The notes beneath the pieces are model-generated. The model made no database searches. It was not told the DNA's origin and saw only the letters and a program-made list of their open reading frames with translations. A stretch of 56,938 nucleotides of DNA, the filler included, from Catajapyx aquilonaris (taxonomy: Eukaryota): the NCBI GenBank assembly GCA_000934665.2. It is 3 parts of 3 records of this genome, joined end to end, with 100 filler letters (N's around TTAATTAATTAA, not from the genome) between each part and the next. Parts side by side here need not be neighbours in the genome. Positions count along the whole stretch, not along the records: positions 38,015 to 56,938 come from JYFJ02006579.1; 2 more parts are not named here. The stretch is one strand, 5' to 3'. This document shows positions 1 through 56,938 of this stretch, piece by piece. The position numbers and the translations under genes were made by a program. Each line of letters opens with the position of its first letter. The first letter of the stretch is position 1.

Positions 1-1199
1 TGCCCACTTGTGAAGCACGATGGTGGGACTTTCAGACACGTGCAAGCTCAAAAAACACAAAAGTGTGGCTTAGCACGTTATGGCACTAACCCCTTCAATT
101 ATTTAAAAGGCTGGTTGTGTCACTATTGCTTTAGAGCTGACAGGAAACGATCGATTTATCGATACTTGTACAACTTCATTTTCTCATATGAACACCAGAA
201 GGATCAGCATGATTGACATATCTGTGGTCCACTGGTGTGATATCTGTGATATATTCATGCAGAACAGAATTTGAGTTGGGTCGAATAAAACAGCGCCCGA
301 ATATGTAGGAAAAAATGAATTTTTGAAAAGTACTCTACGGTCTTACTTAGAGGCTTTCACCCCTGAAATGGTCTCGGCCAAAAAACCAGTTGCAAAAACA
401 GTACAGCTTATCCAATGAGATCAACATAAAACCGTCCAGTGTTTAGACTGTGTCGCATAATCCTTCCTAAGCGTTCGCATATTAGGATCATGCTCACTAG
501 CCCGACTACAAATATCACGATCATGAAGCTGTTGATAATGCTGAACCAGTGTATCTGTAAAGTCGAAATAAAAAAAATTCAATGCAAATATTTAATGCAA
601 TAAAGGCTAATTAATTCTTTACTGCTCAACCCTGCAGTGACATTACAAATAGCACCACAATTGACTACATGGCTAAATGGGCAGACTGTCTCCCTTTCAA
701 ACTCATCCCAAGCCACCTGAGATAATCGCATGCATAAATTACCCTGTGCTGGAAGAAGTTTGGGTCAAGATACTTGTCGAACCGGTCCTCAAAGAGCACA
801 GGCGAGGGTTTCCAGTTGACTTCGTAGGTGAAGGGTATGTCTGCGTTAAGTTCAAGCTTGGCCTCGTTCTCAGACGTGAGGTTGACGTCCACAATTCCGT
901 TCCCATTGTAACCAATGTCCAGTTTCTTGTGGGTCCAGATGTGATATTCGCCTCCGCCTTCGTAAATCCCTCCGACTATACCCCAAATAGGCAGGTCATC
1001 TATGTACATCTGGTACAAGTAGTGATTCTTCACAGCATACACCAGTGCTTTCAAACGCTCCTCTTCAAGCAGGCTGACGCTACAGTACTTGCTCTTGTCC
1101 ACATCCACTGCACCGTAAAAAAAAAATGACAGTGATTAAAAGGATTAGCCAAGTTCTATAACAATTCTTTAAAATTCCACTGAAAATACTATTATATAT

Positions 1200-2185
1200 G
1201 GGTGATTCTCCAAAAACTTACCAATACCATGTCCCGGCATAATAACTCAAAAATGGCTTGACTGAGAGAGTTGATATTTTAAACATTTGGAGAAGCAGTT
1301 GACACCTAGCCATCCCCATGAAAACAAATAAAAATATTAAATTTAGTTTTACTGCAAAAAATGTCAAAGGGGTTAAAATCACTATTCTTGGCATGTCCCG
1401 ATCTCATTTTAAAGCATGCTATATTTTCTTACAATTTTATGAATAACATTAGACAAGTTTCAGTACTATAATTAAATTGTACATAGTTGAAGGTATAAAA
1501 CAACATTTTTAAAACGATTTATTAATTTCACGTGACCTTGCTGCATCACTCCAAAGTGTGTCCCGAGTTTTCATGTTAGTCACCTGGATCAGGATATTAT
1601 TTTAAAATTTGCAGTGAAACAAAGGGATTTTTTACTTATGTTAGTTATTTGGCAACACTGCTTCTCCATGACACCTTGACTTAACTGCAGATTGACGTGG
1701 AAGGGGTACGTCTTCTAGTGGGTCAAAAAAATTAAGGCGTTTAAAATTCAGTTATGTGGCACATTCTGCACTCCCACTCCTGGCTCATTTTTCTATGTCA
1801 CAAAATAGCTTAAACGTTTTGAAATAACTGTGATTCCATAGCATGAAGGGTCTTCTTGTGCCCACCGAAATGGTGCAACAATATTCCAAATTCTCGACTT
1901 TTGAGCCCAGGTTTTCACTACTTTGGGGACAGATATTTAAAAACTGAGTTTCACTTTTTGATATAATATTGTGAGGAACAACTTCCAATAAAAATAATTT
2001 TGGTTAACTGCAAAATCAATTTCGGAAGGTTTCCCCCATTTTAGAATATCAGAATTAGTTCTCCATATTTTTCCCTGATTTGTGACCTCATATAGAGTAA
2101 GTGAGAATTTTTCCAGATTTTTAAAACAAGTTTTGAAATTCATTAATTTTTGCTTTGAAAATGGGAAGTTTTTGGAGAATCACCC
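1200..2185. mobile_element. Non-autonomous TIR element, Sola-like
   Basis: TIRs GGGTGATTCTCCAAAAACTT / AAGTTTTTGGAGAATCACCC are flanked by a 4-bp ATAT duplication. No ORF. It lies in a TM9SF3 intron. Superfamily is inferred from termini and TSD length only. Confidence 0.7.
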
Positions 2186-2391
2186 ATATACCAGAAGCAA
2201 AATGGTATTGTACCGTAAATGCTGCTGTAAATGCTTTCTCAGATAGATTAATCTCAGCTTCAATTGCAAGAATTATCCAGCAATTGTACAATATATCTGA
2301 AAAAAACAGAAAATCCTTACGTAACCTTCTATCGACCCATACATTCAGAGTCTCATCTCATGTTTACATTGTGTGAGACATTTTGCAAATA

Positions 2392-2987
2392 CAGGGTGAT
2401 TACAAATGAATAGTATAATTACAAATGCATATAGCTCCTTACCTATCAACCATACATGAACGTGTTATACACCAAATGAAAGAGGAGGTTTTAAAGTTTT
2501 TTTCATACCTTATAAATGTTCTATATGATTTCCCTTGGTCACTCGAGAAACGTCGATCCGATAGTGCAATTCCTCCCATACTCGTGCCAGCATGTCCGTT
2601 GTCACTGACTCAACCGCAGTAACTTGGCGCTTTACTGCTGGCACCCAAGGTCGCCGGATTTGACGCCATGCGACTTCTTCCTTTGGGGGTACGTTAAGGA
2701 TGCTGTGTACGTGCCACCGATGCCAACAACCCTGGATGAACTCAAACATCGCATTGTTACTGCGGTTGAGTCAGTGACAACGGACATGCTGGCACGAGTA
2801 TAGGAGGAATTGCACTATCGGATTGACGTTTCTCGAGTGACCAAGGGAAGTCATATAGAACATTTATAAGGTACGAAATAAACTTTAAAACCTCCTCTTT
2901 CATTTGGTGTATAACACGTTCATGTGCGGTTGATAGGTACGGAGCTATATGCATTTGTAATTATACTATTCATTTGTAATCACCCTG
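2392..2987. mobile_element. Foldback Tc1/mariner (maT/rosa-like) MITE built from two 3' ends
   Basis: TA-CAGGGTGATTACAAATG...CATTTGTAATCACCCTG-TA. Arms of about 230 bp (2392-2621 vs 2757-2987) are near-perfect inverted copies. The + strand carries a transposase C-terminal remnant PRSPDLTPCDFFLWGYVKDAVY...GSHIEHL*. Confidence 0.9.
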
Positions 2988-4211
2988 TAGTTTATGAAAT
3001 ATTCAGCGCCTGCCCCTCATACACAGGGTGGCTCCAAAGGTAGTCACTTCCGGTCAGATTTAGGCATTAGTGAAGGTGATGGCACAGTGACAAGTCAACG
3101 AAGGGTGGAAAGTGGCATCAGAAAGAGTGGAAGTGCAGCAGGAGCATGAGTTGCTCTTATAAGAAAAACAGAAGATGATTTGGAAGTCCTTAACCTCAAT
3201 GACGAATGTGAAAATTTCTAATTGGCTTTTTCTGGCAGTAGCCAGACCAACCAGAGGCTGGAATTACTTTTAAAATTGATGTAGAGTCCGCTTAACTCTA
3301 GCTCGACTCCCTGCAGGGCCTCTCCCAGGGTTTCGTGGTATAGTGGCTGATGCTCTCCTTATTGGGGCCCTTGCACAGAGGCAGGGAGGAAAATGTGTAC
3401 GTCTCCTGGCGGTTGTGGTAGGGGCCAACCGTGTTCATCCATAGCACCACTTCGTCATTTTCTTTGTACTAGAAAATCAGAAAAAAGTGGAAGCAAAAAT
3501 TAATTCGTGCATCTCTTTAAAAATGAATGTGTATTACACGTTCTGCAAATGTTGATAAAGATAATAATAAAGTAATCAGTACTTCTAATAAAATAATGAC
3601 GGACAGCCTAAAACCTTTACAGTAACAAACAAGTAACAACACTGTCAGCATGAACATTGCAGAAAAACTAGGATGCACATCCCTTTTCCTGTCAAACTTG
3701 GCAATGCTGTTATTTATCATGACTGCATATAAATGCCACGCAAATGTGAATGTGGACATGCCGGAATGTCACTACAGGTAATTAGGCCTGACCCAACCCC
3801 TTCCTGAACTCACCTGTATGCATGCGCTCGTCCCCACCCTTGCCTGGAAGACCATGGCAAGCACCGCCACTATCCTGACCAATCTTCCTTCCATTGTGCC
3901 TGTCTATGCCGGACACAATAATTGCATATCATAGGTGTAAACAACTGTGTTGGCATTATACCTGGCAACCGGGGGGCGTGTTCTGACACCATCACGAGGG
4001 AGTCGTTTAGTGTTATTCTTTCTATTGTTGTCACTGTTTACAGAGAGTGAGTGACGCCGTTTACCCAGCAAAGGGTTTCTGCCTGCTTAAGGGCCAGTTG
4101 CACCAGCCTCAGTATAACTTAGAACCTCGGGTATAACAAGAATTGCCATAGCAAATTGTTGACCAACAATGATTGGTATGGCAATTCTTGTTGTTGACAT
4201 AAATTCCTCAC

Positions 4212-7140
4212 CAAACTCTGAGTTGTCCTGTTTGTCCAGGAACAGCCTGTCACCATACTTTGTTACAACAATGTCCCAGGAGTAATTCGAGCGGGTGCAG
4301 CACATCAGGGTACACAGTATTGTATCTGTAGAATACACAGTGCCCGTAGTTTTCGTCAGCTGAAAATATGGAAAAGTCAGAGGAATGCATGAGTAAAATA
4401 ACGTTCAGGTCAAACATAGATGTTTGTCAACTATCAGTTGATTGTCATGGTGTATGGGTCAATCTGGCTGTTAATGCAATGCATTAAAAGAGTTAAAAAC
4501 TTTAAAAAATACTATGGCAAACATAGGCGCAGAGAAAAGTAGCAATGACATAACCAAGCACTGCCAGCAGTCATGCAAGTATTTAAAAAGTAATATGCTA
4601 AATGTACGCCATGACAAAATATACCTTGCGAATGATGGGATCATCAGTGGTGGTTACAGTGTGGAAGATGCGATCTACTCACTGCAACGTCCTCTCATTC
4701 TTCACATTGCATTGATCCGATCGTAAGACTTGTCATAATACTCCAGAGAGCCGCAGCACATGCTGTAAGTCAAGAAAATTAATTAAAGAAAATTGTCTTG
4801 CAATTGCTAATGATGGCACTGCCACAATTAAGGTGGATATGAAGCTAAGGCTCACAATTTGACATCGTTTTGAAATTCACAGGGTTTATAGAGTAAGAAG
4901 CCCTCTTCCCAATGGTGGAAAAAAAATCACCCCTAACCGGGCAAATAAGCTCGCAAAATGGCTCAGGATGTGCCGACTGTCCATAAGCTCCAATGTTAAA
5001 TTAAAACTTTATTTTAAAGCATCTACACAATTTAACAGTTTGAAAGTAATATATGTGAAATGTGAAGAATAATATAGTAATTACAAACAACGCAAAAAAA
5101 ACATATCAAACCGAATGATTTAAATTGTTATCGTGGAAAAAAGAAAAATGGTGCGACGCTAGCCTGAGGCACGGGAGAAGTGGCAACATGGCCTCCTGCA
5201 CGAATGGATGTTTGACCTTCAGAGAAGGGGGGATGTTGTATCCATGGTAGTGTTAGTTTATTAAAGTGATTTTCCTACGAAATGGCACGCAGAGTGTCCG
5301 AATTTGAAATATGTGATCACAACCAGTTAATAACCAGTGTAATAAATAAAATAAAAATTATAATTAGATGTTAAGACCAAACTCATGTTATCTCAGGACC
5401 CTGTCGCAACTTTTTGCTGACTAGGCCTATACAATGTAGCCATGTGTCTGTTCTAGATCCCATATCTTACGTTATCGAGGTCGCCGAATTATATGTCGAA
5501 GTAATTTTAAACCAAATACTTACACCTACACAGGGTGTTCCGTAAGTTATTTCGTATTCACCTTCATGCATATATTTTAGATAAATACAATATTATGTCT
5601 ATGATGGTTATCAATGCATAATTCGATAGGGGGTAATTTTTACCTCACGACTGACATGGTATATTATTATTATAGTTGTTGTAATAATAATACCAGTAAT
5701 AATAATAATAATAATAATAATGATAATGCGAGAGCGGTGTTGCCACTTTTATGTCAACACTGGTTACCAACTTACCGTAAATTAAAGCCTATACTTATCC
5801 CCCTCCCTTTCCGAAGATAATGTGTATTATGTAATGGATGTAACACGACATTGTAGAGCCTAGTAACTGTCACCCACTACCGTCGCCTTTGATCCTAAAT
5901 ATGCTGTCTATGGCAAACTAAAAATTCAGGTGTGTACATTCCAGTAGGTTGGCAATGTGTTGCAAGTGAATTAGGTTTTGCCCTGTAACAAATCGAGTTT
6001 ACGATGGATTTTAAAATGGAATGCATATTATTCCTCAGCATCCACTACTGCATTAGATGCATATGTTTCCCCGAATTTAACTGCTCTAATTAACGTTTTT
6101 GTTCTAGACACTGAATTGACTAGGGAGGTAGCTTCATATCCACCTTAAATTAACCAAACACAAAACTAACATGTCCTTTCCAGGCCCAACAGAAGGAAGG
6201 GAGAGCTTGGAGAGCCTCTGGAAGTCCATCTCCTCAATGACGATCCAATCAGACTGCACTTGGACTGAGGTGTCCCTCTCCCTGCGCTGCGACTGCTGCT
6301 GGTTCATGTAACCTCTGTTGTACCTCCCACCACGAGCACCATGTTTAGGCCACTTGCTACGAGTCATCCTGGAAGAGCAAACATATTTTTCAATGACAAC
6401 CAAATATTGGTTGCCACTTCCTGCTACTCACACTCTCCCTCCTCTGGTTCCTTCCATTGTTTGGAAGTTCCGACGTCCATGGAAAAACCTGCTTCCTCTA
6501 GCAACCCTGCTGCCCATGCGGAACCTCCCCCTTTGAAAAGAGCCATGGTGAATCCTAGACATGTCAACCAGTTGGAACAAATCCAATTCCTCCTCGTGGA
6601 AGTATGCGTATGGGTTCTCTCCACTCAGCGGCATTACCATATTTTTACCTGAAAACACACAGGTTTTCATCCCATTTTTAAGGACATGCCAGGTAACTCA
6701 CCACCGTTGGTAAATCTCCTATCTTGATAGGGCTGCATCCAATCAGCAACCTGTCGAGAATTGTGGACATGATCACCTGGACCATTTATTTAATTTAATT
6801 TTTCAATTTGGACATCTGCTCAAGTCCCCAAGGATTACTTTTTTTTTTAAATGAATCTCCCAAACCAATATAAATAGGAGAAACCAACTGGATTCAGAAA
6901 CAATAATAGCCACATTCACTTGTCATAATTGCGGCTTCTTTTAAACTTGTTTTTGTGTGATAAGCAACCTGGGATTGATGCCACAGGACGTACCTTTCCC
7001 AAGCGTTCAGCCTTGGAGAAAGGCTGGTAGGGCATGGTGACAACTTTGTGGGTCAGATCCTTTCCGAGATCCCTGCAGTCCATGAATGGACCCCATCCGG
7101 TGGGATTGTACTGGATGTCTGGAAGCTCAAAGTGGGCCAT
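4212..7140 (-). pseudogene. eIF3d: Eukaryotic translation initiation factor 3 subunit D copy, disrupted and 3'-truncated (exons 7140-6994, 6750-6702, 6648-6432, 6368-6171, 4762-4625, 4359-4212)
   Basis: Motifs [72 protein letters not shown] and [12 protein letters not shown] are present. Exon 5 has a 5-bp tandem duplication (CATTG x2, 4705-4714) and an in-frame TGA at 4679-4681. No further eIF3d exons occur before TM9SF3 starts at 3894. Confidence 0.9.
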
Positions 7141-7290
7141 CCTCCACACTTTTTGTCGCTGGAATGAAACTTAGGCTTTAGCACAGTTCCTGGTGAATTA
7201 AATGATAATTCCAATCGTTCCACTCTGAAGCAAAGACATCATGTGCTCCTTTCCCACTGCCCAGAAGACAAAAAGGGAGGCCAAACCTCA

Positions 7291-7440
7291 CCTCTCAGTG
7301 TGGATAAGTTCCCACGGTGCAAGCTGACAGGTGGGGGGCGGACACAAGGGCGGCCCTCGAGACGAAAGAAGGGCGACCACGCCAGATTCGAATGGAACCA
7401 AGATGGCGGCCAGGCGTCAGTTACTTAACAGCAGCTATAA
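7291..7440 (-). promoter_or_regulatory. CpG-rich promoter and non-coding first exon of the eIF3d copy
   Basis: GC/CpG-rich patch with a YY1-type GCCGCCATCTT motif (~7400-7411, minus). A donor GAG|gtgagg at ~7291 pairs with an acceptor ttccag at 7159-7164 just upstream of the ATG. Confidence 0.55.
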
Positions 7441-7774
7441 TAAGCAATTCTCCTCCATACATAGCAGTTATGAGCTGCTTCCTGCACTGATGGGGTCATG
7501 AAGCATAGCTGTTATTACATGAGACAGAGAGAAAAAAACGTCAGGGATTGGAAATAAAGACGTTGCCGTCTTCATTTCAATGCATTTTTATTCCCGCCTA
7601 TGAATAGGCAAATAAAGTGAATAACAAAACATGAGGATAAGTGAACAATATTGGACCCTTACCAAATATGACTGTAAGGATGAGTAAATACTATAATGGA
7701 ATGTGTGAAAGCAAACGGCGGAAAAATAACATAAACAAAGAACGAGAAAACATCTTCGGACCGCCAAACTTTTT

Positions 7775-9583
7775 TCACAGGTAGGCTTCCTGGATGACGG
7801 AGCATCCCCTGTACAAGGAAAGAAAGGAATATATTATAAGCCGACTGTTGCTGTAAAAGAACATACTCCGAGTCGAGTCGGTAATGCTCATTTGTGTAAC
7901 TCACTTTGAATCCCTGGACACTTCGTAATACTTGTCCAGCGACTGTCCCTCAGACAGGGCATGAACAAATGCTTTATCGTGGGTGATGATTATAAGCTGG
8001 AAAGTCTTCCTCAGCCTGTGCCTCTGCACCAGTCTTCGCAATGCCTCTGCCAAGCTGGTCACATTTTGCTTGTCCAGGTTGGTAGTGGGTTCGTCCAAAG
8101 CAAGGATGCCGCACCTGGTGCTGAAGGCTTCAGCAAGGGCAATGCGAACAAGGAGGGAGGCAAGGACACGTTGGCCGGCTGAGCAACGGCCACGCATATC
8201 CATTTCAGTCTTATTCTTCACCATCACCAGACGGTAACTGTATGCGCGACGTTTACCAGTGGTTGCTGGAAATTCATGCAGAGAAGGGTCAGTACATATG
8301 GCTGACAAACTTGAAAGCAAAACATTTATTGCTGCACTCACTGGTCTTTGGAGCATCTTCATTCTCACAGGCAACCCTAATCATCTCAATGTCATTCCCC
8401 CGGTAAACAAGGCACCAGAGTTCATGCAGTACTTCGTTGATGACAGCCATTTGCTGCTCATGGTACTTCAAGATGGAAGCCTCAAGTGCGTCACGGAAAT
8501 TCTTCACATCAACTGCACCCATTTTCAGGGTCTGAAAGGGAAAGGAAACCACATGAACCCCCTCTAAAATAAATTCTTGCATCCAACGTTGGAATGGACA
8601 TTGAAACCAATCTCCACTACCTGACAACACGCTGCACAATGAAAATGACAGTTACACCTCTCACCTTGAGATAAACCATGGCCTTGTAATAGTTTCCTTC
8701 CGCATTCTTCAAATTGTCCTGCTGGAGTTCTCTCTCGACCTCTTTGACAGTCTTCTCAAGTTCTCCCTGACGACCTTTTGTTTCGTGCAGCTGAATCAGA
8801 AACATTACAACAATGATATAGTAACAATCCTCTTATTGCGTAAGTGACAATCAGCCGTAAAGGGGAGGTGTAGATGGCCGAGATGGTAACGTCTCGGCTT
8901 GCTGAGTGAAAGGCCCCAGGTTCGATCCCCGCCTGGGGAACTTTCCTTTCACCTGCGTCAGGCTCTAACCTGCACCTTGGAGGTGTCTGGCAACCTAACC
9001 TCCTGGGGGACAGCACATGACCCATAGCTACGACATTGCACCTTGCACCCATGTTCCCTCCCCAAAAATCCCTATAATATAATTCATACACCGTTATCAG
9101 CCTATCGGCTCTTTAGGGGGAAGTTTTTGTTTTGCCTGGAACTCTTTGCTTTCATTTTACTGCGCTTTTTGGGATAGGATAGGGACGGAAGGAAGCGGCT
9201 GTGGCCTATTAATTGAAGGGGTCGGTGCAATACTGCCCTAACCCACCAAATGACACAAATTGAGTTTCGCGCACTTCCATATACTACACTCAAATATCTA
9301 ATAAAGTACACTGAGATTGTCCAGTTTCTGCCATTTGTCGGTGAGAAATCAAACAATGTTTTTATTGCTCCAAGGTTATGAATGCCTTTTCTGCAGCAAA
9401 ACCGCCCTAACCCTCCGTCTTCAAATATTGCAGCGCGCAGGATGCAGCTGCGAGCAGCTGTGTCTCACGAGTTGGGCTTAAATAGTGATCTTTTGCCTGA
9501 TGACACCGATGTGGATGAGAGTACCTAAGATTCAGAGTTCGATCCTGATAATGATGAAGTGCACAGTAGTAGTCCATTGCAGC

Positions 9584-9660
<77 letters not shown>

Positions 9661-12600
9661 CGTAGTTGGGTCATTCCATGTCAAGACAGACAACTTGGTG
9701 GCTCGACCATCTCATAATCTGATATAAAAATCATTGAAGTGTTGGCAAAAATAAAGTTAAGAGCCTCCCAGGTGAAAATCCCACGGAGATATGGCAATGC
9801 CTTTCAGCAACAATGGAGCCGGATTCGAAGGTCCATTTATTTCAGGTGAAATTATTGTTGTACCCTCATGTTCATATTATATCAAATGAACTGTTGTGAG
9901 ATGAGGAACATTTTGTGGCAACATGTTTAACCTAGATTGTAAAATAAAAATACTAAAAAAATCGCATTATTGTGCAAAACGGACACATTTCATATGGTCC
10001 AAATAATGTCATTGTTAAATACATGCTAAGCGTGTTGAATTAATATGGTAGGTACATTGTCATCTGATCATTAGTCATTACTACTGCAGGACAACATCAA
10101 GGTCAAGCAGTCTTGGAGATAATAAATCTGAAATGTCGGAAAAAGCCCTCTATAGGCTACTCCACGTTATTTGATGTTGCGAGTGAACCATTCATGGTAA
10201 GTGAACAGTTCTTATACCGCTACGTTATGCATGAAAAGACGTTTCTGCGATAACTTAAAAATTGACCCAGCCCCACACTGAGAAAAATGACCCCAAAGAT
10301 CACCAAATTAGTGGAAAACAGACATTTCAGAAGTTTTATTTCCAAGACTGCTTGACCTGTGATGTTGTCCTTCGACAGTATAGTAATGATCAGATGACAA
10401 TGTTTACCTACCATATTAATTCCACACCCTTAGCATGTGTTTAACCATGACATTGGACAATATGAAAAGTGTCCGTTTTGCTCAATAATGCGATTTTTTT
10501 TAACATTTTTATTTTACAATCTAGGTTAAACCAGTTGCCACCAAAATGTTCCTCATCTCACGACAGTTCATTTGATATCATTTATATGAACATTAAACTA
10601 ACTTGTGATACGTTCTTGACCAATTTAGTTCGCATTACAAGTTGGGTGCAATACTGCCCTAAGCCATTTTTTCACACGTGGCCACCTTATTTTGTTCATT
10701 CTTAGAGTGGGTGGTCCATCATCATCATCATCATAATAGCACGTAAATGTTCCTTATTAGTGCCTTGTATATTGGGGTAGAAATGAAAATTGTCCCATGG
10801 AAAATGTGATTTATGGGTCATCTCAAACTTTCAAATGCGTTTTTCTCGAAATCAGGTTTGGGAGGGTTAGGGCAGTATTGCACCGACCCCTTCAATTACG
10901 GAAACAACTCCGGAATTTTTCTGGAAGGACCGCGGGAAACCACAGAAAACCACGGTCAGAGTTGCCGGCCCCGGGATTTGATCCCAGGAACTCCCGATTA
11001 GCAGTCGGACACCATATCCCCTACTCCAAACTGCTTCGGTCAAAAATAAAAATCCCTATATCCTTACCTCATGTCCTTTCATCCTTGCACCGGAGTTAGA
11101 AGAAAAAAATCGGAAAATTGAAGGAAAAATGGTGGTATTCCACCCCCCCTATAAGGGCCTATGGCCCTATCACAGGGTAGCATAAAAAATAAAAATAAAT
11201 AAATAAATAAAAAACGAAAAAAAAAACAATCAGCCGTAAACGTTGCAACAGACCTGCTCCTTAATCTGGTCGATCTGCCAGATGACACTGCTCTTTTCTC
11301 GCAACAGTTCCTTCGGCTTCATCTCCCCAACCCTTTCCCGGATGTCTCTGATCTTGTCCTTGAGTTGCTGGATCTCTCTCCCCTTCTTGATCACAGCGAG
11401 AGAGTCCTCCAGCTCACGCTTGTGCAGCTGGGCCCCGCCTACTGCCTGCTTCAGCTTCCCTGCCTCTTTCCGCCGCCCATCCACCTCTCTTCCAACTTCG
11501 ACCTTGTTCTGCTCCAGCATTGCAAGCTTCTCCCTCAATTCAATCAGCTTCTCGTCTCCACCTCTCTTCTTGTAAGAGGACACCAAGTCCTGCAGTGCTT
11601 GGACTTCCTGCTTCTTCAACTGAAGATCCTTCATCTACCAGAACGGGACCAGCATTGTAAAGGGATTGTATAGGCACATCACAAAAGGCTACAAAGACAC
11701 TCCAACCTTCTTCTGAACGTCTGCAATCCTCTTGTCTCCAGCTTCCTTTCCCTGCTCTTTCTCTTGTACAGCTCTGCCCAGGGCAACTCCCAAGGGGTGA
11801 AGAGCATCCTGGCATGACTCTGCTTCCTCCTGAAGGTTTGCGATCTGTCCCTGCAGCTCTTCCCTTTTCACTTCCAGCTGCTTTTTCTCCTGCATCAGAG
11901 ACTCTGCCCGGAACTTATCCTGGGTCACGTCATTCACCTCAGACCGCAGCTTCTGGACCTTTTCTTGGTGCTCCGACAGCTGGGACTGGCGACGCTCAAT
12001 GGACTCACGCAAAGTTGACAACTGATTGGACACCTCTTCAAGTTCCTTGCGAACCTGTTGCAGGCTGTGATTTGAATCTAGAATTAGATACAAATACATG
12101 TGTCAAGCACTGGATTGCCGGTGAGTAAATTTTTATGGACCACCATCTGAAATGATAGATACTGTATAAATGTTAAAAATAACATTAAGTTGTGTCGGGA
12201 ACACTAGCCGCAGCTTTTGACGTGAATACGTCTTTAAAATCGGATCAGTATTGGGGGAGTGAATTGATTGCTTATTATCAGTATTGAAATCCGGACACAT
12301 GCATGGTAATCCTAAAGTCTGGACACATGCATGGTAATCCTAAAGTCTGGACACATTCACGGTGACCGCGAAGTCTGGACACATGCATGGTGACCCTCCT
12401 AAGAATTTCCCTGCATGCACCCGCCATGGGCCCCCTGGCAGGGTCCTGACTATAACACTCACAGGCCACTCCAGATATAGTAGACTCCGATATAATAGAC
12501 TGTAATGCTTTTCTGTAACCTCGAGTTTGCCTCCATCCTAATTTAGCCCTGCCATGGGGCCCCTGGTGGGGCCCCCTGTCAGGGCCTGACTGTAACGCTT

Positions 12601-15600
12601 TTTTGTAACGCTCGAGTTTGCCTGCATGCCCCCCCTCTGTACGGACCCGATTTTAAAGACGTATTCATGTCAAAACATGAGGAACTCACTCCTGAGGGAA
12701 GGGGCAAGTCTGATCTCAAGGCTTTCGATCTTCTGCTTAAGCTTCCTGCTTTCTTGCTGTTGCTGCTCCAAGACACTCACTTCCCCTTGGATGCTCGAGG
12801 CCTCCTTCTGGCTACTGCTCTTGGCTTCAAACTTATCCTTCAAGTCATTCACTTCTACATTCTTCTCCCTCACCAAGGCTTCACTCGTTTTCAAGCTCTG
12901 CCTGGAAATCAATGGGCAAAGTGACATGTCTATGAAATACCATGAGGATTAGCAACAATAGCAACACAATTCATAGGCAGCCCTTAACCCTCAGATGGTG
13001 ACGTGCGAAATGTTTGCTCTCCGGTGACGTGGGCACTTTTTGTGACCAAGCCATATTTTTTGTTATATCTGGCGAAATATAGCACATTCGGGCTTCACTT
13101 TTGAGACAATCATAGTGTGATTCCTTCTACGACAAATACCGTTTAGTTTACATTTTTTGAGAAAATAGTGCGATCAGAAAAAAATCGGAAAGAAAATCAG
13201 TCGGGGCCAACTCCCAGGGGTAGGGGGATTCCACCCCTTGGCGGCCTGGGATGCCACCGGAGCCGCCAGACCGGATCTTGGTTAGGCCCCATCTACGCAT
13301 TGCCGCCTAATTTATTTTTTCCTGGTCGTGCTATTTGCTCAAAAAATTTAAACTAAACGTAATTCATCACAGAAATAGTCAAACGAAAATGTTCTCAAAG
13401 ATGAATCTCGAATGTCCTAAATTTGCCAAGTTATAGCAAAAAAAGGGTCGTTGGTCACAAAAAGTGCCCACGTCACCGTCCGAGGGTTAATCTACAAGTA
13501 TGCTTCCACTCAAAGAACCAACGTCTAATTACAGATAGTTTCAGAGTGAACCTTGGGTCGACACAAGGTTTTTCAAAGTATTAAAATCTCTCTTTTGCTG
13601 ACCTCATTTGCTGAAGTTCTTGCATTTCCAATTTGGCCATCTTCTCTGCCTCAGGTCGCATTTGCAGCAGCTTATTGTACCGCTTTTGCTGTTCTTCCAG
13701 TCTCTTTTCACATTCCTGCAGTTTCTCAGGAACATCCCTTAATTTGCTTGACAACTGGAAGAAAACACAGGGCCAATTATCCTCTGTAACTAATTTTTTG
13801 GTGCAACAGGCTAACAGACAGTAAAATCACAAGATCCACGTACCTCAGCAACGAGGTCCTCAGCATCGTCCTTGACATCAAAGTTCCTGTGACAAAGAGG
13901 GCAGCCTGGACAGGACTCCTTCAGCTTTTCTATGTACTTTTGATAAAAAAATCTTGATGAGTTTAATATTCCTTTCTGGTCCTGGGAGCTTTCCATCTTC
14001 TTCGACAGTGATTCCAGCTCCTCCTCCAAACTCTCACTTCGGTCACTCCCACACACTTCATACATATTTTCTTTCCAAGCTGCAAATTATCACCATAATC
14101 AGTGGGGAATCTAACACAACAAGTACAGTATACGAGGGTCCTTCGGAAATGATCCGCACTCGAATTTTTTTGGCCACTACATGTACTAGCAGAGGCTGAA
14201 TCACACTTGGGCTGCCTCAATGTATTCTCCACCGAGGTCGATGCACCGCTGCTACCTTCCTGGCAACTTCATGGTCATCTCTCGGAACCATTCTTTTGGT
14301 GCCCTCACCACCCAGTCATGGACAGCTCCTTGGAGCTCAGCTGCATAGGCAAATCTTCGTCCACGGAGGGGTTCCTTCATCACGTCGAAAAGTCCATAAT
14401 TAGAAGGTGCCAGGTCAGGAATTAGGGTGGGTGTGACAACACAGTGTAACCGAGCTCGAGCTTCCAGTAACTCTCGGCACCTCTGGACTCGCACCTCTTT
14501 CTGCTGCGGGGTGAGATCACGCGTAACCCAATGCGCGCACACTTTTTTTAAAGCAAGATCATCATGAATGATGACATGCAGGGTGGCCCGACCTAGGCCA
14601 GTGTCAAGTTCCAGTTCATCGAACGTGATTCGACGATTTCCCATAATCAAGTCGTTAACCTTCCCCACCATGACAGCTGTCCGAGAAGTCGACGGTCTGC
14701 CTGCACTAACCCCTTTTTCCACTGTGGCATGGGCTGCCTTGAACTCCTGGATCCAGTTGTAAATTGTTCTGTGGCCTGGAGCCAGCACTTATCCACACAT
14801 AGCCACAAGACGGCGGTGAATGTCCTCTGCTGTCGCACCTTCTTTCCACAAGAACCAGGCTGTCCACCGTTGGCCGTGATATAGTCACCTTCCATCTTGT
14901 CCACGCCAGTCTACACCCTCCCGCGTTTCAAGTGGGACTGTCGCTGACCTGATGCGGTGAACATGACAAACTTTTTACAGAGTGTAGGGTACTACACCCC
15001 TGTTGCTCCCCCCTGTTGAGGCAAATGCCAACTTCGTGCAGTCACGTATGCCGCGACAATAAATCGAGTGCGGATCTTTTCTGAACGACCCTCGTACTTA
15101 AGCTTTGGTCACCAAAGTGGGTATAACAGCAATGATTTCACATTTGTATTGGATAAAATTTAGTAGACACTTGCCCTTGTGAATTCATGTTCAAGTACGA
15201 GTACACTACCACACTTGAAGGTGGATAAGTGGACGTTATTGTACACAAATTTTTAGCCAAAAGGCACGTAAGATTACTTTTGTTACACCGTGGTATATAT
15301 GTCAAAACTACGCAAAAGCAACACATATTAAAGTAACAATCAAAGACTATGCCTCTCAGTTCATCATCTTTTTTCTTCAATTGTTCCCTCTGCATTTTGA
15401 ACTCAATTTCTGTAGTGGAATGCGACTTCTGCTTCTGTACAAGGTCCTTCTGCAGAGTGGATATCTCCTTGTTCTAAGCAAGGGGGGGAAAGATGGTGTA
15501 TTGACTGATCCCAGTTTTGTTCTTTCCCTTCCTTACCAATTTCTCCATACACATTTGGACTTCCAGCTTCAGGTTCCTCTCGGGAATTGTTGTAAACAGC

Positions 15601-18600
15601 TTCTGAAGCACTTCCTCGTTCTTATTCAGACTAGAAACATGAAAGTTGGAAGGGATGGAATGATCATGTGTTAGACAAAATACTGGAACAAAACCTAAAT
15701 CAAAAGATGGATTCCATTGTTTCATTTCAGAAATCAAAAAAAAATCAAGCAGTACTAACATCCTCCTAGCAGCTTCCTCCTTTGCATTGCACTCTTGGAG
15801 AAGCGTATCAATCTGAGTCTGCAGATGAGCATTCTCCTGCAGGGAATTGACCTCCTTCTTGAGAGCCTGCTCCTTGACCTCCAGCGTAGCTTTTTTCGCC
15901 TGGTCGGCAACAACCTCAGCCTTGACCTTGTTAACGTCCATCTCCTTCTGAACCTGTCTCAGCTGATTCACCAGCTCCTCCTTCTGCACTTCCAGATGCT
16001 CCACCTGGCTCCCCATCCCTTCAGCCTCACTAAGCCTCTCCCTAACCTTTCTCACTTCTTCAACAAGAGTTTGGATGGTGGACTCCTTTGAGGAGAGATC
16101 TTGTTCCACCTTAGCCTTCTTGCACCTGGCCTCAATCACGTCTTCCTCCAGGCGCTTCATCTCCTGGTCGAAATCAGTCTTTTCTCCAGCAAGATTCATT
16201 TCTGCTGACTCAATACGAGCTTCCAGCACTGCAGAGGCCCTCCGTACATGGTCATCCTCCAATACGCCACTTGAGGGGAGGCCAGCTGGAAAGACGAAGA
16301 GATTTAGTATACCGTACCTATCATCGAATTCAGAAGTATTCCTAATGTGGCATAATTGCTGTGCCTTGTTTCCTATGTTTCAATGCCTCTGCACATGAAT
16401 TAGAGTTAGAGTAGGTGTGAGAAATTATTGGAGTTTGGATGATAATATTGGGAGAGGCTGGTGGGAGAGCAGCGTTCCTCCCTCACCATCGTCCAGCTTA
16501 AGACTCCTCAGCAACTGGTCCCTTTCTCCCAGGTGCTTCTGATGCTGCTCAGATTCATTCCTCAGCTTCCCCATGTCAACTGACATACGAGTTATTTTCA
16601 TTGACAGTGACTGCTGGTCAGCCTCTCCCTTGGAAATCTGATCATCCAGCTAGAGATAGAGAAATCTCACGTTAGTCACAAGTGTGCTAAATGTCAAGAA
16701 TATGAAGAATTTCAGAACGCACATTTGGAGCAACATCGTTTCCAGCATTTCCAAATGTGCCTCTCTTACCTTCTTAATATCCTTCTCCTTCTCTCTGATC
16801 TCCTCATCAAAATTCCGAAGGCTCCTGGTAAGTGCGGCCTCATCAGTTGGCGTGTCCTCCTTCAGTCTTTTCTGCAGTACTTCCACCTCCTCATCAAGGT
16901 GTTCAAGCATTCCCTGCTTCCTTTCTGCAAACACAAAATACGCTACTGTAACATGTCGTTAAGCATCCGGTTCTATGTTGTTTTAAAAACTAGTACTCAA
17001 GATGATGCTGCGGAACCTAACCAAAAAAACAACAAAAACAAAAACAATACTGTATTCATCTTCTCAGCTGGGATTTCCTTCATCCACACCAACATACACT
17101 GATTAATTAGAACTTTAAAACACTAGCCCATTTCCCGCTGCAGGCCAACAAGATTTTGTTCCAGTCCCATGAGTTCTTCCAGCTTAGTAGTCAATGGCAT
17201 CATCTTGCTTTCCAGAATCTCTGAATCCTTCACTGTAGAATCCAAGCGACTTCTCTTGACCTTCAGTTCTTCGTTTGTGCGATGAAATATTTGCTTTCGC
17301 TCCGCATACAGCTTCAAACCAACCTCTCTTTTGCCAATATCTGCAATGTTGTTTCCATACTGTAGATATCATTTTCATTTTAAGAATTCAACATCAAATA
17401 TTTACAACTCAAATAACATTCCGCGTCAAATTTTCACCTCTAAGAAATCTGATTGTAAAAAACCGTGCCAAAGTAGCTCAGATATTATTAGCCACAATGT
17501 CCACTAAAAAGCAACAAAATCAATCCTGCAACATTCATTTTACAACCAACCAGCAATATTTATCCTCAAGCCAGAATAAATAAATAAGCTACTAAAAAAT
17601 TTCCAAAATATAACCAAAACTATGCACTGTATTTAGTTTAATGTGTAAATGCATCTATGCTGCCCAATGGAAAACATATACGCTTTCCTTGGGAAGCATT
17701 GGTATTCGGAATATGTTGGCATTCCAACCTAACAGTTCGTAAATAAGAGCTCACCAGTATTCATTTCCTTAAACAGCTTGTGAAGATTATCCATGCACTT
17801 GATGTACTTTGTGGCACTGAAAATGGCATCAAATCGTTCCTTCACTTTCTTGCCCTCATCCAAAGGCCTGAGAAATGAAAAAGACATTTTCAAAATAGTA
17901 GCAGCACACAGATGTCAACAGACATTGGAATTCCTTTCTGCAAAACATAAACCAAGTGTCTTACCAGTTGGATTCCTCCTGATGGCAGAATATGACGCTG
18001 TCCAGAATGGCTCTTGAAACCCCCAGTGAGTTTGACATCTCCACATTGACTTCCAAGCACTTGCTGCTTATGTCCGATACCTGTATCAAAGACAAATACG
18101 ATCACCTGAAATCATGAACAGGAGCAAAAAGCAAGTTATACTGCTGCCATTTACCTCCCTCCCTGATCCTCATAACAATAATTAAAGTATTGCACATCAA
18201 TATTATTATGATTTCTCTGACAGTAGGAAACAACCACTACCAACATTTCGACTCATGCAGTCCATTATCACACAATTTTTAGTACTACTCACAGTAGTCC
18301 TCATTCCTAACTATGACCAGATTTGATGTGTCACTCAATTATAAGGTGTATACATATAAAGTGTATTACATTATAATATGTGGATCATTACACAAGCACA
18401 AAAAAAAAACACTGCCGTAGCAAACCAATTCTGGATGCAGATTGTTTACGTAATATGACCTCACCACTCCAGTGTCCATGTTGCTCCTCCTGAGTGTGGA
18501 GTCTAGGGTTCGCATGTTGCTATTAGTTCCTTTGTATGTGGCCACGACGGAACGAGTGATAATCACCTTGTCGCGGCCATTACAATCATTGAAGCTGAGT

Positions 18601-18617
18601 TTCACCTGGGCCTTCAC
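7775..18617 (-). CDS. RAD50: DNA repair protein RAD50, 5'-incomplete. Exons: 18617-18465, 18080-17965, 17867-17755, 17340-17128, 16924-16770, 16649-16487, 16285-15760, 15630-15537, 15473-15353, 14079-13844, 13754-13603, 12901-12690, 12077-11707, 11634-11254, 8790-8665, 8531-8342, 8265-7905, 7808-7775
   Basis: Q-loop region [16 protein letters not shown], long coiled coils, zinc hook CPLC (~13890-13905), signature MRGRCSAGQ, Walker B/D-loop [11 protein letters not shown] and H-loop IITHD. The frame is open across all exons if two GC donors are used. AATAAA (minus) lies at ~7587-7592. The Walker A exon is not in this contig. Confidence 0.95.
9584..9660. repeat. (TAA)n microsatellite
   Basis: About 25 perfect TAA units. 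Confidence 0.98.
9868..10592. repeat. Long imperfect inverted repeat (foldback element remnant) inside the Sola1-like element
   Basis: Arms ~9868-10130 and ~10335-10592 are reverse complements, e.g. GTGAGATGAGGAACATTTT...CTAGATTGTAAAATAAAAAT vs ATTTTTATTTTACAATCTAG...AAAATGTTCCTCATCTCAC. Confidence 0.8.
12213..12676. mobile_element. Unclassified MITE with an internal 28-bp minisatellite
   Basis: TIRs TTTTGACGTGAATACGTCTTTAAAATCGG / CCGATTTTAAAGACGTATTCATGTCAAAA. About 4 copies of GTCTGGACACATGCATGGTAATCCTAAA at 12290-12395. Confidence 0.65.
12988..13486. mobile_element. piggyBac-type MITE
   Basis: TTAA-CCCTC...GAGGG-TTAA, with subterminal inverted repeats GGTGACGTGGGCACTTTTTGTGACCAA / TTGGTCACAAAAAGTGCCCACGTCACC. 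Confidence 0.88.
14133..15094 (-). mobile_element. mariner element with internally deleted transposase (ORF 14252-14788)
   Basis: TA-CGAGGGTC...GACCCTCG-TA TIRs. The ORF has the HTH region GRP, WVTRDL (WVPHEL motif) and PDLAPSNY (YSPDLAPSD motif), and the catalytic DD region between them is missing. Confidence 0.92.
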
Positions 18618-18783
18618 CTGAAAAATATGACAAGAGTTTGCCTCTGGTCAAGTACAAAATAACTTCTATTGTGCTCCTAAACTTTGATTCGTTTGAATGA
18701 CACTGTATTTAAAAACATGGATGTGTTACACATCTGCATACTGCTCAGGACAAACTATTCAATTGCTCTCAAACACATCTGAA

Positions 18784-18889
18784 ACAATAATAACAACAAC
18801 AACAACAACAACAACATCACGACATTTCCCTATGAGGGGTAGTCAGCGATGAAGGGAGATGCAAGCTAACCCAACATATGAACTAATAA
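18784..18889 (-). mobile_element. 3' end of a LINE with a (GTT)n tail
   Basis: Reverse complement of the 3' UTR and tail at 46420-46533 (GACATTTCCCTATGAGG...TCAGCGATGAAGGGAG...GCAAGCTAACCCAACATATGAACTAATAA). Confidence 0.75.
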
Positions 18890-18989
18890 NNNNNNNNNNN
18901 NNNNNNNNNNNNNNNNNNNNNNNNNNNNNNNNNTTAATTAATTAANNNNNNNNNNNNNNNNNNNNNNNNNNNNNNNNNNNNNNNNNNNN
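18890..18989. other. Artificial contig spacer (44N-TTAATTAATTAA-44N)
   Basis: An identical 100-bp structure occurs at 37915-38014. The 12-mer gives stops in all six frames. Confidence 0.97.
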
Positions 18990-21900
18990 GGGGGTATGGG
19001 AGGGGGAAGTGGAGGGAGTGGTGGAGTTGGGGGTGGGAATGGAGGGGGTGGAAGTGCAGCAGGAGGAGGTACTTCCTCAGTGGTGTCTTCTTCAGGCAGT
19101 GGTGGGAAGAAAGAAAAAGGAAGTATGCCAGGAAGCTCAGCCACTTATGGTTTTGGAAGTGGTAGTAGCAGTGGATGTAGCCTTGTTCCAGATCCATCAT
19201 TGGTAGTGNTCCATCATTGGTAGTGGTGCTCAGAGCAGATGAGAAGGTAGGCCTACCTGTAGACTTTGCACTAAAGCCTCTCTTTGAACCAGAATGAAAA
19301 CAGATTACTTGAAGTCATGCCAAGTGTTTCAGCAAGTAACCTAAGTTCTTGCAGTCTTTGGTTAAATAGGAAGATGCTGCGATGCTTGCATCTTTTAATA
19401 TGGAGGTATTCAACCATATGTCAGCACTGGAAACAAAAGTCACTGCAACAAGTTGCTGTTAAGAGCACTTCTGCTTAACATTTGGACATTTGTCTTGGGA
19501 AAATTACGCAATCAAATCAAGATGTTCCCTTGGACACATCTTATTGTGTTGCCTTTCTTGTATGCAGCCTTCTTGTTTCTTCAAACTTTATTGAAAAAGA
19601 AAATAGGAAGTGGCAATTTACGGCTCAATCAAAACCTGAATCTTGGTTCAGTACAGTAGAACTCCAATTACACTGGTCAAAAAAACAAAAACAAAAACAA
19701 ACAAAAAACTGCTGCATGACATTTTCCAGCTGATTTTAAGTATTTTTTCAACGCTGATTTCAAATCAGAAATCGGTTTTCCTCTCCAAGCTCTAGTTTTC
19801 ATGCAATTTGAAACTTGTGATTTTCGCAATAAAGGACACCCGTTGCTATTTACATTAGGGTTAGCTTGAGAATTAGGCTTAACTATCATCTATCATCTAT
19901 CATAACCTTACCCCTTTCATGTCCAATGTGTTAAATGTACCAAACCAACCTCGCTATATAGAGCTTCGCGCCATCTTCCCAAAAGGGCCACTTTTGCCTT
20001 TACGCGGGCATAGGTACACCATAGGCAAAGGAACGAACCACAGTTCTAAATCTGGAGCTTACAGAGAAAAACTAACATCAGATTTGGATTCAGCACCCTC
20101 TAATTAGGTAAGAACAAGTGCTGGCATCAATGCCACAAAAAATTTGTTGGCCAGTGTTATCAGACTCCTTGATTTATCCGACCGTCTCGCTCCAGCAATA
20201 AATCTATGTTCTCTCATCAAATACTGTACTGCAGGCCTACTCAGCATTAGTTTTGTATTGCCTTAGTTAAATTTATTGTAAACACAGTACAGCAAAGTAT
20301 GTAAGACAAATACTTCACTATTTCTTAGAAAAACATTACCTTGTACATTATTTCATGTTTTTATGTTTTTGTTGCGTTTTATTAAAGTTTTTTAACTATT
20401 CGGATTATCCGACCTTTTCGGTTATCCGACGATGCCCTAGTCCTGTGGGTGACGGATAATCAGGGTTCTACTGTATGTTGTTTTGTGGTACAGTAATACA
20501 TTCTTAAGATTATAAAGTAAATTTTCATGGGATAGAAAAATCTCATTGGGCCATTGCATTTCAAAAAGGAAAGATGTCTTGTGATTTTGCAGACACAACA
20601 TGACAGTGTGCATTATTTGTTGAAAGACAGCTCCCACCCACAAACCTTATCCAAATGCCTTCCGCTCTGTACAATTCAACAGAATAACTTATGGGGGTAA
20701 GTGACTCTGCATGTCTATTTATGGTTCATATGAAAATTCCTGAGGTACCCTGTCAAGCAGGGTTGTGAACCGAACCGAACCCTTGCTCCGTGAACCCGAT
20801 AACATCGAACCCGCTCTGGAGCAGTAGAGTCGGAGTCCGGAGCGAGCGTCGGAACGGGGTACGGGTTCAAGGCGGTTCCGGGGGAGAGTGGAGCCAAGGT
20901 CGGAGCGGGTCCGGAGCGAGCACCAGAACGGGGTTCAGGTTCAAGCCGATTCAGGGGAAGAGTGGAGCGAAGGTCGGAGCGGGTTCGGAGCGAGCGGCTC
21001 CAGAGTTGAACCTGGTTCAGGAGCGGGTTCCGGAGCGGGTTCGGAGCGGTTCAAAGCTTGGTTAGGTAAAACATACCAACCCAACAGGGGGAAAGGCAGT
21101 AAAACCGCTGGATTTACTCCTGAGTATGCATCATGTTTTCATGGTGGGAGAATGCCATTTCCAAGCACCCGCGATACAGGGTGTACCGCAAATGTCACAT
21201 TTTCATGTCATACGCATTTTTGTATGTTACAATATGTCATCTGCATTTTTGTATACCACAATATTTCATACCCATTTTTTGGATGTCACATTCTCATGTC
21301 ATACGCATTTTTTGTATGTTACAATAATATGATATTGTAACATACAAAAATGCGTATGGCATGAAAATGTCACATACAACTAATGCGTCATGACCATTAG
21401 CTCTTGGTATGACATGAGAATGTGACATCCAAAAAATGGGTATGAAATATTGTGGCATACAAAAATGTGGATGACATATTGTAACGTACAAAAATGCGCA
21501 TGACATATTGTAACATACCAAAATGCGTATGACATGAAAATGTGACATTTGCGGTACACCCTGTATCGCGGGTGCTTGGAAATGGCATTCTCCCACCATG
21601 AAAACATGATGCATACTCTGGAGTAAATCCAGTGGATTTACTGCCTTTCCCCCTGTTGGGTTGGTATGTTTTACCTAACCAAGCTTTGAACCGCTCCGAA
21701 CCCGCTCCTGAACCGGGTTCAACTCCGGAGCCGTTCGCTCCGAACCCTCTCCGACCTTCGCTCCACTCTTCCCCTGAACCGGCTTGAACCTGAACCCCGT
21801 TCCGGCGCTCGCTCCGGACCTGCTCCGACCTTGGCTCCACTCTCCCCCGGAACCGCCTTGAACCCGTACCCCTTTCTGACGCTCGCTCTACTGCTCTGGA

Positions 21901-24900
21901 GCGGGTTCGATGTCATCGGGTTCACGGAGCAAGGGTTCGGTTCGGTTCACAACCCTGCTGTCAAGTGCAGGGTATGTGACAATAACTGAATGTCTTATCA
22001 TCTGAAGACATCATGTTGGCTTGTTCGCAGTGTATGCCACTAGGATAAGCAAGTGGGAACTGCTGCTAAACAAACTAAGTACCGGTACCACATGTTACTC
22101 AGTGTCCAGAACATTCTATCTGAAGTGATCTTGTTTAGTAATGAGGAAACAAGTCATTTTGGGAAAATGTGTACTTATGATAGGACTTTGGCAATTACTC
22201 ACTTTCCTTTTATGTGACTATTTGCCACTTTGTAATTGCAGGATGCTGTGGATATTTTCACATCTAATGCCCAATTTATAAAGAGTTACGTTTAAACCAC
22301 GGAAAAATTTCTCAAATTAATTTTCACTCTTATCACAGAAATAAACCATTGTTGGAGTTAAGGGGCCAATTGTACCAACTGTAGGGGTGATCATAGGAGG
22401 GGTTTCCCTTCTACTAACCTGTGCTACTGGTTGGGGCTGTAGGAGGATCTCAGGTAGGAGCGCGCTAAGAGTGGTTCGTGCAGTCAACCATAAATGTTCA
22501 GGGGCCTTTATCAGGAAATTGTGCCTGTCCAAAAAGGGAAATTGATTTTTTTGGTTAGGATATGGAAAATTTTAGTGAAGAATTAAGAAATTTGCTTAAT
22601 TGAGATGGTAGTGTAATGGAAAACGTGGTTTAAACCCCTGTTCAAGAAATTGGGCATAATCATTACAAAATTGTTGGGAGTACACTACATTTCTCCAGTA
22701 TGAGAAAATTTAATGACAACATTGTTCAATAAGTGGCATGAATTCTCTGATGTAAGGGGGGTGACAACACACTTTTCCAGTTAAAAAAAATGTGGAATAG
22801 TGTAGTATTGACAAGGATATCTGTTACACAACAAATTTATTTCCACTCCAGGTCACATCATTTCCATGGCAGTCAGCATTATCTCTTTCATCACAGTCTA
22901 AATGCCAGCAGGGAGACCAGATCCTGACCGACTTCTGGGAGCCATATGATCGTGACCAGGTCCTGGCTCAGGGATTTGGGGTTACCCTAACACAAGACTC
23001 ACCCATCAGGGACTTGTGCTTTCTCTGTGGGAGTGCAGCAGAAGCAGGAGAAGATATGATTTATTGTTCAGTTTGTTGCGAACCATTCCATCAGTTTTGT
23101 GTGGAGGATGGAGGTCTGCCCCCCCCTTCCACATCCACCCCACAGGAAAGAGAAGAGACAGAAGTTAATGAAATTAAGGTGGACTGGGTGTGTCAGAGGT
23201 GCACAGTTTGTACCGCTTGTGGGAAGCACTCTTGGGATCAGTTGAAGTGCCTAAAATGCCACCAATCCTACCACTTTGAATGCTTTGGAGTTACTGGAAT
23301 GGGACGACGGTTCAGGAAGGACAAGAGCTGGGTTAGTTGTCTTTTTTAAATTATGGATGGAAGTGACCATAGTGTTCTCAGTGTTTTTAGTGTATATCTG
23401 CTGGAGTCATCCAAAAGTAGGTTCACTCACTAAGTCTGAATCAGCCAAATTTAGGTCAAGTGAGGGTGGAGTGGCACAATGAAAAGTAGTTGAAGTCAGA
23501 TCAGGCTGGAGAGAAAATTGCATGTATGGATGTTCCTTGTGCGTTTGTAGTGTAACCTTATTTATTAATTCATACATGACAAATGGGGAAATGTCCTCTC
23601 TCACAATTTATTCTCTCAGTTCACATCCTGATGCAGCATGTGAAAGGGTCTTTACACAGCATGCTCCATTAGCAAAGCATGTGCAGCAACTCCTCATTGT
23701 GGCAGGGTCCAGTAATTGAAGGGTGATGTGCAACAAGGTTTAAAGTTCCATCTGCCTCGTTTTTAATTTTTCTGGTGTTTTGAGTTCAGCGCGACATTCT
23801 GTGCAGAATGGTACTCGTTTCACTTGTTAGGTGGAAGCGTTACTTTGGGACTGCTTTAGGGTCGTTCTGTAATAAGGTTATATGTGCCGATGGAACAAAT
23901 AAAGCTCTCTCCTGAAAAGTTGCTATTTTGGTACTTGAGACGTTGTAGGAGATCACCCTTCAATTCAGGAGGTATTCTCTTCTTACTGGGCATTTAATGG
24001 CAATGAAACTAAACCTAAAATGAAAAATATCCCAGTTTAGTTAATTTTTGTGTAGGAAATTCTGAGTGTTTGGAGGAAGACTACCATGCCTCAATTAGAT
24101 CAAGGTCAGCAGAGTATTTTGTGGGACTTTTTTATGGTGGGCAAAAAATACCAGCAAAATTTGTTAGCCTAATTATTTCAACTTTCTGTTATGAATCATT
24201 TCGTTTGTAATGACAGAAAAGTGAAAAATTCACATACATCATGTCACTTAAGGATCAGCATGCAAGTTGCACTGCCATAATTATTTTCACTTTCTTGAGA
24301 GCATTTACCAAACTTCATTTATTAGAGCTTTGAATGAAATTGATGATTATGCATTTGTGGTCATACAATGTAATCCCCTTGGGTAGAAATGTTGTATTGC
24401 AATGTGATACAAAACAAGAATGGCAATCACGTGAGCGTGATTAGAATATACTTTTTCTCATTCTTTCAAGTGAACGTGTGAAGATAGAGTGAACCCAGAA
24501 AACCGGAAGTGGGGGGTCACCGGAAGTTGACCATGACACCTATTTAGGTCACGCTTAATTCGAATATGAAAACCGTTTGTCGCTATCTTTTGCAGTTGAG
24601 GCTCTGATACCTGTCCACAGTCAGAGAGACAGAGCCGTTCTAGAAGACTTTTTTTTGATGATGAGAAAAAGTCTGTCAAAGTCAAAATTTATCATTCAGT
24701 CATTCATTCTGTCATGGGATTTCCTTATGCAGGGTACCCAGCAATGATGAAGGAACTGCTAGGAATAACTTGCAGCACTCCTCGTCATCTCACCAGGCCA
24801 TATCCTCCTGAGACCTGAGAAGAATTGAGTAACGCAATGTCAGTTCCTATTGCATTTTCTGAACATTTTCCCAATGAGAAACAAGAAAAAAATTATAGTT

Positions 24901-27900
24901 CTAAAATATTGACAAAAATAGTGACAAACAACCAATGAGAACATTAGGACCCAATTTCTGCTACAAAAGCAGAACGGATGAAAGCTGAAAATTTAAATAC
25001 CACTTGATGGATCACTAACATTATAGTGCTCTATCCTCCAAACAAGGTTTTTTTAAAAATTCCTTTGTGGTAGCAATTCGCCTCAGAAGGCAATTAAAGA
25101 TAAACTGCAATTATTTTTCCCCCTAGCATGGTACCTCGCTATTCTAGATTTTAAAACTGAACTGGAGTGCAAAGCACACTTCCTTGTGGGTGTATAGGTA
25201 CAGGCACTTAAAGAAAAGTCACAGCCCATTCAGCTAAAAAAAACTTTTTTCGGATGTCAATTTAAATTGACATTATTTGTTCTCAGGAAGAAAAGAAAAT
25301 TACCAGTTCTCTACAGCAACAAAGATTGTCACAGCCACATCTTTTCGTATTTCCTAATACACATTCCTTGCGAATCCCAGGACATTCACTGCATTGACGA
25401 AAATCGCACTCGAAATATGAGTAAAAAAATAAAACGTATCAGATGAGCGCCTAGCTTCAGCAGAGGCATCCGCCATTTTCATGAGTTATTTAATTTTCGT
25501 GGCCAAAGTCAGATATTTGACACTAGGTGGCTACATCTATTGAGGCCAGATTGTAATCATGGGATACCAACAGATTAAAGTTCTGTTGGCATCACTAGTT
25601 GGCAGCATTTTTTTTTTTGCTGATGTCGACATATGAATCCTGCTAGTCTCAGGAGGCTATATGAATTCTTTGGTGCATGGTTAGATACATGCAGAGGGGA
25701 TTATTACCATATTTTTAAAATTGTGTTTTTATTTTGTTTACCCCTTGATGTCCCTTACGGGATCTATAGGGGGGTGGCACACCACCATCTGTTTTCTATA
25801 TATTTTCCAGCTTCTTTCTCTGATGCAAGGAAACAGGGACATTGGGAAATGATAGGGATTGTTGGGGAGGGGACACTTGTGCAGGTGCAATCTCTTAAAC
25901 CTTTGGGCCATGTGCAGTCCCCCAGGAGGTTAGGTAGTTGCCAGACACCTCCAAGGTGCAGGTCAGAGACCCTCCCGACACAGGTGACAGGGAACTCCCA
26001 GGCAGGATCGAACCTGGGACCTTTCACTCAGAAAGCCGAGACGTTACCATCTCAGCCACCACACCTCCTCCCCCATTATTACCATACAAAAGTAAAAAAT
26101 TTCAACATAAGTATGTACTATGCAAGTCTAAAAATTGGGTTTGTCTACCACTACCAAAATTGTGAAACTAAAAGTGATGAAGATTCTTAGTGCTAAGCAT
26201 CTGCATTCATTAAAATTTTGAAAATACAGTGGGCCCTCACTATTTGTGAGGGTTTGGTTCCAGGATCTCCTGCAGATGTCAAAATTCACTGATGCTCAAG
26301 TCCCTTACATAAAATGGCCTATTATATGCATATAACCTACACTCATTCTTCCATATACTTTAAATCATCTCTATATTACTTATAATACCTAATACAATGT
26401 GAATGCTATGTAAATAGTTGTTATACTGTAGTGTAGTGTTTTGCATGCAGCAAATTAAAGTTTTGCTTTATGGAACTTTTTTGACTTTCCATTTTTTTGT
26501 TTTTTGTTATCCAAATATTTTCAATCCACATTGGTTCAATCTGCAGATATGGAACCTGGGGATACGCAGGGCTGACTGTAATGCACACTCTTGACTTTGT
26601 AATGCAGATTTTAACAGCGCAGATACCATGTGGGAAAAGCCCTAGTATCACTTTTCACCCAAGGCCAGATTATGTATAATGACTCTGAATATCGTGAGTT
26701 GAGTAGCCCTGGTTCAAGCTTGGGTCAGGATTGCAACTAGGCGAGTGTTGAATTTGAGTTGGATCGATGTTAGATGTGACCCGGCAACGATCATGCTGCA
26801 TTCAAATGTCATTAGAAGTAATCTCCTGTAAAGATGATCATGGTGCATGGTGAAACTGATCCTTGGACACCTTTTTGTATGATTATGCAACAAATTCAGT
26901 TGATACTGCAAAGCTCACTGCTTCTCTCCCCTTAATGACTTTTCTCATTGAGCCTTGACCTGCCCACTCTGTTTCTGTTTTGTGAAAAGGTACAATTTGA
27001 TTTCTGATCATCTTTATCTAGCTATGTGCTACATGCCTGAGGTGTCGCAGCTGTGGGGTGGCAGAAGTAGCGCAGTTTGTGGGCAATATTCCTCTCTGCA
27101 GTGACTGCTTCAAGCTTCGACAGAGGGGAAACTACTGCCCCCTTTGCCAGGCTTGCTATGAGGATGACGACTTTGATTCTAAGGTGGGAAAATTTTACTC
27201 CATTTGTGTTCTACTGTAGTTGACACATTCAGCTGTAACATTTAATCTTTGTAGATGATGGAGTGTGGAAAATGTCAACGTTGGATCCATGCCTTGTGCG
27301 AGGGACTGTCAGAGGAGAAGTACCAAATTCTCAGCTTCCTGCCAGAATCTGTTGAATATGTCTGCAGGTAATACTTCATAATGCAGGAAACCCCGCATTA
27401 ACCCTGAAATCGGGGAAAAAGTTGAGATTCGCAGATAGGATTTTTCCCCGGGTTCCCAATACACCTCTAGTTAATGACAACAGTCATGCAATGTCGCCAC
27501 TATTCAGGGCTATCAGAAGGTATAGTCATCTCTTGCTTGTGCTAAAAATGGTGTGCACAAACACCGGGTGTTTGACCAAGGTCTCATTTTTTGTTAGAAA
27601 AGTTGTAGCTTGGGCCCTAGCGGTGGGGGAAGGAAGTGATGGAATTTCGTAGCAACATATTTTAATGTGCACTGTAGATCATCCTCTACATTGTAAACCG
27701 TTTTTATTGTAAAACTGTAAATGGATAATTGTTTCAAAATTTTAAAGGGACAATCCACTCAAAATACCAGTTGGGTTCTAAAAATCGGGCAAAAAATCCT
27801 GATTCCGAGGGTACAGACAGTTTTTCTGAGAGACGAAGGGTATGGCCAGGGTGAAAGCTGGAAGTGTGTCGTTCGAAAACCGCACGCGGAGCAGGTGGCG

Positions 27901-30900
27901 ACGCCACCAGAGGAGCGGAACTAGACCAGGGGATGGCGGGAATTAAAGGTGCTTTATGTGCTTTCCCCCCATCCGAGCTAAGTGATGCCTTCTCCGCACC
28001 GTTGGGGCTTCTGACTGCCTCGTTAGCCTCCGTATCAGGTCGCGCACTCTCTTTTTTCTATGATATTCGGTCCCGGAACAGTCCCGTCCGTCCGCGTGGT
28101 TCCCCGTCTGGCCACTGGAGGGATTTTCTTCCCATCACTCACTGCGTGGGAGACTATTATTTTACGAATCAGACCTCTCATCCTGGCCTTACTGTTCGTC
28201 TCTCAGAAAAACTGCTTATACCCTCTGAATCAGGATTTTTAGCCAGATTTTTAAAGCCCAACTTGTATTTTGAGTGGAGTGTCCCTTTAAATTTCTTTAC
28301 GTGACCCTGAGAGGCCCCAACACGTAGGTACCTGCTGAGCCGCACAATGACGTTACAGCCCACGTGAAAATGGGTCAATGGGGATGCTATTCTTCCCTTT
28401 CACACCCTCTCGACCCCTGGGCAGGCTGAACCCAAAACCAGTCCATCTTCATCCACAATGCCGGTCAAAGCAATGCTCCTTTAGTACCCTTTGCCCCCTC
28501 CTGACCTTCACCCCTGCCTGTGCAGTAACATCCCAGTTTCGTCTCTTGTGTGTAAACAATGGTTTGCGCATTGATTAAAATTAGAATTTGTTCATAAATA
28601 TTTTAAATGGAATAGATGGGAAAATATACAAAGTTAATTCGCAATTTTTTTTCAGAAAATTCAGATGGGAGGTTATATTTCTAAAAAATTGTCGAAGTCT
28701 GGGAGTCCTTTGGCTGTGCCGAGAAGTTATTCAGATGCATATAAGTCGAGCAAAAGTGGATTCTGCCGGTATATGTTGAATTATAGGATTCTACAATATT
28801 TGGTGTCCTGATGAAATTTTGCTCTCCCATTCCTACCCAGTGAGTGATGAGATATTACACTTTCGAAAGCAGTCATTTTGTGACTGTGGAAACGGGGGCT
28901 GGGAGGTATACAGTGAAGACAAAGCTGAAATGACCTGTGTTTTGTGCTACAAGTTTCATGCAGGGTGTTTTTAGAAAGCTACATGCGAACTTGGTGACCC
29001 CGTGCAAGCCCAAGGAACACATTATGTGGAGGTGTCAATTGGGTTTCCCAGTCTAGTTACCCAGATGATGGACTCTTCATACATCATATCCTGGAAGGTT
29101 CTCAGCCATCCACACAAGGACTGACAAGGGAAGTGTAAGTGTTGTCTGTGGAGTTTCTGAATGAAACTTGGCACAATAATATAGGCAGGTAAGTTATTAA
29201 AGAAAATGCAAACAATTTAGGCGGATGCCCACAAGGTCAAAAGTTATGACCTCTCGAACTCACAAGGGACACTTTCCAAGGTCTCACCGATTTTCTTAAA
29301 ATTCTGTACATTGGTAGGCCACCCCAAGGGATGAAAAATGCACCTAAAGTGACCTGCTCAAAATGACCTGGTGACCCGGTGGGGGCTACCAATGCACCGA
29401 ATTTCAAGAAAATTGTTTTTGGCATTAAAGAGTTGACCTCTGCCCCCCAAAAAGGGGTCACCAGGTCATTTTGAGCAGGTGACTTTAGGTGCGTTCTTTA
29501 TCCCTTGGGGTGGCCTACCAATGTACCGAATTTCAAGAAAATTGGTGAGACCTTGGAGAGTGTCCCTTGTGAGTTCGGGAGGTCATAACTTTTGACCTTT
29601 TGGTCATTCGCCTAAATTGTTTGCATTTTGTTTAATAACTTACCTGCCTATATTATTGTGCCAAGTTTCATTCAGAAACTCCACGGACAACAGTTACACT
29701 TCCCTTGTGAGACTAAAAAGTCAGCCCTCTAAGCTGCTTGCATTACTCCCAGGTCATCTAATATAGCAGTTTCTATAGAATAGGGCACCAGGAGAAGGGT
29801 GCAACAAGCTACAAAAAATAACAGCTTTGAGGGAATTTTCCTATAATTAACTAAAAGTACTAATATGCTTGGAACATCTTGTATACAGTACAACCCTAGA
29901 AATATATTATCACATATGGCAGTGTTGTAATGTGTCAATGAAGGAAAGTCATAAATTTGTAACCATCTCCTTTGATAGGTTAGCTAGGAGATGGGTTCTT
30001 TGTTGCAGGCATGAAGAGTTGTTAGGAACAAAAGAAAAGTGTGTTTTAGTTCTGAGTTATTTTATTGAAAATATGGTGTTGCCTTTCAGGTTATGCAACA
30101 ATGCAGAATATCCTCAATGGCTTCAGACAATTGATGCTGAGCTGAAAGCTGGATGTGAAGCTGTCTGGTCATCACTAATTAAGAGCAGAGCTGTGAAGAG
30201 CTGTCAGAGGAGGGCAGAGGAAGAGAAACGGAGGATTGACAAACAGGCCGAAGATCTGCAGGAAGATTTGAGTGCCACTTCTAGCTCCAGAAGCCACGAT
30301 AATTTGAACAATTTGGTACATGCCAGTTCGCCAAGTAATGAGAAAATAAAGAGTTCAGACGTAACGAATGAAGCAGTAGGCAGAAAAGGGGAAGATCCAA
30401 CAGTTTCACTGCAAGAAGGAAAAATTAGTGAAGAACACAGTACAATCACAAGGGAAGAGGGAAAAAAATGCAGTAACTCACATGGTAATGAAGAGAATGC
30501 AATGGTTATGACTATGGATACCATGCAAGATGCAGCAGGCATAATTGCAACCACAGCATCAGTATTTGCAAATTTGGCTTTAGATGCACAAGACTCGATT
30601 CCAGTGGTGGATGTGAAGCCAGAAATTACAACTCCAAGCTTTACTTCTGAGCCAGACATAACTGAAAGTGCTAAGGGAGAACTCAAGGAACCGTGTGAAA
30701 TGAATGGAGAACCAGTCCCTGAATCTGTACCTCCTCCTGTGGATGACACAACTGCCTTGATTAAGCCAGTGTCAGTAGTGCTTCGGCGAATAGATCCAAA
30801 GGGCTCTACGGTGATGCAGAAGAAGCGGAAGTACTCATGCAAGGAGGATGATTACAGGAAAAGATTCAATCTCAGATGCTGTAAGATTGTGTTGCAGGAC

Positions 30901-33900
30901 TGCATGGAAGCTAAGGGACATGGAAGAGAGGAGGAGGAAACTAGTGGGAATGGGGAATTTAAGGGAGAAGTGGGCCAAGGCTGTGATGGAGAGAGCAGAG
31001 AAGAGTTGCCAGGAGTACCGAGGGACTGCTCACATGATAAGGCGTGTAATGAGAATGAATGTGTCACACCTTGTGTTACTGATCACCAAGACTTTGACCA
31101 TGGATACATGTGCCTGGACCATAGAGGCAGTGAGGATGAAAATAGCTCTGTAGAGTCTATGGAGGAAGGCCCTTGTGCATTGCAAAATGCTGGTCCTCCA
31201 CATCCTGCAGATGAAAATAGTGAGCATTTAGAACTTCTGAATAACAAACATGGCTCCCTAAAGCCTGTAAAGGAGGAGGTTGGCTGCTGCAGTCTTCTAG
31301 GACACCATAGTGACAGTCTAGATCATGCCACTCCTCAAGGCGAGAGTCCAAGGCCTTTGGAGCCCCAAGATGTCAATCAGAATCCTGCAAAACTCAAAGA
31401 CAGCTGTGCAGATTCTACAGAGCAACAATGTAGATCCCCAGAGCTAATGGAGTGTCAGGATGCCACGCCAAATATGCTAGAGCCTAAAGATATTTCTGTG
31501 CAACCTGTAGAGCGTAACGATGACCAACCTGTGAAGTATTGTGGCCAAACTTCCATTGAGCAGCAAGATGACCACCTCCAGGAGCATGATGCCAAAACAT
31601 CCACAATGCAGCAAGATGGCAACCAGAAACTTGTGGTTGATGACTGTCAAGCATCTGTACCTGTCTTGCCTTTGAATGAGATCAAAATGAAGCTGCACGA
31701 GTACATGTCAGTATTCCAGTTTCACCTAGATATGAAGCAGTGTCTGGAGCAATACCTTGCCACAGGAGGAGATTCATCTGACTTCCAGCTTATCTCAGAA
31801 GTATACCAGAAGTCACTGAGAGAGGCCTTTCCTTGGTTTGAATCAAGGAAAGCAGATATGACTGGTGCAGGACCGACAATACAAAAAGCTCCATACAGTG
31901 ACCATTTTTATGCGCTGCAAGATATGCCTGATGGCACCACTGTGGTGGATAAGCCAAGGATTGAGTGGCGTCCCATCCAAGCAGAGCCTGAACTGCCATA
32001 TGTGCCTGGGGACGACACTAGGAAGTGTGTATTATGTGGAGGACATGGTGATGCACCTTCATCTGGTGCTGGACGGTTGCTTTATGTGCGTCAAGGTGAT
32101 TGGGCCCATGTCAACTGTGCGTTGTGGTCATCAGAAGTATTTGAAGAAGCAGACGGTGCTTTGCGGAATGTCCTGAGTGCAATTAGTCGTGGGAGGCTGA
32201 TACGATGTGCAAAGTGTGGTGAAAAAGGTGCCAGTATTGGATGTTGTGCAGCTAAGTGTGATGCCACTTTTCATTTTGGATGTGCTGTAGCTGCACAGTG
32301 TCGTTTCATGCACAACAAGGCTGTGTATTGTCCTGCACATACCTGTGACGAGGGGGCCCTTGGTGTCATGCAGGAAGAATGTTCTGTTCATCGAATAGTT
32401 TATGTTGATTTTGAGCAAGACCGCAAGCGGCGGACACCATCAATGGCACCACATGAATCAGTTCACTTCCGACTAGGATCTCTTAGTGTTGAGAAACTTG
32501 GCCGTCTTATGCCTGTTTCGGGTGCTGACAATCCTGATATATTGGTTCCAGTTGACTTACATTGTTCACGTATGTTTTGGTCTGCAGTGCATCCATGGAG
32601 ACGTGTGTGTTACCAGTTCCGGACAATCTATCATGTCCCAGAAGTACCTACCCCTCCGGACATTAATATAGTGGTTGATCATTGTCTCCCGGAAAAGGAC
32701 GTGGCAATGGCAATGGCTCGTGTTGATCGCTTACGCAATGGAGAGGAACTTGGTGCAGTTGTTGATAAGTGTTGTCCTGATGTCAAACAAGACACTCTCA
32801 CAGTTGACTTTCCTGATGCATCAGTGGTTGGTGAGTCAGAGCTGGTTGATACACTGTTTGATGCATGCATGACAGCAGACAGAGATGATGCGACGCCAGT
32901 GGCATCATCTGTAACAGGAGGGGTAGGTGATGCAGACCTTGAACTTGATGATCCAACATATTATGATGAGATGCTGGCAGGGTTGCCTTCCATCATGGAT
33001 GAGCTGGTTGGGGATCCTAGTGATGTCATTATCCACATCAATGAAGAGAGTAAATTAAAGAAATCATCAGAAGGGAAGTTGCTGAATGGCAGTGGTAGCA
33101 GCACTGAACCATCAGCAATGGAAATGAAGAAGGTTGATGTCCGGGGCCGACTTGCATCAAGCTCTATCCACATGGCCGGGAGTGGTTGCCGTGCTGGGTC
33201 TCAGGTGGGACATGTGCTGCCAAATGCCAGCCATGTGTCCGTTTGTGCCAACACTAGCACTAGTGGAGGGTCCATTACCAACATTACATCTAGTGGCTGT
33301 CTTGGTGGAGCCAGCCGCAATCATCCATCCACTGGTGTCCATGGAGGGACCAACATTAATGGGAGCCATGTAGGATCCATTGTCCATGCCCCTAGCAACC
33401 ACATTGGGTCTATTGTTGGGCATGTTGCTCCCAATGCTACTCACATTCCACATAACCACATTGCCAATGGAATCAATTCAGTGGCAAGTTCCATTCAAAT
33501 TGGTGCCCATTGCGTTTCAAATGGTACAGTCCGCCTTCGCCACAAGCGAAAGAGACGGAGTCGCTCTGCAGCTTTGCCTGATGCAACATCAACTGGCTGC
33601 AGTGCTAAAGTATCACTTCGTGATCGAGGAAAGGAGAACAATGGTGCCATTACAGGCTCAACCCCTATTCGAGAAAGGCGGAGGTCTCTAGATGCTATGA
33701 TACTACAGGTGGATGGGAGTGCTGATGTCTCCAGTGCTGACTCAGAGGAAGGGGAGTCTCAACCTGTTAAGAGCCAGATGCAAGGGGTGAAGGAACGACC
33801 TGTTCGTTGTCGCAAGTGCCGGCGCACATACCGCACCAATGAAAGCTATGAGAGACATTTGGTACTCTGCGTAGAGATGTATGGCTCAACCAGTGGAAGT

Positions 33901-35640
33901 GAGACAGATGAGGAAGATGAGCCTGCTCCACCGCCAGTGTTGGAGCCACCGAAAGAGCCATTGCCCGTGCAACCAATGCCTGTTCCGGTTGTTCCGAAGC
34001 CTGTGCCAGCCCTTGAGACATTACCACCTCCTAAGCAGGTTGCTAGACCAACACCAGTTAGGAAGCGGTTGAATGTCCCTACCCAACGTGTGAAGGTGAT
34101 ACGTGCCACCCCTAGCAGCAACCACCAAGTGTCTACTATGGTGCTACCAGAAGTAGTGCAGAACAATGTTGTGTATGTCCAGCCTGTAGCATCAGTGAAT
34201 TACACTCCAACATTTTTAGAAACTCTCCAACAGCAGACCGGACATTGCCTGCAGTACGTTGGTGCCATGGAATCACCAGTGTTGCAGACTCAGACCATTG
34301 TGAATCCAGCACCTAGTTTTGTACAGTTGAATATTGTTGACACAATGCAGTATGTTACCAATGTGGTGCAACAAGACTCATATATTGTTAATCCCATTGT
34401 AATGCCAGAGACTGTGTACCCGGTGCAGTATAACCAGTATTACGAGGCATCCCAGATAAGTGCTATGTATGCTCAAGCACCACCACAACAATCTGTGCCA
34501 CAGTTGGCACCATTGCCTGCACCACCAGTATTGGTGAGCCAGCCAGTTCCACCACCTGTACAGAAGATGCCATCAGTTCAGAAAGTGGCACCATTGAGGT
34601 GTGAACCAATACCTGCACCACCACATGTGATAGAAAAGTCACCCATAACGAAGCTGGAGGAACGCTTTGATGCCCTTTTAGCCCGTGAAAAGTTGGCTCC
34701 ACCAGTTGCGAAAGTTTCACCAATGGCTTCTGTTGTTCCACAACCAGAACGTGAGCTGGTGCTTGATCCAGATCCAAAGCGCAAGTCTATTAAAATAGTG
34801 CTTCAAAAGAAGGGGGCTGACAATGTTTACACAATTCGTGACATTTCTATACCACCAGAGCCAACAAATCCTTCAACTATACATGCTTTAAAGATCAAAG
34901 CAAAAGTGTCAGTTGGGAATGTGAGCCATGGTGAAACAGATGTGCTTGTAGTGCCAGTGCTCAAAGATGGGCAGGCTGAGGATCCGCCCAAATTGCCAGC
35001 CCCTAAGCCTCTGGAAACAACAAGTAACCCCCACATTTTGTATGAGGTACGCTCCTTGGATGGATTTGCGTACAGGTCCTCCAATATGGCTGATGTATGG
35101 CGGAAGGTATTAGAAGCTGTTCAAGATGCTCGCCTCTCCCATAAGATGGCACCTTTGTCATTTACACCATTGAAACAAGCTGGAATGCAGATGCTTGGGC
35201 TGACTCACAATGCCTTGCGATATCTGGTTGAGCAGCTTCCAGGACGTGAAAATTGCGGGGACCAGTATCAATTCCGATGGCACCAGGACAAGCGTGAACA
35301 TAACCAACTTGCACCAAATGTGTCGGGGTGTGCCAGATCAGAGCAATTCGTGCATGGTGATGCCGGCTTGTACCAACGTCGTCAGCATCATGACCTGTTT
35401 GGCTGGTTAGCATCTCGGCACCGTCAGTGGCCTGGTGTGAGAGTTCCTGTCACAGATGACGGGAATGTTAATGGCAGGAGGGCTACTAGTGTTGACTTGC
35501 CAATGGCCATGCGTTTTCGTCACCTGAGAGAGACTGCCAAAGAAGCCGTTGGTGTCTACAGGTCGCACATACATGGAAGAGGCCTCTTTGGAAGGAGAGA
35601 CATAGATGCAGGGGAAATGGTCATTGAATATGCAGGGGAG
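18990..35640 (+). CDS. trx: Histone-lysine N-methyltransferase trithorax / KMT2A-B (MLL), incomplete at both ends. Exons: <18990-19246 (tentative), 22852-23331, 27022-27183, 27255-27367, 30090-35640
   Basis: DFWEPYD..GFG precedes PHD1 CFLCGS..CCEPFHQFC, then PHD2 and PHD3 GNYCPLCQACYEDDDFDSKMMECGKCQRWIHALCEGL. Further motifs: ePHD CVLCG..GRLLY..WAHVNCALWSSEVFEE, FYRN, Taspase site QVDG, FYRC, Win motif GCARSE, LPMAMRFRHL and the SET start SHIHGRGLF..GEMVIEYAGE. Exon phases are compatible with GT-AG introns. Confidence 0.95.
19654..20473. mobile_element. Tigger/pogo-type MITE interrupted in its left TIR
   Basis: TA-CAGTAGAACTCCAATTA...TAATCAGGGTTCTACTG-TA, with repeated TTATCCGA subterminal motifs. 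Confidence 0.75.
19671..20156. mobile_element. Chapaev3-like non-autonomous element nested in the Tigger MITE
   Basis: Termini CACTGGTCAA...TTGGCCAGTG, 3-bp TSD TTA, and subterminal GCTGATTTCAAATC / GATTTGGATTCAGC motifs. Confidence 0.75.
20758..21957. mobile_element. hAT-type foldback MITE (1.2 kb, almost entirely palindromic)
   Basis: Termini CAGGGTTGTGAACCGAACCGAACC at both ends and a perfect 8-bp TSD CTGTCAAG (20750-20757 and 21958-21965). Arms of ~570 bp meet near 21330. GAACC/GGAGC repeats are subterminal. Confidence 0.93.
25715..26075 (-). mobile_element. tRNA-derived SINE family A copy
   Basis: Reverse complement of GGGGAGGAGGTGTGGTGGCTGAGATGGTAACGTCTCGGC...GGTTCGATCC. Body and 3' end align with the copy at 8862-11225. 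Confidence 0.85.
26227..26578. mobile_element. TcMar-Tigger MITE resembling mammalian MER2/MER2B
   Basis: TA-CAGTGGGCCCTC...GGGCTGACTG-TA. Internal segments GATGCTCAAGTCCCTTA, TGCATATAACCTAC and ACTTTAAATCATCTCTATATTACTTATAATACCTAATACAATGTGAATGCTATGTAAATAGTTGTTATACTGT match my recollection of the MER2 consensus. Confidence 0.75.
27746..28286. mobile_element. Kolobok-like MITE
   Basis: TTAA-AGGGAC...GTCCCT-TTAA with ~100-bp imperfect TIRs. Confidence 0.8.
29123..29709. mobile_element. Foldback MITE with CAC..GTG termini (Transib/CMC-like)
   Basis: Arms of ~270 bp are inverted (ACAAGGGAAGTGTAA...AATATAGGCAGGTAAGTTATTAAA vs the reverse complement). Near-identical 5-bp flanks GGACT/AGACT. Confidence 0.8.
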
Positions 35641-36277
35641 GTACGTATTGAATGAAATGTCTCATCTTACAAAAAGTTCTAGTGCCTATTGCCATGGTTT
35701 CTTTTCTGAACAGTGCCATTTCCCATCCAGGAGAGTACATGAGTCTATCAGTGATCAATGGTTCAATTTTGCCATCAGATGGTTTAAAGGGTGCTATGAA
35801 TTTATATTAGAAAGTACCAACAAATGGGGCAATCCTGGACACATGGAGTAATGCTGAACAAAAAGGGGAAAACTTCGTGTGACTTTTGGACTATAACAGA
35901 CCTCGATTATAACACTTTTTTCTGCGATCCCTTGAAGTCTGTTATATTCGGATTCAACTGTAATAATGTCATTAATCTGATAAAAGGACATATTCAACCT
36001 TTTCCTAATTTTACAGGAGAGCCAAAAGAAACTTGCAGACCACTATACAAATACGTAGGATGGCCTTTTGATTTTCCATTATAATTCTGATGCCACTTGT
36101 CCCATGTGCTCGTCGTTTTGTCAGAATGTGACCCAACACTATGGTGCTGGCAGAGGCCATAATCCGATTTTAGCAAAAATGTCGAATTCGTCCTTTTGTC
36201 AAATTAATGACGATATGTTGCTGTCTATTAACTCTAGAAAGTGCATCAGGATTGGCCTCTTTGATGATATGACAATA

Positions 36278-36500
36278 TGGGGAGAGGTGTGGTGGCCGAG
36301 ATGGGAACGTCTCGGCTTGCTGAGTGGAAGGTCCCAGGTTCGATCCCCGCCTGGGAGTTCCCTTCCAACTGCGTCGGGAGGGTCTCTGACCTGCACCTAA
36401 GAGGTGTCTGGCAACCTAACCTCCCTGCACATGGCCCAAAGGTTAACACATTGCACCTGCACAAGTGTCCCCTCCCCAACAATCCCTATCCCTACTTCAT
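36278..36500 (+). mobile_element. tRNA-derived SINE family A copy (3'-truncated)
   Basis: Same head TGGCCGAGATGG...GGTTCGATCCCCGCCTGGG and same body as the 8862 copy. Confidence 0.85.
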
Positions 36501-36528
36501 ATCCTGAAGTCCTTGCACGGAGATTGAC

Positions 36529-36660
36529 ACTCCACTCCACTCAAAATCCACTCAAAATACAAGTTGGGCTCTAAAAATCGGGGGGAAAATCCTGATTTCG
36601 AGAGTATAAGCAGTTTTCCTAAGAGACGAACGCTAAGGCCATGGCAAGCCGTTAAAGTTT
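36529..36660. mobile_element. Single end of the Kolobok-like MITE family
   Basis: CCACTCAAAATACAAGTTGGGCTCTAAAAATCGG...TCCTGATT matches the TIR of 27746-28286. Confidence 0.65.
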
Positions 36661-37004
36661 GGCAATTCGAATCTGGCACAAAAGAGCTGCCTGCCCGGCC
36701 TAGTCCATACATATTACAATATCACAAAAACTAATTCCCTACGGAATTGTAAAAAAAAGGAAAGTAAGATCCAAGTAACGGATAGAAATTACTGAAACAA
36801 GACTGGGCTGCGTAAGATCTTCAACCTTATGGATAAATGTAACCCAGAGATCTTACTTCCGCATTTTACACAATAATAATTAGATTTGTATCATGGTGAT
36901 CATCAAAGCGTCTTTGTCCATCAGCCATCCTAATGCTAATAAGCCCAGTAAATCAACGAACAAATTAATTAATTCAAGGATTATATTTATCCTTTATCCT
37001 TATT

Positions 37005-37270
37005 AAATATATTATATTGTATTATATATTATATTATATTACATATTATATATTGTATTGTATGTTATATTGTGTTACATATTATATTATATATATTATA
37101 TTATACATATTATATTATATATATTATATTATATATTATATTATATATATTATATTATATATATTATATTATATATTATATTATATATATTATATATTAT
37201 ATTATATATATTATATTATATATTATATTATATATATTATATTATATATTATATTATATATATTATATTA
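37005..37270. repeat. AT-only low-complexity (TA/TAT) array
   Basis: About 265 bp composed almost entirely of TA/TAT units. It resumes at 37594-37810. Confidence 0.95.
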
Positions 37271-37271
37271 A

Positions 37272-37595
37272 GGGGAGGCGGAGTGGTGCTGCGGTAACGT
37301 ATGCGCCCACGGATGTTAAGGTCCCGGGTTCGATCCCAACCCGGGGACACCCTCTTCATCTCGTGCAGAGTTCAGGGTCACCTCTGGCTTCGTCTCGGGT
37401 GGTATTTCCACAGACTAAACCACCCGGGGGAGTTCACTAAAAATGGCCACATAAAGACATTGCACTGCACCTTGCACATCCCCTCCTGTCATCCTGCCCG
37501 TGGGCCCGGGCGCTTCAATAATTAGGTTCCAAATATGTACATCGTACAAATAAAGGTCCGTGCTACATGCCGAGAAGGCCAAGCACTACCCGGAT
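37272..37595 (+). mobile_element. tRNA-derived SINE (family C) with a (TAT)n tail
   Basis: Box B CCGGGTTCGATCCC at ~37325. The element ends in TAT repeats and sits within the AT array. Confidence 0.7.
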
Positions 37596-37914
37596 ATTAT
37601 TATTATTATTATTATTATTATATTATTATTATATATATTATATTATATATTATATTATATTATTATATGTGAATTATTATAATGCGAAACATTTAACCTT
37701 CCAGCCACTCAGCTAATCGATGAACCAATTAATAATTTTTTTATTTTTATCGTTTATTCTTATTATCATATTATTATTTTATTATTATATTATATTATTA
37801 TTATTATTATAAGCATTAAATAATCCCAAATTGCACAACTATACCTTGATGAACAATGACGCTTTGATCATCACCATGATACAAATCTAATTATTGTGTA
37901 AAATGCGGAAGTAA

Positions 37915-38014
37915 NNNNNNNNNNNNNNNNNNNNNNNNNNNNNNNNNNNNNNNNNNNNTTAATTAATTAANNNNNNNNNNNNNNNNNNNNNNNNNNNNNN
38001 NNNNNNNNNNNNNN
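37915..38014. other. Artificial contig spacer (44N-TTAATTAATTAA-44N)
   Basis: Same structure as 18890-18989. Confidence 0.97.
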
Positions 38015-38195
38015 GAGGAGGGATTATTCTCTTCATTGGAGAAATGCTATTTTGGAAATATATACAGCAACACCGACAGCATCCGTAGGTGAATCCTTGG
38101 AAACGAGAGCAAGATAAAATCACTGTCCATACTGTCAGTTGGAAAATTTATAACATTCTAACATTCGCCTAAATGTCCCGGCAAAAGGTCCTTGA
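38015..38195 (+). pseudogene. 3' end of ionotropic receptor copy A
   Basis: Aligns with 43177-43362 (GGIILFIGEML). Relative to copy B it has an ~8-bp deletion and a CGA>TGA change. The flank 38195-39180 parallels 43363-44100. Confidence 0.7.
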
Positions 38196-39714
38196 TACTA
38201 ATCGCATCTCAAATGTCCTATAGCAATAATTTTGCACTTTGGAGGTAGCAATAAAAAATAATATCTGTACCATACATCACACCACTCCGTGACCACTCCG
38301 CTTGTCCTACTGCACATTATTGTAATTATTACGCTGAATAAGTTTGGGGCTGTCCAACTGCTGCACTGGTCCGCTAATCATGTAATACGATGTCCTGGAA
38401 TATCTTCCAAGGAAATGAAAGTCCCAGATGATCACAAAACATAATATTGTGTGACCAATAAACAACTTTCAATTCGATACTGCATTTCATTGTTTTAGTT
38501 GAATTATCCAATATACTGTACGTATTTTCAACTGACTTTTAAAGCTCATTTACTATACAGGATTGCACTTGTTGCCTTTTTGAAGTCTGCTGGGAGCGCG
38601 CATACACTGCTATCTTTCGTATTCCGGACGAGGATGGGACGGAAACAACGTCAACTATATCTGTGGCAGTGTTCCCTCATTGGACAGTATGTCACCAAAT
38701 TACGCATTACTTATTTACCCTATACAGGATTGTACTTGTCATTTTAATATTGACCATGTCACCTTTTTGAAGCGGGCTGGGATCGTGCATACATTGTTAT
38801 GTTTTGTATTCCTCTGACTACCCTATTTTGAAAATTTTGCGCAAACCTTTCCAAATAATAGGTTAGGTTATCTTAGGTTAGGTTGTTACAGCATACCCCT
38901 TCCTAAATCCAAAAAATCAATCTTTTCATTCTTGCCTTTGCGACATAGCCAAGCTGCCCCCAGCCACCACTCACCCTGCCGCCTCCCGCCCACCAGTAAG
39001 AGTTACTATTTCCCAAAAATTAATGGTGTTTGTGAGAGTGTATATTACACTATTTTCTGCAACATAGAGAGGGGAAAGCCACTTACACAACCCTCATCTG
39101 ACTTACACAGTACTTATGTCAAGGAAAATTGTTGTTCAAACATCCGGAAATCTGGGTGCCCTCATTTCATATTTTGACAGAAATGGCAGTTTCAAAAAAA
39201 TTTCCTGGATCGACCAATATGTAATTAATCATTGAACCACGTGACAATTCATTTGGACATCCATACGCGACAATAAAATTTAAATTGGGATCTCTTCCAA
39301 CTTAATGCGGTTTAACTTTTTAATTGGCCATTGGCATAACTCATAAGTATTTCCTATTACCTAGGTGGAGTTACTTAATCACGCTGTCTCATAAGAGTAG
39401 TAACATGAGGTATGAATTTTTAAAGCAAAGGCATGTGTGAAATTTTGATACTAATTGAGGTGACCACATTTTTATATCTGGCTAATATCGAAATTCGCCT
39501 CTCTAAATTTTGCGGAAATCTCAAGAAAGCATTCCAGGCTTCATTTTTAAGCCAAATTCAAACTTTTTTAAAAACGGTCGATTTTTGAAAATAATCAACT
39601 CAAAAATTTGGCCGCTATACCTTTAATTCTAAATTTTGATATTTCACGAACATAATTTCTACCGTCAGAAAAGGTGTTAAAATAACTTTCCATTCCAGTA
39701 ACCACATTTTGAAT

Positions 39715-40437
39715 ATCTTAAAATATTTTTTTCTCAGAAATCGTTATTTTAAAAAAATTGCGCTTAAAATGAACCCTACATTGTTTAATTGACATATCCG
39801 CAAAAAAACGAGAGTAGTCTTGTGAAATTTGCTAACTATAAAAACCATATCTTACAAATGTTGCCTCCGCCGTCCACCCTCAGTTGGAGGCCCATTACTG
39901 TCAGGAATTATGCTGGTTACAAATCAAAATTTCGAATTCATTTTCATTTCATTTTAAGCACAATTCAATTTCTTTTCATGTCGATTTTTGAGTAAATGTG
40001 AAATCAAAATTTTGGACGCCATCTTTAATTCGAAATTTGGTTTCTTACAAACATAAGTTCGGTGGTCTAAAAGTGTGTTAAAATATCGCTCACCACAGCA
40101 TGAATATGATTTCGTATTTGTAACAATCTTTTGACAATTATACGTATTATGGCACTCCAACTGAGGGCGGACGGAGGCAACATATGTAAAAATGTTTTAA
40201 ATTTCACAAGACTACTCTCGTTTTTTTGCGAAAATGTCAATTAAACACTGTAGGCTTCATTTTAAAGGCAATTAAATTTTTTTAAATGCCGATTTCTGAG
40301 GAAAAAAGGTGTTAAGATAGCGCCCTAAATCATTGATCACATTTTGGATATGTTACACTGTTACGAAGTTATGTCCCTACAACTGATAACTGACGGAGGC
40401 AAAATTCGCAAAAAGATACGTACTTTCGCACCCTGTA
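39715..40437. mobile_element. Decayed Tc1/mariner-type element with an internal long inverted repeat
   Basis: Arms ~39715-39895 and ~40152-40318 are reverse complements (CGCAAAAAAACGAGAGTAGTCTTGTGAAATT / AATTTCACAAGACTACTCTCGTTTTTTTGCG). One CACCCTG-TA terminus at ~40437. Confidence 0.6.
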
Positions 40438-40586
40438 GTTATACAACCACGCGTCGCAGGGTCAAACAAAACGACGCCCTTGCTCACACCCATAGGTATT
40501 ACAACACACTATATGTTTTGGTCCCAACCGGAAAAGATTTGTCGGGGAGGGGGGTCCAGTTGACGTGGAATGCCTCATATGTATAA

Positions 40587-40665
40587 CCCTCCTGAGACCT
40601 GATGTCCAATATATATATATTTTTTTGCTGATGACCAATATATTGGACATCAGGTCTGAAGAGGA
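40587..40665. repeat. ~80-bp hairpin, possibly a minimal piggyBac-like MITE
   Basis: CCTCCTGAGACCTGATGTCCAATATAT / ATATATTGGACATCAGGTCTGAAGAGG inverted arms, with TAACCCTC at the left end. Confidence 0.55.
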
Positions 40666-40870
40666 TACTATATACCATATAATTATATATTGCACAAAGT
40701 AGTCCTCTTAACATACGGTACTCGTTCCTTTCGCAATATGTAAAATTATCGCACTTGCCACTTTAATTGGCTCTCCCATACAGTATTTTAGTCGTGAGGG
40801 AGTTTCCCATTCACACTGTCTTCTTTAGAACTTGGGACGAGGGTATAGGACGAAATCAATGTCAATCATA

Positions 40871-41783
40871 CAGGGTGATCCAACTCTATGGCACCAGTAG
40901 TTACTTGAAAAATCGCGCAAGCTGCTTGTTTATAAGCAGGTCGTTGCTAAGAGATGCTTTCTGGCTTTCTGGAGAATCGGGAATAGCACCTGCTGATATT
41001 AGGTCCAATGCCCATGTAACAATATTAATGAGGGAAAAAGGGGTCATCCGTGGGAAACAGGCTTGTTCTGGTGTTCGCTGGAGGGTTTCACATGAGGTCA
41101 CTAGCTGCCAAACCAGAGGGCTAACCCGTCGGAACTGGACAGACCCGGGTGTGTCAATAAATAGGCCTTCTGGTCTGTTCATTGTTGGCCGCAGTTGGCG
41201 CAACCGAGGCAGGTCAACAGGCAGCGTTGTTTAGTTACCAGTCTTAGCACCTGCTGATATTAGGTCCAATGCCCATGCGTGTACCAATTAATGAGAGAAT
41301 GCCCAATGCAGACTGTACTGTTAGAACCCTAGAAGCCCTTGGACGGCCCTCGAACAGGCCCCCTGAGTAAGGCATGTCCTGGTCCTGACTCTACAAGAAC
41401 TATTTATTTACTGGTAACTAAACAACGCTGCCTGTTGACCTGTCTCGGTTGCGCCAACTGCGGCCAACAATGAACAGACCGGCAGAAGGCCTATTTATTG
41501 ACACACCCGGGTCTGTCCAGTTCCGACGGATTAGCCCTCTGGTTTGGCAGCTAGTGACCTCATGTGAAACCCTCCAGCGAACACCAGAACAGGCCTGTTT
41601 CCCACGGATGACCCTTTTTCCCTCGTTAATTGTTACATGGGCATTGGACCTAATAACAGCAGGTGCTATTCCCGATTCTCCAGAAAGTATCTCTTATTGA
41701 TCTCTTAGCAACGACCTGCTTATAAACAAGCAGCTTGCTGATTTTTCCAATAACTGTTGGTGCCATAGAGTTGGATCACCCTG
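40871..41783. mobile_element. Foldback Tc1/mariner-type MITE
   Basis: TA-CAGGGTGATCCAACTCTATGGCACCA...TGGTGCCATAGAGTTGGATCACCCTG-TA. Arms of ~370 bp give near-identical spurious ORFs on opposite strands (40901-41203 vs 41449-41700). Confidence 0.9.
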
Positions 41784-42320
41784 TATATCATTCTGTAGCA
41801 GTGAACACGATCCCGTAGTAGGAAGACGCTATCTTGATATACGTAAGTGGGGCGTTTATCTTCATCGTACAGGTCAGCAGTAAATAAACTGAAATATTCA
41901 TCCAAACGTGTTCATACGCGACTGGAATGCCAGCAGGGAGTCACAAAAAGCCAACTGAAAATACATTGCCCAAACTATTTCGTCAATAGCAGCCCAGCGT
42001 TGATGGACATCGAACTGTGACATTTTATGAAGTCTATTGCATCATTTAATATTCAGAAGACATTAAGTCAAATGGTACTTTTCCTTTATATGCATGATTT
42101 CTCATACTGTCTTTGCCAATCACCATGTGAAATCCGTACCATATTTAACAGCATGCCTGGAAAATAGTTTTACGTGTAGTTGCAAATGATTCAGCAGCAA
42201 GGTCAAGGAATACGTTAAGTGAATATTCCAACCAAATTTAGCTCTCGCCAAAAAATGTGGTCCGCATTATCAATATAAACTGAAGTGGAATCAATAGGGA
42301 TGGTCACTTTTGGATTGGCC

Positions 42321-43362
42321 ATGGTGGGGGTAGCAGCGTGTCTCTTGGCTCTGGCCGCAGTCGCTTCTGGTCAAGTCCGTTATAACAGGCAGTTTCGTCC
42401 TTTTTGGATTGTTAAAATTGCAGAAATCGTACAAAAACCCTTTTCTAAGTACACATCCCCCAGAAAATATTATGCTGTATTCTTTGCGATACATGTTTCT
42501 AACCCTGATTGAGGAAAACCCCAACAAAGTACCTGAAGGAGACTCTCCCCGATTGTTCATCTCCTTCTGGTGGATTTATTCCCTGGTCATAATCTGTGGA
42601 TACGAAGCCCTGTATTTCGGATTCTTAGCATCGCCACAGCAGGAAGATTTGCCTAATTCCTATCAAGATCTCGGCAATCGACGTGACTGGAAGTAGGGAA
42701 CTCTGGGACCAGCAAAACCGTATTTCTCTAATATTTTCATTGACAATGACCTTGATTATTTCCAACCCATTGATGAGCATATGAGTGACGAGGACGACCT
42801 CAGCATATGTGTTAGTAAGGAAATAGCGACAAACTTTGCGTGCATAGGTCCAAGTGACTTTTTGCTTGCTTTTGGGGCTCAATATGTAGACAAGGCCGGG
42901 AAAATTCCATTAGCTCTGGCTCCAGATGCTGATATGTTATTTTACGGTGGATATATTTTTGACAAGCACAGTCTGTGGGAACCCATAATGGACAAAATGT
43001 CGTATTACTACGTCAGTTCTGGCATGATGGCCAAAGACGACGAGTACTTGCATTACACTCTTCTTCGATTGGGACTTAGGGATGCAAGAAAAACTGACAG
43101 AATGTACGAGCTGTCGATGGCTTTGAATTTTGATCAGTTGAGAGGAATAGTATATTTTCTCTTCATTTTTTGCTGGGGAGGAGGGATTATTCTCTTCATT
43201 GGAGAAATGCTATATTGGAAATATATACACTTATACAGCATCTCAGACAGCATCCATGGGCGAACCCTGGGAAACGAGAGCAAGAGAGAATCACTGCCCA
43301 TACTGTCAGTTGTAAAATTTAGCTCACATTCGCCTTTAAATGTCTCGGCAAAAGATCATTGA
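42321..43362 (+). pseudogene. Intronless divergent ionotropic receptor (IR) copy B, internally deleted, with a premature stop
   Basis: Signal peptide MVGVAACLLALAAVASGQV is joined out of frame at ~42378 to the membrane region. It has M3-like SPRLFISFWWIYSLVIICGYEALYFGFLASP..P.S..DL, an in-frame TAG at 42694-42696, an S2-like region, and the last TM LNFDQLRGIVYFLFIFCWGGGIILFIGE. Confidence 0.75.
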
Positions 43363-46012
43363 TACAAATCGCTTCTCAAATGTTCGATAGCAATAATATT
43401 GCACTTTCCAGGTAGCAATAAAAATAATATCTATCCCATATATCACACAACTCCATTTGTCCTACTGATCATTTAATTGCGCTGAATTAGTTTGGGGCTG
43501 TCCCGCTGCTACACTGATCCGCTTATCATCGTAAAATGCAATGTACAGTAGCCTACTGCAATATCCTCCTAGGAAATAAAATTCCCAGATGATCAGAAAA
43601 CATATTGTGTGACCAATAAACAACTTTCAATCAGCTACTGCATTTCATTGTTTTAGTTGTATTATCCAATATATTTTCAGCTGTATTTTTAAAGTCCATT
43701 TACTATACATGATTGTACTTGTCATTTTAATTGACCATGTCTGCTGGGAGCGTGTATACATTGTTGTTTTGTATACCGCTAACAGCTCTATTTTGCAAAT
43801 TAGGCGCAAATTTTACAAATATAAACTTCCTAATATGGACATAAGCAATAATAAATAATATGCGTCTGTCATATTAGCAGAGGCTATAATAAGACACTGG
43901 GAGTTTAAAATGCATAACCTACAACAAACATATCAAAAATTGATGGTGTTTGTGATAGTGTATTAATTTTACACGATTTTCTGCAACTTAGAGAGGGGAA
44001 AACCACTACACAGCCATCATCTGACATGCTTATGTGAAGGAAAATTGTTGTTCAAACATCCGGCAATCTGGTTGCCCTCATTTCATATTTTGACAGAAAT
44101 AACTTAGCCTAAAGATAGAGTTATTACAGCGCAAGTTAAACTTTACACTTTTGTCAACAAAAAGTGCGTCGGCGTGATTTACTGTATTCAGTTTGTCGAA
44201 AGTGGTTCATCCCATCTCTCAAGTCTCATGGAATTTGTGAAGTTTGTGATCGCCAATTCTGAATTTCGCGGACACACATTAACCAATGGAAATCGATAGA
44301 TCAGTTGCAATGTGGAAGCCACTCGGTTAGTAGTAAGTTAGTTGTTGATGTTTTCCCTTTGACCTTTCCTCTCTGTGGCCACTTTCATATTATGACATCA
44401 TCTGGGTCGGAGGAGGAAGAATTATTGGTGACCTCCCTGGTGGAAGATGTCCGTCGTTCAAGCGAACCCCAACGACATTCCCCGAGGTGATCCATCCCGA
44501 GGCCTACAACTTGCATGCATTATTTGTAAGCATCGTATAACATAAGCAATATCAACCATATCTGCGCCAGTGAATGTGTCCCTTCAGTGGACATCAAGCC
44601 ATGAGGATGAAAGTGGGTCGCTTCTATTTGCAGCATACCATCCTGTCAACAGTAAATAAAGTGAAATATTCATCCAATCCTGGTCAATTCTGAGTGACCT
44701 GCTTCTATTATCTGGACACAGGCATCAAAATGATTTTCATTCCGCATATGTTAATTTCATAACAGAATTTCTGACAATAATACTGGAATAGAAAAGTGGT
44801 ATTTCAGGGCGGCTCATTTATGTTGCATGTAAAGTTGCATAAAAGAACCGCCTTCTTCCAAAACTTAAAAAATACTTGAAAAGGTTCTTTGGAGATAATT
44901 GACCCGAATTAACTGCATCCAAAAAAATTTAATGATTTGCTTTGAACCAATGAGATCAGAAACCCCATAAGTCCGTAGAACTAAATTTCCCAGGGGAGAC
45001 ATAAATCGACCTATAAGTTCACCATACTGCTGTGGCATAGGCCTACATTGGATTTTTTTTACATAACACACATGCAAAGGCAATACTTTCTCCGTCTTGG
45101 TTTTAAAAGATTAAGTGACAATTGGTGTCTGTAGAATTTTGTTGAAGGTCCTGGACATATGGGGTTTCTGTTCTGGTCGCTTCTTTTACCTTTCACATTG
45201 TATGTAAAATATTGTACTCATCATCCAAAATGGCTGTCATTTAGATGTGTGGGAATGCGACCCTTATACATTTTTAGGATCTTCTCCATATAGATCATAA
45301 TTATGTAAACAAAGAAAAATATTCATCCAAACGTGGACATAACGCTATTTTTATATAATTATTGTTTTTATTTATTTACAAAGTCTTGTGATAGGAAAAT
45401 AGCGAAATTGTAAAGAATATGATAGAGAGAGTCAGGTTCGTTTCGATTACTCTATGTGCAGTCGTTTTCATTATCAAGCGTGATGAACGACCCATTACAG
45501 GAAGTCTGGGTGAGAGATGGCTAAGATTTGCCACTAATCTGGTTATATTAACATGGGTCAGTAACGACAGGTAACGTACAGGGTCTACATAACGCTATTG
45601 TAATGCCAGCAAGGAAGGAAACTCAAAAGTAGACTGACAATAAATCTCCAAAACTACAGTACAATGTCAAAAGCAGCACGTAAGTTTGATTTGTAACTGT
45701 TACATTTTAATGTTCCTGGCATCATTTAATATTCTAAAGATTTTCGTCTAATTTTGCAATCCGTCAATATACAATATAATTTCTTATTATGTCATTGCCT
45801 ATTACCATGTCACCTCGGGGCCTTACTCTACGCTCTACATGCAGTGTACCTGAAGAGTAATTTGCTCCTTAAATGGCTTGGCAAAATGTTTACGAAGTAG
45901 GGAAATGTATACCAACCAAATTTCGCTGTCACCAAATGTGGTTCGCATTATCTACTGTAATATGTATAAACAGAAGTGGAATCAATAGCGATGGATCAGT
46001 TTGAGCTTGGCC

Positions 46013-46081
46013 ATGGTGGGGGTAGCAGTTTCTCTCTGGGCGCTGGTCGCCATCGCTTCTGGACAAGTCCACATGTCATAT
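46013..46081 (+). pseudogene. 5' end of ionotropic receptor copy C, truncated by a LINE insertion
   Basis: MVGVAVSLWALVAIASGQV and the upstream flank (TATAAA-C.GAAGTGGAATCAATAG) parallel 42270-42378. Confidence 0.7.
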
Positions 46082-46495
46082 CCATATGTTGAAAAACGAT
46101 TTAGAGTTGAATGCGGGAAAGACGAAAATCATGGTATTTAGGAATGGAGGAAAAAGGTCCAAAAGGGACGGGTGGTTTTGGGAGGTTTCCTTCGGTCCGG
46201 CGAGTAGAGGGGACATTCCCTGGCGGGGTCGATGAGGTGCAAGGGTGGTGCCATACACGTCGGCGTGGCCAGGGCGTCCGGAGTAGTGGCTGGTGGCGGG
46301 GAGGNTATTGCATAGTGTAATATTTAAATTAAATATTGAGTGTCTGTCGTCTGAGGTTGGCAGGGGTGGGGGGGGGGGGAGCTGGGTTGTTTTTAGGCTT
46401 ATTTTCACAAGTTTTAATTATTAGTTCATATGTTGGGTTAGCTTGCGTCTCCCTTCATCGCTGAGACGCTGACTACTCCTCATAGGGAAATGTCG

Positions 46496-46533
<38 letters not shown>
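46082..46533 (+). mobile_element. Truncated LINE fragment (RT remnant, 3' UTR, (GTT)n tail)
   Basis: Encodes DLELNAGKTKIMVFRNGG, the LxxNxxKTxxMxF motif at the end of non-LTR RT domains. Its 3' end is shared with 18784-18889 and 52943-53045. Confidence 0.75.
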
Positions 46534-46534
<1 letters not shown>

Positions 46535-48511
46535 ACAGTATCTCAGTTGTATGACAATATTACAACATCGACTATCGTGAAACAGAGCACACGAGACACA
46601 TGGGGAATAGGCATTTATTATGACATACAGGAATAGAAGGAAATATCATTCCCCATAATAAACGCCTTGTCTGGAACACTTGACGTCACTGTGACGTCAC
46701 TCTGACGTAATGGCTCGTCCCCAGAGTGCTGTCACCTACGCCACCTACCAGTCTTGGTGGAAAGCGCTTAGGAACTGTCGTGACTGTGACTGCTGCCATC
46801 TTCCGCCACCTTCCGCACTAAATAATTTTACCGTCCTCCCAACGAGATAGAATCATGTAGAGGCCGTAAAGGTCACGTGATCTATGGCGTCCATGCCACT
46901 TCACGAATCCGACACTAATCGCAATATGTTCCCATTCCAGCTTGGACTTCTTTTTCTTCTTTCTCCAGTTCCTCCAGACTGGCTCTCTCCAGCTGGAGTT
47001 TCTTTCTCTGTCCAGTGACCGTTGATCTTCCGCATCTGCATGATCACTAGTCCCGTCTTGATCAACATCTGCTTGATCATCAGGCCCATCAAGATCAGCT
47101 TCTGCTTGGGCATCAGCCTCCGCCTCTAGCTGCTTCTGCCTCAGCTTCCAGAAGTCGTCCAATGATGTACAGACCCCTTCTGCGGCATCAAACTCTGTTG
47201 TAGTTCGCATTCCCTGCACCTGGGCCTCTTCTCGCCCCTTGACTCGACGGTCCATCGTTACTTCACCATCTTCCCAGCACCGGATGTCATTCATCCCCCT
47301 GACTGCTTTGTCCCGCAGGTTGCCTCTATATTGGAGACAACTCTTGGCACGCATCTGACTCGGGCTGCTGGCTTCTTCGTCGACCAGTTCTTCCATCGCT
47401 GGCTTCAGGTACCGCAGACCTCCTGGTTCACTGCAGCGCCCTATGACACGTCTCCCCATGCTCTTCCCCAGCCCTCCATCGTCATGACGCAACGTCCTGG
47501 TACTCTTCAGCTTCGTCTCTCACCCGCTCCTGGCCCCTCAACTCATCCTTCATCCCCGGGATGTTCCCTGTTGAGCACTCACACTTAGCTGAGATTACTT
47601 CGTTGCTCTCAGGACCCACCAACAGCAAGCTCTTGGCATCTTCGACCTCTGAACCTTCCTTTCTCAGCCTCCAGGTGTCCAAACCGTCATCCAGACCACC
47701 AGCCACTGGCTCCAAGATCTGCAGCACCCCTGGTCCATTGCAGCATCCCTTTGCACTACTTTCCATGACCCCTTCCAGCTCCCTGGCGATATGGCGCAAT
47801 CCCATTACGCCCTCTGTCTGGTCCTTTTCGGTCTTCACCCTCTTCATCTCAGCCTGGTGGGCACAGTCCCCTAGGATTGTCCCAGCATCTTCTTGCCCCC
47901 CGACTGGATGGTACAGCGACTCGGCACTCTCTCTCCGGCACCGGTCTTCCTTCTTCCGCTCAACATCTTTGTTCCTCAGGCCACTTCTGCCACTCTCGGA
48001 ACACTTCTGCACTGGCCTCCGAGTGTCCTCGCCATCAACCGGGTCATCCGTCCCTGGCTTCAGGATCTGCACGCTTCCTGGCACGCTGCAGTATCTCCTG
48101 GCACTTCGATCTGTGCCTTCCACCAGCTCCCTGACGGTGGGGCGCCACCCCATGGTGCCCTCTACCTGGTCTTCTTCGGTCCTCACACCATTTCGGCCCA
48201 GCCAGTTGTCCGAACCCGGGTTGACCTCTGCCACCCCGCTGGTACTCATGTCATCGCCTGCTGTTGGAACTCTTATCTCCAACCACACGGGATCTCTCAC
48301 CTCAGCACTTTTCTTCAAACGCCCCCGGGCACCCTCGCCGTCAACCGTACTGACCGTCGCTGGCCTCTGGATCTGCAGGCCACCCCCTGGTTCACTGCAG
48401 CCTCCCCTGGCACATCTCCCTGTGCCTTCATCCAGCCTCACGACGTCATGGTGCACCATCACAGCACCACTTGTCCGGTCCTCTTCAGCTCTCACGTGCC
48501 TCTGGCCTAAA

Positions 48512-51500
48512 TAGCCCAGGCATAATAGGTTTTTACCTTGAAATAAATAAGGTAGTTTTGATTTTTGGCACAAATGTACCTTGGTACCATAGGAGCTACC
48601 TCCCAAAAGTCCCCGCCTCTGAGGCGTCGGCGTCATAGTTTTTTTGAGCAAAAAGTGCGTAAGTCACAAAATCACAGAAATACCTGCCTTACGCTCAAAA
48701 TATCCGTCGCAATGCCCTCCAATGGTGCCAAAATGGTCAGGGAGGAACTGGGTGTGAATTAAAAATATCATAATTGACATGAAGTGAACTTATAAATAAA
48801 TAAATCCCATTTATACTCGCAGTACATATATCGAAAGATTACACTTTACGTACTGCTCGAAAACCGTCATTGATGTGGACAAAATGGTAGGAACCAAAGT
48901 TGGAGTGCACACCTTCAGCTTTCGAACGGTATGTCGATGATCTCTCTGCGATTAACGGTTACGTATATCTTCGTCGAAACGTGAACCGATGTCGCAGCGC
49001 ACGCATATAGTGCCGCTCTACTCGGCCGAGGCGGACGCCACTGTACCGGCGCGGCGCAAGTCCCCCGATCCCGCCGCGCCGGTGAGTTGCTGTTAGTTGT
49101 GCGTTGGGATTCTTGTCTCAGGCATTAGAGCTACGAATATAAATGACGTATTTGTACATTATTGCCGGGTATCTCCTTTTAGAATAAATAAGCCGATAAG
49201 TCCTATCCGATATGACATAACAAGTTACTTTACCATTTGCAAAAATCAGAAAAACTGGCGCCGAATAATCGGTCATCCTCTTCTTCATCATCACATCCAT
49301 CCAATGTAACATTTAAACAGAAAAATCCTCGGCAATTCGCGCACATCAAACTGCACTCCAGTCCAGCACGTGCACAGTCACACCGGTTGCCGCAAGTGTT
49401 CTTGCAATTGCGGGACACCAGGAAGGAGGAAGAGTGGTTGTAATAGGCACCAGCGCACCACCAACAATTCTCCATCCCCAATCCTGAGGGTCCAAGTAAT
49501 GACCCATCCATTCCTGAACTTGGATGTACACGCGAAGGGAATGCTGCTCACATGCAGCAGATGTTGGCTTCAGCCATGTTGACAGAAAACCCAAGGCTGC
49601 TAAGGACCTGTATCAACTGTTTGGAAGCATAACGGCGGTACACGTAGTACACTCCAAGAGCAAGTAGAACAGGAGGGACAAATGAACGTGGCCTATATGG
49701 TGATACGAGTGCTTGTCCAATTGCAGTTCGTTTCCTTACAATGCCTTCTGACTGGGGATTACGGGAGGAGATGACTTTGTCCAGAAAAACCTTCAGAGTG
49801 GCAGGCAAAATGCTGTCTTCAGTAACACTAGACTGATCTGCAGCTGGATATTCGTCACACTTATAAACCATTCGGCGAATGTCCTCTCGAATGATTTTTG
49901 CTGCAGTCTCCACAATTAAGGCGCTCCTCAGTGAACGACTTTTTCCTATTAGAGTACCACATTTCTTGGAGGAGCTGGTCAGCTGTTCCCTTAAAATTCA
50001 CAATACTCGACTGCCCGGGAGTAGGCTATCTGTGATAACAATCGCATGGCCATAGTAAACTTTCAGTTTCTCCTTCAAGTACCTAGGACTGTAAGACAGA
50101 GTAGAAGATATCAATGTCGCAGAGTATGACTCCATACGCTTCACCAGGTCGTCAAGCAAGAATTGACATTCATCGTTGTTCTCCAAGTAATCCCTCAGCC
50201 TCTCGAACGCTTCTTTCTTGCCCTCATCTTCTCTTCTACCTCGCCCTGAAGCGGAGGTAGTGCTGGAGATAAACCGCCGGCGGCACTCGGTGTGGTATTT
50301 GGCTTCTGCGGCGACAAGATCTTGGACACTGTCAACACCAGCCTGCACGATTCTCCCCCAGTCATCTTGTCTCTCCTGATACCTAAGCCTCACCGGACTC
50401 TTGAAGATCAGAGTCCTTACTTCATAAATAACCTTCCTGTACTTCACAGCCTCCTTTGTCTCCTTCTATTCAGAGGCTTCCTCCCCGCAGAACAGGCAGT
50501 GTTCCTTAAAGTTGAAAGTAGGAAGGGAAGAACGCAAAACTTTGCTGCTTTCCAGACCCATCGATGTACTCGACGTACTTGGATCACATACTCGTATCTT
50601 CCTATCTTTCAGTATGGACGTTTTCCTGGTGTAGTCTTTACTGCATGAAACAGCATGGACAACAACGCTACGTTTTGAGCCGATAACCTCCGCTTTGCCA
50701 TCCATTCGCTCCTGGCTAGCAGCAACCAGCCCACGCAGGCCTCTGGACACAACCACTGTTTCTTCACCATTCTCCAAGTCACACTCACATATGAAGCATT
50801 TTCCTGAATCCATGCTCCCAGGTGCTAGAGCAGTTGCTCAAGTGCACGTGTGACTTGTCCAGTGGTGGGCACGCTAACCGTGTTTTAGTTCCACTAAAAT
50901 CAGCAAACCATGGGCGGTGCTAAATCGCTAATGATAAACAGGTACAATGATTATATGGGGATTTCTACAAAATTTCTAGCGATTCAGCGATGTCCATGGT
51001 TTTAGTGAGCAAGTTAGCTGTTATCGAAAGCAGAGCTGGGCAAGCTAACCGAAACTTTTAGCTCAGCTAACTTCCGCTAACAGCGAATTCGGTTAGTAAA
51101 CCATGGGCGGCGCTTAATTGCTAATGATAAACAGCTAGAATGATTAGGGAGGTTTCCACTAACCTTTCTAGCTGTTAAGAATTAACGAATTGGTGATGTC
51201 CAGGGTTTTTCTGAGCAAGTTAGCTGTTATCGAAAGTTAGCTGTGCTCACCTCTGATCGAAAGTTAGCTGTGCCCAGCTGCCCACCACTGAACTTTTGTC
51301 TCATGGAGGCCGCCATTGCGGACAGGTTTGCGGGCGCGGGAACGGGCTAGTGGCAACAGGCACTGCGCGTGCGCTGCGACATCGGTTCACGTTTCGACGA
51401 AAATATCCGTAACCGTTAATCGCAGAGAGATCATCGACATACCGTTCGAAAGCTGAAGGTGTGCACTCCAACTTTGGTTCCTACCATTTTGTCCACATCA

Positions 51501-51869
51501 ATGACGGTTTTCGAGCAGTACGTAAAGTGTAATCTTTCGATATATGTACTGCGAGTATAAATGGGATTTATTTATTTATAAGTTCACTTCATGTCAATTA
51601 TGATATTTTTAATTCACACCCAGTTCCTCCCTGACCATTTTGGCACCATTGGAGGGCATTGCGACGGATATTTTGAGCGTAAGGCAGGTATTTCTGTGAT
51701 TTTGTGACTTACGCACTTTTTGCTCAAAAAAACTATGACGCCGACGCCTCAGAGGCGGGGACTTTTGGGAGGTAGCTCCTATGGTACCAAGGTACATTTG
51801 TGCCAAAAATCAAAACTACCTTATTTATTTCAAGGTTTGCCTTAAAATTTGCTTATAATGCCTGGGCTG
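48512..51869 (-). mobile_element. Academ (AcademX-type) DNA transposon, internally deleted
   Basis: Termini TAGCCCAGGCAT...ATGCCTGGGCTG (YR..YR), 3-bp TSD AAA, and near-perfect ~470-bp inner TIRs (48535-49004 / 51367-51836). ORF remnants at 50813-49230 include FNFKEHCLFCG, DLVAAEAKYHTEC, IIREDIR, PTSAACEQHSLRVYIQVQEW..P..WGW and a Cys8 finger CKNTCGNRCDCARAGLECSLMCANCRG. Confidence 0.8.
50860..51290. mobile_element. hAT-type MITE nested in the Academ element
   Basis: TIRs CAGTGGTGGGCA / TGCCCACCACTG, internal duplicated AAGTTAGCTGTTATCGAAAG blocks, and an imperfect TSD. Confidence 0.65.
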
Positions 51870-52942
51870 AAAGTGCCCTTCCCAGAGATGATCCCAGTCG
51901 TGCCACTGATCCCGGCTGCGGCACCACGTGACCCCTTCATCGGCAGGCCCCCTGCTGGCTCTCCGCAAACCCTCTCAGGCCCACCTGCCCTCGACGGCAC
52001 AGTCGCAAGATACGGCTCACACTGGGGTCTCTTGCCCTCCGACGCACCGGTACTGGTACTGCCGTCATCACCTGGCAACCTCACCTGATCACTCATCCTT
52101 GGCGCCTCCAGGAGTGTTTGGAGTGACAACGATGCACCCCCTTGGCCGTCGCATGGCAACGTCGATTGACCCATTGTTGGCTCCTTCCGAATCGCCGATC
52201 CGGAAGGGGGAGAAAAGAGGGGCCCCGGATGTGACGTGGCAGTACCTACGTCACTGTTTACTTTTTGGACGCATTACGTCACTGTTTACTTTTTGGACGC
52301 ATTGGCGCTGACGGTTGCGCGGACGAAGCTGGAAGTTCTAGAGCTCATGTTAGTGATGGGAAAAAACGTTATTTTCGCGTAACGATTACAAGGTTACCCG
52401 TTATTTTAATATATACGTTATAAATATGCGTTAATAGTTATTTTCTTATTTAAACGTGTTATAAACTAATATAAATAACTGCTGTCGATATTAGCTATTT
52501 ATGTAATTACCAAGCGCTGGGTAATTTTTCATGGCTCCAGCCGGTTGTAATCGAATCTATAAAGAAAAACAGTTAATAATAATTACTATTTTGACATGTT
52601 AATCATTATTAACATTCAAATTAACGTTCAAATCTCCAACAACCTCGTCCTATACTATACAGTATATTACTCTACTCTTGTGGGTCACATAAAATTAAGT
52701 ACGCCTATTCATAATTGATAAGTGGATAGTGTGGGGGGAAAATATATAACATAACTTCGCTCATCCGGAAATACCAGATGATAGACTGGCGTTCTAAAAC
52801 ATACAATATGCTGTTTCGGATTTCAATAATAGTGCGGGAAAAAAACCTGCATTGAAACATTTAGTGTCATCTACAAGTAGAAAGCAAAATAGACAATGAT
52901 AGACCATTCAGACCTTCCAAAGTCATATGCGACCAAAAATTA

Positions 52943-53045
52943 TCAGCGATGAAGGGAGACGCAACTTATGAACCAATAAAACTCATGAGAATAAACCTAA
53001 AACAACCTGTCCCACCCCCCACCCCTGCCCACCTCAGACATCACC
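52943..53045 (-). mobile_element. LINE 3' UTR fragment (same family as 46082-46533)
   Basis: TCAGCGATGAAGGGAGACGCAA...CCTAAAACAACC...CCCCTGCCCACCTCAGAC is the reverse complement of 46350-46465. Confidence 0.7.
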
Positions 53046-53320
53046 TTATCCTCAGACTTATTTACCTATTTACCCATTAATTACATTAGTAACATTCACG
53101 ATTCACCTATTTTAAAGGGAGTGCTCATCAAGCTCTCGAATCACGTGCTCGAATTGCCGCCGCCTGGTGACGTCATTAACACAGTCCAAAAAGTCATCCG
53201 TGACGTAGGTACTGCTACGTCATAAGCGGGGCCGCCATTTTCGCCCCCTTCTTTTTTGACCCTTCCGAATTGAACGGTGATGTGAAGTGGGCGCAAAGAG
53301 TTCTGCTATATTATATATAC

Positions 53321-53554
53321 ACCTAGAGGAGGTACTCGGCCTGCAATGTGAGGCAGGCAACAATGCAAGCAACAATATGACCTCCAACAAGATGGCGGAC
53401 GCCTGACATTATTGAACTAATTGTCGCCCAGATGTCATTATTGGTTGTTGTCCCAGTTGCTAGACAACTGTTAGAACAACAATATGACCTCCAACAAGAT
53501 GGCGGCTGCCTCAGCCTGTCTAATGGAAAAGGATAGGGAGTACCTCCTCTAGGT
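53321..53554. mobile_element. Small MITE in a TA-rich target
   Basis: 17-bp TIR ACCTAGAGGAGGTACTC / GAGTACCTCCTCTAGGT. The internal direct repeat CAATATGACCTCCAACAAGATGGCGG occurs twice. Confidence 0.7.
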
Positions 53555-53565
53555 ATTATATTATA

Positions 53566-54246
53566 CTAGCGCACCCGTAGCCAAAATTTGGCAAACATGC
53601 AATGAGGAAGACAATAATGGGAATGACAAAACAGAATGAGAGGGCTCGCGGAGTGACAACTAAGAAAATATCGTATAGATGGTCGTAAGACGCGGTTGAA
53701 AAATTTAGTGGCGTTGGTGGAATCAATGGACATACTGTACAGTACACTTCCTGAATCGGATATGAGAAAAGTTTTAATAAAACCTCGCGATATAGTCATA
53801 TTATACAACATTCTGTGTAAACACACCGTTGTTGGAGAGCAATGTTCCATGTTGAGCAGTGGGAGTGCAGTGAACACTTTGACATGACTAATTCCGGAGA
53901 TATAATATACCTTGCAGTGTTCCGGACGCAAAAAAAAATTAGACAATTATTATAGGGAGAATTGGCGGTTAAACTGGGATTTCTGTCAGTTTGAACGGAG
54001 AGGAGGAGGAGGGGGAGGAGGAGGAGGTGGCCACCAACAGAAGGCGGAATATACCTTGCAGTGTTCCGGACGCAAAAAAAATTAGACAATTATTATAGGG
54101 AGAATTGGCGGTTAAACTGGGATTTCTGTCAGTTTGAACGGAGAGGAGGAGGAGGGGGAGGAGGAGGAGGTGGCCACCAACAGAAGGCGGAATATACCTT
54201 GCAGTGTTCCGGACGCAAAAAAAATTAGACAATTATTATAGGGAGA
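53566..54246 (-). mobile_element. Possible non-autonomous Helitron with a 143-bp tandem repeat (53904-54246, ~2.4 units)
   Basis: The minus-strand 3' end is GCCAAATTTTGGC hairpin...CGCTAG|T. The minus-strand 5' end TCTCCCTATAATAAT recurs in each tandem unit. The tandem repeat is certain, and the Helitron call is inferred. Confidence 0.5.
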
Positions 54247-54868
54247 ATAATAGCAGAATTCTTTGTGCGGGCGTCGATTGTGTTCCAAAGCCATGTGCGG
54301 TGGAGTAGACCCCGTGAGGTGCAACTCCGCCCCCATTTCCATTGGGAGCAAGCCTTGCCAACATAGCCTTCCTCACCTCCAAACACCGCACTCTCGCCTC
54401 CAGCTCCTCGCGGCTCCGACGTTGGGCCTCTGCGACCATCCGCATCTTCTCCAACTCGTCTCTCATTTCCTGCCGCCTCTTGTCCCGGATCCGACAAGCA
54501 GCCTCCACAGCCATCTGCATCTGCACGAACTCCTCCTTCAGTTCCTTCCTGTGCTTCGTCTCCGTCCTGGAAGCTCTTCCATCGGGCAGGGGCCCTCCTC
54601 GCAATACTGGGGAATCGCCATCTCTGCCCCACTTGCTTCCCTGCCACCTACCCGGAGTTCTGTCCTCTCCCGTCTCCATCCTGTGCCGCAGTCCCTCAAC
54701 ATATATCCTCCAGTCCACGGATCCACTGCCCTCCTCGGCTTTGGAGCACCTTTCTTCCCCCAAGATGGCTCGCAGCTGCTGAAGGAATGCCATCCTCCTC
54801 TGCGACGTCCAATCCGGCCTTGCGGTTCCGATATCCAACACTTCTGACACCAATTTGTAGTGCCTCAC
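54236..54868 (-). CDS. Hypothetical 210-aa ORF with a predicted coiled coil, possibly transposon-borne
   Basis: GC-rich open frame with an E/R/K-rich helical segment (KELKEEFVQMQMAVE...EELEARVRCLE). No family recognised, the start codon is uncertain, and the 3' end runs into repeats. Confidence 0.35.
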   Translation of the reverse strand: MRHYKLVSEVLDIGTARPDWTSQRRMAFLQQLRAILGEERCSKAEEGSGSVDWRIYVEGLRHRMETGEDRTPGRWQGSKWGRDGDSPVLRGGPLPDGRASRTETKHRKELKEEFVQMQMAVEAACRIRDKRRQEMRDELEKMRMVAEAQRRSREELEARVRCLEVRKAMLARLAPNGNGGGVAPHGVYSTAHGFGTQSTPAQRILLLFSL

Positions 54869-55027
54869 GATGAGACGTCAGAGACACCACAAAATCATCC
54901 TGCGAAACACATCGGGGAAAGGGTAAAGCCACCACTGTGGACTTCTATTCAGGACAATAGGTACATCACATCCGTCCAGGAGGACGGTAGAACAAGATCT
55001 AACATTCCATTCAAACATCAACAACAT

Positions 55028-55079
55028 CAGTGTCCTGGCAACCAGGGCAACAGACAACAACCTGGTAGCCAGGACACTA
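55028..55079. mobile_element. 52-bp hairpin mini-MITE with Academ-like termini
   Basis: CAGTGTCCTGGCAACCAGG - 14 nt - CCTGGTAGCCAGGACACTA, flanked by CAT on both sides (55025-55027, 55080-55082). Termini are CA..TA (YR..YR). Confidence 0.65.

Positions 55080-55080
<1 letters not shown>

Positions 55081-55162
<82 letters not shown>
55081..55162. repeat. (ATT)n microsatellite
   Basis: About 27 perfect units. Confidence 0.98.
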
Positions 55163-55165
<3 letters not shown>

Positions 55166-56398
55166 CCGCTTATTGCATTTCATTTTTTACTTACATTATC
55201 TCAATTGATTATTATTTTAACCACAATTACTCTACTAGATTGCACTTGTCATTTTAATTGACCATCCCACCTTCTTGAAGTCTGCTTGGGAGAGCATGCA
55301 GCGGTCATGAATATATTGTTATGTTTCATATTCCGGGCGAAGATGGGACGGAAACAGCATCAGCCAGATCAATGCTTCGTATATTTTTTTTGCAGCAAAT
55401 TTTGATTTCGAATGGAATGAAATAGCTCCTCTTTGATAGAGATGTGTTGCAACAGCCTATTATGGATGGTGCCTTCCAATTATTGCACGAGGAAGCCCAA
55501 ATATGTTCCATCTCTTGTACAGAACACAGAAGTGAGGCACTGATCAGACGCGACTAAAATGGTAAAGGAAATCGATTTTTTTTTCCATTTCGCAGTTGAC
55601 CCAAATGATGCCTATAATGAGCCAATTTCAGAGACCCAAATAAACGCTGCGGTGATGGCAAGGAAACATACAAAAACCGTATAATTATTTGGATTTCTTC
55701 ATTGAATGTTCTGTATAGTATAGTATAGTATAGTATAGTATAGTATTTAGTATCCCCATAATAATAGCCTTGTCTAGAACGCCACAAGGGAACGCCAGAT
55801 GTTGCTGCCTGAAGAAGTAGTGCCGTGAAGAAAAAGGTGGCAGCACTCCCTTGGCGGTCTTTGGCGGCGGGCAAGGGAGTGCTGCCACCTTTTGGTCAGT
55901 ACGGCACTAATTCTTCAGGCCGCCGCTTTCCCTTCCCGCCATAAGTCCTAACCGCCACCTATTTCCTTTCCCGCCAATACAGGTCTGCCAACTGATTCAA
56001 TCTGAGCCTCAGAATATTCAGAAAGCTGTCATATACGCTGCTACTTCCAGCCCCACTTTCTAACTATGCCGCCATCTTGGATCCGGATCGAGCAACTTAT
56101 TATCATTTTCAGCGGATAGCTGAGCTTAGAGTAAACCATTGCGACTTATTTGGCGGCGTAGCATGAACCTCCCGGAGCAAGAAAACAAGATATCAGCGGT
56201 GGGATCAGCATGGGATTGGAGGTTGGCAAAGCCACAACATAACGTCCGTTGGCCTCCGCCGCCACAAGACGGACAGTACTGTAAATGTTGCGGATACGAA
56301 ACCCACAATAATCGCCCAGCTCCGCTTCCTCTCCGCATTACCTAAAATATCCTGCAGGGCGGCGAACCCTGCCTGGCGGGGCCACAACAGATGACAGT

Positions 56399-56659
56399 GG
56401 AGATAATGGATACCCCGTGATAAGCCTCCTTCAGCTTTTTAGGGGATCATCTTTTAATTGACCGACTTTAATCATTGCCTTTGCTGTGATGGATTTTGAT
56501 TGTGAGAGGAAACGGGAGAACCCCCGAGAAAACCAACGCGAACACGGAGAGAACCCATCGAAACTATATCCACGTAAGCATAATATACTCTGTCCGATAC
56601 GGAGATCGAACTCGGGACCTTAGAGGTGAAAGGCTGCGGCGCTAACCACTGCGCCCAAT
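56399..56659 (-). mobile_element. tRNA-derived SINE (family D)
   Basis: Minus-strand head GGGCGCAGTGGTTAGCG...GAGTTCGATCTC, central GTTTTCTCGGGGGTTCTCCCGTTTCCTCTCAC, and a 13-bp TSD AACAGATGACAGT (56386-56398, 56660-56672). Confidence 0.8.
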
Positions 56660-56938
56660 AACAGATGACAGTATCATAAAGCCATAGAGCATTATTACCT
56701 ACACAAAGGGCAACTCCATCCTTCATGTTGCCCCGTCGCTCAAATATGCCCGTATCAGCTAATATCAGCTATTATTATTAGCCTTAATCATAGCCTGCTG
56801 GATCCGGATCCAAAAGTCTTATACAGTAAAACTTCTAGAAGAGTAGTTAGGATAGGCTAAGTACGGAGCCTCATGGAAAAATTCCGCAGTGGCGCCACCG
56901 TCTATGCGAGTTTAACATGGGAAAGCGCCACTGCGGCC

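Follow-up and report, generated by a model that had tools for sequence, protein, structure and literature searches.

Short DNA repeats of the MER2 type are known from placental mammals. According to the excerpted text of PMC1914374, human MER2 is 345 bp long with a median divergence of 18.5%, MER2B is 336 bp long with 19.2%, and MER2, reported in human, rhesus, cow, dog and rodents, had its activity at about the time when the placental orders diverged. Both families are classed under Mariner/Tc1 in excerpts of PMC5753468; their labels are the Mariner/Tc1 class in Repbase and MER2_type or TcMar-Tigger in RepeatMasker. Tigger elements as a group are polyphyletic according to an excerpt of PMC7325037. 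Excerpts of Diaby et al. 2022 (PMC9219625) describe transfers of Tigger elements linking Eutheria with 31 species of arthropods and give a terminal inverted repeat (TIR) length of 8-33 bp for Tigger/pogo elements. For mariners, excerpts of Oliveira et al. 2012 (PMC3517439) report Mariner_Tbel and Mariner1_BT, two ant-mammal families with more than 95% consensus identity that invaded mammals at ~100-69 Ma.

The locus described here lies in a window of 56,938 nucleotides, which is the whole stretch of DNA analysed and joins three parts of the genome of Catajapyx aquilonaris with filler. Positions 26227-26578 are a dead non-coding MITE of Tigger type, 352 bp long, which starts with CAG, ends with CTG and is bordered by TA on either flank. 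The element and its immediate surroundings comprise the following features:

About 23332..27021, plus strand: trithorax (trx) intron holding the MITE, from tblastn-placed exons, with GT and AG ends read in the sequence
25700..26086, minus strand: SINE-like host repeat with 12-bp direct repeats, beside the MITE
26225..26226, no strand: TA target-site duplication, left (family: TA at 21/31 left ends)
26227..26578, no strand: whole MITE, non-autonomous, Tigger-type, decayed, non-coding
26227..26250, plus strand: left TIR of about 24 bp, from pairing with the right end
26227..26431, plus strand: core of about 205 bp, common to most host copies and to the mammal-type matches
26420..26445, plus strand: junction left by internal deletion in the short host subfamily, from alignments of host copies
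26445..26578, plus strand: second arm, T-rich spacer and right TIR (26555-26578)
26579..26580, no strand: TA target-site duplication, right (family: TA at 25/34 right ends)

The inverted repeats of the window copy are eroded, with 13 of 24 bases pairing. The trx exons were placed by tblastn with four trx homologues at about 22906-23334 and 27025-27186, and those bordering the MITE-bearing intron are PHD-finger exons. In a 27-row tree, a split supported at 100/97 groups the C-terminal block of trx with pancrustaceans and separates it from spiders, a chiton and deuterostomes, while its position beside insects is weakly supported (83/59). The gene belongs to an arthropod, and probably to a hexapod. 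A TA-flanked 352-bp MITE inside an arthropod-type trx gene had been proposed in the sequence-only reading; the ends, the TA sites, the intron between PHD-finger exons and the pancrustacean placement bear this out, and all motifs quoted in that reading are present in the window.

Elsewhere in the window, a near-identical ORF-length repeat pair on opposite strands lies upstream of trx (20828-21912). By translation, several minus-strand ORFs presumably represent a TM9SF exon (665-1135), Rad50 exons (7901-16379), a mariner remnant (14252-14788) and an ionotropic-receptor-like gene (42334-43362).

The window copy belongs to a dispersed family. Searched as DNA, with 40 of 75 candidates scored, the 286-Mb assembly gave 41 matches of 69-84% identity on different contigs, and further searches brought the number of distinct loci matching the family profile to at least 54, a count that is a lower bound; two loci with common flanks (423/468) represent one insertion. 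The genomic copies, whose number the sequence-only reading had regarded as telling, are many and separately diverged. The family majority sequence is 341 bp long and its inverted repeats pair at 22 of 24 bases. Divergence from this majority has a median of 18.0% (n=52 loci, range 12-35%), a value to which some six poorly aligned copies without the core, each above 26%, contribute; the window copy stands at 13.2%. TA occurs at the ends of copies at the frequencies listed above, against a background of 6.5%. TA duplication, short TIRs, a short non-coding sequence and many interspersed copies are features of Tigger/pogo-type MITEs, and membership in pogo rests on the ends and the TA sites because no parent transposase adjoining such ends was found in the 481 kb searched.

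The internal junction of the window copy is the commonest form among host copies. A longer interior, with ~80-170 extra bases at the junction, is present in L010, L028, L029, L066, L067, L070 and L090, and L078 and L022 show other arrangements; at least three types of deletion occur in the host. The L022 copy (L022:650-1752, C757) carries an inverted core duplication and a long palindromic insert.

In length class and divergence the family resembles MER2 and MER2B: 352 bp for the window copy and 341 bp for the family majority compare with 345 and 336 bp, and 18.0% divergence compares with 18.5% and 19.2%. Unlike these families, it resides in an arthropod and has deletion junctions of its own, and its copies, at least 54, contrast with 8,377 MER2 and 2,224 MER2B fragments in human.

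The family is an old resident of this genome. Relatives of the SINE-like repeat at 25700-26086 occur with 75-85% identity in L012, L013, L015, L062 and L093, and in L015 and L062 the same SINE family sits inside MITE copies, with target duplications of 13 and 10 bp. Contamination of the assembly, or a chimera with mammalian DNA, would fit a sequence that resembles a mammalian repeat. Four DNA sequencing runs from one sample and study contain 0.64-0.82 of the sequence words, with no RNA run among those listed as holding them; these runs are possibly the source sample and hence not independent. Against this explanation stand 54 loci on different contigs, each with its own divergence, the TA insertion sites, the host SINE with its target duplications inside two copies, a junction specific to the host and the location in an arthropod trx intron. 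The presence of host elements inside an old resident family therefore excludes contamination for all practical purposes, in agreement with the doubt about it voiced earlier.

Likeness to a mammalian repeat was examined at the protein level. Gene callers leave spurious ORFs over repeat copies, and such ORFs were searched with a profile built from 10 unaltered stop-free translations of host copies, aligned in one frame. The profile gave 98 protein matches at E<=1 (best 1.3e-21) and, among 1.84 billion representatives, 1,515 at E<=0.001 and 220 at 1e-10. Three TPR-type false matches (P0405, P0459, P0481) were removed before counting, leaving 230 retrieved proteins, and removal of 18 near-duplicates yielded 212 non-redundant matches. 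The window copy itself is matched by 229 of the 230 (tblastn, E<=0.001), whereas shuffled consensus sequences match 0-6 of them. The second arm (26445..26578) is likewise matched by mammal-type proteins, and the likeness through the non-coding interior, beyond the TIRs, is as previously claimed. Pfam assigned no family to six of the matches. A pile-up on the host consensus (93/105) is reference-biased and was not relied on.

The matching mammalian family is one that we take to be MER2/MER2B. Mammalian origin of most matches was judged from flanking sequence. The named record KAL0616128.1 from Plecturocebus cupreus (titi monkey) carries the segment (E 5e-13), another match continues into LINE-1 ORF2 sequence (E 5.5e-13), and further matches have flanks that presumably derive from ruminant and pig SINEs. 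Alu-like parts occur in 5 of the 212 matches, including the two primate-type reference matches, and the GVQW motif is Alu-derived according to an excerpt of PMC6101605. The partner lineage might be misjudged if the matching family were real but not MER2, or if the matches were largely non-mammalian, and just 1 of the 30 match clusters looked up bears an organism name (Plecturocebus cupreus). That one record is nevertheless a primate carrying the segment, the flanks include L1 and GVQW-type Alu sequence, and most of the differences from the host have the character of CpG decay, which makes such a misjudgement very improbable.

The inferred ancestors of the two families are near-identical over about 200 bp. 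The consensus of the 212 matches, aligned without host sequence, is the same as the translated host majority at 59 of the 67 positions that are not stops. Under a CpG-aware codon model the ancestors share 62 of 68 codons, stop position included, or 62 of 66 when the first two columns, in which match subtypes differ, are set aside. At the level of single bases, agreement is 169/204, against 179-183 in simulations that start from an identical ancestor, and it reaches 145/157 for confident bases. Fourfold-degenerate sites agree at 16 of 25, as compared with 17-21 for an identical ancestor and 3-6 for randomised sequence. Ancestral identity would thus be roughly 93-96% over the compared stretch of 204 bp out of ~350, an estimate that is subject to a choice of matches by a profile derived from the host, and so biased towards likeness, to the selection of ORFs for lost stops and to codon-model rates set by hand.

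For one host gene over the same split, the trx C-terminal block is 46-49% identical to seven vertebrate proteins, as against 62 of 66 codons for the non-coding DNA of the element. DNA free of constraint cannot retain this degree of identity through vertical inheritance across the protostome-deuterostome split, and for this reason vertical descent cannot explain the likeness; the earlier argument to this effect is upheld by the silent sites and by the low identity of trx to vertebrates. Inheritance from a bilaterian ancestor, or convergence of AT-rich sequence, could appeal to the presence of Tigger elements in most animal groups noted in an excerpt of PMC9219625. The copies, however, decay unconstrained to 12-35% from their majority, silent-site agreement exceeds the randomised control, a conserved host protein block is less than 50% identical over the same split, and shuffles match 0-6 of 230 proteins; descent or convergence is hardly credible against these observations.

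Horizontal transfer of a parent Tigger-type element is the best reading and a likely one. The matches show several junction types, the commonest of which is close to the host junction. The long host derivative joins interior segments that occur in separate match types, and a longer progenitor would therefore have been present in both lineages and have undergone separate deletions. The deletion junction of the window copy was found in 0 of 212 matches by pattern and in 0 of the 29 readable across the junction, a weak test in that few ORFs span it. Of the two things that the sequence-only reading had supposed to move between lineages, the Tigger-type parent is sustained by the near-identical ancestors, but the deletion derivative is not; that derivative probably did not cross.

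The competing proposal, in which the non-autonomous MITE itself was transferred and then amplified by a resident transposase, draws on the similar length (352 versus 345/336 bp), on the nearness of the commonest junction among the matches to the host junction and on the failure to find the parent in the host assembly. It is unlikely, given that the host junction was seen in none of the 212 matches by pattern and in none of the 29 readable across it, and that the long form among the three or more deletion types of the host implies that a longer progenitor once existed in this lineage. The host family is filed as a sister of the MER2/MER2B-type family and not as a member of it, a placement for which the junction test is weak. 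Its relation to a mammalian family, putatively MER2/MER2B, consists in a near-identical inferred ancestor over 204 bp.

Transfer of the parent would have proceeded as follows. Internal deletion of a Tigger-type cut-and-paste transposon of the pogo superfamily would have produced the miniature inverted-repeat element, and the parent transposase would have bound the ~24-bp ends, excised the short copies and inserted them at TA. Dozens of copies would then have become fixed, and the copy in the trx intron would be spliced out and decay neutrally. An almost identical parent would also have entered early placental mammals and given rise there to deletion products of its own (putatively MER2/MER2B). 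The parent would have crossed animal lineages horizontally, directly or via unsampled hosts, probably at broadly the time of the eutherian burst, and MITEs would afterwards have arisen by independent deletions in each lineage. The host copies are 18.0% diverged, and with an arthropod neutral rate at least equal to that of primates, their burst would be no older than that of MER2.

The parent itself, whose transposase would combine a CENP-B HTH with a DD29-36D catalytic site and whose ends would be those of the MITE, was sought in the assembly, which contains at least 54 DDE_1 and at least 17 CENP-B_N matches and further Tigger-like matches, all lower bounds. No parent transposase adjoining MITE-type ends was found in 481 kb around DDE_1, CENP-B_N and fetched protein matches, and no transposase match was present in the loci around MITE copies. 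The parent in Catajapyx aquilonaris has been lost, has decayed too far or was missed by the search. The sole MITE-like sequence near a transposase match within the 481 kb is the copy in L117, outside the ORF: this copy (L117:2060-2345, C1774) lies upstream of an unrelated jerky-like ORF of 520 aa, at a distance of ~930 bp, and could be in its promoter region. Open frames of 400-600 aa contain many of the pogo-type DDE_1 matches (loci L031-L060), and intact TIRs are present at several DDE_1 loci (L032, L033, L039, L041), which suggests that these loci may belong to young or active families.

The transfers described by Diaby et al. share with the present case the superfamily, the TA duplication, the short TIRs and the pair of host groups. 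They were traced, however, with transposase-coding elements at an identity of at least 70%, whereas the link here is non-coding and of higher identity. The families of Oliveira et al. are likewise shared between insects and mammals, but they are mariners and not Tigger elements, their distribution in mammals is patchy while MER2 is reported in all the mammals listed above, and full-length elements are known for them, in contrast to the Catajapyx family without a found parent.

No report of an invertebrate MER2-like family was found in the open-licence literature, a scope outside which the Repbase and Dfam entries lie. Neither a mention of MER2 nor a match to one of 10 motifs occurs in the supplement of PMC9219625, within the first 400 characters of long cells, and the supplements of PMC7386202 and PMC10162687 gave no usable motif match, where the interior of cells longer than 400 characters could hide matches. 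Excerpts of PMC12400950, PMC6327564 and PMC5389726 held nothing specific to a MER2-like family. Two candidates were rejected: a TIR-like Trichinella element in the supplements differs after 12 bases, and a 15-base match in PPARG probes from a full-text motif search diverges right after. DNA pattern scans of viral, metagenome and prokaryote collections were empty and blastn against plasmids and phages gave no match; as these are not animal genomes, both are uninformative on animal distribution. Rfam returned one chance match outside the element.

Another Tigger-type sequence in the same genome is the single-copy open ORF at L037:829-2526 (C1465, about 38354-40051, plus strand), which we take to belong to the Tigger7 lineage. 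Its best match is an elephant KRAB-Tigger protein, with 68% identity over 97% of 566 aa, and it is 61-66% identical to marsupial, dugong and lizard proteins. A quick tree places it in a clade with support of 100, together with afrotherian, marsupial, lizard and shrimp proteins. No inverted repeats are visible at L037 and no second copy of the DNA at its start was found; a possible splice acceptor lies upstream of the ORF. L037 may represent a second transferred family, perhaps a domesticated one. Since elements of this type circulate widely, a network of hosts is favoured over one direct jump.

A tentative extension, which is rather doubtful, is that two or more Tigger families were common to an early-branching hexapod lineage and early placentals, namely the MER2-type parent and the Tigger7-like L037, and that such arthropods acted as donor or reservoir for part of the basal eutherian wave of DNA transposons, in which case the missing MER2 parent might be recovered there. 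The kind of event is known, as published work already describes transfers of Tigger and mariner elements between arthropods and mammals, and what is gained is one well-defined case with a computed comparison. MER2-type repeats are present in thousands of human copies and spread around the split of the placental orders, according to excerpts of PMC1914374. An invertebrate sister family would mean that the MER2-type parent circulated between phyla, and it offers a place to seek both the source and the full structure of that parent.

Follow-up and report, generated by a model that had tools for sequence, protein, structure and literature searches.

The stretch of DNA analysed here, called the window, is a joined stretch of 56,938 nucleotides from Catajapyx aquilonaris (GCA_000934665.2), in which positions 38,015-56,938 come from JYFJ02006579.1. 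The locus itself is ordinary: it is a dead retrotransposon copy that lies beneath three later insertions. This copy of a Gypsy element carries three DNA-transposon insertions, has a frameshift near 47497 and lacks its 3' LTR. The nest lies between two parts of another, truncated IR-like gene copy: its start (45583-46070) and its 3' flank (55164-55265). An IR-like gene is adjacent (42334-43362; Lig_chan, E=3.8e-6), in agreement with the initial annotation, which had placed the locus at an IR locus among transposons.

Table 1 Features of the nested locus, in window positions.
Feature	Position	Strand	Basis
5' LTR of the non-autonomous Gypsy element, 226 bp, TG...CA	54856..55081	-	90% identity to both LTRs of sister copy L030
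Primer-binding site (PBS)	54839..54852	-	Common to autonomous Gypsy elements L089 and L106
5' part of the genuine ORF: Gag N-terminus and coiled coil, ATG 54793	54268..54793	-	gag homology, predicted helix
976-bp insertion, inverted ends starting CAC, putative non-autonomous DNA transposon	53292..54267	.	Missing from sister; termini and flanks
30-bp leftover of the element's internal sequence, flanked by two insertions	53262..53291	-	Sister alignment
1069-bp DNA transposon, 9-bp target duplication, subterminal inverted repeats	52193..53261	.	Ends recur elsewhere
Middle ORF segment with internal ATG 52174	51870..52192	-	Sister alignment, DNA profile map
Academ-type DNA transposon, TTT target duplication, decayed transposase	48512..51869	-	3358 bp, 470-bp inverted arms
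3' ORF segment: four ~190-bp repeats, frameshift, acidic stretch, purine-rich WRNWRKKKKK tail	46922..48511	-	Sister alignment
Terminal 275 bp of an unrelated multi-copy repeat family, with 3' TGACGT cluster	46645..46920	-	Genome search
AATAAA, outside the LTR element, past the end that copies of the 3' repeat family have in common	46614..46619	-	Motif position
Start of a further truncated IR-like gene copy	45583..46070	+	68% to 41908-42378

The 5' LTR has at least 41 matches in the genome (40 scored of 113 candidates), and the PBS that follows it is presumably that of tRNA-Leu. Both ends of the 1069-bp element were found on other contigs at 91-99%, with different flanks, and from the length of its target duplication we take it to be Mutator-like. 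The 3358-bp insertion has 37 genome matches. Its name, Academ, is an assumption from its general features, and Pfam gave no match.

The initial annotation had described an intronless repeat-protein gene that starts at ATG 52174, is revealed by removal of the Academ insertion, is bordered by TGACGT clusters and uses the AATAAA as its polyA signal. The insertion can indeed be removed, and the sister copy L030 carries a single TTT at this site, within an open frame. The four diverged repeats exist, at ~48497-48303, 48188-47997, 47842-47649 and 47517-47347 (L030 coordinates mapped to the window via the sister alignment), as do the acidic stretch and the basic tail. The TGACGT clusters and the AATAAA are also present, but they are not ends of this element. 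The 5' cluster is contained in the 1069-bp transposon, and the 3' cluster belongs to the end of another multi-copy family, with at least 41 genome matches (40 scored of 120 candidates). Since similarity within the Gypsy family ends at 46922, the proposed protein's final codons fall outside the element, and so does the AATAAA, a motif with a frequency of 1.4 per kb across the window. Nor does the frame stay open in the window, where the loss of 14 bp of sister sequence near 47497, in repeat 4, leads to a stop at 47482. The 3' ORF segment is cut off before the polypurine tract (PPT) and the 3' LTR.

L030, an uninterrupted copy with defined ends, is 95% identical to the window copy. It has two identical direct LTRs (TG...CA), a PBS after the 5' LTR, a PPT before the 3' LTR, a 4-bp target-site duplication (TSD) and one ORF of 821 codons. 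The full ORF starts at the equivalent of window ATG 54793, ~2.6 kb upstream of ATG 52174, which is internal; the sister ORF runs upstream into the homolog of 54266-54793. The window copy retains only the 5' LTR, its 3' end being lost. Sister copies are ~3 kb elements with the layout LTR-PBS-single ORF-PPT-LTR. A 4-bp TSD is found in other copies too, and the dispersal of copies bearing TSDs of their own implies mobility. The proposal that the gene belongs to a mobile element and was inserted as a unit is borne out, and the frame is almost certainly the internal ORF of a non-autonomous derivative of a Ty3/Gypsy LTR retrotransposon.

The ORF is an in-frame deletion mosaic composed of a Gag N-terminus, protease remnants, the repeats and the purine-rich tail. 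The sister ORF matches gag of the autonomous element L106 (tblastn, E=2e-14). This homology stops in the middle ORF segment of the window, at L106 nt ~1009, just short of the capsid, which starts at nt 1025 in the DNA profile map. Capsid and nucleocapsid are missing from the ORF, and neither Pfam nor the DNA profile map against autonomous copies placed reverse transcriptase (RT), RNase H or integrase in it. Pfam finds Retrotrans_gag in L106 gag and not in the sister ORF. The protease (PR) pieces are degenerate and occur in most subfamilies. By Pfam, L089 has PR, RT, RNase H (RH) and integrase (IN), and L106 has RT, RH and IN; judging by the order PR-RT-RH-IN and by homology to both elements, the parents are Ty3/Gypsy. 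The genome holds full-length Gypsy elements with matching PBS and LTR ends, and LTR similarity to candidate helpers is confined to the LTR ends. A known transposon ORF, which the initial annotation had counted against its own proposal, is matched by the N-terminal third.

For the sister ORF, AlphaFold predicted one long helix at residues 71-148 (pLDDT 86-98 in blocks 81-150); the remainder was of low confidence (mean pLDDT 46), with no globular fold, although the alignment held 8 sequences only and low confidence by itself is weak evidence. The sister ORF had no match in Pfam, the protein library, 1.84 billion representatives, the ESM Atlas or, by Foldseek, the PDB. These blanks are weak evidence of novelty, since autonomous L106 gag was also blank in the first protein library, the one on which this control was run.

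Four subfamilies, separated by dS of 0.26-0.51, each have a copy whose frame is unbroken to the 3' LTR. The ORF frame runs for 624-821 codons with no stop; the other sense frames contain 18-43 stops, and shuffled sequences have minima of 13-21. Neutral simulation at 0.1 substitutions per site gave 6.6-8.3 stops, and at most one run in 200 was stop-free. Each of the 15 pairs has at least 91% of its aligned DNA columns in frame. In five of five intact copies the ORF stop is no more than 15 nt from the beginning of the 3' LTR, reached via different terminal frames. When 12 copies were compared, one of ~30 frame-breaking lesions was common to two copies, 18 nt from the ORF end. The frame has very probably stayed open across the diverged subfamilies through selection.

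Selection on the amino acids is a different matter. NG86 dN/dS among pairs is 0.51-1.01, compared with 0.11 for autonomous pol and 0.12 for gag. Maximum-likelihood omega is 0.81-0.85 in the repeats, not different from 1 (2dlnL 2.1 vs omega=1), and 0.58 in the N-terminus, significantly below 1 (2dlnL 17.3), both read with the caution that protein-guided alignment pushes omega downward. Autonomous RT has an omega of 0.016, and autonomous gag/pol dN/dS is 0.02-0.12 overall. The past selection suggested by the initial annotation holds for the openness of the frame across the family and not for the repeats, which are without significant amino-acid constraint. Some protein constraint may remain at the N-terminus, where omega is below 1.

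Translation, rather than the protein, may well be the main target of selection. The element RNA would be transcribed from its own LTR, then packaged and copied by autonomous relatives, and master copies would be selected for translation from the PBS to the 3' LTR. With an early stop, the 3' UTR would be ~2 kb long, which could expose the RNA to 3'-UTR-length-dependent nonsense-mediated decay (NMD); alternatively, such a stop could abolish a need for translation in cis. The bulk of the protein would then be filler, and a weak role may remain for the Gag coiled coil. Against this reading, the frame is unbroken in only 4 of the 11 clean copies with two LTRs, and in none of the four of subfamily E, two of which have identical LTRs. 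Related elements of 1.1-1.2 kb, with near-identical LTRs, also retain repeats without the full frame, so translation is not needed at that size. As a whole, we moderately favour the reading of the locus as a dead, nested copy of a non-autonomous Gypsy element whose family keeps its frame for the sake of translation.

It is unlikely, though worth weighing, that the protein itself matters. The Gag coiled coil would join helper Gag, and would thereby either tether the element's RNA during translation or interfere with the helper; the long disordered tail, basic at its end, would bind RNA or act as a nuclear signal. The constrained N-terminus and the confidently predicted helix speak for this, as does the recurrence of the basic/W tail even in families with a different gag. 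However, at the DNA level that tail is a purine-rich tract with a reading frame that slips between copies, the repeats are indistinguishable from neutral, and the ORF has no capsid domain for assembly. Repeat number (1-4 copies of the ~190-bp unit across subfamilies), protease remnants and terminal frame all vary freely among copies.

The source of the repeat was sought by tblastx and tiled DNA profiles, which placed it nowhere, and in 13 further loci, which gave one non-trivial match (L125). A decayed integrase zinc finger was considered and rejected, as 15-unit protein and DNA profiles had no significant match in any of the four full-length elements L089, L104, L105 and L106. A conserved RNA structure was likewise rejected: the structure conservation index is 0.06 over 15 units, the single-sequence folding z is near 0 in 14 of them, and the weak alifold energy was reached by 3 of 200 column shuffles.

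That the frame is open without selection, the subfamilies being recent chance in-frame deletions of different autonomous parents that have yet to decay, is improbable and already largely refuted. In its favour, most two-LTR copies are broken (7 of 11), and the autonomous parents are diverse and partly assembled only. Divergence inherited from functional parents nevertheless predicts an omega of ~0.1 and a third-position excess, as seen between L089 and L106, whereas codon positions are flat in the subfamilies; the frame was also kept through repeat duplications and many indels, where simulation expects 6-13 stops. The original proposal, in which an undescribed DNA element or an endogenous virus carries a cargo or accessory gene with TGACGT ends and a poly(A) signal of its own, has in its favour the blank Pfam, protein-library, Atlas and PDB searches and the untraced repeat, but is highly improbable and refuted by L030: the LTR, PBS, PPT and TSD anatomy and gag homology mark a deletion derivative of Ty3/Gypsy gag-pro, the motifs are part of other repeats, one blank library is equally blank for autonomous gag, the gene lacks termini of the proposed kind, and a foreign origin is possible for the repeat module only.

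The family seems to offer a natural example of selection that acts on the open frame and little on the protein. If the translation reading is true, a long open frame in a non-autonomous LTR element does not in itself count as evidence for a functional orphan protein, the burden that NMD places on retrotransposon RNA can be measured, and translation-coupled RNA surveillance would shape non-autonomous elements, explaining a class of 'orphan ORFs'. In the open-access literature, we found no paper describing such frame selection for LTR retrotransposons; an earlier description in Repbase-type reports or subscription journals is possible.

With autonomous L106 and L089, the family shares the PBS, LTR termini, PPT region, Gag N-terminus and protease remnants. 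In contrast, those elements code for a capsid, RT, RNase H and integrase, on which purifying selection is strong, and the ~190-bp repeat was not detected in them. The plant TR-GAG elements (PMC4350172) are non-autonomous LTR elements of <4 kb with LTR features, a single Gag-related ORF and no enzymes, which are apparently still mobile. The Catajapyx element likewise has a single ORF in <4 kb. It differs in its animal host and in that TR-GAG encodes a Gag precursor, while here homology stops before the capsid, no Retrotrans_gag or globular fold was found, the zinc knuckle is absent, and what is left of the ORF consists of protease remnants and repeats that evolve almost neutrally. Zebrafish BHIKHARI (Bik-1/2) and chicken ENS-1/ERNI are non-autonomous LTR elements of animals whose single long ORF, for a long time unassigned in Bik-1, has an N-terminal coiled coil (PMC12067270). 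Their ORFs keep a predicted capsid fold and are of retroviral origin (PMC12067270). The Catajapyx ORF is Gypsy-derived. A hidden capsid fold was not found in it by homology, AlphaFold (8-sequence alignment) or Foldseek against the PDB.

Van der Most (1995) and Kim (1993), both cited in PMC8255065, reportedly described coronavirus defective-interfering RNAs that require a long ORF. Such RNAs need a long ORF whose translation, and not its product, is reported to count (PMC8774189). Like them, the Catajapyx element would be a helper-dependent deletion mosaic that retains an open frame; they are RNA viruses studied by experiment, whereas the family consists of integrated retrotransposons read from sequence evolution alone. 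Its evolutionary signature, as far as it can be read, fits a defective-interfering-like genome. Tentatively, these non-autonomous Gypsy lineages, with more than one parental gag, could be regarded as a retrotransposon counterpart of defective-interfering viral RNAs, in which a junk frame of 600-900 codons is kept open to the 3' LTR solely for the RNA to be translated throughout, and a repeat module is shared among the lineages.

A search of the genome with positions 47500-48510 of the window gave 36 matches, one of which, at 96%, is a sister copy, L030. Its two LTRs, identical and about 226 bp long (TG...CA), enclose a primer-binding site (PBS) and a polypurine tract, and its target duplication is 4 bp. 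Its single frame has 845 codons from stop to stop, or 821 from the first ATG. The family belongs to the non-autonomous Ty3/Gypsy LTR retrotransposons. The initial annotation, which saw an orphan gene serving as cargo or accessory gene of an undescribed mobile element or endogenous virus, had proposed a search for uninterrupted copies; L030 is such a copy, its ends defined by the LTRs and the target duplication. Together with a match to autonomous Gag, its features replace the cargo-gene reading.

The alignment with L030 is broken into separate stretches of the window (55081-54266, a 30-bp remnant, 52192-51870 and 48511-46922). It places the start of the window copy at its 5' LTR and makes the ATG at 52174, previously taken as the start, internal. 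The 5' LTR differs from that of L030 by 10%, and the internal regions by only 3-5%. The insertion that the initial annotation had excised from the frame is real, with 37 related matches in the genome; its features suggest an Academ element, and a Pfam search of it gave no match. The analysis likewise confirms the four repeats, the acidic stretch and the lysine run. The frame, which was thought open, is closed by a stop at 47482, because 14 bp of L030 are absent near 47497. Changes between the two copies fall 27/27/23 by codon position, and four of five ORF indels are in frame. Similarity to the family stops at 46922 and the 3' LTR is absent; next comes the terminal part of an unrelated multi-copy repeat, which bears the 3' TGACGT cluster, and past this repeat lies the AATAAA. 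Neither this AATAAA nor the TGACGT clusters belong to the gene as polyA signal or flanks, the 5' cluster being part of a transposon found again elsewhere in the genome with other flanks. The nest, placed initially inside an IR locus, lies within a truncated further copy of an IR-like gene.

Features of the window copy and its surroundings
Feature	Position	Strand	Basis or remarks
5' LTR of window copy	55081-54856	minus	alignment to L030
ORF start of window copy	ATG 54793	minus	alignment to L030
DNA transposon interrupting window copy	53292-54267		CAC-starting inverted ends
Tandem repeat within it	53904-54248		unit 143 bp, about 2.4 copies
DNA transposon interrupting window copy	52193-53261		9-bp duplication; holds 5' TGACGT cluster
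Presumed Academ insertion	48512-51869		470-bp inverted arms, TTT duplication
Foldback/tandem segment within it	50902-51247		possibly nested MITE
IR-like gene units	38015-46070, 55164-55356		at least 3 in tandem, ~5 kb apart; nest disrupts third
Palindromic repeat (~55750-55990)	55804-55923		by eye, similar to subterminal repeats and end motif of family at 46645-46920
Presumed trithorax/KMT2-like large exon, host gene	29851-35655	plus	
Presumed RAD50-like exons, host gene	7901-17100	minus	
Presumed TM9SF-like exon, host gene	665-1135	minus	

A PBS pattern search of the genome gave 33 sites and led to two full-length elements with Gypsy domain order, L089 and L106. The first ~250 residues of the sister ORF match L106 Gag (E=2e-14); by DNA profile tiling the match ends at about L106 nt 1009, and the capsid starts at nt 1025. 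In subfamilies L034, L038, L039 and L099 the Gag part runs in frame into degenerate protease sequence. The ORF arose by deletion from an autonomous element. Protein searches with the ORF gave no match in the libraries searched, which carries little weight, since autonomous gag was also without a match in the one library so checked. The structure check suggested initially yielded one confident AlphaFold helix (residues 71-148, 8-sequence alignment), low confidence elsewhere, and no significant match in the PDB. The ORFs of L034, L038 and L039 have a hydrophobic Met/Val/Leu stretch, apparently built from short tandem DNA units, which the window's subfamily lacks.

The frame is unbroken in four of the 11 clean two-LTR copies (L030, L034, L038 and L039, one per subfamily) and broken in L042, L043, L072, L091, L116, L117 and L118, a count that omits the rearranged L033 pair, partial copies, L099 and L126 (cut at the locus edge) and L036. 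At L033:2996-8037 (G000:C1644), two members lie tail to tail with LTRs apparently swapped, the 5' LTR of each being ~99% identical to the 3' LTR of the other, by inversion, recombination or mis-assembly. The intact frames have no stops and their other sense frames 18-43. Neutral simulation at 0.1-0.17 changes per site predicts 6.6-13 stops, with a stop-free outcome in at most 1/200 runs. All five intact copies, L036 included, end their frame no more than 15 nt from where the 3' LTR starts. Twelve copies were set against intact references (L071, a 13th, could not be aligned) and show roughly 30 frame-breaking lesions in all, of which one is shared, 18 nt from the end. The tally is approximate, as one of the events in the window copy is due to an alignment artefact at an insertion edge and binning can overlook shared events.

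This open frame is accompanied by weak protein constraint. Over six ORFs (15 pairs), dS between subfamilies is 0.26-0.58, NG86 dN/dS is 0.51-1.01, substitutions are almost flat over codon positions, and the frame is kept in at least 91% of aligned DNA columns. In autonomous pol and gag, dN/dS is 0.11 and 0.12 and changes at third positions are strongly in excess; the ML omega of RT is 0.016. For the N-terminus, omega is 0.58 (8 sequences, 163 codons; 2dlnL 17.3 against 1), and for the repeats 0.81-0.85 (10 units, 56 codons, four near-duplicate or most degenerate units excluded; 2dlnL 2.1). Past selection, as initially suggested, has probably kept the frame open; in the repeats, omega does not differ significantly from 1.

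Protein and DNA comparison found no source of the repeat in autonomous elements, and no conserved RNA structure was found in it. The element at L036:2283-5492, non-autonomous and flanked by identical LTRs, has a single frame of 911 codons that comprises a gag core, a zinc knuckle, protease, one copy of the repeat and the remnant of an integrase tail, with no RT; its gag differs from that of the window family, yet the repeat is the same. L044, L045, L047, L049 and L108, TRIM-sized LTR elements of 1.1-1.2 kb with the same PBS, have about 1.5 repeat copies each and no full-length frame.

Judged from sequence, selection for translation through to the 3' end is a plausible mechanism behind the family-level pattern. 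The element would be transcribed from its LTR, then packaged and copied by autonomous relatives; if it had an early stop, an element of 2 kb would be a target of NMD, which a junk frame reaching the LTR would escape. By its title, van der Most 1995 reportedly finds that translation matters rather than the sequence encoded. In Drosophila and other organisms, 3' UTRs longer than about 300 nt trigger EJC-independent NMD, and escape in Rous sarcoma virus requires a stability element (PMC10141005); a long ORF improves replication of some coronavirus defective genomes (PMC8774189). Against the mechanism, the coiled coil shows residual constraint, subfamily E has no intact copy, though two of its copies have identical LTRs, and the short relatives spread without a frame; the latter are compatible with a length threshold, which no test here predicted.

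The locus itself is ordinary. For LTR retrotransposons, the literature searched, which did not extend to Repbase-type sources, held no report of a frame that stays open while its protein is only weakly constrained. The family is without capsid, which excludes it from TR-GAG (PMC4350172) and from BHIKHARI/ERNI-type elements (PMC12067270), as these sources describe them; by analogy, it may work like a defective-interfering genome.
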